NCBI GenBank assembly: GCA_016222915.1
Contig: JACRQA010000142.1
Coordinates: 1 to 57,045 of the forward strand
Length of the DNA: 57,045 bases
DNA from: Nitrospirota bacterium
Lineage (GTDB): Bacteria > Nitrospirota > Thermodesulfovibrionia > UBA6902
Direction of reading: 5' to 3'
Shown here piece after piece: positions 1-57,045 of this stretch (positions within the stretch are counted from its first letter, which is position 1; each line of letters starts with the position of its first letter). The position numbers and the translations under genes were made by a program. The notes beneath the pieces were generated by a model. That model saw only the letters and a program-made list of their open reading frames with translations, did not search any database and had not been told where the DNA came from.

Positions 1-1
1 C

Positions 2-382
2 GATGTTTTTCCTTCCGCGGAACATCCACAAACGATCATAAACAGGCTCAATGATGAATGTGACATCCTGGTCTGTATATTTTATACAAGATTTTACACC
101 CACTCAGGCAGAATTGAATCTGAAAATCTGAATAAATTTCTCCTGTCATATGATTCCTGGAAAGCTTTGAAAAAACCACACGTGATGTTCTATTTCAAAG
201 AAATCAAGGCCTCCGCCGAAGGTCTCCCTGCCTCTGGAGTTAATGAGGTCAATGAGTTAAAAGAAAAAATAACAAAGGAAGATATTTTATATACCGATGA
301 ATTTTCAGCGCCGTATGAATTTTGTGAGAAGATCTATGACCATATAGATAAGTGGGTCAGAGACAATACTAATAAGCATTGA
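2..382 (+). CDS. 3' end of an ORF entering from upstream of the window (hypothetical protein)
   Basis: Frame 2 is open from nt 2 (DVFPSAEHPQTIINRLNDECDILVCIFYTRF...) through the stop at 380-382. The track's TTG at 167 is only the first in-window start codon. No motif I can name. Confidence 0.45.
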   Translation, partial: DVFPSAEHPQTIINRLNDECDILVCIFYTRFYTHSGRIESENLNKFLLSYDSWKALKKPHVMFYFKEIKASAEGLPASGVNEVNELKEKITKEDILYTDEFSAPYEFCEKIYDHIDKWVRDNTNKH

Positions 383-481
383 TTATATACTCGTTATTTT
401 CTTCAGTGTCATGCGCGGAAAGCAACAGGTAGTCCTTTCTCCTCTCAATTCTTCACGCCTGTCGGATAAACGTATTAATAA

Positions 482-526
482 TGGTATAATTATGAACAAT
501 AGCATATGGTCAGCCGGATGCTATTG
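482..526 (+). promoter_or_regulatory. Candidate extended -10 promoter followed by a 9-bp inverted repeat
   Basis: TGGTATAAT at 482-490 matches TGnTATAAT. CAATAGCAT-N12-ATGCTATTG at 497-526 starts about where the transcript would begin, just upstream of the NifU-like ORF. Confidence 0.3.
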
Positions 527-540
527 CTCATATCTACTCC

Positions 541-759
541 TTGACAATTATGGACCAGATCGATAAACAGGTTTTAGAAGTCATTCATAATTTAAACTGG
601 CTGCTGGAGGCACATGACAGCCATGTGGAATTAATCAAAATTAAGGGCAAACAGGTGCTCATCCGCAGTGTCGGACATTGCACGGAATGTGAAACGGATT
701 GCATTGGAGTGGCTTTTAAGGAAAGGATGCCGGATATAATACTTGTTCGTAAAAAATGA
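541..759 (+). CDS. NifU-like (Fe-S assembly C-terminal domain) small protein
   Basis: 72 aa. Layout VLEVI..L..HDSHVELIKIKGKQVLIRSVGHCTECETDCIG..KERMPDI resembles the NifU C-terminal domain with a Cys pair. An ATG at 550 is an alternative start. Confidence 0.6.
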   Translation: MTIMDQIDKQVLEVIHNLNWLLEAHDSHVELIKIKGKQVLIRSVGHCTECETDCIGVAFKERMPDIILVRKK

Positions 760-827
760 ATAATGAGATGCCGAAAGTATTGTTTGCGGGTGGAAGCGAG
801 ATCAGGCCTCCCCGGACCGGTCCGTGA

Positions 828-2267
828 TTATTTTACTTTCAGCGCCGGTTCAAGCGCCTCGAGTCTTTTCCTGGCGTGCCGGCCAAGTTCGGTATCGGGC
901 GCTACCTGCAATTGATTTTTATATTCTATTACCGCTGATTTCTGATCGTTTGTCTTATCCAGGCAGATTCCCAGCAGGCCGTGAATTTCGGGATGTTCCG
1001 GCATGGCCTGCGCGAAATTTGCAAGGTAGGGAATGGCCTCTGAATACTTATTGATATGGTAATAACTTTTCCCTAATCCATAATGACTCTGTGCGTGTCC
1101 CGGAAATTCATCAAGGCTCTTTTTGAACTCCAGTATTGCATTTTCATAACTCCCCTTATAGAGATAAGATAGTCCTCTTCCATAAATCGAAGGCTGGAAG
1201 CCAGGGCTTACGGCCAGCGCCCTTCCGAATGCCTTGTCCGCTTCTTCGTAATTTTTCTGCTGGAGCTTTATAAAGCCCAAAAGATTGTAAAAGGGGGCTT
1301 GTGAGCCGTTAAGTTTAATGGCTTCCTGCAGGCCCTTTTCAGCCTCGCCATATTTCTTGTCCCTGTAATCCTGCTCGGCTTTGTCATACACATGATAGAT
1401 TTTATTTATTTCATTGATTTTCTTCGTTTCGGTCTGAAACCTGTTTCCGAATTTGCCATCTCCTTTTATTGTATAGGGGGGGAGCTGATTTATCATGTCC
1501 TGGATTTCACTAAGTCTGACTTCAGCCCTGGGATGAGTCGACAGAAGGTTTGATACGAAGCTGTCTTCTTCCCTTGACTTCCCGAGTTTCTTTATATAAT
1601 TGTCCACGGACTTTTCAAGCACTTTGTGGGCGGACAGCGCTTCATGAGGATCGTACCCCAATGCCGACATGTATTTGACTCCAAGCCTGTCCGACTGGAT
1701 CTCCTGGTCCCTGTCATATTTAAGGAGCAGAAGACTGCTGCCGGCTGCGCCGACGGCGAGCAAGGCGTCACCGCCTTTTGAGCCTTGAAGCGCGGCAGCG
1801 CCGATTGCTATTCCTACCTGCTGCAACTGCATCCTGGATATCCTTTTGGCTGTGTGACGGGCCATTACGTGACCGATCTCATGTCCCATGACTGCGGCGA
1901 ACTGGGCCTCGTTTTCCATTTCACTGAGAAGTCCTCTTGTAATGGCAACATAGCCTGGAAGGGCGAAGGCATTCGGCAACGAGGTGTTCTGTATATGAAA
2001 TTCTACTGGGAGGTTCGGTCTTTCGGAATTCTTCCACAGGTCCTTAACAATCGTGCCAAGGTAAGTTTCAAGCGCCCTGTCTTCATAAGACCCGCCGAAT
2101 TCCCATTTCAGTGATGGGGAGGCATTCTTGCCGATGCTTACCTCCTGTTCCTCACTGACGAGCATTAATTCCCTCTCTCCTGAAACCGGATTAACGGCAC
2201 ATGAGAAAAGGAAAGTGAAAATGATCAGGTATTGCCATTTCATCAATGCATGGAGAATATGTCTCAT
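828..2267 (-). CDS. M48-family zinc metalloprotease with C-terminal TPR repeats (BepA-like), probable lipoprotein
   Basis: HEIGH zinc motif (MGHEIGHVMARH). Signal peptide with lipobox LFSC. C-terminal TPR-like repeats (YYNLGFIKLQQKNYEEA..., YGRGLSYLYKGSYENA...). Confidence 0.85.
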   Translation of the reverse strand: MRHILHALMKWQYLIIFTFLFSCAVNPVSGERELMLVSEEQEVSIGKNASPSLKWEFGGSYEDRALETYLGTIVKDLWKNSERPNLPVEFHIQNTSLPNAFALPGYVAITRGLLSEMENEAQFAAVMGHEIGHVMARHTAKRISRMQLQQVGIAIGAAALQGSKGGDALLAVGAAGSSLLLLKYDRDQEIQSDRLGVKYMSALGYDPHEALSAHKVLEKSVDNYIKKLGKSREEDSFVSNLLSTHPRAEVRLSEIQDMINQLPPYTIKGDGKFGNRFQTETKKINEINKIYHVYDKAEQDYRDKKYGEAEKGLQEAIKLNGSQAPFYNLLGFIKLQQKNYEEADKAFGRALAVSPGFQPSIYGRGLSYLYKGSYENAILEFKKSLDEFPGHAQSHYGLGKSYYHINKYSEAIPYLANFAQAMPEHPEIHGLLGICLDKTNDQKSAVIEYKNQLQVAPDTELGRHARKRLEALEPALKVK

Positions 2268-2403
2268 ACGCAGTATTTTATAATATTAAATTTCCATCTG
2301 CAATTCAGGTATCCGGTTAGTTAAGAAGGAATCCGACAGGGCACGGTTTTTCCTGGACGCTTGGCTTAGTATCTGACTGAGAGCAAAAGGATTTTACAGA
2401 TTT

Positions 2404-2601
2404 TTAAATTCTGCTTATCGCCTTGCTGAATAAGCCTTCCAGCTTCTTACTCTCCTCGGCAATCTTGCCGAGTATCTCGGCCAATTCCTTTTCTCCCAGC
2501 GCCCCGGCCTTTTCAGCCCATTCAGTGTAGGTTTTTACGTGGGCGTCATTATGTTCTATCCAGTGTTCGAGCAGATGTTTTAATTTTTCGAGTTCAGTCA
2601 T
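2404..2601 (-). CDS. Small helical His-ladder protein (hypothetical, possible metal-binding partner of the upstream transporter)
   Basis: 65 aa, 18 nt downstream of the NicO-like gene on the same strand. His at residues 9, 13, 17 and 21 (KHLLEHWIEHNDAH) have i/i+4 spacing. Confidence 0.6.
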   Translation of the reverse strand: MTELEKLKHLLEHWIEHNDAHVKTYTEWAEKAGALGEKELAEILGKIAEESKKLEGLFSKAISRI

Positions 2602-2619
2602 TTAGTGAAACCTCAAGTC

Positions 2620-3330
2620 TTATAATCCGAATAGCAGAATGGAAATCCCGCTCAAAGATATTATAGCGCCGGCAATGGCATGAGTATATCTTTCCAGCTT
2701 TGCCGTCGGAATGATGTTGATCCCAAAATACGAAATCAGGACGATCCCCAGCATTGTCATAATTGTTATCACTGCAAAAATGCCGGTAACCAGCCATAAA
2801 TCAAGGAAACTGCTTTTTGCCGCCGGATACATCAGTATCGGGATAAGCGGTTCGCATGGGCCTAGAATGAATATTATAAATAATACCCACGGGGTCATTT
2901 TTTTCCCTGCCGAGTTATGGACATGTATATGCTCTTTGTTGTGGTCATGAGAATGTCCATGGCTTGCCCCGTGCCCATGAGCATGAGTGTGAATATGCGG
3001 CTTGCTCCTTAAGGCCCGCTTCATCCCCCATATAAAATAAACCAAACCGAATGCTATCAGCGCCCACGTTGCCAGAGAGCCACGGAACGATTCTACAACT
3101 TCCAGGCCGGATACGGCGAAACCGAACGAAATGCCGATGAAACCAAGGACCACTGAACTTAATACATGTCCGGCGCCGCACAGGACCGTAACGAAAGCCG
3201 TCTTGCGCAAAGACCATTCCCCTGACCGGGACATGGCGATGAAAGGCAGATAATGGTCAGGTCCGAGCAGTGTGTGAAAAAAAGCGATTGAAGCGGCCGC
3301 CGTAACCAGCACAACCAATTCGTCAGACAT
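2620..3330 (-). CDS. NicO/RcnA-like nickel/cobalt transporter (UreH-like membrane protein) with His-rich loop
   Basis: Multi-TM protein. HTLLGPDH motif in TM1. Central loop HIHTHAHGHGASHGHSHDHNKEHIHVH. Second-half GPCEP motif. Confidence 0.8.
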   Translation of the reverse strand: MSDELVVLVTAAASIAFFHTLLGPDHYLPFIAMSRSGEWSLRKTAFVTVLCGAGHVLSSVVLGFIGISFGFAVSGLEVVESFRGSLATWALIAFGLVYFIWGMKRALRSKPHIHTHAHGHGASHGHSHDHNKEHIHVHNSAGKKMTPWVLFIIFILGPCEPLIPILMYPAAKSSFLDLWLVTGIFAVITIMTMLGIVLISYFGINIIPTAKLERYTHAIAGAIISLSGISILLFGL

Positions 3331-3350
3331 TCTCTCCCCTTCCGTTTGGA

Positions 3351-3445
3351 AAATAAAAAAACCACGAAAGCTGTCCGGCCTCCTGACCGTTTAAGCCTTC
3401 GTGGCTTGTAGAGTATTAATAGCATACCGCTGAGGAAGGTGTCAA
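3351..3445 (-). promoter_or_regulatory. Candidate sigma70 promoter plus leader with alternative hairpins and a U-tract (attenuator-like) upstream of the NicO-like gene
   Basis: Minus strand: TTGACA (3445-3440), N18, TATTAA (3421-3416). Long-range stem CCACGAAGG (3404-3396) / CTTTCGTGG (3370-3362) is followed by TTTTTTTATTTT. A competing small hairpin AAGCC-ACGAA-GGCTT overlaps the 5' arm. Confidence 0.35.
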
Positions 3446-3528
3446 GGGAAGTGAATGATATGATGAGCCGGTTAAACAGTTGCGAACCGTCGTAACTTGG
3501 ATTATACTTCCGGTATAAGGACCGAATA

Positions 3529-4644
3529 ATGAATATGGGTAAATACGGATCAGTGCTTGTCGTCGATGATGAACCGACTGTTCTCGAAGCATCTTCTCTG
3601 CTCTTGAAAGAATATGGATATAATGTAACTTCTTCTCCGGGCGCTGAGGATGCGGTCAGGAGGTTTCAGGAGAACAGCGTTGATGTTGTAGTGACGGACA
3701 TCGTAATGCCGTCCGTATCGGGGATTGATCTTCTCAGGCAGATTCATGATATCAACCCCACGACACCGGTGATCCTTATGACGGCATATGCGGACATGGA
3801 AAAAGTCCTGGGCGCAATAAAAATCGGGGCATTTGATTTCATCATCAAACCATTCACCGCGGAACTGTTCGTTCATTCGGTCGAAAAGGCGGTGCATTAC
3901 AATAAATTGATGCTGATGGAAAAGGACTATAAGCATTTACTTGAGGAATATAACCAGGAGATAGAGACCCTTGTGGCGGAAAGGACCATGGGTCTGATGT
4001 CATTGACCCTTGCGGACAAGATCAGAAACCCTGCGGCCGTCATAGGGTTGACCTGCAGAAGGATGCTTGAAAAAAATGAAGTGCCCGAATTGCTGATTCC
4101 TAAAATCAATGGGATCGTCAAAGAAGCCGAGAAACTGGACGACATCGTCAAGGAATTCCAGTCTTTGCTCAAGAACAAGAAATCAATGTTCAGGTATGAG
4201 GATGTAAATGAGGTGGTGGACAGTATCATGCCTATTATTGAAAACATGGTCACGAGCAAGAAGGTCGAAGTCTCATATAAACGCTCGGACAGTCCTCTGA
4301 AAGTCAATATCCAGAAAAACCTGTTTCAGATCGCGCTTTCCCATCTGGTCAAAAACTCTGTGGACGCAATAAATGAGGGAGGGAAAATAAGCATTTCAAC
4401 GCGTGAGAGCGATAACATCTGTATCATTGAAGTCTCGGATACAGGCCGAGGCATCAGCCCGGAAGATATCGACAAAATATTCAATCCCCTGTTCAGCTCG
4501 AAAGATAAACGGTTCGGCATGGGACTTCCCCTGGTAAAGCGGATAGTAACGGAACATATGGGTGAAATTGATGTGGAAAGCAGGCCGGGGGAGGGCGCAA
4601 CTTTCAGGATAAAACTCCCATTGAGATGGTCTCAGAATATATAA
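3529..4644 (+). CDS. Response-regulator receiver fused to histidine-kinase-like DHp/HATPase_c domains
   Basis: REC motifs (VVDDE, VVTDIVMP, ILMTAY, KP). CA-domain N box (LVKNSVDA), G1 (DTGRGI), F (IFNPLF) and G2 (GMGLPL). The H-box position reads LADKIRNP, with Asp instead of His. Confidence 0.85.
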   Translation: MNMGKYGSVLVVDDEPTVLEASSLLLKEYGYNVTSSPGAEDAVRRFQENSVDVVVTDIVMPSVSGIDLLRQIHDINPTTPVILMTAYADMEKVLGAIKIGAFDFIIKPFTAELFVHSVEKAVHYNKLMLMEKDYKHLLEEYNQEIETLVAERTMGLMSLTLADKIRNPAAVIGLTCRRMLEKNEVPELLIPKINGIVKEAEKLDDIVKEFQSLLKNKKSMFRYEDVNEVVDSIMPIIENMVTSKKVEVSYKRSDSPLKVNIQKNLFQIALSHLVKNSVDAINEGGKISISTRESDNICIIEVSDTGRGISPEDIDKIFNPLFSSKDKRFGMGLPLVKRIVTEHMGEIDVESRPGEGATFRIKLPLRWSQNI

Positions 4645-4651
4645 ATTGCCT

Positions 4652-4831
4652 TCATGCCATGTCGATTGAAATTAGGATGTAATCTTTTTTCTCCTTGAAA
4701 TAAATGACGGCCCTTCCATCCTCATTTTCGTAGATGGTAATGTTATCGCTAAACTCTTTTATGAGCTTCAATTTCATCTTTTCCGTCCGGATCAACTGAC
4801 CGCCCTCAATGACTTGTACATCGGCGAACAT
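4652..4831 (-). CDS. Small hypothetical protein (59 aa), below the ORF-track length cutoff
   Basis: ATG at 4831 is preceded by GGAGGGCC (rc of 4833-4840). Translation MFADVQVIEGGQLIRTEKMKLKLIKEFSDNITIYENEDGRAVIYFKEKKDYILISIDMA. Lies directly downstream of the lipoprotein gene. Confidence 0.3.
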   Translation of the reverse strand: MFADVQVIEGGQLIRTEKMKLKLIKEFSDNITIYENEDGRAVIYFKEKKDYILISIDMA

Positions 4832-4854
4832 AGGCCCTCCTTATTTATTGTCCG

Positions 4855-5277
4855 CTACCTGGACAATATTTCTCTTATTTTGGTCCCTATTTTTTTGCCC
4901 ATAGCCTCAGGCGAGGCATCGGAGGACAAAGCGGCTTCTGCCCGCGTCAGAGTTACGGCCCCCATTATTTTCCCGCCTCTTAATACAGTCGCCTTTATTT
5001 CTGATATATTGCTGTCAGATGAAGTATCGCCTGCAAGGATTATCGCGCCTTTGATTACAACTCCGGCCCCTTCGCCTGTTGTGACTGAATAGGCGTCAAG
5101 CAAAGATCCGATAATGGCGTTTCGCACGTCCTGGGCTATCAGCGGATTTGCACAGGTAAATGATGATACGGACACGGTCTGTAATTCCCGGGATCCTCCC
5201 TGGTCACGTGCTGTTGCTGCACACCCGATAAAAAGCATGGTAAATAATATTGCTGCCGCTGTCCGGTTTATTTTCAT
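4855..5277 (-). CDS. Small lipoprotein, function unknown
   Basis: Signal peptide with lipobox (LFIGC). Confidence 0.65.
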   Translation of the reverse strand: MKINRTAAAILFTMLFIGCAATARDQGGSRELQTVSVSSFTCANPLIAQDVRNAIIGSLLDAYSVTTGEGAGVVIKGAIILAGDTSSDSNISEIKATVLRGGKIMGAVTLTRAEAALSSDASPEAMGKKIGTKIREILSR

Positions 5278-5383
5278 TCCTGATCTCCTTTCCGCTAATA
5301 TTAAATTTGAATTAACTGGTCAAGAAACGTTATTAACATGAGTATTTGAAATTATACACATAACAGATTCATTATGTGGCAAA

Positions 5384-6115
5384 TCATAAGTTCAGATAAA
5401 TGACGTGAAAAGAACCGGTGTCCTTTTCTACGAGCTTCAGTCGCAATTGTTTTGCCGATTTTGCCTCACCAGGGAAAAATATGAATCCGTAGGCAAGTGC
5501 CTTTGGTTCGATGGCCTTTGTCTGAAGGGATTTCTGACGCAGGTCTTCCATAACAGTCCTGTTTGCCTCATTTGAAGTGGCCCCTTTAGCGCCACCTATT
5601 ACTCCTCCTATGGCAGTTCCGGCTGCCGCGCCTTTCCCTATTGCCGAACCTACATTTTCACCGGACACAATGCCTATTGCCCCTCCGATTAACGCACCGG
5701 CTGCCGCGCCGAGGAAACCATGATACGCCCCTTCTTTAAAGATCTCTTTTGTCTGAGTGTACTTCGTGGCCCTTTCATATGCCATATTTCTTTCAAGAAC
5801 AGGCCAGAGATTTCCGTCGGCGTCTTCCAGAAATGTCTGTGACGGGTCGATTTCAAAAGAGTGCGATCCTTTATTATCAAAAATTACCTGGACAGGCAGC
5901 ATCCCTGCTTCACGCACGTTAAAGCCAAAGGCCTCCTTTGCCTCTGCGGAATCCACGTATGCTTTTGCGGCTATCTCTGTCCCGGCCACTTCCATGACGT
6001 TTGGATAAGCCCCCGGCGCTTTAAATGGTAAAGGTTTGGCCTTATAGGTTGTGCCGCAGGCAGAAATCAGCAGTAAGGATATTAATGCATAATGCAAGTA
6101 ATTGTTTTTCATCAT
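5384..6115 (-). CDS. Lipoprotein with central glycine-zipper segment, function unknown
   Basis: Preferred start is ATG 6115, preceded by GGGAGG. MMKNNYLHYALISLLLISAC lipobox. Gly-zipper GAAAGALIGGAIGIVSG...GKGAAAGTAIGGVIGGAKG. The track's 6190 start lacks a signal peptide context. Confidence 0.7.
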   Translation of the reverse strand: MMKNNYLHYALISLLLISACGTTYKAKPLPFKAPGAYPNVMEVAGTEIAAKAYVDSAEAKEAFGFNVREAGMLPVQVIFDNKGSHSFEIDPSQTFLEDADGNLWPVLERNMAYERATKYTQTKEIFKEGAYHGFLGAAAGALIGGAIGIVSGENVGSAIGKGAAAGTAIGGVIGGAKGATSNEANRTVMEDLRQKSLQTKAIEPKALAYGFIFFPGEAKSAKQLRLKLVEKDTGSFHVIYLNL

Positions 6116-6181
6116 TGGATGCCTCCCGTTTATTATTGAGTACATTATATCACCTATAAACGGTTGTGTTGTGATCTGCTG

Positions 6182-6245
6182 TAGGGGCATGGCGCGCCAT
6201 GCCCTTACGGGATGTCAATTTGCAAAGCCAACTGCAAATCGGGAC
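6182..6245 (-). repeat. Dispersed intergenic palindromic element, copy 1 (REP/terminator-like)
   Basis: Perfect 20-bp palindrome GGGCATGGCGCGCCATGCCC (6185-6204) plus a second stem ATTTGCA-N8-TGCAAAT. About 80% identical over ~57 nt to 9701-9756. Lies immediately 3' of the minus-strand YkgJ-like gene. Confidence 0.6.
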
Positions 6246-6260
6246 ATGGTGTGCGATATA

Positions 6261-6977
6261 TTACTCAGTGGTCTTGATGCCGAGGAAATTGAGAAAGTCA
6301 TCCTTCCCGCCGCGTTCCGGTTTCCTGTTCCACTGTTTGATTTTCCTGCAGAAAGACGCAGTCTCTTTCCCGGATTGATCGGCTTTTAGTCTGAATTGAC
6401 TGAAGGAATTGGATTTCCCGGAATATTGCCTGCATTTGATAAACTTGTCACGGATAACATCGGACAGTTCGAAGTCGGTCGCCTTACTGTCTTCATCAAG
6501 ATAAACATCGATTGGAAAGACCCGGCATGCCATAGGTCTTGCCTCATATGCCGAACACTTCTTGTCGTCAGAGAGAAATAAACATGAACCGTCCATTTTC
6601 TTCCTTAATCCTAATTGGCGCTTTCCATATGATAAATTTATCCAGTCTTCGGTGTCATTAACAGTAGTGAAGTCGGACTTGGCGTATAATTTTATCAGTC
6701 TGTCAGTCGGGAGGCCGGTGTGTTTGACCAGTCGCTTGATATCGCTGTCCGTCAGTTCAATTACCGGATCACTACAGCAGGTGCCGCATTGCGCGCAATG
6801 CAATTTTAATAGTTTTGACAGCTTTCTGCTCTTTTTAATGGGAATTACCTCCTGGGATAATATGGTACACTGCACCGTTATGGATGCAGTGAAAATTATA
6901 CTGCAAAATTGGTTTATAATCCAGCGTAGCAGGATAGTGCAAGCGGGGAAGAAATCGATAATCGACAGAGGCCCCAA
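6261..6977 (-). CDS. YkgJ-family (UPF0153) cysteine-cluster protein; start uncertain
   Basis: CAQCGTCC motif near the N-terminus and a further Cys (KKCSAYEARPMACRVFP). The first ~46 codons look non-protein-like. A perfect AGGAGG (6853-6848) sits 8 nt before an in-frame ATT (6839-6837), so the real product may be ~193 aa. Confidence 0.7.
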   Translation of the reverse strand: MGPLSIIDFFPACTILLRWIINQFCSIIFTASITVQCTILSQEVIPIKKSRKLSKLLKLHCAQCGTCCSDPVIELTDSDIKRLVKHTGLPTDRLIKLYAKSDFTTVNDTEDWINLSYGKRQLGLRKKMDGSCLFLSDDKKCSAYEARPMACRVFPIDVYLDEDSKATDFELSDVIRDKFIKCRQYSGKSNSFSQFRLKADQSGKETASFCRKIKQWNRKPERGGKDDFLNFLGIKTTE

Positions 6978-7046
6978 TAATTGACTATTTCAAACACTAT
7001 TTTGTAGTATTTCCATTACACCTTTTTTATTGTTTCCGGAGGCATC

Positions 7047-8303
7047 GTGACTATAACAGAAAAAATTCTTGCAGCACATTCAGGCAGGGAGAAGGTTTCA
7101 GCCGGTGAGTTGATAAATGCAAAGGTCGACCTTATTCTTGCCAATGACATAACAGCGCCCATTTCAATTACTGAATTTAAAAAGATCGGGGCTGCTAAGG
7201 TATTTGATAAAGACAGGGTGGCCTTCATCCCCGACCACTTCGCGCCGCAGAAAGACATAAAGGCGGCAGAGCAGTGCAAGATGCTCAGGGATTTTTCAAG
7301 GGAATATGACCTCAGCCTGTACTTTGAAGTGGGCAGGATTGGCGTGGAGCACGCGCTTTTGCCGGAACAGGGACTGGTTGTGCCTGGAGACCTTGTCATA
7401 GGCGCAGACAGCCATACGTGTACTTACGGCGCGCTTGGGGCATTCTCTACCGGTGTCGGTTCCACTGACGTGGCCTCGGCAATGGCAACAGGTGAGTGCT
7501 GGTTCAAAGTACCTGAATCCATGAAATTCATCTATCGCGGGAAATTAAATAAGTGGGTCAGCGGCAAGGACCTGATACTTCATACAATCGGCGATATAGG
7601 AGTTGACGGCGCACTGTACCGGGCCATGGAGTTTGAAGGCGAGGCAATCCGTTCAATGTCCATGTCAGGAAGGCTTACCATGTGCAACATGGCGATAGAG
7701 GCAGGGGGCAAGAACGGCATCATAGTGCCTGATGACATTACTGAAGGTTATGTGAAGGGCAGGGCGAAGAGGCCGTATAAATTCTATTCATCTGATAAAG
7801 ATGCAAGGTATGTCGAGGTGAAAGAATATGATTGTTCGAAGATCCCGCTGACCGTATCATGTCCTCATCTACCTTCTAATACGAAACCTGCGGCAGAGCT
7901 TTCATCTGTTTCAATCGACCAGGTTGTTGTGGGGTCATGCACTAACGGAAGGATAGAGGACATAAGAGAAGCGGCGGAAATCATAAAGGGTAAAAAGGTC
8001 AGTCCCAATACAAGGATGATAGTTATTCCCGCCACGCAGCAGATATACCTGCAATGCGTAAAGGAAGGACTGGCTGAGATATTTGTTAACGCTGAGGCGG
8101 TGTTTTCGACCCCTACATGCGGGCCGTGTCTCGGCGGTCACATGGGGATCCTCGCAAAGGGTGAGAAGGCGATTGCGACAACGAACAGGAATTTCGTGGG
8201 CCGGATGGGAGATCCCGGAAGTGAAGTGTACCTGTCAAACCCTGCTGTTGCCGCGGCATCCGCCATCAAGGGCCGGATCGCAATTCCGGAGGAGGTAATA
8301 TGA
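7047..8303 (+). CDS. leuC: 3-isopropylmalate (or homoaconitate) dehydratase large subunit, short archaeal-type
   Basis: 418 aa. Aconitase-family motifs ([27 protein letters not shown]). GTG start is preceded by GGAGG. Confidence 0.9.
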
Positions 8304-8797
8304 AATTAAAAGGCAAGGTCTGGAAATTCGGTGATAATATAGACACGGACGCGATCATACCCGCCCGCTATCTCAACACATCCGATCCTGTCGAACTCGC
8401 AAAGCACGTGATGGAGGATGCGGACAAGGACTTCCCGTCAAAGGTAAAGGCGGGCGATCTGATCGTTGCCGACTCAAATTTCGGCTGCGGCTCTTCAAGG
8501 GAGCACGCGCCGATAGCCCTTAAAGCCGCAGGCATTCAGGCGGTGGTTGCAAAGAGTTTTGCCCGGATATTCTACAGGAATGCGTTTAACATCGGTCTTC
8601 CCATATTTGAATCTGACGACGCTTCCGTAAAAATCAGTCAGGGCGATGAGATTGAAATCGACGCCGACGGCGGGGTTATCAGGAATATTACTAAAGGCGA
8701 ATCATATACGGCAAAGCCCATTCCCCCATTCATGCAGGAGCTGATCTCCACAGGAGGACTGATTGAATGGACCAGAAAGCGGATAAAGGCTTCATAG
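8300..8797 (+). CDS. leuD: 3-isopropylmalate dehydratase small subunit
   Basis: 165 aa. [14 protein letters not shown] and [10 protein letters not shown] motifs. ATGA overlap with leuC. Confidence 0.9.
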
Positions 8798-9690
8798 CCG
8801 CCTACCTCAAACTTCCCAGGAAAGAGCTGAAAGAAAAGGTCCTGCGCGCAGAGGAGATACTGAAGAGCTGCACCCTCTGTCCGCGTAAATGCAAAGTGGA
8901 CAGGACCGATGGTGAAAGAGGGGCCTGTAAAACAGGTGACAGGCCCATTGTCTCAAGCTATAACCCCCATTTCGGAGAAGAGGCCCCTCTTGTAGGCAGC
9001 CGTGGTTCGGGCACTATTTTTTTCACGCGCTGCAACCTCGGGTGCCTGTTCTGCCAGAACTGGACCATCAGTCACCTTGGCGAGGGCAGTGAAATTTCCT
9101 TTGATGCATTGGCCGACATCATGATCGTCCTTCAAAAGGATTACAGCTGTCACAATATTAATTTCGTTACCCCGACCCACCAGGTCCCCATGATCTTAAG
9201 GGCACTCGATATTGCAATTGACAAGGGATTGAATGTCCCCCTCGTTTATAACTGCGGAGGATACGAGACGCCTGAGACTTTAGAAATACTTGACGGCATC
9301 ATCGATATATACATGCCGGATTTTAAGTACGCAGATACCGGACCAGCTGAAAGATATTCAAAGGCAAGGGACTATCCTGAAACAGCAAAAGCAGCGATAA
9401 GGGAAATGCATAAACAGGTCGGAGACCTTGTCATGAATGAAAGGGGCATTGCCCTGAGGGGCCTGCTGGTAAGGCACCTTGTCCTGCCGGAAGGTTTGGC
9501 CGGCACGGAAGAAGTAGTCAGGTTCCTAGCAGAAGAAATCTCCCCGAATACATACACGAACATTATGGCCCAGTATTACCCGTGCTACAAGGCCTCTGAA
9601 CATCCGCCTCTGGACAGAAGGATTACAAGCGACGAATATAGAAAAGCCGTTAAGGCTGCGTGTAATGCCGGGTTGAAGAGACTGGATTAG
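8767..9690 (+). CDS. Radical SAM protein, PflX-like (COG1313-type activase-like)
   Basis: N-terminal Cxx[36 protein letters not shown] contains the CX3CX2C motif. Confidence 0.85.
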
Positions 9691-9700
9691 GCGCTTGTTT

Positions 9701-9756
9701 CAGGGCGTTGCGCGCCATGCCCTACAGGACGTCAATTTACAAAACCGATTGCAAAT
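9701..9756 (-). repeat. Dispersed intergenic palindromic element, copy 2
   Basis: CAGGGCGTTGCGCGCCATGCCCTACAGGACGTCAATTTACAAAACCGATTGCAAAT aligns with 6182-6239. Sits between convergent gene ends (radical SAM stop 9690, activase stop 9838). Confidence 0.6.
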
Positions 9757-9837
9757 TTATTATCAATCATCGTTGGTGTATTCAAATCCGCTGAATGCCT
9801 GTATGGCAGAAGTTTTTTACAACCAGATGCAAAGCCG

Positions 9838-12800
9838 TTAAGGCAGAACGCAAGGCAGAACGAATGGGTCCGGAGCAGGGCGCTTGCGTGCCGAGTACCT
9901 GAGATACGGAATAATGATATCATTCTTATTCCCCCCGGTCCCATCATACGTAATAGACACCACCGGGGTCCCCGTCTTCTTCTCAATCTCCTTTGCCATC
10001 GCCTCCGTAATCAGCGACGGGCAGCAGAAGGCCGGGCTTGTCTGGACAAAGAGCGCGACATCAGGATAATGTTTCTTTATATAGTAGATCTTCAATATAT
10101 TGTCCATGGATTCCCCGGTGTTCTCTACCCTGATATTATATTCCGACAGTATCTTCTCCGGGGATTCATCATATTCAGGATCGGGTTCCTTCAGGACACG
10201 CTCGAAATATTTGTAATATGTCTTCTCCAGCATGGTTGCGGTGGCAAAGAATGTTTTTGTGGAGAGGACGTTTAAGTATTGTCCTTCAATAAACCATTTC
10301 CTGAAGTACTGCCCGGATATCATCTTCAGAAATGAGCTGAAGGGTGTTGTAATGACCTCGCCGCCGTTGTCCTCAATAAAATGCACCAGGTCCTGGTTCA
10401 TCACCGCATTGTCCCGCACATAGAGATCACCGAAGACAGCTATCTTCGGTCTTGGTCCGTAGCTTACTTCAATGTTCTCAAAATACGATACTACCTCGGC
10501 TACGGCGGATTCTTTTGACCTGTTTCCGAGGAAGGAATCAGCCAGGACATCGATGCTCTTTTTGATCATCCGGTCTGTCTTTCCTTTTTCTATTTCATAA
10601 GGCCGTATCCTGCATCCCATCTTTCTGACAAGCCCGCCGAACATGTATGCGAAATATGAGTTTATCGGGAGCTTTATCGACAGGTCCGCAAATGACATGC
10701 TGCCTGTATAAATTTCCGCATCGGACATGCCGTGCCCGTAGGAATGGAATATGTTTTTAATATGATGGGGGAACATCTTGAGGTTGCAGGCGAGGCCTGT
10801 GGCCATTATCCAGAGGACGGTATTTGCCGGGTCGAGATCATGCTTTTCCACATAATCAATGAATTCCTGGGCAATGATGTTAAGCGGTATACACTGGCCG
10901 CTGTTGAGCCGCAGGCTTTTCTGAATACTGGTGTCCGTCTCTTCCAGAAGCCTGGCGTCGATGCCTTCACTTTTCAGATTGGCAACAACAAGCGGCATAC
11001 TGAGACTGTCCCAGTTGGGGATGAGCAGTGTCTTATTCATGAAATGGTTCTTCTTTGCCGGGACCAGCGGTGGCGCATATATGACAGGCGCCTTTGCCCT
11101 GTCTGAGGTTTGCGCTGAATGGTGATTTCTGAAAGACCGTACGGCCGCCTCGATCCTGGTCTCATAGCCCACACTTGAAGAATGCTCATCCAGTTGCAGG
11201 ATTAGATAGGGCTTTTCATGGGATTCCATGAGCTTTTTAAAATACTCTACTGCAAAAGAATCAGGTGAACAGTTGAAAGAGGTCACATATACCGGATACG
11301 CCCTGCCGGTCTTTGCGACAACCTCTGCCGCCTTCAGTATCTCAGAGGCATAATGCCAGGGCAGCTCATTGCAGAGCGGCTCGATAGACTTAACATCTTC
11401 ATGGGTATAAGACAGCATGTCCTGATAAAACGCCTTGATGCCCTGCGAGGCAAAAATGCCGGGGATACCGCTGTTCATGGATGCAGGGAGTATTGAATAT
11501 GGCCTGCCGATAAATACAACGTGAATATCATCGGCGTCTACGGACTCTCTCTTGTAAAGTTCTTTCAGCCTGGACGAGCAGAATGCCTTGAATTCAAGCG
11601 CCCGGTCATATGCCCTGGAAACATCAAAGTAACTGATATCATGGTTTATGACCGGCTTCAGAATATTATAGAGCTGTACCTTTGTATAAATGGGATTGTA
11701 CAGATAATTGACCAGGGGCATAAGGAACCTGTTCGTGCCCGGGGCGCTCAGATTGGAAACAAGCGAAGATGAAAACTGAGTGTAGTAGCAGAACTGGCGT
11801 CTCACATTCTTTTCGTCCTGTTTCTTCTCAAGATAATAGGGCATGAATACATAATCCGCCCTGTCCAGGAGGTATTTCACATGTCCGTGCAGGGCGGTCA
11901 GAGGAGCGCAGAATTCAGCGCCTGCCATGCGCTTGCCCTCTTTTACCGCTTCAGTATAAGGCTCACTCGTCATGGTCTTTACAGACAACTGGTCAAAGAA
12001 ATATTTCCACATGGGCAGATCTTCAAACAGGTGGAGCGCAGAAGGGATACCGATAGTTACATATTCCCTTGTCGGGTTAAAGGAAAGGACCTTCTTCCTT
12101 TCCTTAAGCAAGTCAAAACCGGAGAGATTATTGTTAATGAATTTTTTCGTGTCATAGTCCCTGCCGCAGAGGAACCCGTACGCGACGCTTTCACCGTCAA
12201 CATCGGCGATGGTTATCTTGCAGTGATTGGTGCAGAGCTCGCATACTTCAGACCTGACCGGTATGTCTTTTTTGTAAAGCCGCAGTCCCTTGAACCTGCT
12301 TTCTTCAACATCCTGCTCAATCAGCATCAGCGCAACTCCGAGCGCCCCTGTCAGATGGCAGTACCTTGACACGTGTATCGGCTTATTCAGCCTCTGTTCA
12401 AAGGCGGCGACAAGGGCCTTGTTCTTTGCAGTCGCGCCCTGAAAGCATATGGTATTTCCTATGCTGCTTTCGATAGCGACCTTTGTCAGGTAGTTTTCCC
12501 TTATGGAATGGAGCACGGATGCAAGGACCTCATCGACCGAATACCCCTCACTCAAGTAATGATTGATGTCCCTCTCCATAAACACCGTGCAGCGGTCACT
12601 CGCTATAGGCGCCCTCTTGCCTTCTGCCCGTGAGGAATACTCAGAAAGGGGGCACATTAATTTCAGGGCCTGCTCTTCGATAAAGCTCCCGGTCCCGGCA
12701 GCGCATACATTGTTCATTGCAGAGAAGGTGACCATGCCTTTTCTCAAAGTGGTGAATTTTGAGTCCTGGCCCCCGATCTCGATTATGGTGTCAACCTCAG

Positions 12801-14085
12801 GACCAAGTTCAAAGGCAGCCCGGGCATGGGCCGTGATCTCGTCTACGATAAGGTCGGCCCCGATTATCTTCCCTGAGAATTTCCTTCCGGCGCCGGTGGT
12901 CCCGGCCCCGATGATCTTGAGACGGATATCGTTCTTTTCAATAACGTCATCAATGGACGCGAATAATTTCTGGACCGCTTGGACAGGCCTACCGGCGGTC
13001 CTTGTGTAAAAACCCGCGAGGACCTTCCTGTTCCTGTCAACCAGTATGGCCTTCGTGCTTGTAGAGCCGATATCGATCCCCATGTAAACTTCATATTTAT
13101 TTAAGGGTAAAATATGCTCGTAAATATCGACTTCCACAGGGTACATGCCCTCTGGACCGAATGCGGTATATTCATATTTTTCAACACTGCTGAAATCAGG
13201 ATAGTCAGAGAGCTTCAGACTTAGCGGCTCATAGTAATGCTTCTTCTTCAGAGGCATGTGAATAATGATATCGTCAACAGAATTAATATCTGTCTTATCC
13301 CGCCTGATCGGTTCATCAAGAAGGTTTAATCCGGCTCCGATGGCCCCGTAGAGGTAAGACAGTTCATCCGCGATAATATTCAGGCCGATAATTGATTGTA
13401 TATGTCTGGCAACGGCCCTGTTCCTTGATACCCCGCCGGTGAATATAACGGGCGGATTTGTCTGTTCGCCTTTTATAAGCGTGTCCACAATATTCTTTGC
13501 CAATCCGTAACACAGACCGTCGCAGATCTCCTCCAGGGAGTAACCCTCCTGCTGCGCATGCACAAGGTCTGTCTTTGCAAATACCGCGCACCTGGTGGCG
13601 ATCTTCGGGATAGTGCCTTTATTATTGAAAGCTATACGGCTCAGCTCTTCTATCCCGCTTAAGTTCAGCCTCCTGGCCTGCTGGTCCAGAAAGCTGCCGG
13701 TGCCTGCCGCGCATGAGCTGTTTGACTTGAAATTCCGGTAATTGCCGTTTTCATCAAAGCTTATTAAACCGAACTTCTCACCACCGACTATTAAAATGGC
13801 CCCGACCTTCTCATGGAAATGCCGGGCGGCTGTAATGATGGATATCCGGTTGTCATACCGACTGTTTGCTTTTATGACTGACGGGGTCGAGGATGTTGAG
13901 GCGATCCCGCAAATGCCGGCCAGGTCAAAATCCTTCAGGAGCTTTTTAAGGGTATCGATGATATTGCCGTGATGGAATCCATAGGCTGTCTTAACGACTT
14001 CTTTTTCCGGATTCATTTCAACAATTGAAATGGAGACTGATCCGATATCAATTCCGAGGATGTTTGAGCTGTTTTGAGTTCTCAT
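9838..14085 (-). CDS. Large BcrAD/BadFG-type ATPase fusion (CoA-substrate-specific enzyme activase / 2-hydroxyacyl-CoA dehydratase-related)
   Basis: 1415 aa. Two actin-fold ATPase modules (GIDIGSVS..., GIDIGSTSTKAILVD; CAAGTGSF twice) followed by a long dehydratase-component-like C-terminal region. Confidence 0.85.
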   Translation of the reverse strand: MRTQNSSNILGIDIGSVSISIVEMNPEKEVVKTAYGFHHGNIIDTLKKLLKDFDLAGICGIASTSSTPSVIKANSRYDNRISIITAARHFHEKVGAILIVGGEKFGLISFDENGNYRNFKSNSSCAAGTGSFLDQQARRLNLSGIEELSRIAFNNKGTIPKIATRCAVFAKTDLVHAQQEGYSLEEICDGLCYGLAKNIVDTLIKGEQTNPPVIFTGGVSRNRAVARHIQSIIGLNIIADELSYLYGAIGAGLNLLDEPIRRDKTDINSVDDIIIHMPLKKKHYYEPLSLKLSDYPDFSSVEKYEYTAFGPEGMYPVEVDIYEHILPLNKYEVYMGIDIGSTSTKAILVDRNRKVLAGFYTRTAGRPVQAVQKLFASIDDVIEKNDIRLKIIGAGTTGAGRKFSGKIIGADLIVDEITAHARAAFELGPEVDTIIEIGGQDSKFTTLRKGMVTFSAMNNVCAAGTGSFIEEQALKLMCPLSEYSSRAEGKRAPIASDRCTVFMERDINHYLSEGYSVDEVLASVLHSIRENYLTKVAIESSIGNTICFQGATAKNKALVAAFEQRLNKPIHVSRYCHLTGALGVALMLIEQDVEESRFKGLRLYKKDIPVRSEVCELCTNHCKITIADVDGESVAYGFLCGRDYDTKKFINNNLSGFDLLKERKKVLSFNPTREYVTIGIPSALHLFEDLPMWKYFFDQLSVKTMTSEPYTEAVKEGKRMAGAEFCAPLTALHGHVKYLLDRADYVFMPYYLEKKQDEKNVRRQFCYYTQFSSSLVSNLSAPGTNRFLMPLVNYLYNPIYTKVQLYNILKPVINHDISYFDVSRAYDRALEFKAFCSSRLKELYKRESVDADDIHVVFIGRPYSILPASMNSGIPGIFASQGIKAFYQDMLSYTHEDVKSIEPLCNELPWHYASEILKAAEVVAKTGRAYPVYVTSFNCSPDSFAVEYFKKLMESHEKPYLILQLDEHSSSVGYETRIEAAVRSFRNHHSAQTSDRAKAPVIYAPPLVPAKKNHFMNKTLLIPNWDSLSMPLVVANLKSEGIDARLLEETDTSIQKSLRLNSGQCIPLNIIAQEFIDYVEKHDLDPANTVLWIMATGLACNLKMFPHHIKNIFHSYGHGMSDAEIYTGSMSFADLSIKLPINSYFAYMFGGLVRKMGCRIRPYEIEKGKTDRMIKKSIDVLADSFLGNRSKESAVAEVVSYFENIEVSYGPRPKIAVFGDLYVRDNAVMNQDLVHFIEDNGGEVITTPFSSFLKMISGQYFRKWFIEGQYLNVLSTKTFFATATMLEKTYYKYFERVLKEPDPEYDESPEKILSEYNIRVENTGESMDNILKIYYIKKHYPDVALFVQTSPAFCCPSLITEAMAKEIEKKTGTPVVSITYDGTGGNKNDIIIPYLRYSARKRPAPDPFVLPCVLP

Positions 14086-14246
14086 TTAGACACCAACTGT
14101 TTTCCGTCCCCTTTTTACGGCGGGTCCGGCCTTATTGGGACAGCATATCTATTTAATAGCACATATTGTCTTAGATGTCTATCGATTGTTTGTTCAGACG
14201 AACAGCGCGATGTATAAATGAGGCTGGAACGACAAGATAAGCGCCA

Positions 14247-14268
14247 ACCCCAAGTTTTCTCTTGGGGT
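14247..14268 (-). terminator. Hairpin downstream of the helicase gene (weak terminator candidate)
   Basis: ACCCCAAG-N6-CTTGGGGT, 34 nt past the helicase stop. No clear U-tract. Confidence 0.3.
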
Positions 14269-14301
14269 CAAGACTCATATCAGTGAATAGTGCAAACCTG
14301 T

Positions 14302-15651
14302 TCAAATAACAGGACTGTGGGTTCGGCCAGTGCCTGACGTTGAAGTAAATGAGTGACGCGCAAAACGCCGCTTTGATGTATTTTGGACTTTTGCACCTTT
14401 AAACTTCCGTGCTTCTGGTTTCCCTTCATTATGCTTCTTCTGTTTTGGCGCAGCAGCAGCAGTGTTGGTCCTGCGGCGCTGTTTTTCCCTTGGCGGACGG
14501 GCAAATTCGGTATCACGCGCAGGCGTCTGCTTTTTATAATCAAAACCTTCAAGCATGCAACGCTCCACTTTTTCACCAAGTACGCGTTCAATGCTGCGCA
14601 CCATGTCGCCGTCTTCGCGGGTAATGAACGTAAAGGCATCTCCGGTCTTTGCAGCGCGTCCTGTGCGGCCTATCCGGTGCGTATATGCATCGGCAGTGTC
14701 CGGCATGTCGTAGTTGATGACATGGGATATGCTTGATACATCTATGCCGCGGGCCGCTATATCTGTTGCGACAAGCACCTGGTACGAGCCGTCACGGAAC
14801 CCGTCGAGGGCAGCCTGACGTCTATTTTGCGAAAGGTTCCCCTGCATCGATGCAGCGCGGTAACCGGCCGTCTCCAGTTGTTGTCCCACGCGCTTGGCGC
14901 GGTGCTTGGTGCGTGTAAATATCAATACCGATTCAGTATCTGTTTTGCGCAGCAGTTCCAGGAGAAGAGCGGTTTTGAGGTGCTGATCAACAGGATAAAG
15001 GGCATGTGCAACCGTATTTATCGGTGCCGTGTGATTGACCTGCACAGTGACCGGCGCATGCAGGACTTCGTTAGCAAGGTGTCTGATACTATCAGGCATG
15101 GTCGCCGAGAATAATAATGTCTGTCTCCTGGCCGGCACTTGCCTGATGATCTTGCGGATATCAGGTAAAAAGCCCATGTCGAACATCCGGTCTGCCTCGT
15201 CCAGGACGAGCACCTCGATTTGCGACAGGTTTATTGTGCGCTGATTAATGTGGTCGAGCAAGCGCCCCGGACAGGCAACGACTATCTCTGCACCGTTGCG
15301 AAGCTTCTCTATCTGCGGGTTCATCCCTACGCCGCCATAAACAGTTGCGCTCCGGAGGCGCGTCTGCCTTCCCAAATTGCCGATCGTCTCGTGGATCTGC
15401 TGCGCCAGTTCGCGCGTCGGCGCGATAACGAGCGCACGGAGACGGCCGCGGGGGCCTTGCATCAAACGATGCAGTATAGGCAGCACAAAGGCCGCTGTTT
15501 TTCCTGTTCCTGTTTGTGCCAGTCCCATTACATCGTGTCCCTCAAGTACCGGCGGTATCGCCTGCGTCTGTATCGGTGTAGGCGTTACATATCCTGCGGC
15601 CTTTACCCCGGCCGCAACATTGGGGTGAAAATCAAATTCATTAAATTCCAT
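14302..15651 (-). CDS. DEAD-box ATP-dependent RNA helicase (RhlE-like) with basic C-terminal tail
   Basis: Motifs AQTGTGKT, PTRELA, DEAD, SAT, HRIGRTGR. Preferred start is ATG 15651, with AGGAG 4 nt upstream, rather than the track's 15696. Confidence 0.9.
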   Translation of the reverse strand: MEFNEFDFHPNVAAGVKAAGYVTPTPIQTQAIPPVLEGHDVMGLAQTGTGKTAAFVLPILHRLMQGPRGRLRALVIAPTRELAQQIHETIGNLGRQTRLRSATVYGGVGMNPQIEKLRNGAEIVVACPGRLLDHINQRTINLSQIEVLVLDEADRMFDMGFLPDIRKIIRQVPARRQTLLFSATMPDSIRHLANEVLHAPVTVQVNHTAPINTVAHALYPVDQHLKTALLLELLRKTDTESVLIFTRTKHRAKRVGQQLETAGYRAASMQGNLSQNRRQAALDGFRDGSYQVLVATDIAARGIDVSSISHVINYDMPDTADAYTHRIGRTGRAAKTGDAFTFITREDGDMVRSIERVLGEKVERCMLEGFDYKKQTPARDTEFARPPREKQRRRTNTAAAAPKQKKHNEGKPEARKFKGAKVQNTSKRRFARHSFTSTSGTGRTHSPVI

Positions 15652-15860
15652 AAAACTCCTTCTTTCTTTTGTTCTGCGTTCGGGGGAATAAGCCAAGGTG
15701 TATTCGGGGGATTACAATGACGTAGTTCTCATCCGGGTACTGCAGTTATTTGTTGCCTAAGCGTAACAGTTTGGGGAAGTTGTGTCAAGAGATCCATGTT
15801 GACGTCATCTTATTTTTATGGTAAAAGAAAAACAAGTTGATGAATTGACGCAGGTGCGTT

Positions 15861-16889
15861 ATGGCTTTATATGAAGGCGCAGCCACTGATGAATTGACAA
15901 TTCATTCTTTACGGAAAACGTTATCTCTGTACGCCAAACCGGACCTGCGGCAGGCGGTACTGCAGATGATCAATACGTTTATTCCCTACAGTGCGTTGTG
16001 GGGTGTTCTTGTTTACATGGTGGACCGGAAGTACCCACTCGTATGGACATTATCGCTCATTTGCATCGCATCACTATTTTTGGTGCGCATATTTATATTT
16101 TTTCATGACTGCGCGCACCATTCATTTTTTGCCTCACAGCGGGCCAATAAGGTCATTGGTTATGTGACAGGCATATTGACCTTTACCCCCTTTACATACT
16201 GGCAGCATAACCATCTTGTCCATCACGGCACTTATGCGGACCTCGATCACAGGGGTGTCGGGGATATCTGGACATTGACGGTTGATGAGTACCGGGCGGC
16301 TTCCAGGAGGACACAATTGGCTTACCGGCTTTATCGCAATCCTTTCGTATTTCTCGGAATCGGGCCGGGGTACTCTTTTTTGATTACCCAGCGTTACCTG
16401 CACCAATGGAAGGGGAAGAATGAGCACTTTAGCGTGGCGTTTACCAATCTGGCCATTTTGGTGATTATTATAACAGCCGGTCTGACGATCGGGTTGAAGA
16501 CCTATCTGCTTATCCAACTCCCGGTACTCCTGCTTGCCGGGACCTTTGGGGTGTGGCTGTTCTACGTTCAACATGAATTCGAGGGGGTGTATTGGTCCCG
16601 TCATGAGACGTGGGACCCGGTGAAAGCTGCTTTGAAAGGGAGCTCTTATTACAAACTTCCCAGGGTGCTCCAGTGGTTTTCAGGCAATATTGGTTTGCAC
16701 CATGTCCACCATGTGCTTCCCCGGATCCCGAACTATAAGCTGCAACAATGCTACAACGCATCACCCGTTATGCAGACCGTGAAGCCCCTGACCATCCGCA
16801 AAAGCCTCAAGTCATTTTCCCTGAATTTGTGGGATGAGAAACAACAGAAGATGGTAAGTTTTAAGTCTTTGAAGGAAAGGGTGAAGTGA
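15861..16889 (+). CDS. Membrane fatty-acid desaturase
   Basis: Three His boxes (HDCAHH, HNHLVHH, HHVHH) and multiple TM segments. Confidence 0.85.
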   Translation: MALYEGAATDELTIHSLRKTLSLYAKPDLRQAVLQMINTFIPYSALWGVLVYMVDRKYPLVWTLSLICIASLFLVRIFIFFHDCAHHSFFASQRANKVIGYVTGILTFTPFTYWQHNHLVHHGTYADLDHRGVGDIWTLTVDEYRAASRRTQLAYRLYRNPFVFLGIGPGYSFLITQRYLHQWKGKNEHFSVAFTNLAILVIIITAGLTIGLKTYLLIQLPVLLLAGTFGVWLFYVQHEFEGVYWSRHETWDPVKAALKGSSYYKLPRVLQWFSGNIGLHHVHHVLPRIPNYKLQQCYNASPVMQTVKPLTIRKSLKSFSLNLWDEKQQKMVSFKSLKERVK

Positions 16890-17110
16890 CCCAATATACT
16901 GTAACGACTTTCGGTCACAGCTAATTCAGCGTGACACTTTGCCTTCAGATGGCTCTATATAAATTATGCGATACCCCCAGGTGATTAGACTCTTGAGCTC
17001 TTATTAACTACGGGAATTATAGGGTCGAATTTATACAAATAGTTGCACGGCTGCCAATTGTGTGATACGTTTTACTTATAGAAGAAATATATATAACAGG
17101 AGGTGATAAT

Positions 17111-17719
17111 ATGAAATCGGCGACTAAAATAGATGTAAAAAGCAAGCTGACTATTTTACATGATATCACGCATGAGACGTGTGAATTTATTGCGGCCATG
17201 CAGACTGCATTCATTTATAACACGACTAAACCTTTAGAGGAATACAGGACAAAGGCTGAGGCTGTCCGGAAAGAGACAGGTCCACTGTCGGCAATTCTTA
17301 AGGAAGCTGCCTCGGATGAAGCAGTCGTGAAGCCGTATGTAGTGGTCCCGGAGCACCTTGCGAACATCTGGAACAGCCTTGACAAGCTGTCCGGCCTGAT
17401 AGATAAAAAGATCAGTGATAAAGTCCTTTTCTCCGACAAGGCGGTCAATGAAACGATATATCTTCTTCAAAGGCTGGTGGAGATACTGAGACCTGCAGCG
17501 GACATCATCCTTGCGAGGAACACGTTTTTGAGCAAATACGTACAGGAATCCCAGGCGAACATTGAAAGCATGGCGGATGAGTATGCCACATTACACGAAA
17601 ACAGGTTAATAACAGGGGAATGCCTGCCGGTGGCTTCTTCTATTTATGTGGGCATGCTTGGAGCGATCAAGAGCATTGCATGGCATACGAAAGAGATAGC
17701 GACAATTCTTGGTAAATGA
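17111..17719 (+). CDS. Hypothetical helical protein (weak PhoU-like impression only)
   Basis: 202-aa ORF with AGGAGG-type RBS (ACAGGAGGTGATAATATG). No motif I can name confidently. Confidence 0.5.
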   Translation: MKSATKIDVKSKLTILHDITHETCEFIAAMQTAFIYNTTKPLEEYRTKAEAVRKETGPLSAILKEAASDEAVVKPYVVVPEHLANIWNSLDKLSGLIDKKISDKVLFSDKAVNETIYLLQRLVEILRPAADIILARNTFLSKYVQESQANIESMADEYATLHENRLITGECLPVASSIYVGMLGAIKSIAWHTKEIATILGK

Positions 17720-17775
17720 TGTTATCCGGGTTTAGAGTCAGGAGTTACGGACAGAAACTGACTTGACTCTAAACC

Positions 17776-18480
17776 TTAACTCATGACTTTATACTCGCCG
17801 CTGATTATGTCCTGAAGGGCCTTCTTGTTGATCAACCTGATCCGCCTGCCGCTGACTTCAAGCACCCCTTGTTCACTCAATCTGCGCAGTATCCGGGAAA
17901 GCGTCTCCGGTATTGTTCCAAGGAGGCTTGCGAGCTGGCCTTTTGAGATGTCCATCTCTACAATGTCGCTGCAACCTTTCCGTTCACACAGATAGAGGAA
18001 ATATGCGGCAAGCCTGCCGGGGACTTCCTTGAGAGAGAGGTCTTCAATCATCCTGGTGAAGTGCTGAAGGCGCATTGCAAGGTTGGCCATCATGTTCATT
18101 ACGACTGAGGGATCTTTACGCACGAGGGCCATAAAGTCTTTTCGCGGGAAAAAGAGCGCTATCGTCTTTTCCATCGCGTCGGCGTGGGCGGGATACGGGG
18201 TCCCTGCAAAAGCGGAAACCGCGCCGAGGAGTTCTTTCGGGCCGACTATATGAAGGATCTGCTCCTTTCCCTCCGGAGACAGTTTGTATACCTTGACCCT
18301 GCCCCTCATAATAATATAAAACCCGGAGGACTCGCTTCCCTCCGAGAATATATTTTCCCCTTTGATAAATTCCTTTTCCGTAAATATCCCCTGAAGCATC
18401 TTCAGTGATTGTTCGGGCAGATTATGGAAGAGGGGGATGTTCATCATTGGTGATGACTTGTGGGTCTTTTTCATATTCAT
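17776..18480 (-). CDS. hcpR: Crp/Fnr-family transcription regulator, HcpR-like by context
   Basis: cNMP-binding fold (FSEGSESSGFYIIMRGRVKVY) plus a C-terminal HTH (SKGQLASLLGTIPETLSRILRRL). Divergent from hcp. Confidence 0.75.
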   Translation of the reverse strand: MNMKKTHKSSPMMNIPLFHNLPEQSLKMLQGIFTEKEFIKGENIFSEGSESSGFYIIMRGRVKVYKLSPEGKEQILHIVGPKELLGAVSAFAGTPYPAHADAMEKTIALFFPRKDFMALVRKDPSVVMNMMANLAMRLQHFTRMIEDLSLKEVPGRLAAYFLYLCERKGCSDIVEMDISKGQLASLLGTIPETLSRILRRLSEQGVLEVSGRRIRLINKKALQDIISGEYKVMS

Positions 18481-18542
18481 ATTGGGTACTTTAATACCAT
18501 GATTCAGCCCTTTGTGTCAAAAGGAAAAATATTTTATGTTTA

Positions 18543-18584
18543 TTGACATAAGTCAAGGATATCCTGCTCAGCCCGGTTTAATAT
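18543..18584 (+). promoter_or_regulatory. FNR/CRP-type palindrome TTGACATAAGTCAA with a correctly spaced -10 (class II activator geometry) upstream of hcp
   Basis: TTGAC-N4-GTCAA at 18543-18556. TAATAT at 18579-18584 lies 29.5 bp from the palindrome centre, as expected for a site centred at -41.5. Confidence 0.5.
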
Positions 18585-18644
18585 AAAACCAGAGAATGAA
18601 AAGATTGCGGACAACGTAATCATATAAACCAAAGGAGGAACACT

Positions 18645-20288
18645 ATGTTTTGTAATCAATGTGAACAGGTATCAAAAGGGGGAGGCTGCATCAAGATCGG
18701 CACATGCGGGAAAAAACCGGACGTCGCCGCGCTGCAGGACCTTCTGGTGTACGCCCTCAAGGGGCTTTCACTTTATGCGATTGAAGGCCGGAAGAGGGGT
18801 GTGATTGACGGTGAGGCTGATGAGTTTGCGGTGAGCGCACTTTTTTCTACGCTTACCAACGTCAACTTTGACGCTGAAAGATTCGTTACTCTCATTAATA
18901 AATGTGTGGAGTTAAGAGAGAGACTGAAGGCGAAGGTCGGGAAGGCAGGCGGACGCACTGATTTTACAGATACCTCGGCTTCATTCGTCCCTGAGAAAAC
19001 AACAGCAGGCATGGTCAGGCAGGGCGAGGCAACTTCAATTACTCCCAGTGAGGTCAATGCAGACATTTCATCCCTGGAGCAGACGACGTTGTACGGTCTC
19101 AAGGGAATTGCAGCATATGCCTATCACGCTCAGGTTCTCGGTCATAAGGATGATGCGGTTTACGCCTATGTTTATGAAGCCCTTAGTTCGATGCTCAATA
19201 AGGAGCTATCCATGGAAGACTGGGTGGCCCTGGCGCTTAAATGCGGAGAGGTCAACCTGAAGGCAATGGAATTACTGGACGCTGCGAATACCGGGAGATA
19301 CGGTCATCCGGTACCCACGGAAGTTCCGTTAGGCGCTAAGAAAGGCAAGGCCATTCTGGTATCCGGCCATGACCTTTATGATCTTGAGGACATATTAAAG
19401 CAGACTGAGGGCAAGGAAATAAATATCTACACTCACGGTGAGATGCTCCCCACGCACGGCTATCCTGAATTAAAGAAATACCCGCACTTCTATGGTCATT
19501 ATGGCACTGCATGGCAGAACCAGCACAAGGAATTCGCGGAATTCCCCGGGGCGATCATCATGACGACCAACTGTCTGCAGAAGCCGCATGACTCTTACAA
19601 GGCAAATGTCTTTACCTGTGGCTTGGTCGGCTGGCCCGGTATCACTCACATTCGGAATCACGATTACACTCCTGCCATTGAAAGGGCGCTCCAGCTCCCG
19701 GGCTTCGCGGAAGATGTTGCCGGCAAAAAGGTCATGACAGGCTTTGCGAGGAATGCGGTCATGAGTGTTGCAGACAAAGTGATCGATGGTGTCAAGAGCG
19801 GAGCCATAAGACATTTTTTCCTCGTAGGCGGATGTGACGGCGCCAAGGCCGGCAGGAATTACTACACGGAGTTTGTGGAGAAGGTCCCGAAAGACTGTGT
19901 GGTGCTTACCCTTGCGTGCGGCAAATTCAGGTTCTTTGACAAGGAGATGGGAGACATCGGCGGCATACCACGTCTGCTTGATATAGGACAGTGTAACGAT
20001 GCCTATTCCGCAATCCAAATTGCAGTTGCTCTCTCCAAGGCATTCGGGGTCGGAGTGAATGAACTGCCCCTGTCAATGGTGCTCTCGTGGTATGAGCAGA
20101 AGGCGGTCGCAATACTGCTGACACTGCTCTACCTTGGTATAAAGGACATTAGACTGGGACCGACGCTGCCATCGTTCCTGACGCCGAATGTGGTGGACTT
20201 TCTTGTACAGAATTACAATATCAAGCCCATCACTACACCTGACGAAGACCTGGCGGCAATTCTTAAAGAAGAGGCTGTTGGAGCTTAA
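18645..20288 (+). CDS. hcp: Hybrid cluster protein (hydroxylamine/NO reductase)
   Basis: MFCNQCEQ...GGCIKIGTCGK N-terminal Cys cluster. Length 547 aa and overall Hcp-like sequence. Confidence 0.95.
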   Translation: MFCNQCEQVSKGGGCIKIGTCGKKPDVAALQDLLVYALKGLSLYAIEGRKRGVIDGEADEFAVSALFSTLTNVNFDAERFVTLINKCVELRERLKAKVGKAGGRTDFTDTSASFVPEKTTAGMVRQGEATSITPSEVNADISSLEQTTLYGLKGIAAYAYHAQVLGHKDDAVYAYVYEALSSMLNKELSMEDWVALALKCGEVNLKAMELLDAANTGRYGHPVPTEVPLGAKKGKAILVSGHDLYDLEDILKQTEGKEINIYTHGEMLPTHGYPELKKYPHFYGHYGTAWQNQHKEFAEFPGAIIMTTNCLQKPHDSYKANVFTCGLVGWPGITHIRNHDYTPAIERALQLPGFAEDVAGKKVMTGFARNAVMSVADKVIDGVKSGAIRHFFLVGGCDGAKAGRNYYTEFVEKVPKDCVVLTLACGKFRFFDKEMGDIGGIPRLLDIGQCNDAYSAIQIAVALSKAFGVGVNELPLSMVLSWYEQKAVAILLTLLYLGIKDIRLGPTLPSFLTPNVVDFLVQNYNIKPITTPDEDLAAILKEEAVGA

Positions 20289-20301
20289 TCGCAATATGAG
20301 A

Positions 20302-20323
20302 GGGGGGAAGACATCTTCCCCCC
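20302..20323 (+). terminator. GC-rich hairpin after hcp
   Basis: GGGGGGAAG-ACAT-CTTCCCCCC, 14 nt after the hcp stop. Only a short T-run follows. Confidence 0.5.
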
Positions 20324-20405
20324 TTAACTGCCTGTCAACGTGATCATAAAAACAATTTTCCCTTCATGTTTGTAACTCATACCGGTTATTTCGTAAAATA
20401 ACCGC

Positions 20406-20690
20406 ATGATATTGTCCGGTCTGAAAACAAAATCAGCAAAGGAACGTCTGTTGCCGTACATTTATTTATCGATGGTCGTCATCGTGTTCTCAATGCTGTC
20501 GGTCGTAGTGATAATGCTTTTGACCGGCTCGTTGCATGTAATCAACTCCCGTTATTTTCATTTTGAGTATATCAACATCGTTACAATAACCATTGCGGCA
20601 GTTATCGTTGCAACGGCACTTCTGTTTTTTCTGAAGAAGTTTAAAAAAATCTTCCGGTTTATTGAAGAGCAGGTCATGCGCAGGACATGA
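20406..20690 (+). CDS. Small two-TM membrane protein, hypothetical
   Basis: 94-aa ORF with two hydrophobic spans. ATGA overlap with lgt. Confidence 0.45.
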   Translation: MILSGLKTKSAKERLLPYIYLSMVVIVFSMLSVVVIMLLTGSLHVINSRYFHFEYINIVTITIAAVIVATALLFFLKKFKKIFRFIEEQVMRRT

Positions 20691-21532
20691 ATACTTTTAT
20701 TGATTTCTGGCAGCACATCCCCGAGAACATAAAACCGTACATTTTTCAGATAGGGCAATTCCAGCTCCGTTATTACGGTCTGATGTATATCGTCGCCTTT
20801 TCCGTCCTGTACTTCCTCTCTTTTTACAGGATGAAGACTGAAGGGTATGATTACCCTAAAACCGCGGTTGAAAATTATTTTGTATGGGCCATACTGGGAC
20901 TTATGATCGGGGCCAGGCTAGGGTATGTGATATTTTATAATTTGAATTATTACATATCGTACCCGCTGGAAATATTCCTCCCCTTCAGCTTCAGCGGAGG
21001 ATTTCACTTTACAGGCCTTGCCGGTATGTCCTATCACGGAGGATTAATAGGCGCTATAACGTCTACTGTTTTTTTCTGCAGAAAATACAAAATAGAATTA
21101 TGGAAATTTGGAGACTTCCTGGTCCCGTCGATACCGCTTGGTTATACATTCGGACGTATCGGCAATTTTATAAACGGCGAGCTTTACGGACGCACTACGA
21201 CTGTGCCGTGGGGCATGTATTTCCCCCTTGATACTTCGGGGCAGCTCAGGCACCCGTCGCAGCTCTATGAGGCATTTCTGGAAGGTATTCTCCTTTTTAT
21301 CATTCTCTGGAGCATCAGAAAGAAAAAGGCCTTTGACGGTTTTTTCTTTTCTCTGTATATCATCGGCTACGGAACAGTCCGTTTCTTTATTGAAATGCTG
21401 CGCGAGCCCGACCCTCAAATCGGGTATGTGTTCGGTATCATAACCCTGGGTCAGATACTCTGCCTTTGCATGATATTCGCGGGTATCGGCCTTTATTTTT
21501 TCAGAAGGTACAGGCAACTGAAGACAAAATAA
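20687..21532 (+). CDS. lgt: Prolipoprotein diacylglyceryl transferase
   Basis: GRIGNFINGELYGR signature. YHGGLIG and HPSQLYE motifs. Confidence 0.9.
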   Translation: MNTFIDFWQHIPENIKPYIFQIGQFQLRYYGLMYIVAFSVLYFLSFYRMKTEGYDYPKTAVENYFVWAILGLMIGARLGYVIFYNLNYYISYPLEIFLPFSFSGGFHFTGLAGMSYHGGLIGAITSTVFFCRKYKIELWKFGDFLVPSIPLGYTFGRIGNFINGELYGRTTTVPWGMYFPLDTSGQLRHPSQLYEAFLEGILLFIILWSIRKKKAFDGFFFSLYIIGYGTVRFFIEMLREPDPQIGYVFGIITLGQILCLCMIFAGIGLYFFRRYRQLKTK

Positions 21533-21595
21533 AGTGTGTGTTATAATTGTGCAGCATTATTAATAATCCGCAATAATATTTAAAGGAGACAGCGC

Positions 21596-22024
21596 ATGCC
21601 GGCAAAAAATGGAGACAAGGTGAAAGTCCATTATACTCTGAAGGACATAAATGGGAATGTAGTTGAATCGTCTATAAAGGACATGCCCATAGAATTTACT
21701 ATAGGTGAGGGAAAGGTCATAGCTGGCTTTGAGAAAAATATTATCGGCATGAACCCTGCAGACACTAAAACAGTGACAATCCCCCCTGAAGACGCTTATG
21801 GGACACGCGATGAGAAAAAGGTCTTTGAGTATGACAAAAAGAATGCGCCCGGAGACTTTGAACCCCAGATCGGACAATCAATCCAGATGCACAGGCCGGA
21901 TGGTAAATCATTCGTTGTGACCGTGCTGGGAAGGACGGATAAAGGTTTTAAAATGGATGCTAATCATCCACTGGCAGGGAAAGAGCTTATCTTTGATCTG
22001 GAGCTTGTCGAAATCGTGAAATAA
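21596..22024 (+). CDS. FKBP-type peptidyl-prolyl isomerase with insert-in-flap domain (SlyD/FkpB-like)
   Basis: [12 protein letters not shown]...[16 protein letters not shown]...[17 protein letters not shown]. Confidence 0.85.
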
Positions 22025-22074
22025 AAATTGTAGGGCCAATTCATAAATTGTCCCTGCAGGGAGCGATAATTAAT

Positions 22075-22875
22075 ATGTCGACCTTTACCATTCATGACTT
22101 TCTAAAAAAGAAAAAAGACGGGAAAAAAATCACCATGCTCACAGCATATGATTATCCCTTTGCCCGTATTGTGGACGAGGCTGGGATAGACGCGATACTC
22201 GTCGGGGACTCGCTGGGCATGGTTGTTCAGGGGCTGGAGAACACGTTGCCGGTGACCATGGATGAAATGATCTATCACGCCAAGATGGTTTCCAGGGCAG
22301 TTAAAAATGCAATGGTAATCGGAGATATGCCCTTCATGTCGTATCAGGCAGGGATTGACGATGCATTAAGAAATGCGGGAAGGTTTCTCAAGGAGGCAGG
22401 CGCGGCTGCCATCAAAATGGAGGGGGGCGCTGAGATAGTTAATCACATCAGGGCCATGACAAAATCCGACATCCCGGTTATGGCACACATAGGCCTCACG
22501 CCGCAGTCGATCCACAGGATGGGCGGCTACAAAGTCCAGGGCAGGACTGAAGAAGCTGCAAATAAATTAATTGAGGAAGCCCATATGGCAGAAGATGCAG
22601 GCGCTTTTTCTCTGATTTTGGAAGCCATACCTTTGAATCTCGCAAAAAAAATATCGGAAGAGCTTTCAATCCCTACAATCGGTATCGGTGCAGGTCCGTA
22701 TTGCGACGGACAGGTGCTTGTATTGCATGACGTAATAGGCCTGTTCGACAGGTTTGTCCCCAAATTTGTAAAAAGATACTCATATGTTAAGGAAGATGTG
22801 TTAAAGGCAATAATGACTTACAGGGACGAGATCGAGCAGGGAGTATTTCCTTCGGAGGAGCAGAGTTTTAAATAG
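22075..22875 (+). CDS. panB: 3-methyl-2-oxobutanoate hydroxymethyltransferase
   Basis: [18 protein letters not shown] and [14 protein letters not shown] motifs. ATG 22075 is preferred over the track's TTG 22048. Confidence 0.9.
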
Positions 22876-22966
22876 TGTCTGATTTCACTGTCTATCAACG
22901 GCAGTAGATATAATATATTTTAAAAAGAACCGTTATGTTGTAATCGTATATTTATCTGCCGTGTGG

Positions 22967-23503
22967 TTAGTAATACCACCATGGATCATACGGCCGGTAC
23001 CTGTAATACCAGTACGGATAAGGCGGGGGCATATAATAGTAATAATAATCCGTCTTTTTCATCTCTTCCCACAGATAGATTCCTTTAATCTCAAAAAGGG
23101 GATAGTCATATTCCATTTCTCCGATCTTCCCTTTGCGTATCTCAATAAATTCAGCAGCAAGAGAAATCTCTCTTTTTTCCCTGAAGATAAGAGGGTCCAA
23201 TATCTCCCGGCTTTTGTATATTGCAAGAAAACGGCCGCCTGAAGTCTTATAGCTTTTTAAATAGCCCAGTGAATCTACCGGGACAAAAATAGCTTCTATG
23301 ATGGAGCCATCTTTTGTTGTCTCTGCTTTTACGATTATACCGCCGAATATGAATAGACGGCCCTTATAAGATGCGGGGTCCTGCTTAATCTCAGAAAGCC
23401 CTTCATTAAAGGTCCCATTACTTAATAAATTCTTGCTTAGGACAGGGGCGCATGAAGTAATTAATAAAGCGGCAAAAAGCAATGTAAGATAATATTTTCT
23501 CAT
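22967..23503 (-). CDS. Slp-family outer-membrane lipoprotein
   Basis: Lipobox LITSC. Slp-like core (YKGRLFIFGGIIV...GRFLAIY...LDP...). Tyr/Trp/Pro-rich C-terminal tail. Confidence 0.75.
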   Translation of the reverse strand: MRKYYLTLLFAALLITSCAPVLSKNLLSNGTFNEGLSEIKQDPASYKGRLFIFGGIIVKAETTKDGSIIEAIFVPVDSLGYLKSYKTSGGRFLAIYKSREILDPLIFREKREISLAAEFIEIRKGKIGEMEYDYPLFEIKGIYLWEEMKKTDYYYYYMPPPYPYWYYRYRPYDPWWYY

Positions 23504-23625
23504 AGATCAACTGTAACAATGAACTGAATTGTTTAGTCTGCAATCTATATTAAGTATATCAGAAGGGTAACTTACGTCAAGTAGCAGAAGATTTAAGCGG
23601 AATTGCAGTACGATTTGTAATCGAT

Positions 23626-25701
23626 TCAGTTGAGGATAAAATTGCTGATTGTCACCGTGCCGTCAATGGCATTCGTAGTTCCGTTGATCGTTGTGTTGCC
23701 GGTGACGGATAAATAATCACAATCATAACCGCCTTCAAGTGTCACTGTTTTATTGAGATGGAATTCGGGATTTTCTGTAATCATAATTCCCCGGCTCTGA
23801 ATAGTATCTCCTTCTGTTGCAGAGTTGTATGCCCCCTGAAGTGTATTGAAATATTCAGGCACAGCACCCGCAATCCTGACAGGCAGATTTGGACATGTCT
23901 CAGATGATACAGTTATATAATATGGCCTGTTCAGGGTATTTATGCTTCCATCGGAATCCGTCACTGTCAATGTCACGGAGTATGTTCCGGGGTCATTGTA
24001 AGAATGAATCGGATTCTGATCCGTTGAATCAACAATGCCGTTATCATCAAAATCCCATTCATAAGTTAAAGGCTGATCATAGCCGGTTGAAGTATTTATG
24101 AAATTTACTGTGAGGGGTCCTGCGCCATTGACCGGATCACCTTCAAAATTCGCTGAAGGAATGCTGTCTGATATTGCAGCCGAGGTTATTGCCTCGTCTG
24201 TATTATACCCTTCATCGGTTACGCGCAATTTTATTGCATACGTACCCTGAGATACATAAACATGATTCTGAGTTGGAGATGCGGTATCGTATTCATAAGA
24301 ATCTGAGATGCCGTCAAAGTCGATATCCCACTGATAACGGACCAATCCTCCACTGGAATTAGAAGCGTTGAGGAGGATCGACTGCCCTTCAATGGCAGAA
24401 TACGCACCCCCGGGATTGACTATTGGCGGGTTTGATAAGACATTAAGAGTAACCGCTATATCTTCAGCAGCCCCTGAATCGGAACGAACAGTTACAGTGC
24501 CTGCGTATATATTCGGAGAAAGACCGGTCATGTTTATACCTATCCCTAAATTAAAGACTCCTGTAGCATCCAATGAGCCGGAAATATCTGATAGAGTTAT
24601 CCAATTGTCGTCAGTGTTAGCTGTCCACTCAAGGGTCCTCGTGCCGTTATTTCTTATTTCTACATTCTGGGACGATGGATCATTACCATACTGCTGCCCC
24701 TGAAAATTAAGAGACAGAGGAGTCAGTTGCATATTTGTGTAGGGTACAATGCCGTATATTTCTACTTTCCCTGTTTGGAGAGAGGCTATAAATAATCTGT
24801 TACTATTACTTCTAGCTATTCCCATCGGTGTCCTCATAGGATTGGCGATGTCTGTTATTTTTCCGCAATAATTGGCAATGCCATTAACATTGCAATCACT
24901 GTGATAAACATAAATGATATGATACATCGACTCGGTTACATATATCCTTCCTGATTCATCTATTTCTATCCCTTGAGGCTTGTTCATTTTGCCTTCAATA
25001 TCACCATATTCTCCAAAACTTGTAAGCAAAGTCCAGTTTGAACCGCTGACTTGAAAAACCTGTATTCTTGCGCCCTTCAATGTGCCGGATGGCCCTGATA
25101 TTATGGGGTGGTCAAGTATAAGAATCTGCTGTGTTGTTTTATCTATCACAATTGATGAAGGATAGGCAAACTGACCGCTTCCGTTTGATGGACATCCAAA
25201 ACAATAATGATAGCTGCCATCAGGTAAAAAAACTTCTACTTGATTCTGGATATAATCAACTACATAAACATTTCCGTTGTTGTCAATATCGATCGAACTG
25301 GGCTGGGTAAATTCTCCATTACCCGAACCAAGCTTATGCAAGAATATTAAATCAGCATTATAAACTTCAACATCTCCAATATTCTTGTTGCCAATATAAA
25401 TAATCCCAGCATTGTCTACTGCAACACTGATGGGTTTTTGAAGACCTATCAAGGTTGTTACGTATTGACCGCTCTGACTGAATTTAAGAAGCCGGTTATT
25501 TACTGATTCAACGACATACACATTTTCGAAAGCATCGAGCGCAACATCTGTAGGGGAATTTACAATTGAGGAAATAGGATTAAGTCTGGCACAATCCGGC
25601 ATAACAATTTGAGCAAAACATTCATCTTTGATAAGAAAAAAACATAACATCAAGAAATATGATATTAACAAATGTGTATTATTGATTCGTTCCAACTTCA
25701 T
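23626..25701 (-). CDS. Secreted NHL-repeat protein with two PKD domains
   Basis: Signal peptide. NHL-like repeats (NVYVVESVNNRLLKF, NVYVVDYIQNQVEVF, RIYVTESMYHIIYVY). PKD motifs (WDIDFDG...YAIKLRVTDEG; WDFDDNG...YSVTLTVTDSDG). Confidence 0.8.
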   Translation of the reverse strand: MKLERINNTHLLISYFLMLCFFLIKDECFAQIVMPDCARLNPISSIVNSPTDVALDAFENVYVVESVNNRLLKFSQSGQYVTTLIGLQKPISVAVDNAGIIYIGNKNIGDVEVYNADLIFLHKLGSGNGEFTQPSSIDIDNNGNVYVVDYIQNQVEVFLPDGSYHYCFGCPSNGSGQFAYPSSIVIDKTTQQILILDHPIISGPSGTLKGARIQVFQVSGSNWTLLTSFGEYGDIEGKMNKPQGIEIDESGRIYVTESMYHIIYVYHSDCNVNGIANYCGKITDIANPMRTPMGIARSNSNRLFIASLQTGKVEIYGIVPYTNMQLTPLSLNFQGQQYGNDPSSQNVEIRNNGTRTLEWTANTDDNWITLSDISGSLDATGVFNLGIGINMTGLSPNIYAGTVTVRSDSGAAEDIAVTLNVLSNPPIVNPGGAYSAIEGQSILLNASNSSGGLVRYQWDIDFDGISDSYEYDTASPTQNHVYVSQGTYAIKLRVTDEGYNTDEAITSAAISDSIPSANFEGDPVNGAGPLTVNFINTSTGYDQPLTYEWDFDDNGIVDSTDQNPIHSYNDPGTYSVTLTVTDSDGSINTLNRPYYITVSSETCPNLPVRIAGAVPEYFNTLQGAYNSATEGDTIQSRGIMITENPEFHLNKTVTLEGGYDCDYLSVTGNTTINGTTNAIDGTVTISNFILN

Positions 25702-26817
25702 TTCAAGTTCCTCAGTATCAAGGGAAATATATCAATATATAATCGCATGCGCTACAATAAATTTCTATTAAACATTTCCATTGTTCCCTGATGTAATGAT
25801 AATATTTATATTAATAAAGCAAGAAAGATACCATTTAAGAATGATTATAACCTTATGAAAATAAAGATAAAGATAATCTACTCATGAAGTGAGGGTGAAA
25901 AAAACCTCATCCTATGAGGGGTTTTACTCATTGATTTGCCGTAGGTATAAAGTATTTATTCTCAGTAATCATAACTACAGTACTAAGCGGAAAATAACTT
26001 AATAGCAGATGATATTCGTGATGTAAATAACTATCATTATGAAATGATAAATTAATTGACATATTGCCTTCTGTAATGAATCAGTGTTTTGATATTTGAA
26101 GTTCCTTATTGACAAATAACAGGCTGTAATGATAATGTTTTTATTGGTAACCTAATTATTCAGAATGATAATTCAATAGTGATAAATATATTAACACAAA
26201 TAAGGTTTCTGATGACAAAGTTACGATGTATTAACTGTTAAAGTAAATGACGAATTGCAAATATATTATTTGTTTATGTGAGGGAAGATGTTTTTTTAAC
26301 TAAAATCCCTAAGATAACAAAGTGGTTCATTGTGAAGTAAGGAAACTCAAGGATATTTAATAAGTTACAAGTTGCTGAGAGATAATCTATGCTAAATTCA
26401 GAAAATAGAGTACAATATACCTTTAACGCTTCGAAATCTGTGTAAACCAAAAGGAGTAATAAACGAATAGTAATGACTTAAGTAATGATAAGAACGGTTG
26501 ATGTAGTTTTGATAAATAATGCATTGTCATAGTTACTAGAACTTAGTGAATTATGATTAACTCATTAACAGTTTCTCATGTCTTATAATATTAATTGGGT
26601 TTAATAAGAGAGCTTAAGGTTTCATTTGTTTATTCCGATGAATGCTATAAATTATATAAACATACGATTGTGGAAAATTGTTAGATTTGAAGTAGATATT
26701 TTTTTTATTTTCTGCTGCGATATCAGTAATATTTTTTTAGGAAATAGTGATTAGTTAATAAAATTCGGTTACTTAAGTGTGACTGAAAAAGCGGAGCAGT
26801 GTCTATTTAATAACTAA
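25702..26817. promoter_or_regulatory. 1.1-kb ORF-free, very AT-rich divergent control region between the NHL/PKD gene and the EPS export genes
   Basis: No ORF of 60 aa or more on either strand. A hand count of line 26161 gives 15/60 G+C. Reiterated GTAATGA(T)AA motifs. TTGACA elements at 26056 and 26109. Hairpin terminator at 25905-25919. Confidence 0.6.
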
Positions 26818-27930
26818 ATGAGGATTCAACTTAACATTGATCATATTCAGCATTACCTCAAATCTTTAAGAATGTTTTCCAGATATATTTCCATGTGCTT
26901 GGGTATTCTTAGCATGTTGTCATGTGTTGGAAATGATGTTGTAAAGTCAGAGTCCTCATTTGAATCTGCTCCTTCCCATATATCTTCTGAAAGCGTAATC
27001 GGTGGCACTGGTTCATTTGACCCATTGATAGTTGATAAAAAAATATTAACGGCTTCTTCTAAAGATGTAAATAACAACTTACCCTCTTCTGAGACGTCTA
27101 TTGCATCAGGATATAAGGGGGATTATATTATTGGTCCTGAGGATCTTGTCGAAATAAATGTTTATCAGGTAGAAGAATTAAATCGGACTGCAAGGGTCAG
27201 CTCTAGCGGTCATATCAAATTGCCCCTAGCCGGTACGATAAAGGCATCAGGTCTTACCGCGCCTGAATTGGAAAGCGAACTAAGTAAAAGACTTCAACAA
27301 TATCTTCAGGAGCCGATAGTCAGTGTATTTATTAAGGAATACAGGAGCCAGAGCATAACTGTTCTGGGGGCCGTTATAACACCTCAGGTTTATATTGTGA
27401 CACGTCAGAAGTTTTTAATTGATATGATATCTATGTCTGGTGGGCTTACAAAAGATGCTGGAGATATTTGCTATGTAAGACGGGGGAATGAGACTATTAT
27501 AGTGAATATTAAGGATTTATTAGTTGGAGGAGATATGAGATTGAATATACCTGTTTTTTCTGGGGATCTCATTCATGTTCCTGTGGGAGGAGTTATATTT
27601 GTTGACGGTTCGGTGAATAATCCAGGATCATTTACTATGCAAGGAACAATAACCTTGACTCAGGCTATTGCTATGGCAAAAGGATTTAAATATGAAGCAA
27701 TTAGGGATGAGATTAAAGTATATAGGGATACGGGGAAGGACACAAGAGACATAATCGATATTGATTATGATGCAATCCTAGAAAAGAAATCTCCGGATAT
27801 TTTCTTAAAGGACAAAGACGTTTTAATCGTTCCCAAAAGCGGTGTTAAAGGCTTTTGGAACGGATTTGTCCAATCACTTACCGGGGCCTTTAGGTTTGGA
27901 AGTAGCGTTTCGGTTGGAGCAGGTTTATAA
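26818..27930 (+). CDS. wza: Polysaccharide export outer-membrane protein (Wza-like OPX)
   Basis: Poly_export-type motif (YIIGPEDLVEINVYQVEELN...SSSGHIKLPLAGTIKASGLTAPELESELSKRL) followed by SLBB-like repeats. The internal ATG 26872 gives a lipobox (LSMLSC) and may be the true start. Confidence 0.85.
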   Translation: MRIQLNIDHIQHYLKSLRMFSRYISMCLGILSMLSCVGNDVVKSESSFESAPSHISSESVIGGTGSFDPLIVDKKILTASSKDVNNNLPSSETSIASGYKGDYIIGPEDLVEINVYQVEELNRTARVSSSGHIKLPLAGTIKASGLTAPELESELSKRLQQYLQEPIVSVFIKEYRSQSITVLGAVITPQVYIVTRQKFLIDMISMSGGLTKDAGDICYVRRGNETIIVNIKDLLVGGDMRLNIPVFSGDLIHVPVGGVIFVDGSVNNPGSFTMQGTITLTQAIAMAKGFKYEAIRDEIKVYRDTGKDTRDIIDIDYDAILEKKSPDIFLKDKDVLIVPKSGVKGFWNGFVQSLTGAFRFGSSVSVGAGL

Positions 27931-27983
27931 AAGAGGTTTTATATTAGCTTGAACCATCAATTTAATATATTAAGGAAAGAATC

Positions 27984-30128
27984 ATGAGTAGAATTGAGGA
28001 TAGCCTGGAAAAAGCAGTAAAATTAAGAACTGCGTCCGCTCCAGCAATACGAAAAGAACCTTTACCCCCTGATTTTTCAAGGTCATATTATGAAGACAGA
28101 GAGAAGCAACCTCACCTGCGAGACTATCTGGATATTCTGATTAGAAGAAAATGGATTGTAATTATTTTCCTGGTCTCAGTTGTTATAACAGGGACGATTG
28201 CAACTTTATTAATGAAGCCGTTATATAAGGCAACGACTACCATACAGTTGGGAAGTGGCAAAGCTGAAATAGTTACATTTAAAGATGTGTATAAAGTTGG
28301 TGGTGATCTTGAAACACAATACGAAATTTTAAATAGTAAGAATCTTGCAGAGAGAGTCGTCACAAGACTATCTTCAATGAATCTAGAAGAAGGTGGGGAA
28401 AAAATTTCAATTGGCGATGTCAAAGAAGGATTAGAAATTGAACCGATAAAGAAAACTGATCTTGTATCAGTTAATTTTATTGCACAGTCTCCAGAAGTAG
28501 CTGCATATATTGCTAATACCGTTGCTGATGAATATGTCAATTTCAGACAGGAGAGCAAGCTCAAGCCTTCGCAATTAGGAGGAATTAGGCTTAGAAAAGA
28601 AGTTGAAGATATAAGGGGCAAGCTTGAAGCCTCTGAAAAACAACTTAACGAATATGTCGCGAAAAGTAATTTTGTCTTTACCAGGAATGATAAAGATTAT
28701 GAAAATCTTCTTGCTCAAAAATATTCAGCACTTGACCAAGAGCTTAATAAGGTAACAGCAGAAAGGATCTCAACGGAAGCTATCTACGAAGAAGTTAAGA
28801 AATCCGGCATAGATTATAATGTTGTCCTTGAAAAGCCCATCATACAGTCTCTTATGAGAGATTATATTAAATTGGAATCCGAGTATTCCAATCTTTTGAT
28901 GATACATAAGCCCGAGTACCCTAAAATGCTTCAGCTCAAAGATCAGATAGAAACTATTAAGAAACGAATCGAAATTGAAGAACAAAATATTATTAATACC
29001 CTGCATTCAGATTATCAGTTGGCATTAAAGAAAGAAAAGTTGTTATCTTCGGCTATAGCAAAACTTCGCCTGGATGTTACGTCTCTTCAAAAGGATATGA
29101 TACAGTTTCAAATATTAAAGAGAGAGGTTGAGACAAACAGGACAATGTACGACACGCTTCTTCAGAGACTAAAAGAAGTCGACATTAGTACAACTCTTAC
29201 TGAAAGTGATGTACAAATTTTGGACAAAGCTCAAGTTCCCAAAAGCCCTTTCAAACCGCAAAAGGCTTATAACATTGCTTTATCATTATTATTTGGAATA
29301 TTTGGCGGTGTGTTTCTGGCCTTCTTTGTAGAGTATTTTGATAATACAATTAAGACTGATGCTGATATAGAAAGAATATCCCGTCTCCCTGTCATTGGTA
29401 GGATTCCCATATCAAAGACAAACACCAAAGAACTAATAAATGATGTCTCAAATGACGACTTGGCGTTTTCAGAGGCATTCAGATCCATAAGCACCGGCAT
29501 GCAATTTTCAAATACTTCGAGACTTCCCAAACCAATCCTAATTACGAGTCCTATGACTCAAGAGGGCAAAAGCACAATCTCGGCAAATATTGCAAAGAGT
29601 CTAATTAACTCACAGAGAAAGGGGATTATCATCGATGCGGACTTAAGAAGACCGGATATTCATGTGTTATATAATCTCGATAATTCTACAGGTCTATCTT
29701 CATATCTAACCGGGGAGTCCAAGTTCGACGCATTAATTAAAAAATCTCCTCACCCCGGTCTCGATGTTATTACAGCAGGCCCCATACCGCCAAATCCTTC
29801 AGAACTCTTAGATTCATCACAAATGAGAGAACTTATTGACGCTCTGTCAGCAGCTTATGATTATATAATAATTGATTCAGCGCCGGTTTTGGGCATGTCT
29901 GATAGTCTGGTCCTGTCAACAATTTCAGAAGGGGTAATATTGGTAGTGAAAGCCCAAAATACCCCTCTGGACGCCTTGACCCAGACTCATAAGGCCTTGA
30001 CGAATATTAATGCTAATACTGTAGGAGTCATTCTTAATGGAGTTGACATTAAATCGGGATATGCGTATTCATCTTATTATAATTCTCCTTACCTGAGTGA
30101 TAATAAGAAAAGTGAAAAATTACTGTAA
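27984..30128 (+). CDS. wzc: Polysaccharide co-polymerase / tyrosine autokinase (Wzc/GumC-like, PCP-2a)
   Basis: Two TM segments flank a long coiled-coil periplasmic domain. C-terminal P-loop (SPMTQEGKST), DADLRRP, and a Tyr-rich tail (GYAYSSYYNSPY). Confidence 0.85.
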   Translation: MSRIEDSLEKAVKLRTASAPAIRKEPLPPDFSRSYYEDREKQPHLRDYLDILIRRKWIVIIFLVSVVITGTIATLLMKPLYKATTTIQLGSGKAEIVTFKDVYKVGGDLETQYEILNSKNLAERVVTRLSSMNLEEGGEKISIGDVKEGLEIEPIKKTDLVSVNFIAQSPEVAAYIANTVADEYVNFRQESKLKPSQLGGIRLRKEVEDIRGKLEASEKQLNEYVAKSNFVFTRNDKDYENLLAQKYSALDQELNKVTAERISTEAIYEEVKKSGIDYNVVLEKPIIQSLMRDYIKLESEYSNLLMIHKPEYPKMLQLKDQIETIKKRIEIEEQNIINTLHSDYQLALKKEKLLSSAIAKLRLDVTSLQKDMIQFQILKREVETNRTMYDTLLQRLKEVDISTTLTESDVQILDKAQVPKSPFKPQKAYNIALSLLFGIFGGVFLAFFVEYFDNTIKTDADIERISRLPVIGRIPISKTNTKELINDVSNDDLAFSEAFRSISTGMQFSNTSRLPKPILITSPMTQEGKSTISANIAKSLINSQRKGIIIDADLRRPDIHVLYNLDNSTGLSSYLTGESKFDALIKKSPHPGLDVITAGPIPPNPSELLDSSQMRELIDALSAAYDYIIIDSAPVLGMSDSLVLSTISEGVILVVKAQNTPLDALTQTHKALTNINANTVGVILNGVDIKSGYAYSSYYNSPYLSDNKKSEKLL

Positions 30129-30163
30129 TAATATAAGTTAAATTGGAAGTTGTAATAATATGT

Positions 30164-30748
30164 ATGGGTGAACAGTTCAGAGCAGAGACAGTTAATGATT
30201 TAAATTTCAGATTTTTTAGCGTGGCAGCCCTCATAAAAAAGGTCAAGAGGGGAATTGGGACAGAAGAACTTTACAGAGAAGCAGAAAGAAAATTTGATAC
30301 ATTAATTGAACTGTTAAGTGATTCAGATATAGATAGAGCATTAATTGCCGGGATTGGGTACTCGCTGGATGAACTCAAAGAGATATCACTTTTAATTTTT
30401 AATCGTATAATTTCTCATACAAGTACAAATCCTTATATTACCCTCTGTGTCTCAGAGGAAGCTTCTTTGGAGGAAATTAAACGTAGGAGGAATAAGCTTC
30501 TATATATATTTCATCCGGATAGAAATCCAAATGAACTTACTAATAAAACCAATACTATGAAAATAAATGAAGCATACAGTCTAATTTCAAATAAGTACTA
30601 TAAAGCAGGCGACCAATTTCGATATGTCAAAACAAGGGGGCCACGTTATCATTCCAGCAGAAAGAAAAAGACGTTCATGTTTTTTATTATTTTAATCATG
30701 TTCATTCTTATTTTCTGGATGGTTATTAAAAGCTGTAATTTATTTTAG
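30164..30748 (+). CDS. Tail-anchored J-domain (DnaJ-like) protein
   Basis: J-domain NPYITLCVSEEASLEEIKRRRNKLLYIFHPDRNP...INEAYSLIS with the HPD tripeptide. C-terminal TM FMFFIILIMFILIFWMVI. ATG 30164 is preferred over the track's TTG 30143. Confidence 0.7.
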   Translation: MGEQFRAETVNDLNFRFFSVAALIKKVKRGIGTEELYREAERKFDTLIELLSDSDIDRALIAGIGYSLDELKEISLLIFNRIISHTSTNPYITLCVSEEASLEEIKRRRNKLLYIFHPDRNPNELTNKTNTMKINEAYSLISNKYYKAGDQFRYVKTRGPRYHSSRKKKTFMFFIILIMFILIFWMVIKSCNLF

Positions 30749-30834
30749 ATATATCGTGTTAGTTTTACGCAGAAAAAGTATGATATACTTTTTTTAGCTA
30801 ATCTTTAGGGAATAAATCTGAACAGTTATTATGA

Positions 30835-32982
30835 ATGCTGGACTTCTTCATGAGCGAAACTGAAAAGAAAGCTCTATTTGATCCCTCTAAGCAAGATATG
30901 AGTCATTTTGTTACAAATATCTATCGGATTATTCAGGACATTATCATTAAGAATAGGCGTTCTGTTTTAATTATTACTCATTTTATACATATAACCCTAG
31001 CATATTATTTATCATTTGTTATCAGATTTGAATCGGTCATTTCTCCGGAATATCTAAATATGATGCTGGCATTTTTCCCCATAATTATGATTATTCGTCT
31101 TATATTATTTTCGCAGGCAGGTCTTTATAAGGACATGTGGGGTTATTCAAGTATTGGCGATATGATTAAGGTCGTAAGATCTATATCAGTTGGAAGTGTT
31201 ATATTTTTTATTGTAGTCAGATATCTGATTGGCAACAAATCATTTCCCGTATCTATTTATATACTCGAATGGCTGCTACTTATTATAATTTCGGGTGGAA
31301 ACAGACTGTCAATACGGGTCTTAAGAGAATACCTGCACGCCAGTTCTTCAGGGAAAAAAATACTTATTGTCGGTGCTGGAGATGCGGGAGATATAATCGT
31401 TAGAGATATAAAAAGCAACCGTAAATCGTCTTATGAACCTATCGGGTTTATTGATGAAGATATCCACAAGAAAGGGCTCAGAATACATGGGGTCCCCATA
31501 TTCGGGCCGATAGACATAATCCAGGAAGTTATAGAAAAGCATAAACCGGAAGAAGTATTGATCGCTTTATCTTCTATGGATAATAATAACATCAGAAGGA
31601 TTTATGAACTTTGCAAACCATACAATATAGGTATAAAAAAGCTGCCGGAATTAAATGAAATACTTGAGGGTAATTTTGCCATTACGAAAAAACTCGGTGA
31701 GCATTTGGTCCAGGCAAACCTTGTAACCGAGGAGAAAATACAGGAGGCCTTAGCCCTCCAAAAGAAAGAAGGTGGACGGCTTGGATCAAAACTTATAAAA
31801 CTCGGATATATTTCAGAAGAAAGACTTGTCTCATTTCTTAATAAGCAATTTGGTATTTCACATATGAAACCTATCTCACTTGAAGACCTCTTACAGAGGG
31901 AACCGGTGCAGACAAATATTCAATCGGTGAAGAAATTTATTGAGAATAAGTCTGTTATGGTCACCGGCGCCGGGGGTTCAATCGGGTCGGAACTTTGCAG
32001 GCAGATAATGAAGTATTATCCCTCCAATTTAGTACTCTTTGAAAGATATGAGAATAATCTATTCAAAATCGATCAGGAACTAACGGCAATCAGAAATAAT
32101 AATGGAGAGGTCCATATTCCGATTACACCTGTTATTGGAGATATAACGGATATAGCGTCATTAGAACATGTATTTTCAAAATACAGGCCGCAGATAATTT
32201 TTCATGCCGCTGCACATAAGCATGTGCCTTTAATGGAATATAACCCGATTGAGGCTGTGAAGAATAATATTATAGGAACAAAAAATGTCATAGATTATGC
32301 TTCGGAATACAATGCTGATAATTTTGTAATGATTTCTACAGATAAGGCTGTAAATCCGACAAGTATCATGGGAGCGACTAAACGTATAGCCGAATTTTTA
32401 GCTACAACAAGAAATATTTCTTCAGATTCCAAGTTCACAACTGTAAGATTCGGGAATGTCCTTGGGAGCAACGGAAGTGTCATCCCGACATTTAAACAAC
32501 AAATCAAAAATGGAGGTCCGGTAACAGTTACACATCCTGATATTAAAAGATTCTTTATGCTCATTCCTGAAGCTGTGCAACTGGTATTATTGGCCGCCTC
32601 ATCAGGGAATGGAGGAGAGATATTTGTCCTGGACATGGGAGAACAGATAAAGATCGGGGCACTGGCAGAAAATCTTATAAGACTCTCAGGTTTTATTCCC
32701 AATAAGGAAATAAAGATCAAGTATACAGGATTAAGACCAGGAGAAAAACTATATGAAGAGCTTTTTGATAAATCAGAAAAAACTACCCCTACATTTCATC
32801 ATAAATTCAAAATGGCTATCCCGGAAATACCTTCCTATGATTTACTTATGAAATATATATCTGAACTTGAGAACATTGTTCAAAATAACGAATTGGATAA
32901 GATAATACCTACTATCAAAAAAATAGTTCCGAATTTCCAGCATGAAGAAATTTTACAGGCAGATTATAGGATGATAATATAG
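30835..32982 (+). CDS. CapD/WbpM/PglF-like membrane-anchored NDP-sugar 4,6-dehydratase with an inserted MshEN-like segment
   Basis: N-terminal TM bundle. First Rossmann-like segment (KILIVGAGDAG). C-terminal SDR (VTGAGGSIGSEL, STDKAVNPTSIMGATKR). Between them lies KLGEHLVQANLVTEEKIQEALALQ-KKEGG-RLGSKLIKLGYISEERLVSFLNKQ. Confidence 0.85.
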   Translation: MLDFFMSETEKKALFDPSKQDMSHFVTNIYRIIQDIIIKNRRSVLIITHFIHITLAYYLSFVIRFESVISPEYLNMMLAFFPIIMIIRLILFSQAGLYKDMWGYSSIGDMIKVVRSISVGSVIFFIVVRYLIGNKSFPVSIYILEWLLLIIISGGNRLSIRVLREYLHASSSGKKILIVGAGDAGDIIVRDIKSNRKSSYEPIGFIDEDIHKKGLRIHGVPIFGPIDIIQEVIEKHKPEEVLIALSSMDNNNIRRIYELCKPYNIGIKKLPELNEILEGNFAITKKLGEHLVQANLVTEEKIQEALALQKKEGGRLGSKLIKLGYISEERLVSFLNKQFGISHMKPISLEDLLQREPVQTNIQSVKKFIENKSVMVTGAGGSIGSELCRQIMKYYPSNLVLFERYENNLFKIDQELTAIRNNNGEVHIPITPVIGDITDIASLEHVFSKYRPQIIFHAAAHKHVPLMEYNPIEAVKNNIIGTKNVIDYASEYNADNFVMISTDKAVNPTSIMGATKRIAEFLATTRNISSDSKFTTVRFGNVLGSNGSVIPTFKQQIKNGGPVTVTHPDIKRFFMLIPEAVQLVLLAASSGNGGEIFVLDMGEQIKIGALAENLIRLSGFIPNKEIKIKYTGLRPGEKLYEELFDKSEKTTPTFHHKFKMAIPEIPSYDLLMKYISELENIVQNNELDKIIPTIKKIVPNFQHEEILQADYRMII

Positions 32983-33180
32983 CAATAACTATTATGATGT
33001 TAGATGAAGCTTCCTCAAATATATTTCTATATAAAAATCCCCACAAAAAAAGTCCTGAAAATGCCCCTGAAATGCCTGATGGACAAAGTGCGACCATTTG
33101 AATATCTGATCTGCAATATGTTGGATTATATTGAGCGGTCTTAAGAAAAGAAGTATGATTTTATTTAAAAAGGAGACTAT

Positions 33181-33954
33181 ATGAAAGTTGTAATTCTTGC
33201 CGGTGGATTTGGCACCCGTTTGTCTGAAGAGACGGGCGTACGTCCAAAGCCGATGGTAGAGATAGGTGGAAGACCCATTCTCTGGCATATCATGAAAATA
33301 TATACGGCCTATGGTCTAAATGATTTTATTATTTGTCTTGGTTACAAAGGTTACTTTATCAAAGAGTATTTTTCCAAGTATTTTCTACACATGTCGGATA
33401 TTACTTTCGACATCAAAAATAACAGCATGCAGGTACATAATAATGATGTTGAACCGTGGAAGGTCACTTTGATTGATACCGGTGAGAAGACGATGACGGG
33501 AGGACGTCTTAAACGAGTCGCGGATTATATTGGCAATGAGCCGTGCTGTTTTACTTATGGAGACGGTGTTACTGATTTGAATATTAATGAATTAATAGCC
33601 TTTCATAAAACTCAAAAGTCGCTGGCTACGTTAACTGCAGTTCAGCCGCCGGGAAGGTTCGGGGTCATTAATATAACCGAAGATCATAACAGGATACTGA
33701 GTTTTAAAGAGAAGCCTAAAGGCGACGGCTCCTGGGTAAATGCAGGCTTCTTCGTATTGGAGCCAGGCGTGTTTGATTATATCTCGGATGATTCAACTAT
33801 ATGGGAACAGGAGCCGATGCATAATCTGGCAAATGACGGAATGTTATCGGCTTTTAGACATTACGGTTTTTGGCAGCCTATGGATACCTTGCGCGACAAG
33901 TCTTACCTTGAAGAAATTTGGAACTCTGGGAAAGCGCCGTGGAAAGTATGGTAA
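33181..33954 (+). CDS. rfbF: Glucose-1-phosphate cytidylyltransferase
   Basis: MKVVILAGGFGTRLSEETGVRPKPMVEIGGRPILWHIM... Length 257 aa, typical of RfbF. Confidence 0.9.
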   Translation: MKVVILAGGFGTRLSEETGVRPKPMVEIGGRPILWHIMKIYTAYGLNDFIICLGYKGYFIKEYFSKYFLHMSDITFDIKNNSMQVHNNDVEPWKVTLIDTGEKTMTGGRLKRVADYIGNEPCCFTYGDGVTDLNINELIAFHKTQKSLATLTAVQPPGRFGVINITEDHNRILSFKEKPKGDGSWVNAGFFVLEPGVFDYISDDSTIWEQEPMHNLANDGMLSAFRHYGFWQPMDTLRDKSYLEEIWNSGKAPWKVW

Positions 33955-33958
33955 TTGG

Positions 33959-35158
33959 GTGAAAAGCGCGGACTTCGTCGTCATAGGCGGCGGGATAATA
34001 GGCGTTAATGTGGCGCGGGAACTGAAAAAAATATATCCCGATTCCAAAGTGGTTTTGATGGAAAAGGAAAAGGAGTGCGGCTTGCATGCAAGCGGCCGGA
34101 ACAGCGGTGTTCTGCATGCCGGATTCTATTATTCAAGTGACAGCTTAAAGGCGAGATTTACCCGAACCGGCAATAAGCTGTTAACTGAATATTGTGAAGC
34201 TAAAAATATTGCAATTAATAAGTGCGGCAAATTAGTTGTTGCTATGGATTCGAGTGAGCTCAAGTCCCTTGATGAACTGTTTAAAAGGGGCAAATTAAAC
34301 GGCATTGATTTGGAGGAAGTTTCAGAAGAAGAGGCAAAGAGAATAGAGCCCCGTGTCAAGACGTGCGGCAGGGCGCTTTTTTCTCCGACAACGTCAACAG
34401 TTGATCCGATGGAAGTCATGCAAGCGATGAAACATGATGCTGTTAGTGAGGGGGTGGGAATTCATTCTGATGTGTGTTTCATTAAAAAAAGATCACAAGA
34501 CATATTCACCTCTAAAGGCGCTTATCGGGCGGGCTACATAGTGAATGCCGCCGGCCTTTATGCAGACAAAATTGCCCTGGAGTTCGGGTTCTCGGAGAAG
34601 TATCGCATTCTCCCCTTTAAAGGTCTTTATTTATATTCTAATGAACCGGCGGGAGCTATTAAAACAAATATATACCCCGTCCCAAATCTGAAGAATCCAT
34701 TTCTTGGAGTTCATTTTACAGTCACTGTAAATGGTAAAATCAAAATAGGTCCGACTGCCATACCGGCCTTCTGGCGTGAGCACTACGGAGGGCTTGAAAA
34801 TTTCAAATTATCTGAAATGGCCGAGATATTAATGAGAGAAGCAGGCCTGTTCGCTTCCTCCGGGTTTGATTTTAAGAGGCTGGCGTTAGAAGAAATAAAG
34901 AAGTACTCAAGTGAAAGAATGGTATCATTGGCATCAGCGCTTATAGAGGACATTAAAAAAGAGAACTATAACAAATGGGGCAAACCCGGAATACGAGCAC
35001 AATTGCTGAATATAAAAGAGAGAAAGCTCGAAATGGATTTTGTGCTTGAAGGTGATGATAAGTCTATGCATGTATTGAATGCGGTTTCTCCGGCTTTTAC
35101 GTGTTCAATTCCATTTTCACAGTACATTTGCAAAGAAATACAATCACGATTAAATTGA
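33959..35158 (+). CDS. FAD-dependent oxidoreductase (DAO family, LhgO-like)
   Basis: DFVVIGGGIIGVNVAREL dinucleotide fold, then GLHASGRNSGVLHAGFYY. GTG 33959 is used as the start. The track's 33740 start would overlap rfbF by 215 nt. Confidence 0.75.
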   Translation: MKSADFVVIGGGIIGVNVARELKKIYPDSKVVLMEKEKECGLHASGRNSGVLHAGFYYSSDSLKARFTRTGNKLLTEYCEAKNIAINKCGKLVVAMDSSELKSLDELFKRGKLNGIDLEEVSEEEAKRIEPRVKTCGRALFSPTTSTVDPMEVMQAMKHDAVSEGVGIHSDVCFIKKRSQDIFTSKGAYRAGYIVNAAGLYADKIALEFGFSEKYRILPFKGLYLYSNEPAGAIKTNIYPVPNLKNPFLGVHFTVTVNGKIKIGPTAIPAFWREHYGGLENFKLSEMAEILMREAGLFASSGFDFKRLALEEIKKYSSERMVSLASALIEDIKKENYNKWGKPGIRAQLLNIKERKLEMDFVLEGDDKSMHVLNAVSPAFTCSIPFSQYICKEIQSRLN

Positions 35159-35177
35159 GAAAGTAAGAGGACCAACT

Positions 35178-36239
35178 ATGAAAATACTGATTACCGGCAA
35201 TATGGGTTATATCGGTCCGTGCGTTGTGCAGAGATTACGGGTTTCGTTTCCCGATGCGACGCTCTTAGGGCTTGATATGGGATATTTTGCAAACTGTCTT
35301 ACAAATGCGGTAATCCTGCCTGAATGCAGGGTGGACGCGCAATATTTTACAGACGTGAGAAATATTTCCGAAGAGTTGTTCAGAGGCGTGGATGCTATAG
35401 TTCATCTTGCCGCAATATCAAATGATCCCATGGGCAACACGTTTGAAAAAGTGACATTTGATATTAATCATATGGCAAGTATAGACCTGGCAAAAAAAGC
35501 TAAGAGCGCCGGGGTGAAAAGCTTTGTTTACGCATCAAGCTGCAGCATGTACGGCGCTGCCGATGACGGGCCGAGAAGCGAAAAGTCCCCGGTCAATCCT
35601 CTTACTGCATATGCAAAATCCAAGATTGCCACCGAGAACGATCTTGAAAAAATAGCGGACAGCGGCTTTAAAGTGACATCCCTCAGATTTTCAACTGCAT
35701 GCGGCTTCAGTGAGAGGTTAAGGCTGGATTTGGTGTTGAATGATTTCGTCGCATGCGCGGTTTCTTCTAGAAAGATTACTATCCTAAGCGACGGCACTCC
35801 CTGGAGGCCGTTGATAAATATTAAAGACATGGCAAGAGCGATAGATTGGGCCATCAGCAGGGAGCCGCAAAATGGCGGAGCTTTTCTTGCAATAAACATC
35901 GGAAGCGATGTCTGGAACTACCAGGTCAAAGAGCTTGCTGAGGCAGTGGCTGAAGTCATTCCCGGGGTGGAAGTCTCAATCAACAAGAACGCCCAGCCTG
36001 ATAAGCGCTCATATAGGGTAAGCTTTAAACTGTTTAAGGAATTGGCCCCGGAATATCAACCGGAAGTAAGCCTTAAAGAAACCATCCAGGAATTAAAAAA
36101 TGGCCTGGAAGCAATGAACTTCAGCGACGGGAATTTCCGGAACTCCGGATTCATGAGATTGAAGGTATTGACCCATTTGAGGGAACAAGGTCTTTTGACG
36201 GAGAATCTTGAATGGGCAAAGAATGGGAGCAAGACATAA
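35178..36239 (+). CDS. NAD-dependent epimerase/reductase (extended SDR)
   Basis: ILITGNMGYIG, SSCSMYG and YAKSK catalytic motifs. Lacks the TDE signature of 4,6-dehydratases. Confidence 0.8.
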   Translation: MKILITGNMGYIGPCVVQRLRVSFPDATLLGLDMGYFANCLTNAVILPECRVDAQYFTDVRNISEELFRGVDAIVHLAAISNDPMGNTFEKVTFDINHMASIDLAKKAKSAGVKSFVYASSCSMYGAADDGPRSEKSPVNPLTAYAKSKIATENDLEKIADSGFKVTSLRFSTACGFSERLRLDLVLNDFVACAVSSRKITILSDGTPWRPLINIKDMARAIDWAISREPQNGGAFLAINIGSDVWNYQVKELAEAVAEVIPGVEVSINKNAQPDKRSYRVSFKLFKELAPEYQPEVSLKETIQELKNGLEAMNFSDGNFRNSGFMRLKVLTHLREQGLLTENLEWAKNGSKT

Positions 36240-36241
36240 TT

Positions 36242-37549
36242 ATGAATTTTTCAAAATCTGATCTGCTTCGTAAAAGATTTCACGAAATTATTCCCGGCGG
36301 ATCTCATACCTATGCCAAAGGCGACGACCAATTCCCGGAGTTTTTACAGCCATACATTGTCCGCGGGCAGGGCTGCCACGTTTGGGATGCGGATGGGAAT
36401 GAATTTATTGAATACGGCATGGGACTACGCGCTGTTACACTCGGCCATGCATACAAGCAGGTTACCGATGCCGCCTGTAAGCAAATGCTCATGGGCAGTA
36501 ATTTTATAAGGCCGGCATCTATCGAACTGGAATGCGCTGAAGAATTATTATGCATGATCAGTGGCGCGGAAATGGTGAAGTTCGGTAAAAACGGATCTGA
36601 TGTCACAAGCGCGGCAATAAAACTTTCGAGGGCTTATACCGGAAGGGAAATGGTTGCCATCTGTAAGGACCACCCTTTCTTCTCAGCAGACGATTGGTTT
36701 ATAGGCACAACGCCCATGTCGTCCGGGATACCCAACGCGATTAAGGACTTGACTATAAAATTTCCATACAATGACGTTGAAAGCCTTAAAGCGCTCTTCA
36801 GCCAGTATCAAGGTAAGATAGCTTGTGTAATTTTAGAACCTGAAAAAGACAGAGTGCCTGAGAATAATTTTTTACAAGAGGTCCAACAGGTATGCAGAGA
36901 GAACGGGACGGTTCTTATATTTGATGAAATGATTACCGGATTTCGCTGGCATAACGGAGGAGCGCAGGGTTATTACGGAATAACGCCGGATTTATCAGCC
37001 TTTGGAAAAGCCATGGGCAACGGGTTTTCCGTGTCTGCGCTTACAGGGAAAAAAGAACTGATGAAGCTGGGAGGGCTTGACCACGACAGAGAACGGGTCT
37101 TCCTGCTGTCTTTGACCCATGGAGCGGAAACTCATTCATTGGCAGCCGCGATAGAGACAATGAGAACATATAAAAATGAACCGGTAATAGATGTTCTCTG
37201 GGCGCAGGGGGAAAAGCTGGCCAAAGGAATCAATAAGTCCATCGATGAATATAAGCTTAACGGTCATTTCGAAGTCATGGGAAAACCTTGCTGTCTTGTT
37301 TATACGACGCGGGACCAGGACAAGCAGCCTTCTCAACACTTCAGGACATTGCTTCTTCAGGAAACCATCAAGCGCGGCCTGCTTGCAACGAGTCTTGTAG
37401 TCAGCTATTCACACGATGATGCGGACATTGACAGGACAGTAGCGGCATTTCATGAAGCCTTATATATTTACCGGAAGGCGCTGGATGAAGGTGTCGAAAA
37501 ATACCTTGTCGGAAGACCCGTAAAACCGGTATGGCGCAAACATAATTAA
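36242..37549 (+). CDS. Class-III (GSA-aminomutase-like) PLP aminotransferase
   Basis: IPGGSHTY, FDEMITGFR, and SAFGKAMGNG (PLP Lys). ATG 36242 lies 3 nt after the preceding stop. Confidence 0.8.
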   Translation: MNFSKSDLLRKRFHEIIPGGSHTYAKGDDQFPEFLQPYIVRGQGCHVWDADGNEFIEYGMGLRAVTLGHAYKQVTDAACKQMLMGSNFIRPASIELECAEELLCMISGAEMVKFGKNGSDVTSAAIKLSRAYTGREMVAICKDHPFFSADDWFIGTTPMSSGIPNAIKDLTIKFPYNDVESLKALFSQYQGKIACVILEPEKDRVPENNFLQEVQQVCRENGTVLIFDEMITGFRWHNGGAQGYYGITPDLSAFGKAMGNGFSVSALTGKKELMKLGGLDHDRERVFLLSLTHGAETHSLAAAIETMRTYKNEPVIDVLWAQGEKLAKGINKSIDEYKLNGHFEVMGKPCCLVYTTRDQDKQPSQHFRTLLLQETIKRGLLATSLVVSYSHDDADIDRTVAAFHEALYIYRKALDEGVEKYLVGRPVKPVWRKHN

Positions 37550-37551
37550 CA

Positions 37552-38805
37552 ATGGAGCTCACGATGACAAATAAGAATTGCCTGTGCAGATATTGCGGAC
37601 ATCAGTTGGAACACACCTTTGTAGACCTGGGCATGTCGCCGATGGCGAATTCATATCTGAGAGCGGAACAGCTTCAGAAGATGGAGCCTTTTTACCCGCT
37701 TCATACCTATGTTTGCGGTAAATGCTTTCTTGTGCAACTGCAGGAATTCGAGTCTCCTGAAAATATTTTCGGTGATTATGCCTATTTCTCTTCATATTCC
37801 GACTCATGGCTGAAGCACGCAAAAGACTATACTGACATGATGACCCGAAGGTTTGGATTTGACGCAGGCAGCCGTGTCGTCGAGATAGCGAGCAATGACG
37901 GTTATCTGCTTCAGTATTTTAAAGAGAAAGGCGTTCCTGTGCTGGGCATTGAACCGGCGGCGAACGTGGCTCAGGCTGCAATAGCAAAACAAATCCCGAC
38001 GCTGGTGAAATTTTTCGGAGTAAAGACCGCGGGGGAACTGGCCGCTGATGGCAGGCATGCCGACCTGATTATCGGAAACAATGTATTGGCCCACGTGCCG
38101 GACCTCAATGATTTTGTCAGCGGATTAAAAGTCCTTTTGAAACCGCAGGGAATCATTACCATGGAGTTTCCTCACCTGATGAGATTAATGGACGAGAACC
38201 AGTTTGACACTATCTATCATGAGCATTTTTCGTATTTTTCATTTATCACGGTCAGCAAAGTCTTCACCTCGCATGGTCTCAAAATATTTGACGTGGACGA
38301 ATTACAGACACACGGCGGGTCATTGAGAATCTATGCCGCTCATGAGGAAAATGCATCAAGGCCTGTTGAGAAACGGGCGCATGAACTTATTCATAAAGAA
38401 GAGGGCAGGGGGTTCGCTGCAGTAGAACTCTATTCCACATTCAACGAAAAGGTCAAGGAAACAAAGAGGGCCATCCTTGATTTCATGATTAAAGAAAAAA
38501 GAAGCGGGAAGTCTTTCGCGGGTTACGGCGCTCCGGCAAAAGGAAATACTCTTTTGAATTACTGCGGCATCAGGACGGATTTTATCGACTATACCGTTGA
38601 TCGAAGTCCCCACAAACAAGAACATTCATTGCCGGGTGTCCACATCCCGATTTACGGACCTGAAAAAATAACTGAAACGAAGCCGGACTATCTGGTCATC
38701 CTCCCCTGGAATCTTAAAGATGAGATTATGGAACAGATGTCTCATATACGTTCATGGGGTGGTAAATTTGTAGTGTTGATCCCCGAAGTGCAGGTAATTG
38801 ATTAA
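37552..38805 (+). CDS. NDP-sugar C-methyltransferase-like SAM enzyme (TylC3/NovU-type architecture)
   Basis: N-terminal Zn-ribbon (CRYCGH...CGKC), SAM fold (VVEIASNDGYLL) and a C-terminal C-methyltransferase-like domain. Confidence 0.8.
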   Translation: MELTMTNKNCLCRYCGHQLEHTFVDLGMSPMANSYLRAEQLQKMEPFYPLHTYVCGKCFLVQLQEFESPENIFGDYAYFSSYSDSWLKHAKDYTDMMTRRFGFDAGSRVVEIASNDGYLLQYFKEKGVPVLGIEPAANVAQAAIAKQIPTLVKFFGVKTAGELAADGRHADLIIGNNVLAHVPDLNDFVSGLKVLLKPQGIITMEFPHLMRLMDENQFDTIYHEHFSYFSFITVSKVFTSHGLKIFDVDELQTHGGSLRIYAAHEENASRPVEKRAHELIHKEEGRGFAAVELYSTFNEKVKETKRAILDFMIKEKRSGKSFAGYGAPAKGNTLLNYCGIRTDFIDYTVDRSPHKQEHSLPGVHIPIYGPEKITETKPDYLVILPWNLKDEIMEQMSHIRSWGGKFVVLIPEVQVID

Positions 38806-39336
38806 GTGATCTTTAAGGAAACAAAATTAAAAGGCGCGTATATAATCGAACCGGAAAGATTTGAAGACGAGCGTGGCTTCTTTGCGCGCACATGTTGCAA
38901 GAGAGAGTTTCAGGATCACGGGCTGAATTTTCATGTGGCGCAATGCAATATCTCCTTCAATAAGAGCAAAGGTACTTTAAGAGGAATGCATTACCAGGCA
39001 GGTCCTCATGCTGAGGCAAAGTTGGTCAGATGTACTCAGGGATCTATTTATGATGTAATTATTGATCTGAGGCCGGAGTCAAAGACTTATAAAAATTGGT
39101 TCGCCGTTGAATTGAATAAAGATAATCGTAACATGCTTTATATACCCGAACATTTCGCACATGGTTTCCTTACATTGGAAGATCATGCCGAAGTGTTCTA
39201 CCAAATGTCCGAGTTTTATAACGCAGAAAGTACACGTGGGGTCCGGTGGGACGATCCCGCGTTTTCCATTCATTGGCCGGCCGCTGTAAGCGTCATATCT
39301 GGCCGGGACCGGGATTGCCCGGATTTTGAATCATGA
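38806..39336 (+). CDS. RmlC-like cupin (NDP-4-keto-6-deoxyhexose 3,5-epimerase family)
   Basis: ERFEDERGFF...RGMHYQ...KLVRCTQGSIYDVIIDLR...FAHGF. Confidence 0.85.
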   Translation: MIFKETKLKGAYIIEPERFEDERGFFARTCCKREFQDHGLNFHVAQCNISFNKSKGTLRGMHYQAGPHAEAKLVRCTQGSIYDVIIDLRPESKTYKNWFAVELNKDNRNMLYIPEHFAHGFLTLEDHAEVFYQMSEFYNAESTRGVRWDDPAFSIHWPAAVSVISGRDRDCPDFES

Positions 39337-40673
39337 GAACAGATACAAGTATGCAGATATATGATCTCAAAAAGACGATCGACCTGAACATTGCTTCTCA
39401 GGAAATGTTTGAGCTTATGCATAAACTATATCCCATTTGCCGCAGCATCACCGGAAATGGTTTTAGGGACACACTGAAAATAATCCGGGAGTATGTCCCG
39501 CTCAAAGTGCATGAGATACCCACGGGGACAAAGGTCTTTGACTGGACAGTGCCGAAGGAATGGAACATAAACGATGCCTATGTCAAGAATTCAAAAGGGG
39601 AGAGGGTAATAGATTTCAGGAAATCCAATTTGCACATTATGGGCTATAGCGTGCCTGTTCAGGACAGGATGCCGTTATCAGAATTAAAAAAACATCTCCA
39701 TACCTTGCCTGATCATCCCGACTGGATACCGTATAGAACTTCATACTACAGGGATGATTGGGGTTTTTGTCTGAGTCATAATGAAATGCATAAGTTTGAA
39801 GAAGACACCTACGAGGTATTCATTGATTCTTCACTTGAGGATGGCCATTTAACTTATGGTGAGTATTTTATAAAAGGAGAGAGCGAGCAGGAAATCCTGC
39901 TGTCATGCCATGCCTGTCACCCGTCTCTTTGCAACGATAATGTAGCTGGCATGGCTTTGACATCCTTACTTGGTAAATATTTAAACCAGCTGACCCTGCG
40001 TTATTCATGCCGCATACTCTTCATTCCCGGCACAATCGGATCGATAACGTGGCTTTCCCTGAACGAAGCGACTGCGCGGAACATTAAGCACGGACTTGTT
40101 GTTACATGTGTCGGCGACCCCGGCATGTCTACATATAAGAGAAGCCGTACCGGGTATGCTGAAATAGATAGCGTCGTTGAACATGTGTTGGAACATTCCG
40201 GCAGTCCGTACCGTGTAGTCGATTTTTCACCTTATGGCTATGATGAAAGGCAATACTGCTCTCCGGGGTTTAACCTTCCGGTCGGCTGTCTTCAGAGAAC
40301 GCCTCACGGAGAGTATCCTGAATATCATACGTCAGCGGACAATTTTGATTTTGTGAGGCCGGAGTATCTGGCGGATTCATTTTCGAAGTATCTTTCCGTC
40401 CTGAATATCCTTGAAAACAACAAAGTCTATCTCAATACAAATCCGAAGTGCGAGCCTCAATTGGGGAAAAGAGGTTTGTATACCACTACCGGCGGCAAAA
40501 GCCATACAGTTGCCGATCAAATGGCGCTGCTGTGGACCCTGAATTTGTCGGACGGTCAGCATAACTTACTCGACGTCGCGGAAAAATCAGGGATTTGGTT
40601 CGATGATATTTATGAAGCGTCCCGCGCCCTGCTAAGGACCGGTTTATTGGAGGAGAGTTTGTGCGGGAAGTAA
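39333..40673 (+). CDS. Aminopeptidase-like domain protein of polysaccharide loci (COG4310 / DUF2172-DUF4910 type)
   Basis: LYPICRSITGNGFRDTL...IPTGTKVFDWTVPKEWNINDAY...SNLHIMGYSVP matches my recollection of this family. ATGA overlap with the preceding gene. Confidence 0.7.
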   Translation: MRTDTSMQIYDLKKTIDLNIASQEMFELMHKLYPICRSITGNGFRDTLKIIREYVPLKVHEIPTGTKVFDWTVPKEWNINDAYVKNSKGERVIDFRKSNLHIMGYSVPVQDRMPLSELKKHLHTLPDHPDWIPYRTSYYRDDWGFCLSHNEMHKFEEDTYEVFIDSSLEDGHLTYGEYFIKGESEQEILLSCHACHPSLCNDNVAGMALTSLLGKYLNQLTLRYSCRILFIPGTIGSITWLSLNEATARNIKHGLVVTCVGDPGMSTYKRSRTGYAEIDSVVEHVLEHSGSPYRVVDFSPYGYDERQYCSPGFNLPVGCLQRTPHGEYPEYHTSADNFDFVRPEYLADSFSKYLSVLNILENNKVYLNTNPKCEPQLGKRGLYTTTGGKSHTVADQMALLWTLNLSDGQHNLLDVAEKSGIWFDDIYEASRALLRTGLLEESLCGK

Positions 40674-41461
40674 TCGGTTTAGTCCCGGCAGCGGGAACAG
40701 CATCTCGAATAGCCCCACTTCCATGCAGCAAAGAATTATATCCTATTGGCTTTCGTTCAACTAATAACGGCAGCGAGCTGAGGCCGAAAGTCGTAACGCA
40801 TTATCTCCTTGAAAGTTTGCGGTCGGCAGATGTCACGAAGGCGTATATCATATTGCGTGAAGGTAAATGGGATATTCCCAAATATTTCGGTGACGGGAAG
40901 ATGATAGATATGGACCTGGCCTACCTCATGATGGATTCACCCTATGGAGTGCCTTTTACACTTGATCAGGCATATCCGTTTGTAAAGGATGCCCTTGTAG
41001 CGCTGGGATTCCCTGATATAATTTTTGAACCGGACGATGCATACAGAAAATTATTTATAAAACAGACTGAAACAAATGCCGACATAGTACTGGGACTCTT
41101 TCCCACCCTGCAAAAGCATAAAACGGATATGGTTGAACTGGATGAGCGCGGTACAGTGTGTGCTATTCATATAAAACCTGAAACTACGAAGCTGGTATAT
41201 TCATGGGAGATTGCTGTCTGGACCCCGGCATTCACGAAATATATGCATGATTATATTGCAGCAAAGAAAGAAAATATCATTGATTTCCATTGTCAAAAAG
41301 AACTGTTTGTAGGGGACGTGATCCAGGCTGCGATCAGGGACGATATGTATATAGAATCCGTAATTTATCAAAACGGAAATTGCATAGATATCGGAACTCC
41401 TGAAGATATGGTCAAAGCTGCTTATATGTCAAACCGGGTTTTGAAGGACAATAGCATATGA
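40661..41461 (+). CDS. Sugar-phosphate nucleotidyltransferase
   Basis: GLVPAAGTASRIAPLPCSKELYPIG matches the NTP_transferase N-terminal signature. GTG start overlaps the preceding gene by 13 nt. Confidence 0.7.
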   Translation: MREVIGLVPAAGTASRIAPLPCSKELYPIGFRSTNNGSELRPKVVTHYLLESLRSADVTKAYIILREGKWDIPKYFGDGKMIDMDLAYLMMDSPYGVPFTLDQAYPFVKDALVALGFPDIIFEPDDAYRKLFIKQTETNADIVLGLFPTLQKHKTDMVELDERGTVCAIHIKPETTKLVYSWEIAVWTPAFTKYMHDYIAAKKENIIDFHCQKELFVGDVIQAAIRDDMYIESVIYQNGNCIDIGTPEDMVKAAYMSNRVLKDNSI

Positions 41462-41510
41462 CAATTATGCTTCAGCGGAACGGGACAACGGCTGTACTGA
41501 AAGGATTAGG

Positions 41511-42389
41511 ATGAATTTTATTAAGAGAACATTACAAAAATTTAATGATGCTCTGGACATAAAAACAGATAGCAACACATTAACCGTTATTGACCCCATA
41601 ACGAGATGGCAAAAAAGAGATTTCAGTGAATTGGTTGAATATCGGGACCTGTTTTTTTTATTTGCCTGGCGTCAAATAAAAGTTATGTATGCACAAACGA
41701 TATTGGGGTTTTCCTGGGCTATATTGAAACCTTTTGTACAAATAGTTATTTTTACTATTATTTTCGGAACGGTTGCCAAAGTGCCCACGGAAGGGGTACC
41801 CTATTTTCTTTTTTCATGCGCTGCAATCGTCCCCTGGAGTTTTATATCGCAGGCAATTTCCGAATCTAGTCAGAGCCTTATTACCAACTCAGGAATGTTG
41901 GGAAAGGTCTATTTTCCCAGGGTGATCTTTCCATTAACGCCTGTCTTCTCCAGGCTGATTGATTTTGGAATTTCTATGCTTATTGTATTATGTGCCATGC
42001 TGTATTATCATGTTTATCCCACACGGAACCTGCTACTCTTTCCATTGTTCGTTTTTACTATGATGCTTGTTCCTACCGGTATCGGCCTGTGGTTGTCTTC
42101 TCTTGCTATAAGGTATCGGGATGTTAACCATGCAATGGTCTTTATTATTCAAATGCTTGTTTACACCGCTCCTATCGTATATTCCGCATCATCTATACCG
42201 GCAAAATATCGCTATCTATATTCACTGAATCCGATAGTCGGAGTAATAGAAGGATTCAGGGCCTGTTTGCTCGGGACACCAGTGCCATGGTCGTATATAA
42301 TTCCTGGAGTCATCACATCCGTTATTCTAATTATCACTGGAGCAATTTATTTCAAGCGTATGGAAAAGATCATAGTTGACGTAATATAG
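41511..42389 (+). CDS. wzm: ABC-2 type polysaccharide exporter permease (Wzm/KpsM-like)
   Basis: About six TM segments. Conserved N-terminal LVEYRDLFFLFAWRQIKVMYAQTILGFSWAILKP. Confidence 0.85.
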   Translation: MNFIKRTLQKFNDALDIKTDSNTLTVIDPITRWQKRDFSELVEYRDLFFLFAWRQIKVMYAQTILGFSWAILKPFVQIVIFTIIFGTVAKVPTEGVPYFLFSCAAIVPWSFISQAISESSQSLITNSGMLGKVYFPRVIFPLTPVFSRLIDFGISMLIVLCAMLYYHVYPTRNLLLFPLFVFTMMLVPTGIGLWLSSLAIRYRDVNHAMVFIIQMLVYTAPIVYSASSIPAKYRYLYSLNPIVGVIEGFRACLLGTPVPWSYIIPGVITSVILIITGAIYFKRMEKIIVDVI

Positions 42390-42419
42390 CAAGACAAGCA
42401 GTCGATCTCAAGGAGTGAA

Positions 42420-43787
42420 ATGAGCAATATAAGTTTATCAATTAAGGCTGAAAATTTAGGCAAGTGCTACCGCATAGGCGTAAAAGAGAACATGCATGAC
42501 AGCCTTGCAAAAAGTATATTTAATTTCGTGAAAAGTCCGGTAAAAAACTATCAGAAGCATCGCTCACTTTATAATTTTGATGACGTAATACAAGGCGCAG
42601 AAGGCAACACTTCCGATGTAGTTTGGGCCTTGCGGGACGTTTCCTTTGAGATAAAGCAAGGGGAGGTTGTTGGGATAATCGGCATCAACGGCGCAGGGAA
42701 ATCAACTCTTCTGAAGGTCCTTTCCAGAATTACAAACCCAACAAAAGGGTATGCAGAGATTCGTGGGAAAATATCAAGCCTCCTGGAGGTGGGCACCGGC
42801 TTTCATCCTGAACTCACGGGCAGGGAAAACATTTATCTTAACGGCACCATTCTTGGAATGAGAAGCAAGGAGATAGACCGCAAATTTGATGAGATTGTGG
42901 ACTTTTCAGGAGTGGAAAAGTTCATCGATACACCCGTTAAGCGTTACTCCAGTGGTATGAAAGTTCGACTGGCCTTCGCTGTTGCGGCCCATCTGGAGCC
43001 TGAAATACTGCTTATAGACGAGGTGCTTGCAGTCGGAGATGTGCGGTTTCAGAAGAAATGTTTAAACAAGATGGAGGACGTAAGCCAGCATGGAAGGACC
43101 GTCCTTTTTGTGTCACATAATATGCAGGCGGTGACCCGGCTTTGTCCACGGACCATTCTCCTGGGGAATGGTACACTGCTGGCTGACGGACCATCGCATA
43201 AAATAGTTAATCTCTATATGGATTCCGAAAAAGGGCTTAAAGATGAACGTGAATGGCCTGATCTCAGTGAGGCCCCTGGGGATGATGTGGTCCGGCTGTG
43301 TGCTGTTCGGGTCCGCTTAGAGAATGGCAGGCTTACAGACGCCGTTGACATTCGTAAACCTGTTAGCATTGAGATGGAATACGAGGTGCTTCAGCCTAAG
43401 CAGGTGTTGATGGTCTACTATCATGTTGTTAACGAAGAAGGTCTTGAAATATTTACAGCCATTGATAACGACCCTACCTGGCGCAAGCGCGAGCGGCCGG
43501 TTGGACGGTATGTAAGCACAGTCTGGATTCCAGGGAACTTCCTGTCGGAGGGGATACTATATATCGGTCCGGGAATATACAGCCTGGATCCGTATATGAA
43601 ACATTTTAGCTTCAACGACGCTGTTTCATTCCAGATAATCGACAGCTTGGATGGTGACACGGCGCGCGCAGATTTTGTGGGCAACATGAATGGTGTGATC
43701 AGACCGATGTTGAAATGGGAAACTCATTATGGTCCACGGGGATCACATAACGAAGAAGCAATGGCAACCAGGAACAAATCAAGATAA
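42420..43787 (+). CDS. wzt: ABC polysaccharide exporter ATPase with extra C-terminal (Wzt_C-like, glycan-end-binding) domain
   Basis: Walker A GINGAGKST, signature YSSGMKVRL, Walker B LLIDEVLAVGD, plus a ~200-aa C-terminal extension. Confidence 0.85.
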   Translation: MSNISLSIKAENLGKCYRIGVKENMHDSLAKSIFNFVKSPVKNYQKHRSLYNFDDVIQGAEGNTSDVVWALRDVSFEIKQGEVVGIIGINGAGKSTLLKVLSRITNPTKGYAEIRGKISSLLEVGTGFHPELTGRENIYLNGTILGMRSKEIDRKFDEIVDFSGVEKFIDTPVKRYSSGMKVRLAFAVAAHLEPEILLIDEVLAVGDVRFQKKCLNKMEDVSQHGRTVLFVSHNMQAVTRLCPRTILLGNGTLLADGPSHKIVNLYMDSEKGLKDEREWPDLSEAPGDDVVRLCAVRVRLENGRLTDAVDIRKPVSIEMEYEVLQPKQVLMVYYHVVNEEGLEIFTAIDNDPTWRKRERPVGRYVSTVWIPGNFLSEGILYIGPGIYSLDPYMKHFSFNDAVSFQIIDSLDGDTARADFVGNMNGVIRPMLKWETHYGPRGSHNEEAMATRNKSR

Positions 43788-43893
43788 CCCCCCCTGTAAG
43801 GTTCTCCCCAAACTTGTCCATAAGCTGATACAGCGTGACAGGAAATATCCTGAATACGTATTCAGGAAGACTTAGCTCTCTTTATATCAATGA

Positions 43894-43920
43894 ATCCCGA
43901 AATTAATCGGGATGTTTTTG
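43894..43920 (+). terminator. Rho-independent terminator after wzt
   Basis: ATCCCGA-AATTAA-TCGGGAT followed by GTTTTTG. Confidence 0.5.
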
Positions 43921-43950
43921 TTCTATAATATTTCACATTGAAATTTTCAA

Positions 43951-44463
43951 ATGAATAAGGATATGCATGAAATAACATATCGGGAAGCCTCTCCTGCAGA
44001 TTACCCTGCTATCAGTGAGCTAATGCGCCAGATGGGATGGGTAAACTGCATAGCCGTACCTGAGCGTTTTTACAGAATGATTGATAATTCAAGCAGGACG
44101 GTTGTGGCACTTGATGAATCCGGCATTATAGGTTTTGCCCGGGCCATATGTGATAGCGAATCGAACGGTTATATTACCGACGTTGCAGTTTCGCCTTCAA
44201 AGCAGGGGCGGGGAGTTGGGCGTAGACTTGTAACAATTCTGATGGGAGACAACCCTGAGATCAAGTGGGTCATAACTACAGCCCCGGCAAGCAGAATGTT
44301 TTGGGAAAAGCTGGGATTTACGACGCTGCATAATGCCATGGAAAAAAAAAGGGCATCTCAAAGACCAAGTAAAATGCATCCTTATTCTCAACCGGACACA
44401 AATTTGTTTAATAAATATGTCTTAGGTGTAGTGAAAAAAATATATCGTTTTATTAAGCCATAA
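43951..44463 (+). CDS. GNAT-family N-acetyltransferase
   Basis: Motif A VSPSKQGRGVGRRLV. Typical size. Confidence 0.75.
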   Translation: MNKDMHEITYREASPADYPAISELMRQMGWVNCIAVPERFYRMIDNSSRTVVALDESGIIGFARAICDSESNGYITDVAVSPSKQGRGVGRRLVTILMGDNPEIKWVITTAPASRMFWEKLGFTTLHNAMEKKRASQRPSKMHPYSQPDTNLFNKYVLGVVKKIYRFIKP

Positions 44464-44490
44464 TTAAAAGTGAATCGGACATCTTATCTT

Positions 44491-45264
44491 ATGAAAATAG
44501 CATTGATCCAGTTAAACATAGCATGGGAGTCAAAAAGAGCAAACTTTGATAAGGCTGAACTGTTTGTGAAAAAGGCTTCGCATGAAAAATGTGATATTGT
44601 TGTTTTCCCTGAGATGTTTAATACGGGCTTTTCCATGAACGTTTCTGCCGTTGCAGAAGATAAAGACGGAGAAACGGCGGCGATATTGTCAAATATGGCA
44701 CAAAAAAATAATATCAATATCATAGCAGGATATTCGCTGAAAGATGTTGATAATGGAAAAGGTAATAATATCGCTGCTGCATATGACCGTAAAGGTTTGC
44801 TCATTGCATCGTATACCAAAATCCATCCTTTTTCTTTTGCAAAGGAAGATCAGTATTATTCGGCCGGCAATACTACCGTTATATTTGATATCGAAGGAAT
44901 GAAGGCAAGTATATTTATTTGTTACGATTTGAGATTCCCTGAAGTATTCAGAAATGTAGCAAAGGAAGTTCAGACGATATTTGTAATTGCCAATTGGCCA
45001 TCAAGCCGCAGGGAACATTGGGAAACACTGCTTAAGGCAAGGGCTATAGAAAATCAATGTTTTGTAATTGGAGTCAATCGGACCGGAAAAGATGGTAATG
45101 ATATCCAATATCCAGGCTCATCTTTTGTCTTCGATCCATTGGGGAAGGAAATATGTTCAGGCAATGATGTAGACGAACTTATAATATGCAATATTAATAT
45201 TCATGAAGTCTCAGAAATACGCGCAAGGTTCCCGTTTCTAAAGGATATGCGTCGTTGGAAGTAG
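44491..45264 (+). CDS. Carbon-nitrogen hydrolase (nitrilase superfamily, omega-amidase-like)
   Basis: E-K-C triad contexts VVFPEMF, YTKIHPF, FICYDLRFPE. ATG 44491 (MKIALIQ) is preferred. Confidence 0.8.
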   Translation: MKIALIQLNIAWESKRANFDKAELFVKKASHEKCDIVVFPEMFNTGFSMNVSAVAEDKDGETAAILSNMAQKNNINIIAGYSLKDVDNGKGNNIAAAYDRKGLLIASYTKIHPFSFAKEDQYYSAGNTTVIFDIEGMKASIFICYDLRFPEVFRNVAKEVQTIFVIANWPSSRREHWETLLKARAIENQCFVIGVNRTGKDGNDIQYPGSSFVFDPLGKEICSGNDVDELIICNINIHEVSEIRARFPFLKDMRRWK

Positions 45265-45719
45265 GAATATGGAATTAATAAAATAAATAAGTGGCACCCA
45301 GCATACCTTATCAGTTCTTCCTTCCCAGTTTTTTAGCGGCAAAGATTATTATTTGACATTAACAGACTTATATGATAAATAAACAATACCCATCAAAAAA
45401 ATATTCTATCTCGACTTGCAAGTCCAGCTTCTACTGTTGTCATCTGAACATGATGGAATTATAGAGTGTAGTCATTCCTTACACTAATATTGGAATAATC
45501 GTCGAAATTATTGACATGATCATCCTGTAATTAAAGTAATCATATTGAAAATATTTTAAATATCAATCAGTTAAGAAAATGGTATTGTATTTGCATTATA
45601 TGTCTAATCAAGGTTTCTTGCTAAATGGGCAAGACTATGCCCAGGGTTATTAATATTCTGATATCTAGCTACATTAATAATTTTAGAAATATGGAGGATA
45701 AAATGAAAAGAGAATCAAA

Positions 45720-46265
45720 ATGTTATGCACAATAGGTGTGAGTTTGATATTTGAGCAGAATTCATATGCTCAAATAAGTGATGGTATTGCATCTTCAGTG
45801 CAAATAAAAGAAGGTGACGAATGGCGATATTTTAAAGGGGCACAGAAGCCGCCTCAAAACTGGAACCAAATTGGATTTGATGAGAGCGAGTGGCAAAAAG
45901 GACGATCAGGTTTTGGATATGGACAAAGCCTAAACAACACCTATCTCGGGGATATGAAAGGCAATTATTCAACTATCTATGCCCGCAGGACGTTCGTCAT
46001 CAATAATATTTATGAAGTTACCGGCATGACCCTGTCTTTAGTTTGTGACGGTGCATTCATTGCATACCTGAATGACCTGGAAATTATCCGAAATAATTCG
46101 AGCCGGCAGGCAGAACGTTTTAATGTCAGCGGGTTTATACACGAATTATTACCAGGTAAAAACATATTATCTGTTGAGTGCACTAATGACGATATAAACA
46201 GCAAAGATTATTCTTTTATTCCTTTATTTGAAGTTCATGAATATCAGGAGGGGGGCATACAATGA
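45720..46265 (+). CDS. Small secreted protein with galactose-binding-like/CBM-like domain; translationally coupled to the giant ORF
   Basis: EWRYFKG...W....FDESEWQKGRSGFGYG...TIYARRTF...CDGAFIAYLND is a pattern seen in carbohydrate-binding beta-sandwich modules. The stop overlaps the giant ORF's ATG (ATGA). The start is problematic (see findings). Confidence 0.65.
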   Translation: MLCTIGVSLIFEQNSYAQISDGIASSVQIKEGDEWRYFKGAQKPPQNWNQIGFDESEWQKGRSGFGYGQSLNNTYLGDMKGNYSTIYARRTFVINNIYEVTGMTLSLVCDGAFIAYLNDLEIIRNNSSRQAERFNVSGFIHELLPGKNILSVECTNDDINSKDYSFIPLFEVHEYQEGGIQ

Positions 46266-49200
46266 TTAATGCAAAGTGGTCAAACATGAATAAGAATAAG
46301 ATGCAAATGATTTTGCGGTCTTCAATTAATATTCTGCTCATTCTTGTATTTATATTGTTGATGCCCGGCAGAGCAGACGTATTCGCTGGAAATGCTAAAT
46401 ATATTATTCTGATGGTTGGGGACGGCTGGGGGCAGAAGGCCATAGAGGCAACAAATAAATACACCGGTACAACTCCTCCCTTTCAGCAAACTACACAGGA
46501 CAATAATCCCAGCACGTGGACCCAGCACTGGGTGTCAACATTCCCCATCGGTGGAAGTTATAGCTCGGCCCAGGCATGGTCGAACTTCAGTTATGTAATG
46601 AACAATCACGGAGACAGTGCTGCTTGTGCAACCGCACTGTACACAGGTTCCAAAACTGCCAATGGCAGAGTTACCGTATCTTCTGACGCATCGCAACGTT
46701 TTGAGTCAATAGCAGAAATCGCACAAAGTTATAATAAATTGGTAGGCGCAGTCAGTACGGTCCCTGTTTCACATGCCACACCAGGGGGCTGGGTAGCACA
46801 TAATGATGATCGCGGCAATACCTTTGCTATAGCGGACGAGGGTCTTTTCGGGGATCCGAACACTACAGGAACGCCGGCAACTGACTGGAAGTATGGAGGC
46901 GGCCACGGGCCATCGATAACAGCTGATGTCCTTATCGGATCAGATGGCGCAGGTTATGTCAGCAGCCAGATACTGACCAAACTGAGGAATGAGAGCGGAG
47001 CATTGGGAAACCCGGCCCGTGATATTACAAAGCATTTTCTTGTCGAGCGTCAGGGTGGCCAAAATGCCAGCGCAGCCCTGATGCAGGCTGCAACTGATCC
47101 TTATGTAACAAAATTGGCAGGACTATTTACTCATGTCTATCATAATGCTAATGATTCCGGCTACTCAACTGAAAATCCGAGGCTTTCTGAAAGCACAAGG
47201 GCAGCATTAAAGGTACTAGGAAAGGACCCGAATGGTTTCGTGCTTATGGTTGAAGGGGGCGCAATCGATTGGGCGGCACACGCAAACAACATGAACCAAT
47301 TGGTCGGTGAGGTGAAGGATTTTGATGATGCTATCAAGGAAGTCACTGACTGGGTAGAAAAGACCGGCTACTGGACAGGCAGCACCAATGACAGCAACTG
47401 GAATAATACATTGATCCTTGTAACGGGAGATCACGATTGCGGCTATCTTACAAAGGGTCCGGGAATATTTCCAAATCAGCCGCTTGGTAATGTCAATGAT
47501 ACCACCCTTGCAAAGGAAAAAATTGTATCAGGCACCGGCGGGCTTCGTGCAAGCTGGGAGGATATGGACGGTGACAGTCTTGTAGATGCCGGCGAGACCG
47601 TATACTGGTATTGGAATTCCGGAGACCACACTACATCCCTAATCCCGCTGTATGCCCGTGGGACCGGCTCCGAACTTATTGCCCAGTACGAAACAAGTAC
47701 GGATTCTGTACGTGGTCCTTATATCGATGACACACAAGTGTTTACTGTTATGAATGACGCACTTGCAGCGCAGTCGTGTAATGAAACAGGTTATATTTCG
47801 GTGTTACCGGGACAGTCGCTGTATGGCAACCCTCTGGATATTACTTCAAGCGCAGCTACAAGCGACGCAACCAATGTGACATATACGGTAAAAGTCACTA
47901 CAGGCTGTGATGTAGATCCAAACGGTTCGTTCATCAATGCAGAAAATTTCAGCGGTACCATAAACCAGGGCTCAGGCTACTGGTCAATATCAACCAGCAA
48001 TCCAGGGTATTTCGGCACCGGTCATCTGCGCTCTGATTATGGAAGCGGAGGCTCCTGTCCTGCGGTCGATCAGGGAAAAGAATACCGGGTTTACTTCCCG
48101 ACTGCCGGGACTTACTACATCTGGCTGAGGAACTGGTCCAAGAGCTTATCCGGTGACTCCGCATTTGTCGGAATCGATGGCAACTGTGCCGGATCAATCA
48201 GTGAAAGCGACAGCAGCGGCCAGACATGGAACCAGTGGAAATGGACAAAGAAGATGTGGACGGGTTCTACCCCTATTCCTAATACTATCAGCGTTCCCAC
48301 GCCGGGCTTTCATACCGTAAACGTATGGGTGCGTGAAAATGATTACCGCCTGGATGGTATTTATTTAACTCAGGGGACAGAAACACCGACCGATGCCTCG
48401 CATGGCATTGATGTGAATCCGGCTTCCTGCAATACAACCACGATTTTTACAGGAAGTGAGGCGCAGGCAACATCAATTAATACAACAGGATGGACAAATG
48501 GGTTGAAAGACATTGAAATAGCCGGGGACGATACCCAGTGTCTTAATCCCCTTGCAACAGCAAGCGGCACTTTTACCTTTAACAGCACAGTCCCAAATGC
48601 TGACTCTCTTATCATATCAGCTAATACTGCAATCGCTTCCATTGATCCTATGGAGGGAGACGCGGGGATTGTAATGCAGAGGTTTAAAGTGGACAGCAAC
48701 AACGTCCAAAACGGTCAGGTTGGACTAACATCTCTCACTCTTAGCGATGAGGGGACAACAGCATCAATCTTAGATGCCAAGATATATATATCAACGACCA
48801 GTTCAGGTTCCCTTCCTGCCGACGCGGTTCTGATCGGAAATACCGGCCTGTGGGATGGTAAAGCCATGGCTATTACACTTAGTGGAGGAACAGCCGCAGA
48901 TCGGACGGTCACAAACGGCACTTCCAAGTATATTTATATCGTCTACGATACTGCACCGGGACAGGCCGATACTACAATCCTTTCCCGTGTTTCCTCAGTT
49001 TTTGTAGCGGCGCCTGATTTGAATGTCGGGAATGTGGGCACTTCAAACCTGCTGAATATTTATGCCTGCGTCAAGACCGGTTCCATTTCAATGGTCCCCG
49101 GGCAGATATTAAACGGGAATCCTGCCAACCTCACATCACTTGTGAATACAAACAATGCTACGAACTTAATCTATACTGTGACAGAAGATAAATACTGTGA

Positions 49201-52200
49201 CGTTAGTCCGACCGGCACATTCATTCAGGCCGAGAATTTTAACTCTACTATAGTGCAGGGCTCAGGAACATTTTCATTGGAATCTTACGGATCAGGGTAT
49301 CTGGGGGCCGGTTTTATCGAGAGTCACAAGACTGGCACTGCAAAATCTACATGTCCGGCCATAGATGAAGGGAAGGAATACAGGGTCAATTTTACAACAA
49401 CCGGAACTTACTATGTGTGGTTAAGGGTTTATAATTGGTCTGAATCCAATGATTCAGCCTTCTTTGGATTAGACGGCGCCTGTATCGGAGCCCTGAGTCC
49501 AAGCGATGCTGTTAATATTAACAGATGGCTATGGTCAAAGAGGGCCTGGACCGGGTCGACTGAGTTCCCCGCTACTATTAATGTTACATCACCCGGCGTT
49601 CATACTATTAATCTATGGGTCCGGGAAACTCTTTATATGATAGACGGCATCTATCTTACCAAGGGCACTGAAACTCCGAATGATAATAGCCATGGCATAG
49701 AAATAGGCGCTATTTGTCCTACAACACTCTTCTCGGGTACTGAAGCACAGGCGCAATCTGTAAATACAACGACCTGGACAAACGGCGAGAAGAAAATTCA
49801 GGTAAGCGGTGACGATGCCACATGCCTTACCCATATTACGCCTGAAGACGGTACGTTTACCTATGACCGGAACCATCGCCCTACATCAACGATAACAGAC
49901 CCGCTTGATGGCGCAACACTGACCAGTGGTTCTCCTGACCCGTATGTAATCAGGGGTACAGCCAACGACGATGAATCGGTAAATCACGTAGAGGTCTCCA
50001 CAGACGGTGGTGCGACCTGGAATGTAGCCGATTGTCCCGGCTGCGCCGGCGCTTCAGTAGACTGGACTTACAGTTGGGCGCTTCCAGCTAATGGGAATTA
50101 CACAATCCTGAGTAAGGCCATAGATAACAGGGATGTTTCAGAAATATCGGGGCCGAGCTTAAATGTAACCATATATAGGGGCGGACCTTCAATCAGTTCT
50201 ACAATCCCGACCAATGGAGCAACGGCCGTTGTAGCAGACAGCACTGTAACGGTCAACTGGGACAGAAATATTGATTGTTCAACAGTAACAAATACCTCCG
50301 TAAGCATTAGTCCTGCGCCGGCATCATGGACAAAAACCTCCTGCAGTGGGACCCAGGCAGTGTTTACGCCCGTCGGTCAGGCCGAATTGACTACATATAC
50401 CTTGACTGTAAGCACATCTGTTCAAGATACGGTCGGCAATCCGATGGCTGCACAATATCAGTTTGCCTATACAACAGGTGAGTCTTCTGCGCCATCCTCT
50501 GCAATATCTGATCCTTTAAACGGCTCAAAGATAAACAGTAGTGCGCCGAATCCATATGTCATTACAGGAATGGCAAGCGACAATAACTTAGTACAGCAAA
50601 TAGAAGTATCCACAAACGGTGGAAGCACCTGGAATCTCGCTGCATGCAATGGCTGTCCAGGGTCAAACGTGAGTTGGACCTATAACTGGGCACTGCCTGC
50701 TGACGGCACTTACCTCATTAAGGTCCGTGCAACAGACACCTCTAACAACGTCGAGATACCTGGCGCAGGAAATACTGTGACTGTTGACAGGACTTCGCCT
50801 TCTGTCAGTAATACTACGCCTGTAAATGGATCTACTGCGGTGGTTCTTAACCAGAATATATCCATTACCTGGAATACGAATGTAGACTGTTCAACTGTCA
50901 ATACAAGCAACATAACATCAGACAGCCCTGGCTGGACTCTTTTCGGATGCAGTGGAAACACGGCATTTTTTACCACAAGCGGTCAGTCCGAATATGTGTT
51001 ATATACTGTGACCGTAACTACCGCAGTGAAAAACTCTGTGCAAGTCCCAATGAGCGATCCATATCAGTTCTCATACCGGACCAACAAGAAACCCGTACTG
51101 GCAATCCTCCAGCCTGATGGCGTCAATGATTCATTAAAGGCTGGTGAACCTTACAATGTTGCTTATAACCTTGATGACCCTGACCATAATGTGACTGCGG
51201 CGTTTTATTACGATACCGACAATGCGGGATATGACGGCACGGCAATTTCCGGCGCGTGCGCTGCAGTATCCGAGAATGCCGGGGCAACCTGCGTCTGGGA
51301 TACCACTGGTATGAATTCCGCCGGAATGCCTCCTCAGACCTTTTATATTTATGGAATAACAAATGACGGACAGGGAGAAGTTAAATCTTACTCCGTCGGT
51401 CAGATTACTATCTACCCGCCGAATGTACCGCCGGCATTATCCGTCTCTGAACCGAATGGAACGGATGATACGGCAGTCGCAGGAGATACCTATAACATTA
51501 ACTATAACCTGACTGATCAGAATGTTGATGATACCGTGACCGCAGCGTTCTACTATGATAGTGATAATGTGGGATATAACGGCACCGCAATCACAGGACC
51601 ATGTGCTGCGGCGACTGAAGGTACGGGCATAACCTGCGCGTGGAATACGGCAGGAATGACACCGGGCAGTTATTATATCTATGGTATCACAGGTGATAGC
51701 GGCGGCACTGTCAATGCCTATTCACCCGGACAAATTACGATAAACGCATTTAACACACTACCTTCATTTAATATCATAGAACCAAACGGGACGGCAGATG
51801 TTTTTAGACCGGGAGCTCCCCTGAATATAGTCTATAATCTTAATGATCCTGATGAGGTTGTGACCGCAAGATTTTATTATGACACTGACACGGAACCATT
51901 AAATCCTCCCGGATTGACAGGCATAACAGAATGCCAATCCGCGCCGGAAGGCCCAGGCTCGATATGTACCTGGAGTAATACAGCTAGTATAACGCCAGGC
52001 ATGTACTACATTTACGGAAAAGTCCAGGACAGAACAGGTGCTACCGTTGACGGCTATTCGGGGCCTTTCATGATAGATGTGACATTGCCATCATCGGCGA
52101 TCACTATTCCGTCAAATGGAGTTCTGATTAACAGCAGCGCATCTGACCCGTATACGGTAAACGGTACGGCTTCAGATAATTCAGGGGTCCAGGGAGTTGA

Positions 52201-55200
52201 AGTGTCCGTTAACGGAGGGGCATGGACATCAGCATCATGCACAGGCTGCGGCACCGGAAGTGCAAACTGGACGTATGATTGGAGCCTGCCTTCTGATGGC
52301 ATATATACCATACAGAGCCGTTCGACAGACGTAGCTGGTAATTTGGAGATTCAAGGCGCCGGGAATACGGTAACTATTGACAGGACCGCGCCTGCAGTCA
52401 ATTCAACAGTGCCGGCTAATGGAGCTGTGGGAATAGCTATAGACGGCAATGTAACTATTACATGGTCAGAGAATGTAAATTGTTCAACTGTGAGTACAGC
52501 AAACATCACATCAACCAGTCCAGGCTGGACCTTATCTAGCTGCTCAAACAACCAGGCGGTATTTACCACGAGCGGACAAGCCGATTCGACCGCATACCAG
52601 GTAAATATAACTACAGCAGTGACCGACATAGCCGGAAATCCGATGTCTTCAGCCTATCCATTCTCCTACACGACCAATGTTCCACCGGCTCTCTCAATCT
52701 CCGATCCCAATGGAACGGACGGAACTCAAACAATAGGTAATCCGTATACAATTATTTATTCATTGACTGATCCTGATAATACGGTAACTGCAGCTCTCTA
52801 CTATGATACGGACAATTCGGGATTGGGCGGCACAGCCATTCCAGGCTGCGCCTCTGTTTCCGAGGGGATGAATGCCGAGTGTATTATGGATACCGCAGGC
52901 ATGACTCCCGGCACCTATTATATTTATGGAGTCACCGGTGATGGAAGCGGAGGTAGCGCCTGCGTCACCCGCATATGGGACGGTGAAGGGACCGATAATC
53001 TCGCATCAAATGCGGACAACTGGTCAGATAATACTGCGCCTCAGACTGGTGAGGATGTTGTTTTTAACGGGACTTCCACAAAAGCTTGTGACTGGAACAT
53101 CCCTGTTGAGCTTTTGTCATTAAGTCTCAATTCAGGATATTCAGGAACGGTTTCAATAAATTCTCCTTTGACAATTAATGGTGATTTGATTGTGTCTGAC
53201 GGGACCTTGATTCAAAATGCAAATGTTACATTAAGCGGTCAGGGAGGCAGTTGCACTCCGCAAGGCGGCAGTCAGATCAGCGCATATTCAGCCGGGTCGA
53301 TGACTATAGGTAACGCAGGCATAACCGTGACACCGACGAGCGGATTAGTGACAACAGAGGCAGGAGGGACAGCGACCTTTACAGTAGCGCTTAACACTGA
53401 ACCGACAGCAGATGTAACCATAGCCCTGGGCAGTTTAGATACGGGCGAAGGCATAGTATCACCTGCAAGCCTGACATTTACACCTGCGGACTGGAATGGA
53501 CTGAAGACTGTGACGGTGACCGGCCAGGACGATGCCATTCTTGATGGTTCAGTGAATTATTCAATAATTATTGACTCAGCAATCAGCGCTGACCTCAATT
53601 ACAACGGAATTAATCCGGATGACGTGAGCATCATTAACACAGATAATGAGAGCCCGGCTGTGAGCATAGCAGCTACGACAAACGGAGCAGAGGATGCAGT
53701 GAATCCGACAAACGGTGTATTCACTGTAAGTCTGAGCACAGTGAGCGCAACGGACACGGTGGTAAGCTACACCGTGGACGGTACGGCAGCGGCCGACAAT
53801 GACTATACGGCATTGAGCGGACAGGTGACGATACTTGCTAACACACCTTCAGCGACAATAACGGTGCCTGTAACAGATGATCTGGTCCTGGAAGGGAATG
53901 AGACGGTAGTAGTGACCATAACCGGAACGGACAATCCATCTATTACTTTAGGAGCGCCTATCAACGCAACAGTGAACATCTCAGATGATGAACATCCAGT
54001 TGTGAGCATAGCTGCTACGACTAATGGAGCGGAACCGGCGACGGATGGCGCATTCACAGTAAGCCTGAGCACGATAAGCGCAACCGATACGGTGGTCAGC
54101 TACACCGTGGACGGTACGGCAGCGGCCGGCAATGACTATACGGCATTGAGCGGACAGGTGACGGTACTTGCTAACACACCTTCAGCGACAATAACAGTGC
54201 CTGTAACGGACGATCTGGTCCTGGAAGGTGCTGAGACGGTAGTTGTGACGGTAACCGGGACGGACAATCCATCTATTAATGTAGGAGCGTCCAGTAGTGA
54301 TACGGTGAACATTACAGACAATGAGACAACATCTGCGGTAAGTATAGCAGCGACAACGAACGGAGCAGAACCATCATTGAACGGTCAGTTTACGGTAAGT
54401 CTGAGCACAGTAAGCGCAACGGACACGGTGGTCAGCTACACAGTGGGTGGTTCAGCATCGGCTGGCAATGACTATACGGCATTAAGCGGACAGGTGACGA
54501 TACCTGCAAACACGTCATCAGCGACGATAACATTGCCTGTTATAGATGAGCTGATTCCGGAAGGTACTGAGACGGTGATTGTTACCTTAACCGTTACAGA
54601 CAATCTGACGATTACCATAGGAGTGTCCGGTAGTGCGGCAGGAAACATAACTGATAATGACAATGCCTTGGTGAGCGTAACGGCGACGATACAGGCAGAG
54701 GAGCCTGCGACAAACGGCAGGTTTACAGTAAGCCTTGACAAAGCCACTGACACAGACACGGTTGTAAGTTACGCAGTGGGTGGTACAGCAGCAGCCGGGA
54801 CTGACTATACGGCATTAAGCGGTCAGGTGACGATACCTGCTAACCAGCTCAGTGCTCTGATTGATGTGTCGGTAATCGATGATTCAATTCTTGAAGGTAC
54901 TGAGACGCTGGTTCTTACCTTAACGGGTACGAATAATGCATCGATCACACCAGGAGTTCCCAGCAGTGACACGTTAAACATTACGGACAATGACAACGCA
55001 TCAGTGATGGTAGAAGATGTAAGTGCGACAGAAGGAGGCAATCTGGTATTTACGGTAACTCTGAACAATGCTGTATCCGGGGCCTTTGATGTGAATGTAA
55101 GCTTTACAAACGTGACGGCAAACGGCGGAGGTGTCGACTATAATAGCACAGGTAAAGTGCTCAATTTTGCGGGCACAGCAGGTGAGACGAAGCAGTTCAC

Positions 55201-57045
55201 CGTGGCAACGACAGATGATGTGCTCTTTGAAGGTGCGGAAACATTCACTGTAAACCTCAGTGCTACCAACGCCTTGGTTAACGCCGGTGACACTGCCACA
55301 GCATCGATTGTCGATAATGAAAGTGCAACAGTAAGCATTGCGGCCACAATTAACGGCGCAGAACCTGCCACGAACGGGAGGTTCACCGTGACCTTGTCGA
55401 GCTACTGTCCGCAGTCGATTAACGTGAACTATTCGGTTTCAGGCACGGCAGCGGCAGGCACGGACTACACTGCATTGAGTGGAACTGTAACGATCCCTGC
55501 TTATACCCTGTCGAGAACGATTAACGTTGCGGTTATCAATGATTCGATTTTAGAAGGCGCGGAAACAGTGGTTGCGGAGTTAACGGGGACGAATAATGGA
55601 GCGATTACTGTGGGCTCGCCAAAGATTGCTACAGTAAATATCAACGACAACGAAAGCGCATCAGTGACAGTGTCAGATGTAAGTATTGCAGAAGGCGGCA
55701 ACCTGGTATTTACAGTGAGCCTGAACAACGCGGTAGCCGGTCCCTTTGATGTGAATGTTGGATTTAGTAACGTGACTGCAACCGGTGGGATAGACTATGA
55801 CAATACTGCCCAGGTGCTGCATTTTGACGGCACAATAGGAGAGACCAGGCAGTTTACAGTAACAACAACAGATGATCCAATACTTGAGCAGAGCGAGACC
55901 TTTACAGTGACACTGACTGCGACAAATGAACTGGTGACTGACAGCGACACGGCCATAGGTACGATTACTGACAATGACACGACCACGGCAAGCATATCAG
56001 CAACGACAAATGGAGCAGAGCCTGCGACGAATGGTGTGTTTACGGTAAGTCTGAGCACAGAGAGCGCAACTGATACGGTGGTCAGTTATACAGTGGGCGG
56101 CACAGCAGCAAACGGTACGGATTACACAGTGGTTGTGACCTTAACAGGGACGAATAATGGAGCGATCAGTATTGCGGTGTCTCCGAATAACACGGCGACT
56201 ATAGATATTGCTGATGATGATACTTCATCCGAAGTCAGTATATCAGCTACGAACAATGGAGCAGAGCCTGCGACGAATGGAGTATTTACGGTAAGCTTAA
56301 CGAAGGCGAGCGTGACTGATACGGTAGTCAACTATGAAGTAAGCGGCACAGGAGCGGCCGGAAGTGACTATGCGGTATTGAGCGGCACGGTAACGATACC
56401 AGCAAACGCATCTTCAGTGACCATAACAGTGTCTGTTATAGATGATCTGGTGCTGGAAGGTAATGAGACGGTGGTTGTAAACATAACGGGCACAAACAAT
56501 GTGGCGATCAGTGTAGGAGCGGCCAACAACGCGACAGTGAACATCTTGGATAATGAGACAGCATCTGAGGTGAGCATAGCAGTAACGACTGATGGAGCAG
56601 AGCCTGCGACGAATGGTGTGTTCACGGTAAGTCTGAGTACGGTAAGCGCAACGGACACAGTGGTTGACTATACAGTTGGCGGCACAGCGGCGGACGGCAG
56701 TGACTATGCAGTATTGAGCGGCACGGTAACGATACCAGCAAACGCATCTTCAGCGACGATAACAGTGCCTGTTATAGATGATCTGGTACTGGAAGGTAAC
56801 GAGACGGTGGTTGTAAACATAACTGGCACAAACAATGTGGCGATCAATGTAGGAGCGTCCGACACTGCGACGGTAAACATCATAGACAATGAGACAGGGG
56901 CTGAGGCAAGCATATCAGCAACGACAAATGGAGCAGAGCCTGCGACGAATGGTGTGTTTACGGTAAGTCTGAGCACAGAGAGCGCAACTGATACGGTGGT
57001 CAGTTATACAGTGGGCGGCACAGCAGCAAACGGTACGGATTACAC
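46262..57045 (+). CDS. Giant (>3594 aa, 3'-incomplete) secreted/surface multidomain protein with an N-terminal PhoA-type alkaline phosphatase domain
   Basis: Frame 2 was read by eye from ATG 46262 (AGGAGG ~10 nt upstream) to 57045 without a stop. The ORF track omits it because it has no in-window stop. AP motifs: ILMVGDGWG, GDSAACATA, SHATPGG, EGGAIDWAAHAN, TGDHDCG, GDHT. These are followed by CBM-like, Ig-like/SbsA-like, 'YYDTDN' and Calx-beta modules. Confidence 0.85.
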   Translation, partial: MINAKWSNMNKNKMQMILRSSINILLILVFILLMPGRADVFAGNAKYIILMVGDGWGQKAIEATNKYTGTTPPFQQTTQDNNPSTWTQHWVSTFPIGGSYSSAQAWSNFSYVMNNHGDSAACATALYTGSKTANGRVTVSSDASQRFESIAEIAQSYNKLVGAVSTVPVSHATPGGWVAHNDDRGNTFAIADEGLFGDPNTTGTPATDWKYGGGHGPSITADVLIGSDGAGYVSSQILTKLRNESGALGNPARDITKHFLVERQGGQNASAALMQAATDPYVTKLAGLFTHVYHNANDSGYSTENPRLSESTRAALKVLGKDPNGFVLMVEGGAIDWAAHANNMNQLVGEVKDFDDAIKEVTDWVEKTGYWTGSTNDSNWNNTLILVTGDHDCGYLTKGPGIFPNQPLGNVNDTTLAKEKIVSGTGGLRASWEDMDGDSLVDAGETVYWYWNSGDHTTSLIPLYARGTGSELIAQYETSTDSVRGPYIDDTQVFTVMNDALAAQSCNETGYISVLPGQSLYGNPLDITSSAATSDATNVTYTVKVTTGCDVDPNGSFINAENFSGTINQGSGYWSISTSNPGYFGTGHLRSDYGSGGSCPAVDQGKEYRVYFPTAGTYYIWLRNWSKSLSGDSAFVGIDGNCAGSISESDSSGQTWNQWKWTKKMWTGSTPIPNTISVPTPGFHTVNVWVRENDYRLDGIYLTQGTETPTDASHGIDVNPASCNTTTIFTGSEAQATSINTTGWTNGLKDIEIAGDDTQCLNPLATASGTFTFNSTVPNADSLIISANTAIASIDPMEGDAGIVMQRFKVDSNNVQNGQVGLTSLTLSDEGTTASILDAKIYISTTSSGSLPADAVLIGNTGLWDGKAMAITLSGGTAADRTVTNGTSKYIYIVYDTAPGQADTTILSRVSSVFVAAPDLNVGNVGTSNLLNIYACVKTGSISMVPGQILNGNPANLTSLVNTNNATNLIYTVTEDKYCDVSPTGTFIQAENFNSTIVQGSGTFSLESYGSGYLGAGFIESHKTGTAKSTCPAIDEGKEYRVNFTTTGTYYVWLRVYNWSESNDSAFFGLDGACIGALSPSDAVNINRWLWSKRAWTGSTEFPATINVTSPGVHTINLWVRETLYMIDGIYLTKGTETPNDNSHGIEIGAICPTTLFSGTEAQAQSVNTTTWTNGEKKIQVSGDDATCLTHITPEDGTFTYDRNHRPTSTITDPLDGATLTSGSPDPYVIRGTANDDESVNHVEVSTDGGATWNVADCPGCAGASVDWTYSWALPANGNYTILSKAIDNRDVSEISGPSLNVTIYRGGPSISSTIPTNGATAVVADSTVTVNWDRNIDCSTVTNTSVSISPAPASWTKTSCSGTQAVFTPVGQAELTTYTLTVSTSVQDTVGNPMAAQYQFAYTTGESSAPSSAISDPLNGSKINSSAPNPYVITGMASDNNLVQQIEVSTNGGSTWNLAACNGCPGSNVSWTYNWALPADGTYLIKVRATDTSNNVEIPGAGNTVTVDRTSPSVSNTTPVNGSTAVVLNQNISITWNTNVDCSTVNTSNITSDSPGWTLFGCSGNTAFFTTSGQSEYVLYTVTVTTAVKNSVQVPMSDPYQFSYRTNKKPVLAILQPDGVNDSLKAGEPYNVAYNLDDPDHNVTAAFYYDTDNAGYDGTAISGACAAVSENAGATCVWDTTGMNSAGMPPQTFYIYGITNDGQGEVKSYSVGQITIYPPNVPPALSVSEPNGTDDTAVAGDTYNINYNLTDQNVDDTVTAAFYYDSDNVGYNGTAITGPCAAATEGTGITCAWNTAGMTPGSYYIYGITGDSGGTVNAYSPGQITINAFNTLPSFNIIEPNGTADVFRPGAPLNIVYNLNDPDEVVTARFYYDTDTEPLNPPGLTGITECQSAPEGPGSICTWSNTASITPGMYYIYGKVQDRTGATVDGYSGPFMIDVTLPSSAITIPSNGVLINSSASDPYTVNGTASDNSGVQGVEVSVNGGAWTSASCTGCGTGSANWTYDWSLPSDGIYTIQSRSTDVAGNLEIQGAGNTVTIDRTAPAVNSTVPANGAVGIAIDGNVTITWSENVNCSTVSTANITSTSPGWTLSSCSNNQAVFTTSGQADSTAYQVNITTAVTDIAGNPMSSAYPFSYTTNVPPALSISDPNGTDGTQTIGNPYTIIYSLTDPDNTVTAALYYDTDNSGLGGTAIPGCASVSEGMNAECIMDTAGMTPGTYYIYGVTGDGSGGSACVTRIWDGEGTDNLASNADNWSDNTAPQTGEDVVFNGTSTKACDWNIPVELLSLSLNSGYSGTVSINSPLTINGDLIVSDGTLIQNANVTLSGQGGSCTPQGGSQISAYSAGSMTIGNAGITVTPTSGLVTTEAGGTATFTVALNTEPTADVTIALGSLDTGEGIVSPASLTFTPADWNGLKTVTVTGQDDAILDGSVNYSIIIDSAISADLNYNGINPDDVSIINTDNESPAVSIAATTNGAEDAVNPTNGVFTVSLSTVSATDTVVSYTVDGTAAADNDYTALSGQVTILANTPSATITVPVTDDLVLEGNETVVVTITGTDNPSITLGAPINATVNISDDEHPVVSIAATTNGAEPATDGAFTVSLSTISATDTVVSYTVDGTAAAGNDYTALSGQVTVLANTPSATITVPVTDDLVLEGAETVVVTVTGTDNPSINVGASSSDTVNITDNETTSAVSIAATTNGAEPSLNGQFTVSLSTVSATDTVVSYTVGGSASAGNDYTALSGQVTIPANTSSATITLPVIDELIPEGTETVIVTLTVTDNLTITIGVSGSAAGNITDNDNALVSVTATIQAEEPATNGRFTVSLDKATDTDTVVSYAVGGTAAAGTDYTALSGQVTIPANQLSALIDVSVIDDSILEGTETLVLTLTGTNNASITPGVPSSDTLNITDNDNASVMVEDVSATEGGNLVFTVTLNNAVSGAFDVNVSFTNVTANGGGVDYNSTGKVLNFAGTAGETKQFTVATTDDVLFEGAETFTVNLSATNALVNAGDTATASIVDNESATVSIAATINGAEPATNGRFTVTLSSYCPQSINVNYSVSGTAAAGTDYTALSGTVTIPAYTLSRTINVAVINDSILEGAETVVAELTGTNNGAITVGSPKIATVNINDNESASVTVSDVSIAEGGNLVFTVSLNNAVAGPFDVNVGFSNVTATGGIDYDNTAQVLHFDGTIGETRQFTVTTTDDPILEQSETFTVTLTATNELVTDSDTAIGTITDNDTTTASISATTNGAEPATNGVFTVSLSTESATDTVVSYTVGGTAANGTDYTVVVTLTGTNNGAISIAVSPNNTATIDIADDDTSSEVSISATNNGAEPATNGVFTVSLTKASVTDTVVNYEVSGTGAAGSDYAVLSGTVTIPANASSVTITVSVIDDLVLEGNETVVVNITGTNNVAISVGAANNATVNILDNETASEVSIAVTTDGAEPATNGVFTVSLSTVSATDTVVDYTVGGTAADGSDYAVLSGTVTIPANASSATITVPVIDDLVLEGNETVVVNITGTNNVAINVGASDTATVNIIDNETGAEASISATTNGAEPATNGVFTVSLSTESATDTVVSYTVGGTAANGTDY
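47777..49717 (+). repeat. Two paralogous ~217-aa five-Cys CBM-like modules inside the giant ORF (47777-48430 and 49067-49717)
   Basis: Both read C..(I/L)(S/N)..PGQ...CDV.P.G.FI.AENF......GSG........GY.G.G......C PA(V/I)D(Q/E)GKEYRV.F.T.GTYY(I/V)WLR...S.(D/N)S AF.G(I/L)DG.C.G.....W.W.......(T/S)PG.HT(V/I)N(V/L)WVRE......DGIYLT.GTETP...SHGI. Confidence 0.7.
49880..52960 (+). repeat. Three (Ig-like + SbsA_Ig-like) module pairs interleaved with four ~110-aa 'YYDTDN' modules inside the giant ORF
   Basis: Ig-like pairs start near 49880, 50483 and 52078 (I(T/S)DPLDG...V.V S.(D/N)GG.(T/W)...C.GC......W(T)Y.W.LP.(D/N)G.Y, then P.(I/V).ST.P.NG(A/S)..V). The 'YYDTDN' modules are at ~51086, 51416, 51751 and 52678. 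Confidence 0.65.
53650..57045 (+). repeat. Array of at least 11 Calx-beta-like units (period ~330-342 nt) inside the giant ORF
   Basis: Repeated ...VSIAATTNGAEPATNG.FTVSLS..SATDTVVSYTVGGTAAAG.DYTALSG.VTIPAN..SATITVPV.DD.VLEG.ETVVV.LTGT.N... Two variant units are at ~54999 and ~55659 (SVMVEDVSATEGGNLVFTV...VDYNSTG..L.F.G..GE.KQFTV.T.DD...E..ETFTV.L). Confidence 0.8.

Follow-up and report, generated by a model that had tools for sequence, protein, structure and literature searches.

The locus described here raises the question of why a membrane-anchored enzyme of nucleotide-sugar metabolism should carry, between its domains, a segment resembling a receptor for c-di-GMP, the bacterial signal to settle and form biofilm. 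The gene occupies positions 30835..32982 of the window, by which we mean the whole stretch of 57,045 nucleotides that was analysed; this gene and all features located below are on the plus strand unless indicated otherwise. It encodes a 715-aa protein, which an open reading frame, Pfam matches and a PDB match identify as a predicted membrane-anchored NDP-sugar 4,6-dehydratase with an insert. A reading made from the sequence alone had placed tandem MshEN motifs inside a CapD/PglF-like dehydratase and proposed that c-di-GMP may act on this enzyme.

The identity of the host enzyme can be assigned from its domains. The chain is predicted to begin with a membrane anchor of about four hydrophobic helices (aa ~41-167, 30955..31335), which appear as long helices in the AlphaFold model. 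The CoA_binding_3 or Rossmann-like membrane-proximal domain (PF13727, aa 95-265, 31117..31629, E 1.5e-13) comes next, and strands and helices alternate in the model between aa ~174 and 269. The SDR catalytic domain (Polysacc_synt_2, PF02719, aa 374-660, 31954..32814, E 7.7e-120) contains the cofactor-binding glycine motif TGAGGSIG (aa 377-384, 31963..31986), found by a regular expression and invariant in 79 homologues, as well as the catalytic signature TDKAVNPTSIMGATK (TDK...Mx3K, aa 502-516, 32338..32382). The pattern TDKx(n)Mx3K, with Met in place of the catalytic Tyr, is the signature of the PglF/WbpM dehydratases, and the N-terminal layout described for WbpM matches that of the anchor found here (PMC8987622). 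In the PDB the protein matches PglF (5BJU, E 5e-90), and the alignment shows identical spacing of the TDK...Mx3K residues; the crystallised PglF catalytic construct aligns to the SDR domain and starts at the position directly after the insert. The scores for the NCBIfam equivalogs PseB and FnlA were far under the cutoffs, thus the enzyme does not belong to an inverting subfamily. Judged by its sequence, the host protein is a predicted UDP-HexNAc 4,6-dehydratase of the PglF/WbpM/CapD class, in agreement with the sequence-only reading; the reaction expected of this class would turn UDP-GlcNAc into UDP-4-keto-6-deoxy-GlcNAc.

Translation of 31690-31857 gives KLGEHLVQANLVTEEKIQEALALQ-KKEGG-RLGSKLIKLGYISEERLVSFLNKQ-FGI (aa 286-341 of the ORF), that is, two 24-residue MshEN motifs in tandem, which together with the spacer between them span 31690-31848. 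Motif I (KLGEHLVQANLVTEEKIQEALALQ, aa 286-309, 31690..31761) and motif II (RLGSKLIKLGYISEERLVSFLNKQ, aa 315-338, 31777..31848) are separated by the spacer KKEGG (aa 310-314, 31762..31776), whose length of exactly 5 residues had been read correctly. Both motifs were identified from the translation, by a motif scan and by a match to NF053729.1 ('c-di-GMP_motif, MshE-related'), the 53-position c-di-GMP motif model of NCBIfam. This model aligned to aa 286-338 over profile positions 1-53 of 53 with an E-value of 3.4e-17 and a score of 62 bits, 24 bits above the curated cutoff of 38. For the motif scan all six frames of the 57-kb window were searched with the motif that Wang et al. give in relaxed form, widened slightly at position 10 from [GAS] to [GASND]. 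There were three matches; two of them were the tandem pair, and the third (32865-32936, minus strand) contained a stop codon and was discarded as spurious. The NF053729 E-value and the six-frame scan together rule out a chance match for the motif pair. When the insert was used alone in a PDB sequence search it matched the structures of PilF, PilB and MshE, and a profile of the family found V. cholerae MshE (5HTL, E 4e-14, MshE residues 7-64). The NCBIfam model TIGR03029 also aligns to the insert.

The earlier reading had named the domain T2SSE_N and suggested a search with PF05157. This label has to be given up: PF05157 matched neither the whole protein (E<=1) nor the insert taken by itself (E<=10), and it does not cover the subdomain present here, MshEN_N. 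We rejected the miss as evidence against the finding, because in PilB-like ATPase controls the PF05157 alignment started directly after the 53-residue motif, which makes the test uninformative. Thus an HMM search of the suggested kind fails with PF05157 and succeeds, end to end, with NF053729. The alpha/beta subdomain MshEN_C (T2SSE_N1), which adds affinity in PilF (PMC11731258), is absent, the insert being only 58 aa long. Since there is no PF05157 match, the insert has only 58 residues and PF05157 represents the MshEN_C part, the protein should be filed under MshEN_N-only and not under full MshEN or T2SSE_N. It is also a practical point that the Pfam model called 'MshEN' omits the ligand-binding motif, so MshEN_N-only fusions escape surveys based on Pfam.

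The structural models agree with this assignment. AlphaFold folded the insert alone into four helices with a core pLDDT of 88-95, and when this model was compared with the PDB by Foldseek, the matches ranked 1-10 were all MshEN/GSPII domains. The top match was 5HTL (probability 1.00, rmsd 1.3-2.2 Å, identity 41-44%). The full-length model had a mean pLDDT of 82.5, with lower values of ~68-81 in the insert region. The predicted fold of the insert is therefore a four-helix bundle. The curated HMM, the structure matches and the predicted fold support the view that the inserted segment is an MshEN-type c-di-GMP motif pair, as had been proposed, and as regards domain identity the data show a complete 53-residue MshEN_N module.

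Alignment with MshE indicates which residues may contact the ligand. The residues of motif I that correspond to MshE R9-Q32 are K286 (R9), L287 (L10), G288 (G11), N295 (G18), I302 (L25), L306 (L29) and Q309 (Q32). In motif II (MshE R38-Q61) the key residues R315, L316, G317, G324, L331, L335 and Q338 are all identical, which bears out the full consensus match claimed before, and altogether the insert has the same residue as MshE at 13 of the 15 key positions. An (R/K/L)LG start, leucine clusters and a terminal Q are present in both motifs. Among 99 distinct inserts of the family G3, L21, Q24, G32, L35 and L50 are invariant; the predicted ligand contacts either do not vary or show conservative substitutions, whereas surface positions vary. 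Conservation extends to an unusual degree into the spacer, where E is kept in 91 and each of the two G in 97 of the 99 sequences.

Two deviations in motif I, K for R and N for G, had been pointed out from the sequence, and the alignment places them at K286 and N295. By analogy, the lysine appears to be no defect, because PilF GSPII-B, which has a lysine in the corresponding place, binds with a KD of 6 nM and its K167R variant 25-fold more weakly; the published consensus now opens with (R/K/L)LG (PMC11731258). N295 occupies the turn position where the consensus, and MshE with its G18, has glycine. Asparagine falls even outside the relaxed consensus, [GAS] at motif position 10 (Wang et al. 2016, PMC5013675); motif II keeps its glycine, G324. 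Among 142 MshEN_N domains that are not part of such a fusion and are intact in other respects, N was the second commonest residue at the motif I turn (19 N, 89 G), and the AlphaFold models retain the turn at N295. Isolated MshEN_N(1-62) binds c-di-GMP with a KD of 0.35 µM without the C-terminal subdomain.

The boundaries of the insertion are sharp. It lies between CoA_binding_3 and the SDR domain, where the linker measures 45-48 aa in 52 ordinary homologues versus 104 aa in 10 insert-bearing proteins, and alignment of the homologues shows one clean gap of 58 residues, between ...GN(F/I/V)(A/S) and (I/V)S(H/Q)MKP. Consequently, the extent of 31690-31857 given by the sequence-only reading does hold the motif pair, but the inserted block, defined by linker length and alignment, is aa 283-340 (31681..31854). 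All of the 120 closest protein clusters, mostly from Nitrospirota and some from Planctomycetota and WS5, have the insert. The fusion totals are bounds: in a set of 5.8 billion proteins there are at least 120 clusters at 90% identity, and approximately 3 full-length clusters plus fragments at 50%. All carriers seen were metagenome-assembled genomes or metagenomic contigs, with no isolate among them. Apparent partial inserts in six other PglF homologues (L032, L055, L063, L024, L052, P0261) were rejected as over-extension of tblastn/phmmer alignments, because in all six the linker has the usual 46 residues and the HMM gave no match.

In a tree of the SDR domain all insert-bearing enzymes (27 of 27 tips) fell into a single clade, inside which no sequence lacking the insert branched; at the level of sequence this shows a single origin of the insertion. 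Outside the fusions, the closest relatives of the insert are N-termini of GspE/PilB proteins from Nitrospirota, Thermodesulfovibrionales and Methylomirabilis (45-62% identity). The donor was probably the N-terminus of a GspE/PilB-type ATPase of the same or a neighbouring lineage.

The genomic context links the fusion gene to glycan synthesis. Upstream of it Pfam identifies a Wza-type exporter (26818-27930), a Wzc-like chain-length/tyrosine-kinase protein (27984-30128) and a DnaJ-domain membrane protein (30143-30748); the order Wzc, DnaJ-domain membrane protein, dehydratase was also found in two related loci (L001, L004). Downstream (33181..43787) there are sugar-nucleotide pathway genes and a Wzm/Wzt ABC exporter. 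The pathway genes encode a cytidylyltransferase-like protein, an FAD oxidoreductase, an epimerase/dehydratase, an aminotransferase, a C-methyltransferase, an RmlC-like protein, a DUF4910 protein and a second nucleotidyltransferase. Gene order downstream of the fusion gene is conserved in 11 Nitrospirota genomes; the fusion gene heads a conserved glycan gene cluster. In one subgroup, of which MDA8172480.1 is an example, the insert-bearing enzyme is also fused to a PglC-like phosphoglycosyl transferase and a DegT aminotransferase gene lies directly upstream; in Ca. Scalindua the fusion gene stands alone, with no surrounding glycan cluster. There were no diguanylate cyclase neighbours in the 57-kb window or in 14 other fusion loci. 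A single GGDEF gene was present near the PGT-fused variant only, and the idea of a conserved neighbouring diguanylate cyclase was rejected, as a GGDEF gene occurs at this one variant locus only. A search of the window for c-di-GMP riboswitches or other RNA elements gave no Rfam match at gathering thresholds, and promoter and terminator scans around the fusion gene yielded nothing remarkable.

It is instructive to compare the fusion protein with known systems. The MshEN_N of V. cholerae MshE (5HTL; Wang et al. 2016, PMC5013675) has the same 24+5+24 layout of 53 residues and the same four-helix bundle, and is the best structural match to the insert model. In MshE the module is N-terminal to a T2SSE ATPase and is followed by MshEN_C/T2SSE_N1, whereas here it is internal, in the linker of an enzyme, lacks that subdomain and has K in place of R9 and N in place of G18. 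GSPII-B of Thermus thermophilus PilF (8PDK; PMC11731258) has a motif I that starts, as here, with KLG, and its lysine stacks on guanine; motif II of GSPII-B starts with L instead of the R found here, and GSPII-B keeps its C-terminal subdomain and regulates a pilus ATPase, neither of which applies to our protein. The one characterised MshEN fusion to a polysaccharide-biosynthesis enzyme is E. coli NfrB, a GT2 glycosyltransferase with a C-terminal MshEN, for which allosteric activation of the glycosyltransferase by c-di-GMP was reported (PMC8669469). NfrB differs in that a polymerising glycosyltransferase and not a nucleotide-sugar-modifying dehydratase is regulated, and in that its MshEN is full and C-terminal, in contrast to the internal MshEN_N-only module described here. 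Methylobacillus EpsG (Wang et al. Supplementary Table 4) likewise has MshEN_N only, on a polysaccharide-assembly protein; there the module is N-terminal and its partner is an AAA_31 chain-length/tyrosine-kinase, here it is internal and its partner is a dehydratase. The six-frame motif scan found no MshEN motif in the Wzc-like kinase of our window. Campylobacter jejuni PglF, Pseudomonas aeruginosa WbpM and Staphylococcus aureus CapD share the anchor, Rossmann-like and SDR layout and the TDK...Mx3K signature, and all are without the 58-residue insert. The fusion had been thought uncharacterised, and we found this architecture described neither in the searchable literature nor in the table of domain architectures given by Wang et al. 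2016.

What could such an insert do? We consider it fairly probable that the protein is a dehydratase which acquired an MshEN_N module in its linker by a single insertion and whose output is switched by binding of c-di-GMP. That c-di-GMP is bound, in which direction it acts and by what clamp mechanism, we infer as follows. The module would take up a single c-di-GMP, with an affinity in the sub-micromolar and possibly the nanomolar range. In MshE, L10 at the start of motif I joins L54 and L58 at the end of motif II in one guanine pocket, so the ligand should hold both ends of the insert together like a clamp, and a clamped insert would fix the geometry of the anchor domain relative to the catalytic domain. 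Enzyme output would thereby be switched, on being more likely than off, and the target of the switch could be either catalysis itself or the way the enzyme is coupled to the phosphoglycosyl transferase that initiates the glycan. At high c-di-GMP, 4-keto-6-deoxy-HexNAc would then become available as precursor of the first sugar in a surface glycan. The more specific version of this reading, in which c-di-GMP would act directly and allosterically on an SDR that modifies nucleotide sugars and a four-helix 'clasp' closed by the ligand would turn on the first committed step of the surface-glycan pathway, is put forward tentatively, with slightly less than an even chance. The reported activation of NfrB by c-di-GMP is a precedent for the main reading. 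Against it stand N295 at the motif I turn, the missing MshEN_C subdomain, the modest pLDDT of the insert within the full-length model, the metagenomic source of every carrier seen, the fact that no diguanylate cyclase is conserved beside the gene, and an observation on WbpM. The soluble C-terminal half of WbpM has full activity on its own, without the N-terminal region (PMC8987622); catalysis as such can thus do without the linker, and control of coupling or localisation becomes more plausible than control of the chemistry.

The same observation lends weight to an alternative, namely that c-di-GMP is bound and catalysis is unregulated, the ligand serving for assembly or localisation of the enzyme, or the module for buffering of the messenger. 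The initiating phosphoglycosyl transferase, the Wzc-like kinase or a local diguanylate cyclase would be candidate docking partners. Proximity appears to be important in the subgroup covalently fused to a PglC-like transferase, the gene directly follows those of the Wzc-like kinase and the conserved DnaJ-domain membrane protein, and NfrB acts in physical association with one specific cyclase (PMC8669469). We nevertheless regard this alternative as unlikely, though worth keeping in mind: the module lies within the linker that joins the enzyme's two domains, a location typical of allosteric inserts, and not at a free end; the search for a conserved partner gave none, and in Ca. Scalindua the gene occurs without a glycan cluster. 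Lower still is the probability that this MshEN_N is a relic blind to its ligand, serving only as a structural spacer or as a helix bundle for oligomerisation or protein docking. Homologues of MshEN that do not bind are known, such as GspE/XpsE N-domains in which c-di-GMP binding was lost, and PilF GSPII-A (PMC11731258), and the N at the motif I turn and the replacement of the last Q of motif II by H, Y or T in ~30% of the family would fit a loss of binding. However, the known non-binders have many changes at contact positions (in XpsE G11V, L29R, R38G, G40L, L54H, L58C and Q61V), whereas in the 99 distinct sequences both backbone-donor glycines, all leucines of the clusters and Q309 stay the same or give way to similar residues, and the NF053729 match is full length and well over the cutoff. 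The least probable alternative, to which we give very little credence, is that the module senses another nucleotide, e.g. 3'3'-cGAMP. VcMshEN binds cGAMP weakly (PMC5013675); yet MshEN shows specificity for c-di-GMP as against c-di-AMP, its binding of cGAMP is the weaker one (PMC5013675), and the guanine-contacting features are all kept in both half-sites.

The characterised cases of c-di-GMP control of exopolysaccharides concern synthases and glycosyltransferases, transcription and secretion, e.g. NfrB (PMC8669469); BcsA, Alg44, PelD and PgaCD are further examples. A receptor module in a nucleotide-sugar dehydratase would put the control at precursor commitment, and the literature searched held no description of a second-messenger receptor, for any messenger, built into such a dehydratase. 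If the allosteric reading is true, the control of polysaccharides by c-di-GMP would gain a further tier at the commitment of precursors, before glycosyltransferases, synthases and exporters come into play. MshEN_N would then be usable as a portable internal insert, and in the PGT-fused variant this switch would govern how glycans are started on the lipid carrier. With 58 residues and clean boundaries the module would make a directly testable allosteric cassette, as its precise deletion should give back the canonical linker. For Nitrospirota and the anammox Planctomycetota, groups of importance to nitrogen cycling and biofilm reactors, the fusion would provide an output of c-di-GMP signalling.

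Translation of positions 31690-31857 gave a peptide identical to that quoted in the sequence-only reading. It makes up aa 286-341 of a 715-aa dehydratase ORF (30835..32982, + strand), and the Pfam bounds of the CoA_binding_3 domain (aa 95-265) and the Polysacc_synt_2 SDR domain (aa 374-660, E 7.7e-120) place it, as had been proposed, between the N-terminal and the SDR domain. A six-frame scan of the whole 57,045-base window used the motif that Wang et al. (PMC5013675) give in relaxed form, with N and D allowed besides G, A and S at position 10 ([GAS] to [GASND]), and yielded three matches. Two were the tandem copies in the dehydratase, separated by exactly the five residues noticed earlier; the third (32865-32936, minus strand) was spurious, with a stop codon inside. 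The gene call on the source contig (protein P0032, 468 aa; cf. P0001) starts at M248, so that the membrane anchor is missing and the Rossmann-like domain is largely cut off. Yet the reading frame runs without interruption from 30835, and the homologues have the full length; the shorter call is probably a start-site error of the gene caller.

The NCBIfam model NF053729.1 ('cyclic di-GMP-binding domain, MshE-related') matched aa 286-338 over all its positions, 1 to 53, with 62 bits (cutoff 38, E 3.4e-17). A PDB sequence search with the isolated segment found Thermus thermophilus PilF (E 5e-20), Geobacter PilB (1e-9) and Vibrio cholerae MshE (5HTL, 1e-9), and with a profile of 32 family inserts the 5HTL match improved to E 4e-14, the alignment spanning MshE residues 7-64. 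In this alignment MshE R9, L10, G11, D12, G18, L25, L29 and Q32 correspond to K286, L287, G288, E289, N295, I302, L306 and Q309, and R38, L39, G40, G47, L54, L58 and Q61 to R315, L316, G317, G324, L331, L335 and Q338. AlphaFold modelled the insert alone as a four-helix bundle (core pLDDT 88-95); Foldseek against the PDB ranked 5HTL at the top (probability 1.00, rmsd 1.3-2.2 Å, 41-44% identity), and ranks 1-10 were MshEN/GSPII domains throughout. The full-length model (mean pLDDT 82.5) reproduces these four helices, placed after the Rossmann-like domain and before the SDR domain, with lower pLDDT in the insert (68-81).

Pfam PF05157, the HMM proposed earlier as a check, matched neither the whole protein nor the isolated insert. 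Three PilB-like ATPases taken from genomes served as controls; in them the 53-residue insert HMM and PF05157 aligned to aa 5-57 and 58-144 (L013:8774-10579), aa 30-82 and 83-169 (L015:415-2181), and aa 7-59 and 61-149 (L045:1771-3471), respectively. PF05157.20, named 'MshEN' (90 positions), thus aligns only just past the c-di-GMP motif and covers only the C-terminal (T2SSE_N1) subdomain, which the dehydratase lacks. The miss formally speaks against the sequence-only reading, yet it is uninformative, because the subdomain modelled is absent here. Of the label T2SSE_N/MshEN given to the insert the second half stands, borne out by the NF053729.1 match, the first does not, and MshEN_N is the proper name for the module. 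Wang et al. already recognised architectures containing only this subdomain, and in their work MshEN_N(1-62) in isolation bound c-di-GMP at 0.35 µM (PMC5013675).

The two deviations pointed out in motif I, K for R at position 1 (K286, MshE R9) and N for G at the turn (N295, MshE G18), are both present. The lysine is no weakness, judged by K-bearing PilF/PilB proteins, which bind with nanomolar KD: in PilF GSPII-B the residue here is K167 and the affinity for c-di-GMP is 6 nM, the exchange K167R weakens binding 25-fold, K occurs also in D. geothermalis PilB2 (13.5 nM) and C. thermophilum PilB (53 nM), and the PilF authors widened the consensus to (R/K/L)LG... (PMC11731258). Asparagine at the alpha1-alpha2 turn is not among the residues that Wang et al. 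allow there even in their relaxed motif ([GAS]; PMC5013675); among 142 otherwise intact MshEN_N domains of unrelated architectures it is the second commonest residue there (G 89, N 19). The residues found at the turn within the insert family (N66, G11, D9, K9) are all turn-compatible. In 99 distinct family inserts the backbone-donor glycines G288 and G317 are invariant, as are L306, Q309, L320 and L335; L287 is L/I/F, L316 L/I/V and L331 L/M/F, the counts are K83/R16 at position 1 and R89/K6/M4 at position 30, and the surface positions are variable (entropy >2 bits). Known non-binders such as XpsE differ in having several disruptive changes at contact positions (PMC5013675). The spacer KKEGG (31762-31776) is near-invariant (E in 91 of the 99 sequences, each G in 97), whereas the 5-residue spacer of MshE is reported as non-conserved.

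Flanking-domain HMMs were run on loci retrieved by scanning 185,579 species genomes. The linker measures 45-48 residues in 52 ordinary PglF-like proteins versus 104 in 10 insert-bearing ones, and the alignment has a single 58-residue gap (aa 283-340, nt 31681-31854) bounded by conserved ...GN(F/I/V)(A/S) and (I/V)S(H/Q)MKPISLEDLL. The PglF crystal construct 5BJU starts just past this point (query residue 346 is chain residue 3). The insert-bearing family is compact. The insert was present in all of the best 120 protein clusters (90% identity clustering; 57-100% identity to the query), with sources named Nitrospirae/Nitrospirota, Thermodesulfovibrionales, Ca. Sulfobium, Planctomycetes, Ca. Scalindua and candidate division WS5; at 50% clustering only five of 1.84 billion representatives combined insert and PglF flanks, P0123 and P0124 being clearly full length. 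When only the SDR domain was used for a neighbour-joining tree, the insert-bearing sequences (27/27) formed one clade that contained no insert-free member, the closest insert-free relatives being from Thermodesulfovibrionales (65% identity). The insertion is thus clean and of single origin. The insert's closest relatives, GspE/PilB ATPase N-termini of Nitrospirota, Thermodesulfovibrionales and Methylomirabilis (45-62% identity), point to a local donor.

The catalytic domain contains TGAGGSIG and TDKAVNPTSIMGATK, the latter an instance of TDKx(n)Mx3K, the signature by which the PglF/WbpM class without catalytic tyrosine is defined (PMC8987622). By Pfam, a Wza-type exporter, a Wzc-like chain-length/tyrosine-kinase protein and a DnaJ-domain membrane protein are encoded upstream, sugar-nucleotide genes and a Wzm/Wzt ABC exporter downstream; the downstream order is kept in 11 Nitrospirota genomes. 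The DnaJ-domain protein (30143-30748, +), with a hydrophobic C-terminal tail, lies between kinase and dehydratase, an arrangement found also in related loci L001 and L004. The genes at 33181-41461 (+; cytidylyltransferase-like, FAD oxidoreductase, epimerase/dehydratase, class-III aminotransferase, C-methyltransferase, RmlC-like epimerase, DUF4910) suggest a CDP/NDP-sugar pathway whose product would be a branched (C-methylated) amino or deoxy sugar. The glycan cluster is followed immediately by a giant ORF of at least 3601 aa (46241-57043, +) that continues past the 3' end. It combines an alkaline-phosphatase domain at the N-terminus with Ig-like domains (Big_5/Big_7) and nine Calx-beta repeats, and its product is presumably a very large protein of the cell surface. 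A Crp/cNMP-binding regulator (minus strand) adjoining a hybrid-cluster (prismane) protein at 17779-20288 and, further upstream, a 1415-aa BadF/BcrA-type activase (9838-14085, minus strand) have no relation to the insert.

Neither an initiating phosphoglycosyl transferase nor a DegT aminotransferase was found within the window. In P0124 (897 aa, MDA8172480.1), representing a Nitrospiraceae subgroup, a PglC-like Bac_transf phosphoglycosyl transferase is fused at the N-terminus, giving a triple fusion of Bac_transf, Rossmann-like domain with MshEN_N insert, and PglF-type SDR (L080:10001-12694, L081:4851-7544). Its gene has a DegT aminotransferase directly upstream, a sigma54 response regulator downstream and a GAF-GGDEF gene ~8 kb upstream. 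P0124 and DegT form the classic dehydratase/aminotransferase/initiating-transferase module, which supports a role of the dehydratase in providing the initial sugar of a lipid-linked glycan. The insert-bearing dehydratase gene of Ca. Scalindua stands alone.

In MshE, one guanine pocket is built jointly by L10, where motif I starts, and by L54 and L58, where motif II ends (PMC5013675), so both ends of the module would be jointly held by the ligand. Binding of c-di-GMP to the linker insert should then lock the two host stubs in place relative to each other, and this would set the geometry of the membrane-proximal domain versus the catalytic domain. We favour activation as the effect on the dehydratase, because the MshEN domain of E. 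coli NfrB is reported to activate its glycosyltransferase domain (PMC8669469). That the insert controls coupling to a transferase or assembly, not the chemistry, is a serious alternative, since in WbpM the soluble C-terminal half suffices for activity (PMC8987622).

The sequence-only reading knew of no characterised fusion of this kind, and it appears to be undescribed so far. The eight MshEN_N-only architectures tabulated by Wang et al. include no Polysacc_synt_2/CapD partner (PMC5013675), and the open-access full texts searched gave no relevant link of MshEN to dehydratase, CapD, PglF, WbpM, FlaA1 or Polysacc_synt_2; co-mentions with 'epimerase' concern WecB of the NfrB system. The parts are known, since an existing curated HMM detects the module; what appears new is the combination of MshEN_N with a dehydratase, and the internal-insert topology. 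Because PF05157 aligns only after the 53-residue motif, MshEN_N-only fusions are invisible to Pfam-based surveys, whereas NF053729 is able to detect them.

Follow-up and report, generated by a model that had tools for sequence, protein, structure and literature searches.

The window analysed here, a 57,045-nucleotide stretch of contig JACRQA010000142.1 from a Nitrospirota bacterium, ends in a cassette in which a small jelly-roll ORF is followed by a giant ORF (Table 1). Its predicted product, more than 3,500 residues long, carries a PhoA-type alkaline phosphatase at its tip, unlike the textbook alkaline phosphatases, which are soluble periplasmic or secreted enzymes. The architecture that we assign to the giant protein, namely a PhoA head followed by frame modules, Ig-like pairs, a 113-aa repeat and a Calx-beta tail, is highly probable. 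Its mode of action, that of an exported phosphomonoesterase held on a stalk in a glycan-rich envelope or matrix, is proposed with moderate confidence from sequence comparisons. The cassette arrangement is common to several anaerobic Nitrospirota and anammox bacteria. Slow-growing anaerobes that form biofilms and granules and are important in the nitrogen and sulfur cycles and in wastewater treatment have conserved it in at least two phyla.

Table 1. Coordinates of the features of the cassette and of the adjoining glycan locus; residue numbers are those of the giant protein.
Feature	Position	Strand	Evidence or remark
Upstream glycan locus	26818..45264	+	Pfam and NCBIfam; syntenic with loci L005 and L011
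Out-of-frame remnant of the original start of the small ORF, MKRESKCYAQ*	45704..45736	+	GGAGGA ribosome-binding site in front
Small partner ORF, 181 aa, GH2_N-like jelly roll	45720..46265	+	AF2 model and Foldseek; stop overlaps giant start (ATGA)
Giant ORF, 3,594 codons	46262..57045	+	Frame open to contig end; collinear with the L005 orthologue
Probable Sec-type signal peptide, residues 1-42, probable cleavage VFA/GN (slash marks the site)	46262..46387	+	Inspection of translation
PhoA-family alkaline phosphatase head, residues 45-500	46394..47761	+	PF00245 match
Module A copy 1, residues 505-774	47774..48583	+	N- and C-terminal flanks framing a CBM-like beta-sandwich core; GH115_C 20.4 bits, E 5e-4
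Module B, residues 775-934, unnamed	48584..49063	+	Unique within the protein
Module A copy 2, residues 935-1202	49064..49867	+	Self-similarity; GH115_C 20.9 bits
Two Big_7 + Big_5 Ig-like pairs, residues 1203-1604	49868..51073	+	Pfam Big_7, Big_5, Mo-co_dimer-like; self-similarity 47-50%
Repeat C, three copies of ~113 aa, residues 1605-1942	51074..52087	+	Self-similarity 38-54%
Third Big_7 + Big_5 pair, residues 1943-2135	52088..52666	+	Pfam, self-similarity
Repeat C, fourth copy, residues 2136-2232	52667..52957	+	Self-similarity
Region D, residues 2233-2415	52958..53506	+	Unique beta-helix-like segment, then one generic Calx-like unit
Calx-beta array, ~10.6 units of ~111 aa, residues 2416-3594, broken off by contig end	53507..57045	+	PF03160
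Exact 141-nt repeat, internal copy	55987..56127	+	Following unit 90 nt short
Exact 141-nt repeat, terminal copy at contig end	56905..57045	+	Identical to 55987-56127

Giant open reading frame and its relatives

The preliminary description of this DNA had reported an unlisted ORF that runs without a stop to the last nucleotide, and translation bore this out: the frame contains no stop codon between its ATG and the end of the window, against 276 and 263 in the other two forward frames. It exits the apparent end of the contig, of which the window is probably the whole, with the C-terminus of the protein lying beyond the sequence, and this running off the source is the sole cause of its absence from the list of open reading frames. 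The visible protein has a mass of 371 kDa and is very acidic (pI ~4.05). In front of the ATG stands AGGAGGGGGG, and the start codon shares bases, as ATGA, with the stop codon of the 181-aa ORF. The hydrophobic N-terminal signal that had been described was found as a Sec-like segment, ILRSSINILLILVFILLMPGRADVFA, which by inspection has a basic n-region, a 13-aa hydrophobic core, V at -3 and A at -1; the same layout is kept in a 3,533-aa orthologue. This orthologue (L005; Nitrospirae MAG GCA_016214845.1) is collinear with the giant protein up to residue ~2450, at 60-79% identity per 100-aa bin, and then continues in a different array, in which a ~105-aa repeat takes the place of the Calx-beta units. 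Since a collinear orthologue exists in an independent MAG, the giant ORF is not a chance open frame, and it is confirmed as a genuine, conserved gene for a huge multidomain protein that is predicted to be exported.

Phosphatase-headed proteins of comparable size were also detected elsewhere, including one of 3,015 aa in Ca. Kuenenia stuttgartiensis. A scan of genome contigs with the phosphatase head, in a collection lacking the MAG of the 3,533-aa orthologue, returned 10 loci in which every giant exits its contig, and the other phosphatase-headed ORFs that run off contigs range from >1,360 to >3,456 aa. Such giant genes are systematically broken in short-read assemblies and, because most of the relatives found run off their contigs, phosphatase-headed giants are under-represented in protein databases. 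Short family members of about 620-680 aa consist of head and jelly roll and have no stalk. The shorter phosphatase-headed proteins in the databases (500-900 aa, all unstudied entries) carry Big_5, cadherin-like, Calx-beta, LamG or FGE-sulfatase tails; they share the phosphatase subfamily (45-67% identity) and the taxa, and many have an adhesin-type C-terminal tail, whereas the window protein and its orthologues are four to six times longer, with A-B-A frame modules, copies of repeat C and an extended terminal array in addition. Our literature search found no description of phosphatase-headed giants, and the term 'alkaline phosphatase' is absent from the supplements of Kuenenia comparative-genomics studies.

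Alkaline phosphatase head

The head matches the Pfam family Alk_phosphatase (PF00245) at 154.6 bits (E 5e-45, cut-off 24.4), covering profile positions 1-420 of 423. Every PhoA catalytic motif that had been quoted was located, and in the quoted order: MVGDGWG (51-57), GDSAACATA (117-125), SHATPGG (170-176), EGGAIDWAAHAN (331-342), GDHDCG (389-394) and SGDHTT (453-458). Together they supply twelve catalytic positions (D54, S119, H171, T173, R184, E331, D336, W337, H340, D390, H391 and H456), the Ser, Asp and His residues among them being kept in the alignment, and all twelve are intact in the window protein and in nine of the 11 relatives. The nucleophile S119 (E. coli S102) lies in a D-S-A motif that aligns with the DSA of the solved structures 7qow and 6qsq and is invariant in all 12 aligned members. 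The zinc ligands of E. coli PhoA (D51, D369, H370; D327, H331, H412) correspond to D54, D390, H391, D336, H340 and H456, and the Mg-site residues T173 and E331 (E. coli T155 and E322, with D51 shared) and the Arg166 equivalent R184 are present. His171 and Trp337 occupy E. coli positions 153 and 328, matching the closest solved enzymes. On this residue-level agreement, the head is a PhoA-type phosphomonoesterase that is predicted to be catalytically competent.

The best PDB sequence matches of the head are 7qow, 3e2d (the cold-active Vibrio enzyme) and 3wbh (the Halomonas enzyme), at E~1e-23. With these crown-domain enzymes and 6qsq it shares the PF00245 fold, the DSA serine, the Arg166 equivalent, the Zn and Mg ligands and the His/Trp variant; E. 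coli PhoA (1alk) matches less closely. The solved enzymes are soluble, periplasmic or secreted proteins of 375-531 residues; in the window protein, by contrast, the phosphatase occupies the initial 14% of >3,594 residues, and a conserved jelly-roll partner goes with it.

Jelly-roll partner

The small ORF belongs to a family of 63 homologues of 150-245 aa from Nitrospirae, Kuenenia, Loosdrechtia and Scalindua that lack a Pfam domain; searched against Pfam, the window member itself gave no family at E<=0.01, none meaningful at E<=1 and no Glyco_hydro_2_N. The 50 best Foldseek hits of its AF2 model (pLDDT 86.4, pTM 0.80) are without exception GH2-type N-terminal domains at probability 1.0, the leading ones with E~1e-7 and TMq 0.50-0.58. 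The fold class is thus in common with the sugar-binding jelly roll at the N-terminus of GH2 glycosidases, at 11-20% identity, but the small partner is a free-standing secreted protein of ~200 aa, or an insert in a phosphatase protein, rather than part of a glycosidase. It lies upstream of a phosphatase gene in 10 other loci, directly in nine and one gene removed in Kuenenia, and the same domain is fused in-chain to the phosphatase in P0017, P0191 and P0001, the P0017 fusion suggesting that the small jelly-roll protein is a partner of the head. Judged by the overlapping stop and start, the small ORF and the giant phosphatase gene form a translationally coupled cassette.

The homologues start with MKRES(E/K)CYARKGW followed by a hydrophobic segment of ~20 aa. 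In the window this segment is absent and the frame is changed, and the signal region of the small ORF appears, from the alignment, to have been deleted or frameshifted in this contig. The co-translated, small CBM-like protein of the preliminary description therefore stands as regards the ATGA overlap and the sugar-binding type of jelly roll, with the reservation that its signal region looks damaged here. The promoter and terminator scan of the 455-bp gap upstream scored no better than shuffled sequence, no 9-mer was common to at least four of the 10 compared cassette upstream regions, and no Rfam family or tRNA was found within the window.

Stalk modules and 3' end

The catalytic domain is followed by ~3,100 residues that had been described as Ig-like and Calx-beta arrays, an account with which both the Pfam profiles (Big_5 three times, Big_7 three times and Calx-beta at 281 bits, above threshold) and the self-comparison of the protein agree. 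In total the tail holds two modules composed of a frame and a CBM-like core, three Big_7/Big_5 pairs, four ~113-aa repeats and ~10.6 Calx-beta units. The two copies of module A are 50-59% identical to each other and their core is interchangeable among relatives. The GH115_C match is weak: the whole protein scores 29.6 bits against a cut-off of 24.1, single A modules score below it at 20-21 bits, the 3,533-aa orthologue gives 25.3 bits, and the homologue P0184 has a precomputed PF17829 match. The AF2 model of module A, built from three sequences only, is poor (pLDDT 43), and a 10-sequence profile of the core returned nothing significant among PDB sequences. For these two modules the CBM-like assignment proposed earlier thus depends on the weak GH115_C resemblance and is tentative.

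Module B has no Pfam match; copies with 48-60% identity stand alongside module A in P0185, P0188, P0189 and P0191, and in further giants the heads that precede modules A and B are of quite another kind. Repeat C, likewise without a Pfam match, is also arrayed in P0190 and P0194. A DNRLRE domain was considered for it and rejected, the sole PDB match belonging to P0190, which dominated the profile. Region D is 65% identical to the orthologue and has no Pfam or PDB sequence match; in metagenomes only its generic Calx-like unit was matched, by unrelated adhesins, for example with T9SS-type tails.

The Calx-beta units (PF03160, over nine stretches, with a DNA repeat spacing of 333-336 nt) bear acidic motifs of the DD...E..E calcium-site type, DDLVLEGNET or DDSILEGTET, that are predicted to bind Ca2+. 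The exact 141-nt repeat, together with the loss of 30 aa from the unit behind its internal copy, makes the count and order of units over the final ~1 kb insecure. No PEP-CTERM-like tail was found in any ORF of the window, and the EPS export genes scored only below the cut-offs of the XrtA-associated models. A candidate C-terminal domain of ~85 aa, with a GG[YL]DC core 34-36 residues from the end, is covered by no Pfam or NCBIfam family and was not found in the other loci L001-L082.

Glycan locus and cassette neighbourhoods

An ABC-transporter-dependent surface-glycan locus with nucleotide-sugar, Wzm/Wzt and Wza/Wzc genes ends, on its 3' side, in the giant gene, in line with the adjoining EPS/glycan locus noted previously. 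Its genes encode Wza-like and Wzc-like proteins, a PglF-like dehydratase, nucleotide-sugar enzymes, a C-methyltransferase, RmlC, a DUF4910 protein, Wzm/Wzt, a GNAT protein and a CN_hydrolase. Cassette and neighbourhood are seen again in further Nitrospirota MAGs and in Ca. Kuenenia, and these comparisons strengthen the earlier interpretation. Across two phyla, the cassette is found downstream of Wzm/Wzt or other glycan genes in eight of 15 loci (L011 and L084 being the same locus): Wzm/Wzt genes are upstream in the window, L003, L005, L011 and L013, and GT4, ATP-grasp, APS-kinase or APH-type kinase genes are upstream in L007, L009 and L012. Since some members (L001, L014, L083, L085 and L086) sit away from glycan loci, the linkage is frequent and not obligatory. 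No Pho-regulon gene was present in any scanned neighbourhood, and the 46 kb upstream contain no T1SS-type ABC/MFP/TolC export genes.

Proposed role of the cassette and alternatives

Our data suggest that the giant protein would be exported via Sec and then held at the envelope or in the matrix by its C-terminal part beyond the window, its ~27-30 beta-sandwich modules making up a stalk of roughly 100 nm that Ca2+ would stiffen. Glycans would be bound by the CBM-like modules together with the jelly-roll partner, and the phosphatase would therefore work on phosphomonoesters inside the cell's own glycan-rich surface layer or matrix. As a whole we consider this explanation fairly probable. If the enzyme does act in its own glycan layer, this bears on the acquisition or recycling of phosphate within dense matrices and on how unusual surface glycans are finished. 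The cassette also offers a function-linked handle on three unnamed module families (module B, the 113-aa repeat C and the A frame, whose inserts can be exchanged) and on a small orphan protein family.

The same neighbourhoods could indicate that the head is instead a glycan-maturation enzyme of the Wzm/Wzt pathway, stripping terminal or side-chain phosphate from an exported polysaccharide or glycoprotein glycan, with phosphate scavenging only incidental; a candidate substrate would be a phosphate-containing, chain-terminating cap made by an APH-type kinase and delivered by the CBM-like modules and the jelly roll. A precedent exists in E. coli O9a, where the C-terminal domain of Wzt recognises the methyl-phosphate cap put on by WbdD; it counts for such a role together with the Wzt_C-type domains of the Wzt proteins, the APH/choline-kinase-like phosphotransferases in the Kuenenia and L012 loci, the recurrent position of the cassette behind glycan genes, the binding-module core that is swappable beside a conserved partner and the absence of Pho-regulon neighbours from the scanned loci. 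We nevertheless regard it as unlikely: PhoA-type enzymes are typically broad-specificity monoesterases, the window's own locus has no kinase gene, the cassettes L001, L083, L085 and L086 are far from glycan genes, and a stalk of ~3,000 residues is difficult to square with processing in the periplasm or at the outer leaflet. In a wider version, covering anaerobic Nitrospirota and anammox Planctomycetota, the small jelly roll and the giant phosphatase would together be a glycan-editing module of the Wzm/Wzt pathway that works outside the cell and has so far gone unrecognised. After export, the stalked phosphatase would take phosphate groups or caps off the surface polysaccharide or glycoprotein glycans of its own cell, with swappable cores setting the glycan specificity and the GG[YL]DC domain perhaps being the sorting or anchoring signal of the whole giant class; this we think quite improbable.

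In a further alternative, the giant would serve primarily in structure or adhesion at the cell surface, as a fibrillar adhesin, a matrix scaffold or an S-layer-associated glycoprotein. It would owe its place beside the adjoining locus to being glycosylated by it, and would carry the phosphatase as secondary, moonlighting cargo. By analogy, S-layer glycoprotein genes of Gram-positives are flanked by ABC-transporter-dependent glycosylation (slg) clusters, and the window resembles these systems in having a very large surface-protein gene beside a Wzm/Wzt-type glycan locus with methyltransferases. The tail modules contain 17-29% Ser+Thr, which fits such a protein along with the low pI, the 88 N-x-S/T sequons, the long Ig-like and Calx-beta arrays, the fast turnover of the distal array between orthologues that is typical of surface proteins, and the modules A and B behind differing heads elsewhere. 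The S-layer protein of anammox Kuenenia, Kustd1514, is heavily O-glycosylated (PMC5088730), but it is a different gene in a different locus: Kustd1514 / KSMBR1_1301 lies at ~0.94 Mb and the cassette at 0.55-0.57 Mb, about 0.4 Mb away, and we rejected the Kuenenia cassette giant as the S-layer protein. Lattice formation and glycosylation, as in S-layer glycoproteins, are hypothetical for the window protein. Conservation of all twelve catalytic residues among the giants indicates that selection acts on the enzyme itself, and because the members of about 620-680 aa keep head and jelly roll but lack the stalk, it is the enzyme and the binding module that form the invariant core. We therefore give the structural interpretation little credence.

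Very improbable, finally, is an assembly artefact or a pseudogene fragment, in which a phosphatase gene and unrelated repeat-protein sequence would have been joined to make up all of the giant ORF or its distal part. In favour of such a chimera, the contig ends in an exact copy of an internal 141-nt stretch that is followed by a shortened Calx-beta unit, the adjoining small ORF has a damaged 5' end and the giant protein is missing from the protein database. Against it, the orthologue, which was assembled independently, runs collinear with the giant protein over residues 1 to ~2450 (60-79% identity), no in-frame stop interrupts 10.8 kb, and phosphatase-headed ORFs of similar size exist in other genomes.

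Comparison with giant adhesins

Returning to the exported, stalk-borne phosphatase that we favour, its tens of tandem beta-sandwich modules liken it to LapA, SiiE, the Marinomonas ice-binding adhesin and BapP of Pseudoalteromonas (PMC12153261). These giants further resemble it in their acidic, probably Ca2+-binding Calx-beta units, in ligand-binding modules near one end, which in the window protein are putative, and in arrays that vary among relatives. RTX adhesins, however, are exported by type I secretion and have no cleavable N-terminal signal, and a T1SS/RTX adhesin was rejected here on the predicted Sec-type signal and the lack of T1SS genes in the 46 kb upstream, the downstream side lying beyond the contig. 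A stalk of the fibrillar-adhesin kind is present, with the three Big_7/Big_5 pairs, four copies of repeat C and ~10.6 Calx-beta units, but at its distal head the window protein bears an enzyme where fibrillar adhesins bear an adhesin domain.

Open Reading Frame and Assembly State

The giant had been described from the sequence as one stop-free plus-strand ORF running from ATG 46262 off the window edge, and translation bears this out: its 3,594 codons contain no stop, against 276 and 263 stops in the two other forward frames, so that the frame is not due to chance. ORF listing passes over it solely because the frame has no end within the window. AGGAGGGGGG precedes the ATG, which overlaps the stop of the upstream 181-aa ORF as ATGA. 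The visible product (371 kDa, pI ~4.05) starts with a basic n-region, a 13-residue hydrophobic core and then VFA-GN, by inspection a predicted Sec signal.

The terminal 141 nt (56905-57045) repeat 55987-56127 exactly, with identity stopping at the upstream end of the repeat, and the Calx-beta unit after the internal copy is short by 90 nt (30 aa) at a junction at 56127/56128 (between …GTDY and TVVVTL…). As 141 is the largest default k-mer in a common metagenome assembler, the end repeat fits a contig that stopped at an unresolved repeat. The terminal copy and the short unit suggest an unresolved or collapsed assembly repeat, so unit count and order in the last ~1 kb are not to be trusted.

Alkaline Phosphatase Head

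Pfam searches of the giant recovered the domains named in the preliminary description, namely Alk_phosphatase (154.6 bits), Calx-beta (281 bits, nine stretches), Big_5 and Big_7 (three each), with a Mo-co_dimer-like Ig match and a weak GH115_C match, and every phosphatase motif it quoted was located (residues 51-57, 117-125, 170-176, 331-342, 389-394 and 453-458). The best solved relatives of the head are PDB 7qow, 6qsq, 3e2d and 3wbh (E~1e-23); matches to E. coli PhoA and to mammalian enzymes are more distant. In alignments to solved alkaline phosphatases every catalytic position is present (E. coli numbering in brackets): D54 (D51), S119 (S102), T173 (T155), R184 (R166), E331 (E322), D336 (D327), H340 (H331), D390 (D369), H391 (H370) and H456 (H412). 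The variable positions 153/328 are His171/Trp337, as in the nearest solved enzymes. No catalytic residue has been lost; all 12 positions are kept, and their identity in nine of 11 aligned family members, all giants among them, argues that the head is under selection as a catalyst. As judged from sequence, the head carries every PhoA-family defining feature that can be tested in this way.

Modular Tail

Module boundaries were drawn from a chunked self-comparison of the giant, whose tail modules contain 17-29% Ser+Thr.

Coordinates of the giant, its modules and other genes in the window
Feature	Giant residues	Position (strand)	Remark
Giant ORF		46262-57045 (+)	open at window edge
Signal peptide	1-42		by inspection
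Phosphatase head	45-500		Alk_phosphatase match
Module A, copy 1	505-774	47774-48583 (+)	
Module B	775-934		single occurrence within giant
Module A, copy 2	935-1202	49064-49867 (+)	50-59% identity to copy 1
Big_7 + Big_5 pairs	1203-1402, 1403-1604, 1943-2135		
Repeat C (~113 aa), three copies	1605-1942	51074-52087	
Repeat C, further copy	2136-2232	52667-52957	
Region D	2233-2415		unique
Calx-beta array	2416 to end		~10.6 units
Small ORF		45720-46265 (+)	181 aa
NHL/PKD/BACON protein		23626-25701 (-)	
PglF-like dehydratase		30835-32982 (+)	CoA_binding_3 + Polysacc_synt_2
Overlapping listed ORFs		33181-33954 and 33740-35158 (+)	
Dehydratase-activase protein		9838-14085 (-)	1,415 aa
Hybrid-cluster protein		18645-20288 (+)	

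An exhaustive search with giant residues 505-1704 returned 4,569 proteins at E<=1e-3 (247 at E<=1e-30), and modules A and B also stand behind glycosidase-like N-termini (P0185, P0188) and RCC1 repeats (P0193). Module A is a frame (~45-aa N-flank, ~60-aa C-flank) around a swappable core, which is a GH115_C-like sandwich in the giant, a small-ORF/GH2_N-like jelly roll in P0191 and an RCC1 propeller in P0193, and it seems to be an uncatalogued domain-insertion scaffold. "CBM-like", as these modules had been called, remains a reasonable if weakly supported label for the giant's core: its single A modules score 20.4 and 20.9 bits for GH115_C, under the cut-off of 24.1, and the orthologue scores 25.3 bits, while the module A structure model was poor and a PDB profile search with the core gave no match. 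Repeat C (…EPNGT…Y.I.Y.L.DPD..VTA.FYYDTDN.G.NGT.I…C.W.T.G…G.YY.YG…) has no Pfam family and forms long arrays in P0190, P0194 and P0202, some alternating with DNRLRE/CBM96-type domains.

P0191, a complete phosphatase-headed relative with a gene internal to a 29.5-kb contig, ends in an ~85-aa module (...YF.TLQ.AY...GGYDC.Y...NF.I.) that also closes P0185, P0224 and P0280, giant secreted proteins with modules A and B, and makes up the last ~80 residues of the window's NHL/PKD/BACON protein. Its GG[YL]DC core lies 34-36 residues before the stop in P0185, P0191 and P0224. No family in Pfam or NCBIfam covers this module, a candidate sorting or anchoring domain.

Small Jelly-Roll Partner

The proposed coupling of the giant to a small CBM-like protein is supported by the ATGA overlap and by a predicted sugar-binding-type fold, the structure model of the small ORF (38-sequence alignment; pLDDT 86.4, pTM 0.80) having as its best PDB matches exclusively N-terminal sugar-binding jelly rolls of GH2 glycosidases (E~1e-7, TMq 0.50-0.58). 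Its family comprises 63 detected proteins of ~150-245 aa from the same taxa as the phosphatase, none with a Pfam domain. The small ORF precedes the phosphatase gene in loci L001, L003, L005, L007, L009, L010, L012, L013, L014 and L086, and L001, L002 and L005 also show the 4-nt overlap. In P0017 (621 aa) a jelly roll of this type directly follows the phosphatase head, and it is likewise fused in-chain to the phosphatase in P0001 and P0191; such Rosetta-stone fusions speak for joint action of the small protein and the phosphatase. In Ca. Kuenenia stuttgartiensis (L003; LT934425.1, 550973-571623) a 940-aa cadherin/Big_5/LamG gene, whose product has its own such jelly roll at the C-terminus, lies between the small ORF and a 3,015-aa giant.

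Homologues of the small ORF begin MKRES(E/K)CYARKGW (MKRESECYARKGW...), followed by a hydrophobic segment. ATG 45704, preceded by a GGAGGA ribosome-binding site of its own, encodes MKRESKCYAQ and a stop (45704-45736), matching that N-terminus, and the small ORF restarts in another frame at ATG 45720, lacking most of the hydrophobic segment. It seems that ~20 codons of a putative signal/anchor segment were lost and the frame changed (45704-45780), as the result of a genuine lesion or of a misassembly.

Relatives and Gene Context

The giant belongs to a conserved, undescribed family of cassettes (small ORF plus phosphatase gene) of Nitrospirota and anammox bacteria. The head has hundreds of relatives that are 45-67% identical to it and come from Nitrospirota, anammox Planctomycetota and Chloroflexota MAGs; in the word-indexed protein database many carry adhesin-type tails and every listed entry has <=910 aa, and phosphatase-headed giants seem to be lacking there. 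In Nitrospirae MAG GCA_016214845.1 a gene in the same position encodes a 3,533-aa product, the readable part of which is collinear with giant residues 1-3155. Up to residue ~2450 most 100-aa bins show 60-79% identity (low 43%); beyond it the values are 18-31% and the orthologue carries a different ~105-aa Calx-like repeat without a Pfam Calx-beta match, indicating a conserved core followed by a lineage-variable terminal array. The Kuenenia giant, from a complete genome, is analogous, with a phosphatase head and LamG and Big_5 arrays. A scan of species-representative genomes found further Nitrospirota and Thermodesulfovibrionia loci with phosphatase-headed ORFs. Such ORFs running off contigs reach >1,360, >1,575, >1,823, >2,536 and >3,456 aa, and complete forms are short (664-680 aa) or intermediate (P0191, 1,282 aa; P0289, 1,379 aa; P0194, 1,625 aa). 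Two MAGs hold two cassettes each: GCA_016214845.1 (L001 + L005; 680-aa short form, 3,533-aa giant) and GCA_947259645.1 (L012 + L086; 1,379-aa intermediate, >3,456-aa giant). These relatives and other genes of the window, among them those for the hybrid-cluster protein and the dehydratase-activase fusion, make an anaerobic, Thermodesulfovibrionia-like member of the Nitrospirota the most likely source.

The EPS/glycan locus reported beside the giant is indeed found upstream on the same strand, with a Wza-like exporter, a Wzc-like chain-length/tyrosine-kinase protein, a PglF-like dehydratase, nucleotidyl-transferases, an epimerase, an aminotransferase, a sugar C-methyltransferase, RmlC, DUF4910, Wzm/Wzt, GNAT and CN_hydrolase. 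Upstream sequence could be read at 15 phosphatase-gene loci, the window and 14 others. Among them, Wzm/Wzt lies just upstream in the window, L003 (where an APH-like kinase follows Wzt), L005, L011 (= L084) and L013. L007, L009 and L012 as a group have other glycan genes upstream (GT4, sugar-transfer ATP-grasp, APS kinase, methyltransferase, APH/choline-kinase-like phosphotransferase), the phosphatase gene stands away from glycan genes in L001, L014, L083, L085 and L086, and the upstream genes of L008 and L010 are unannotated, none matching those of the window's locus. The linkage is therefore frequent and cross-phylum, not obligatory. No Pho-regulon genes occurred in any neighbourhood scanned.

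Proposed Function

The object noticed in the preliminary description is thus real and its interpretation supported: a predicted-active PhoA-type head with a Sec-type signal, a long beta-sandwich array, a conserved jelly-roll partner and frequent embedding in glycan loci. We favour, with moderate confidence, a tethered phosphatase. The C-terminal part beyond the window edge would hold the protein to the envelope or within the matrix; with Ig-like domains of ~4 nm each, 27-30 modules would make a stalk ~100 nm long, to which Ca2+ at the Calx-beta units would lend stiffness; the putative binding modules would dock on glycans, and the head would hydrolyse phosphomonoesters inside the glycan-rich layer. 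A dedicated glycan-dephosphorylating or "cap-removing" step in the Wzm/Wzt pathway would suit the loci with Wzm/Wzt just upstream and sits poorly with phosphatase genes lying away from glycan genes; we consider it unlikely. Rather less probable still is a glycoprotein whose role is chiefly structural or adhesive and which carries the enzyme as secondary cargo, a reading that the Ser+Thr-rich tail would accommodate and the retention of all catalytic positions speaks against. An assembly artefact, realistic for the distal array only, is highly improbable given the collinear orthologue.

The giant combines an alkaline phosphatase with a giant stalk protein, and its domains are familiar: the head is closest to solved alkaline phosphatases of the Vibrio/Halomonas type, the stalk to giant Ig-like/Calx-beta adhesins, and the gene context to S-layer genes with glycosylation clusters. 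Its architecture, conserved partner and glycan-locus linkage are so far undescribed, and our literature search turned up no account of phosphatase-headed giants. The Kuenenia S-layer glycoprotein is encoded by a separate gene at a separate locus and is not the phosphatase giant, and the giant falls outside the class of type I-secreted RTX adhesins.

Other Features of the Window

Between its two halves (residues ~286-338) the PglF-like membrane sugar dehydratase carries an MshE-type cyclic-di-GMP-binding motif (NF053729, 62 bits vs a cut-off of 38), a hint that the glycan pathway is under c-di-GMP control at its first step. G+C falls from 0.44-0.50 to 0.33-0.38 at ~24000-34000, a stretch that takes in the NHL/PKD gene, a gap of 1.1 kb and the Wza/Wzc/DnaJ/PglF genes; horizontal transfer may be the origin of this portion of the glycan locus. 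The 215-nt overlap between two listed ORFs is likely produced by the longest-ORF rule; in the second ORF the DAO domain does not begin until residue 78, so this ORF probably starts further downstream. The 1,415-aa minus-strand protein, with its two acyl-CoA dehydratase activase (BcrAD/BadFG-type) domains, and the nearby hybrid-cluster protein (826 bits; hydroxylamine reductase) are each a sign that the source organism lives anaerobically.
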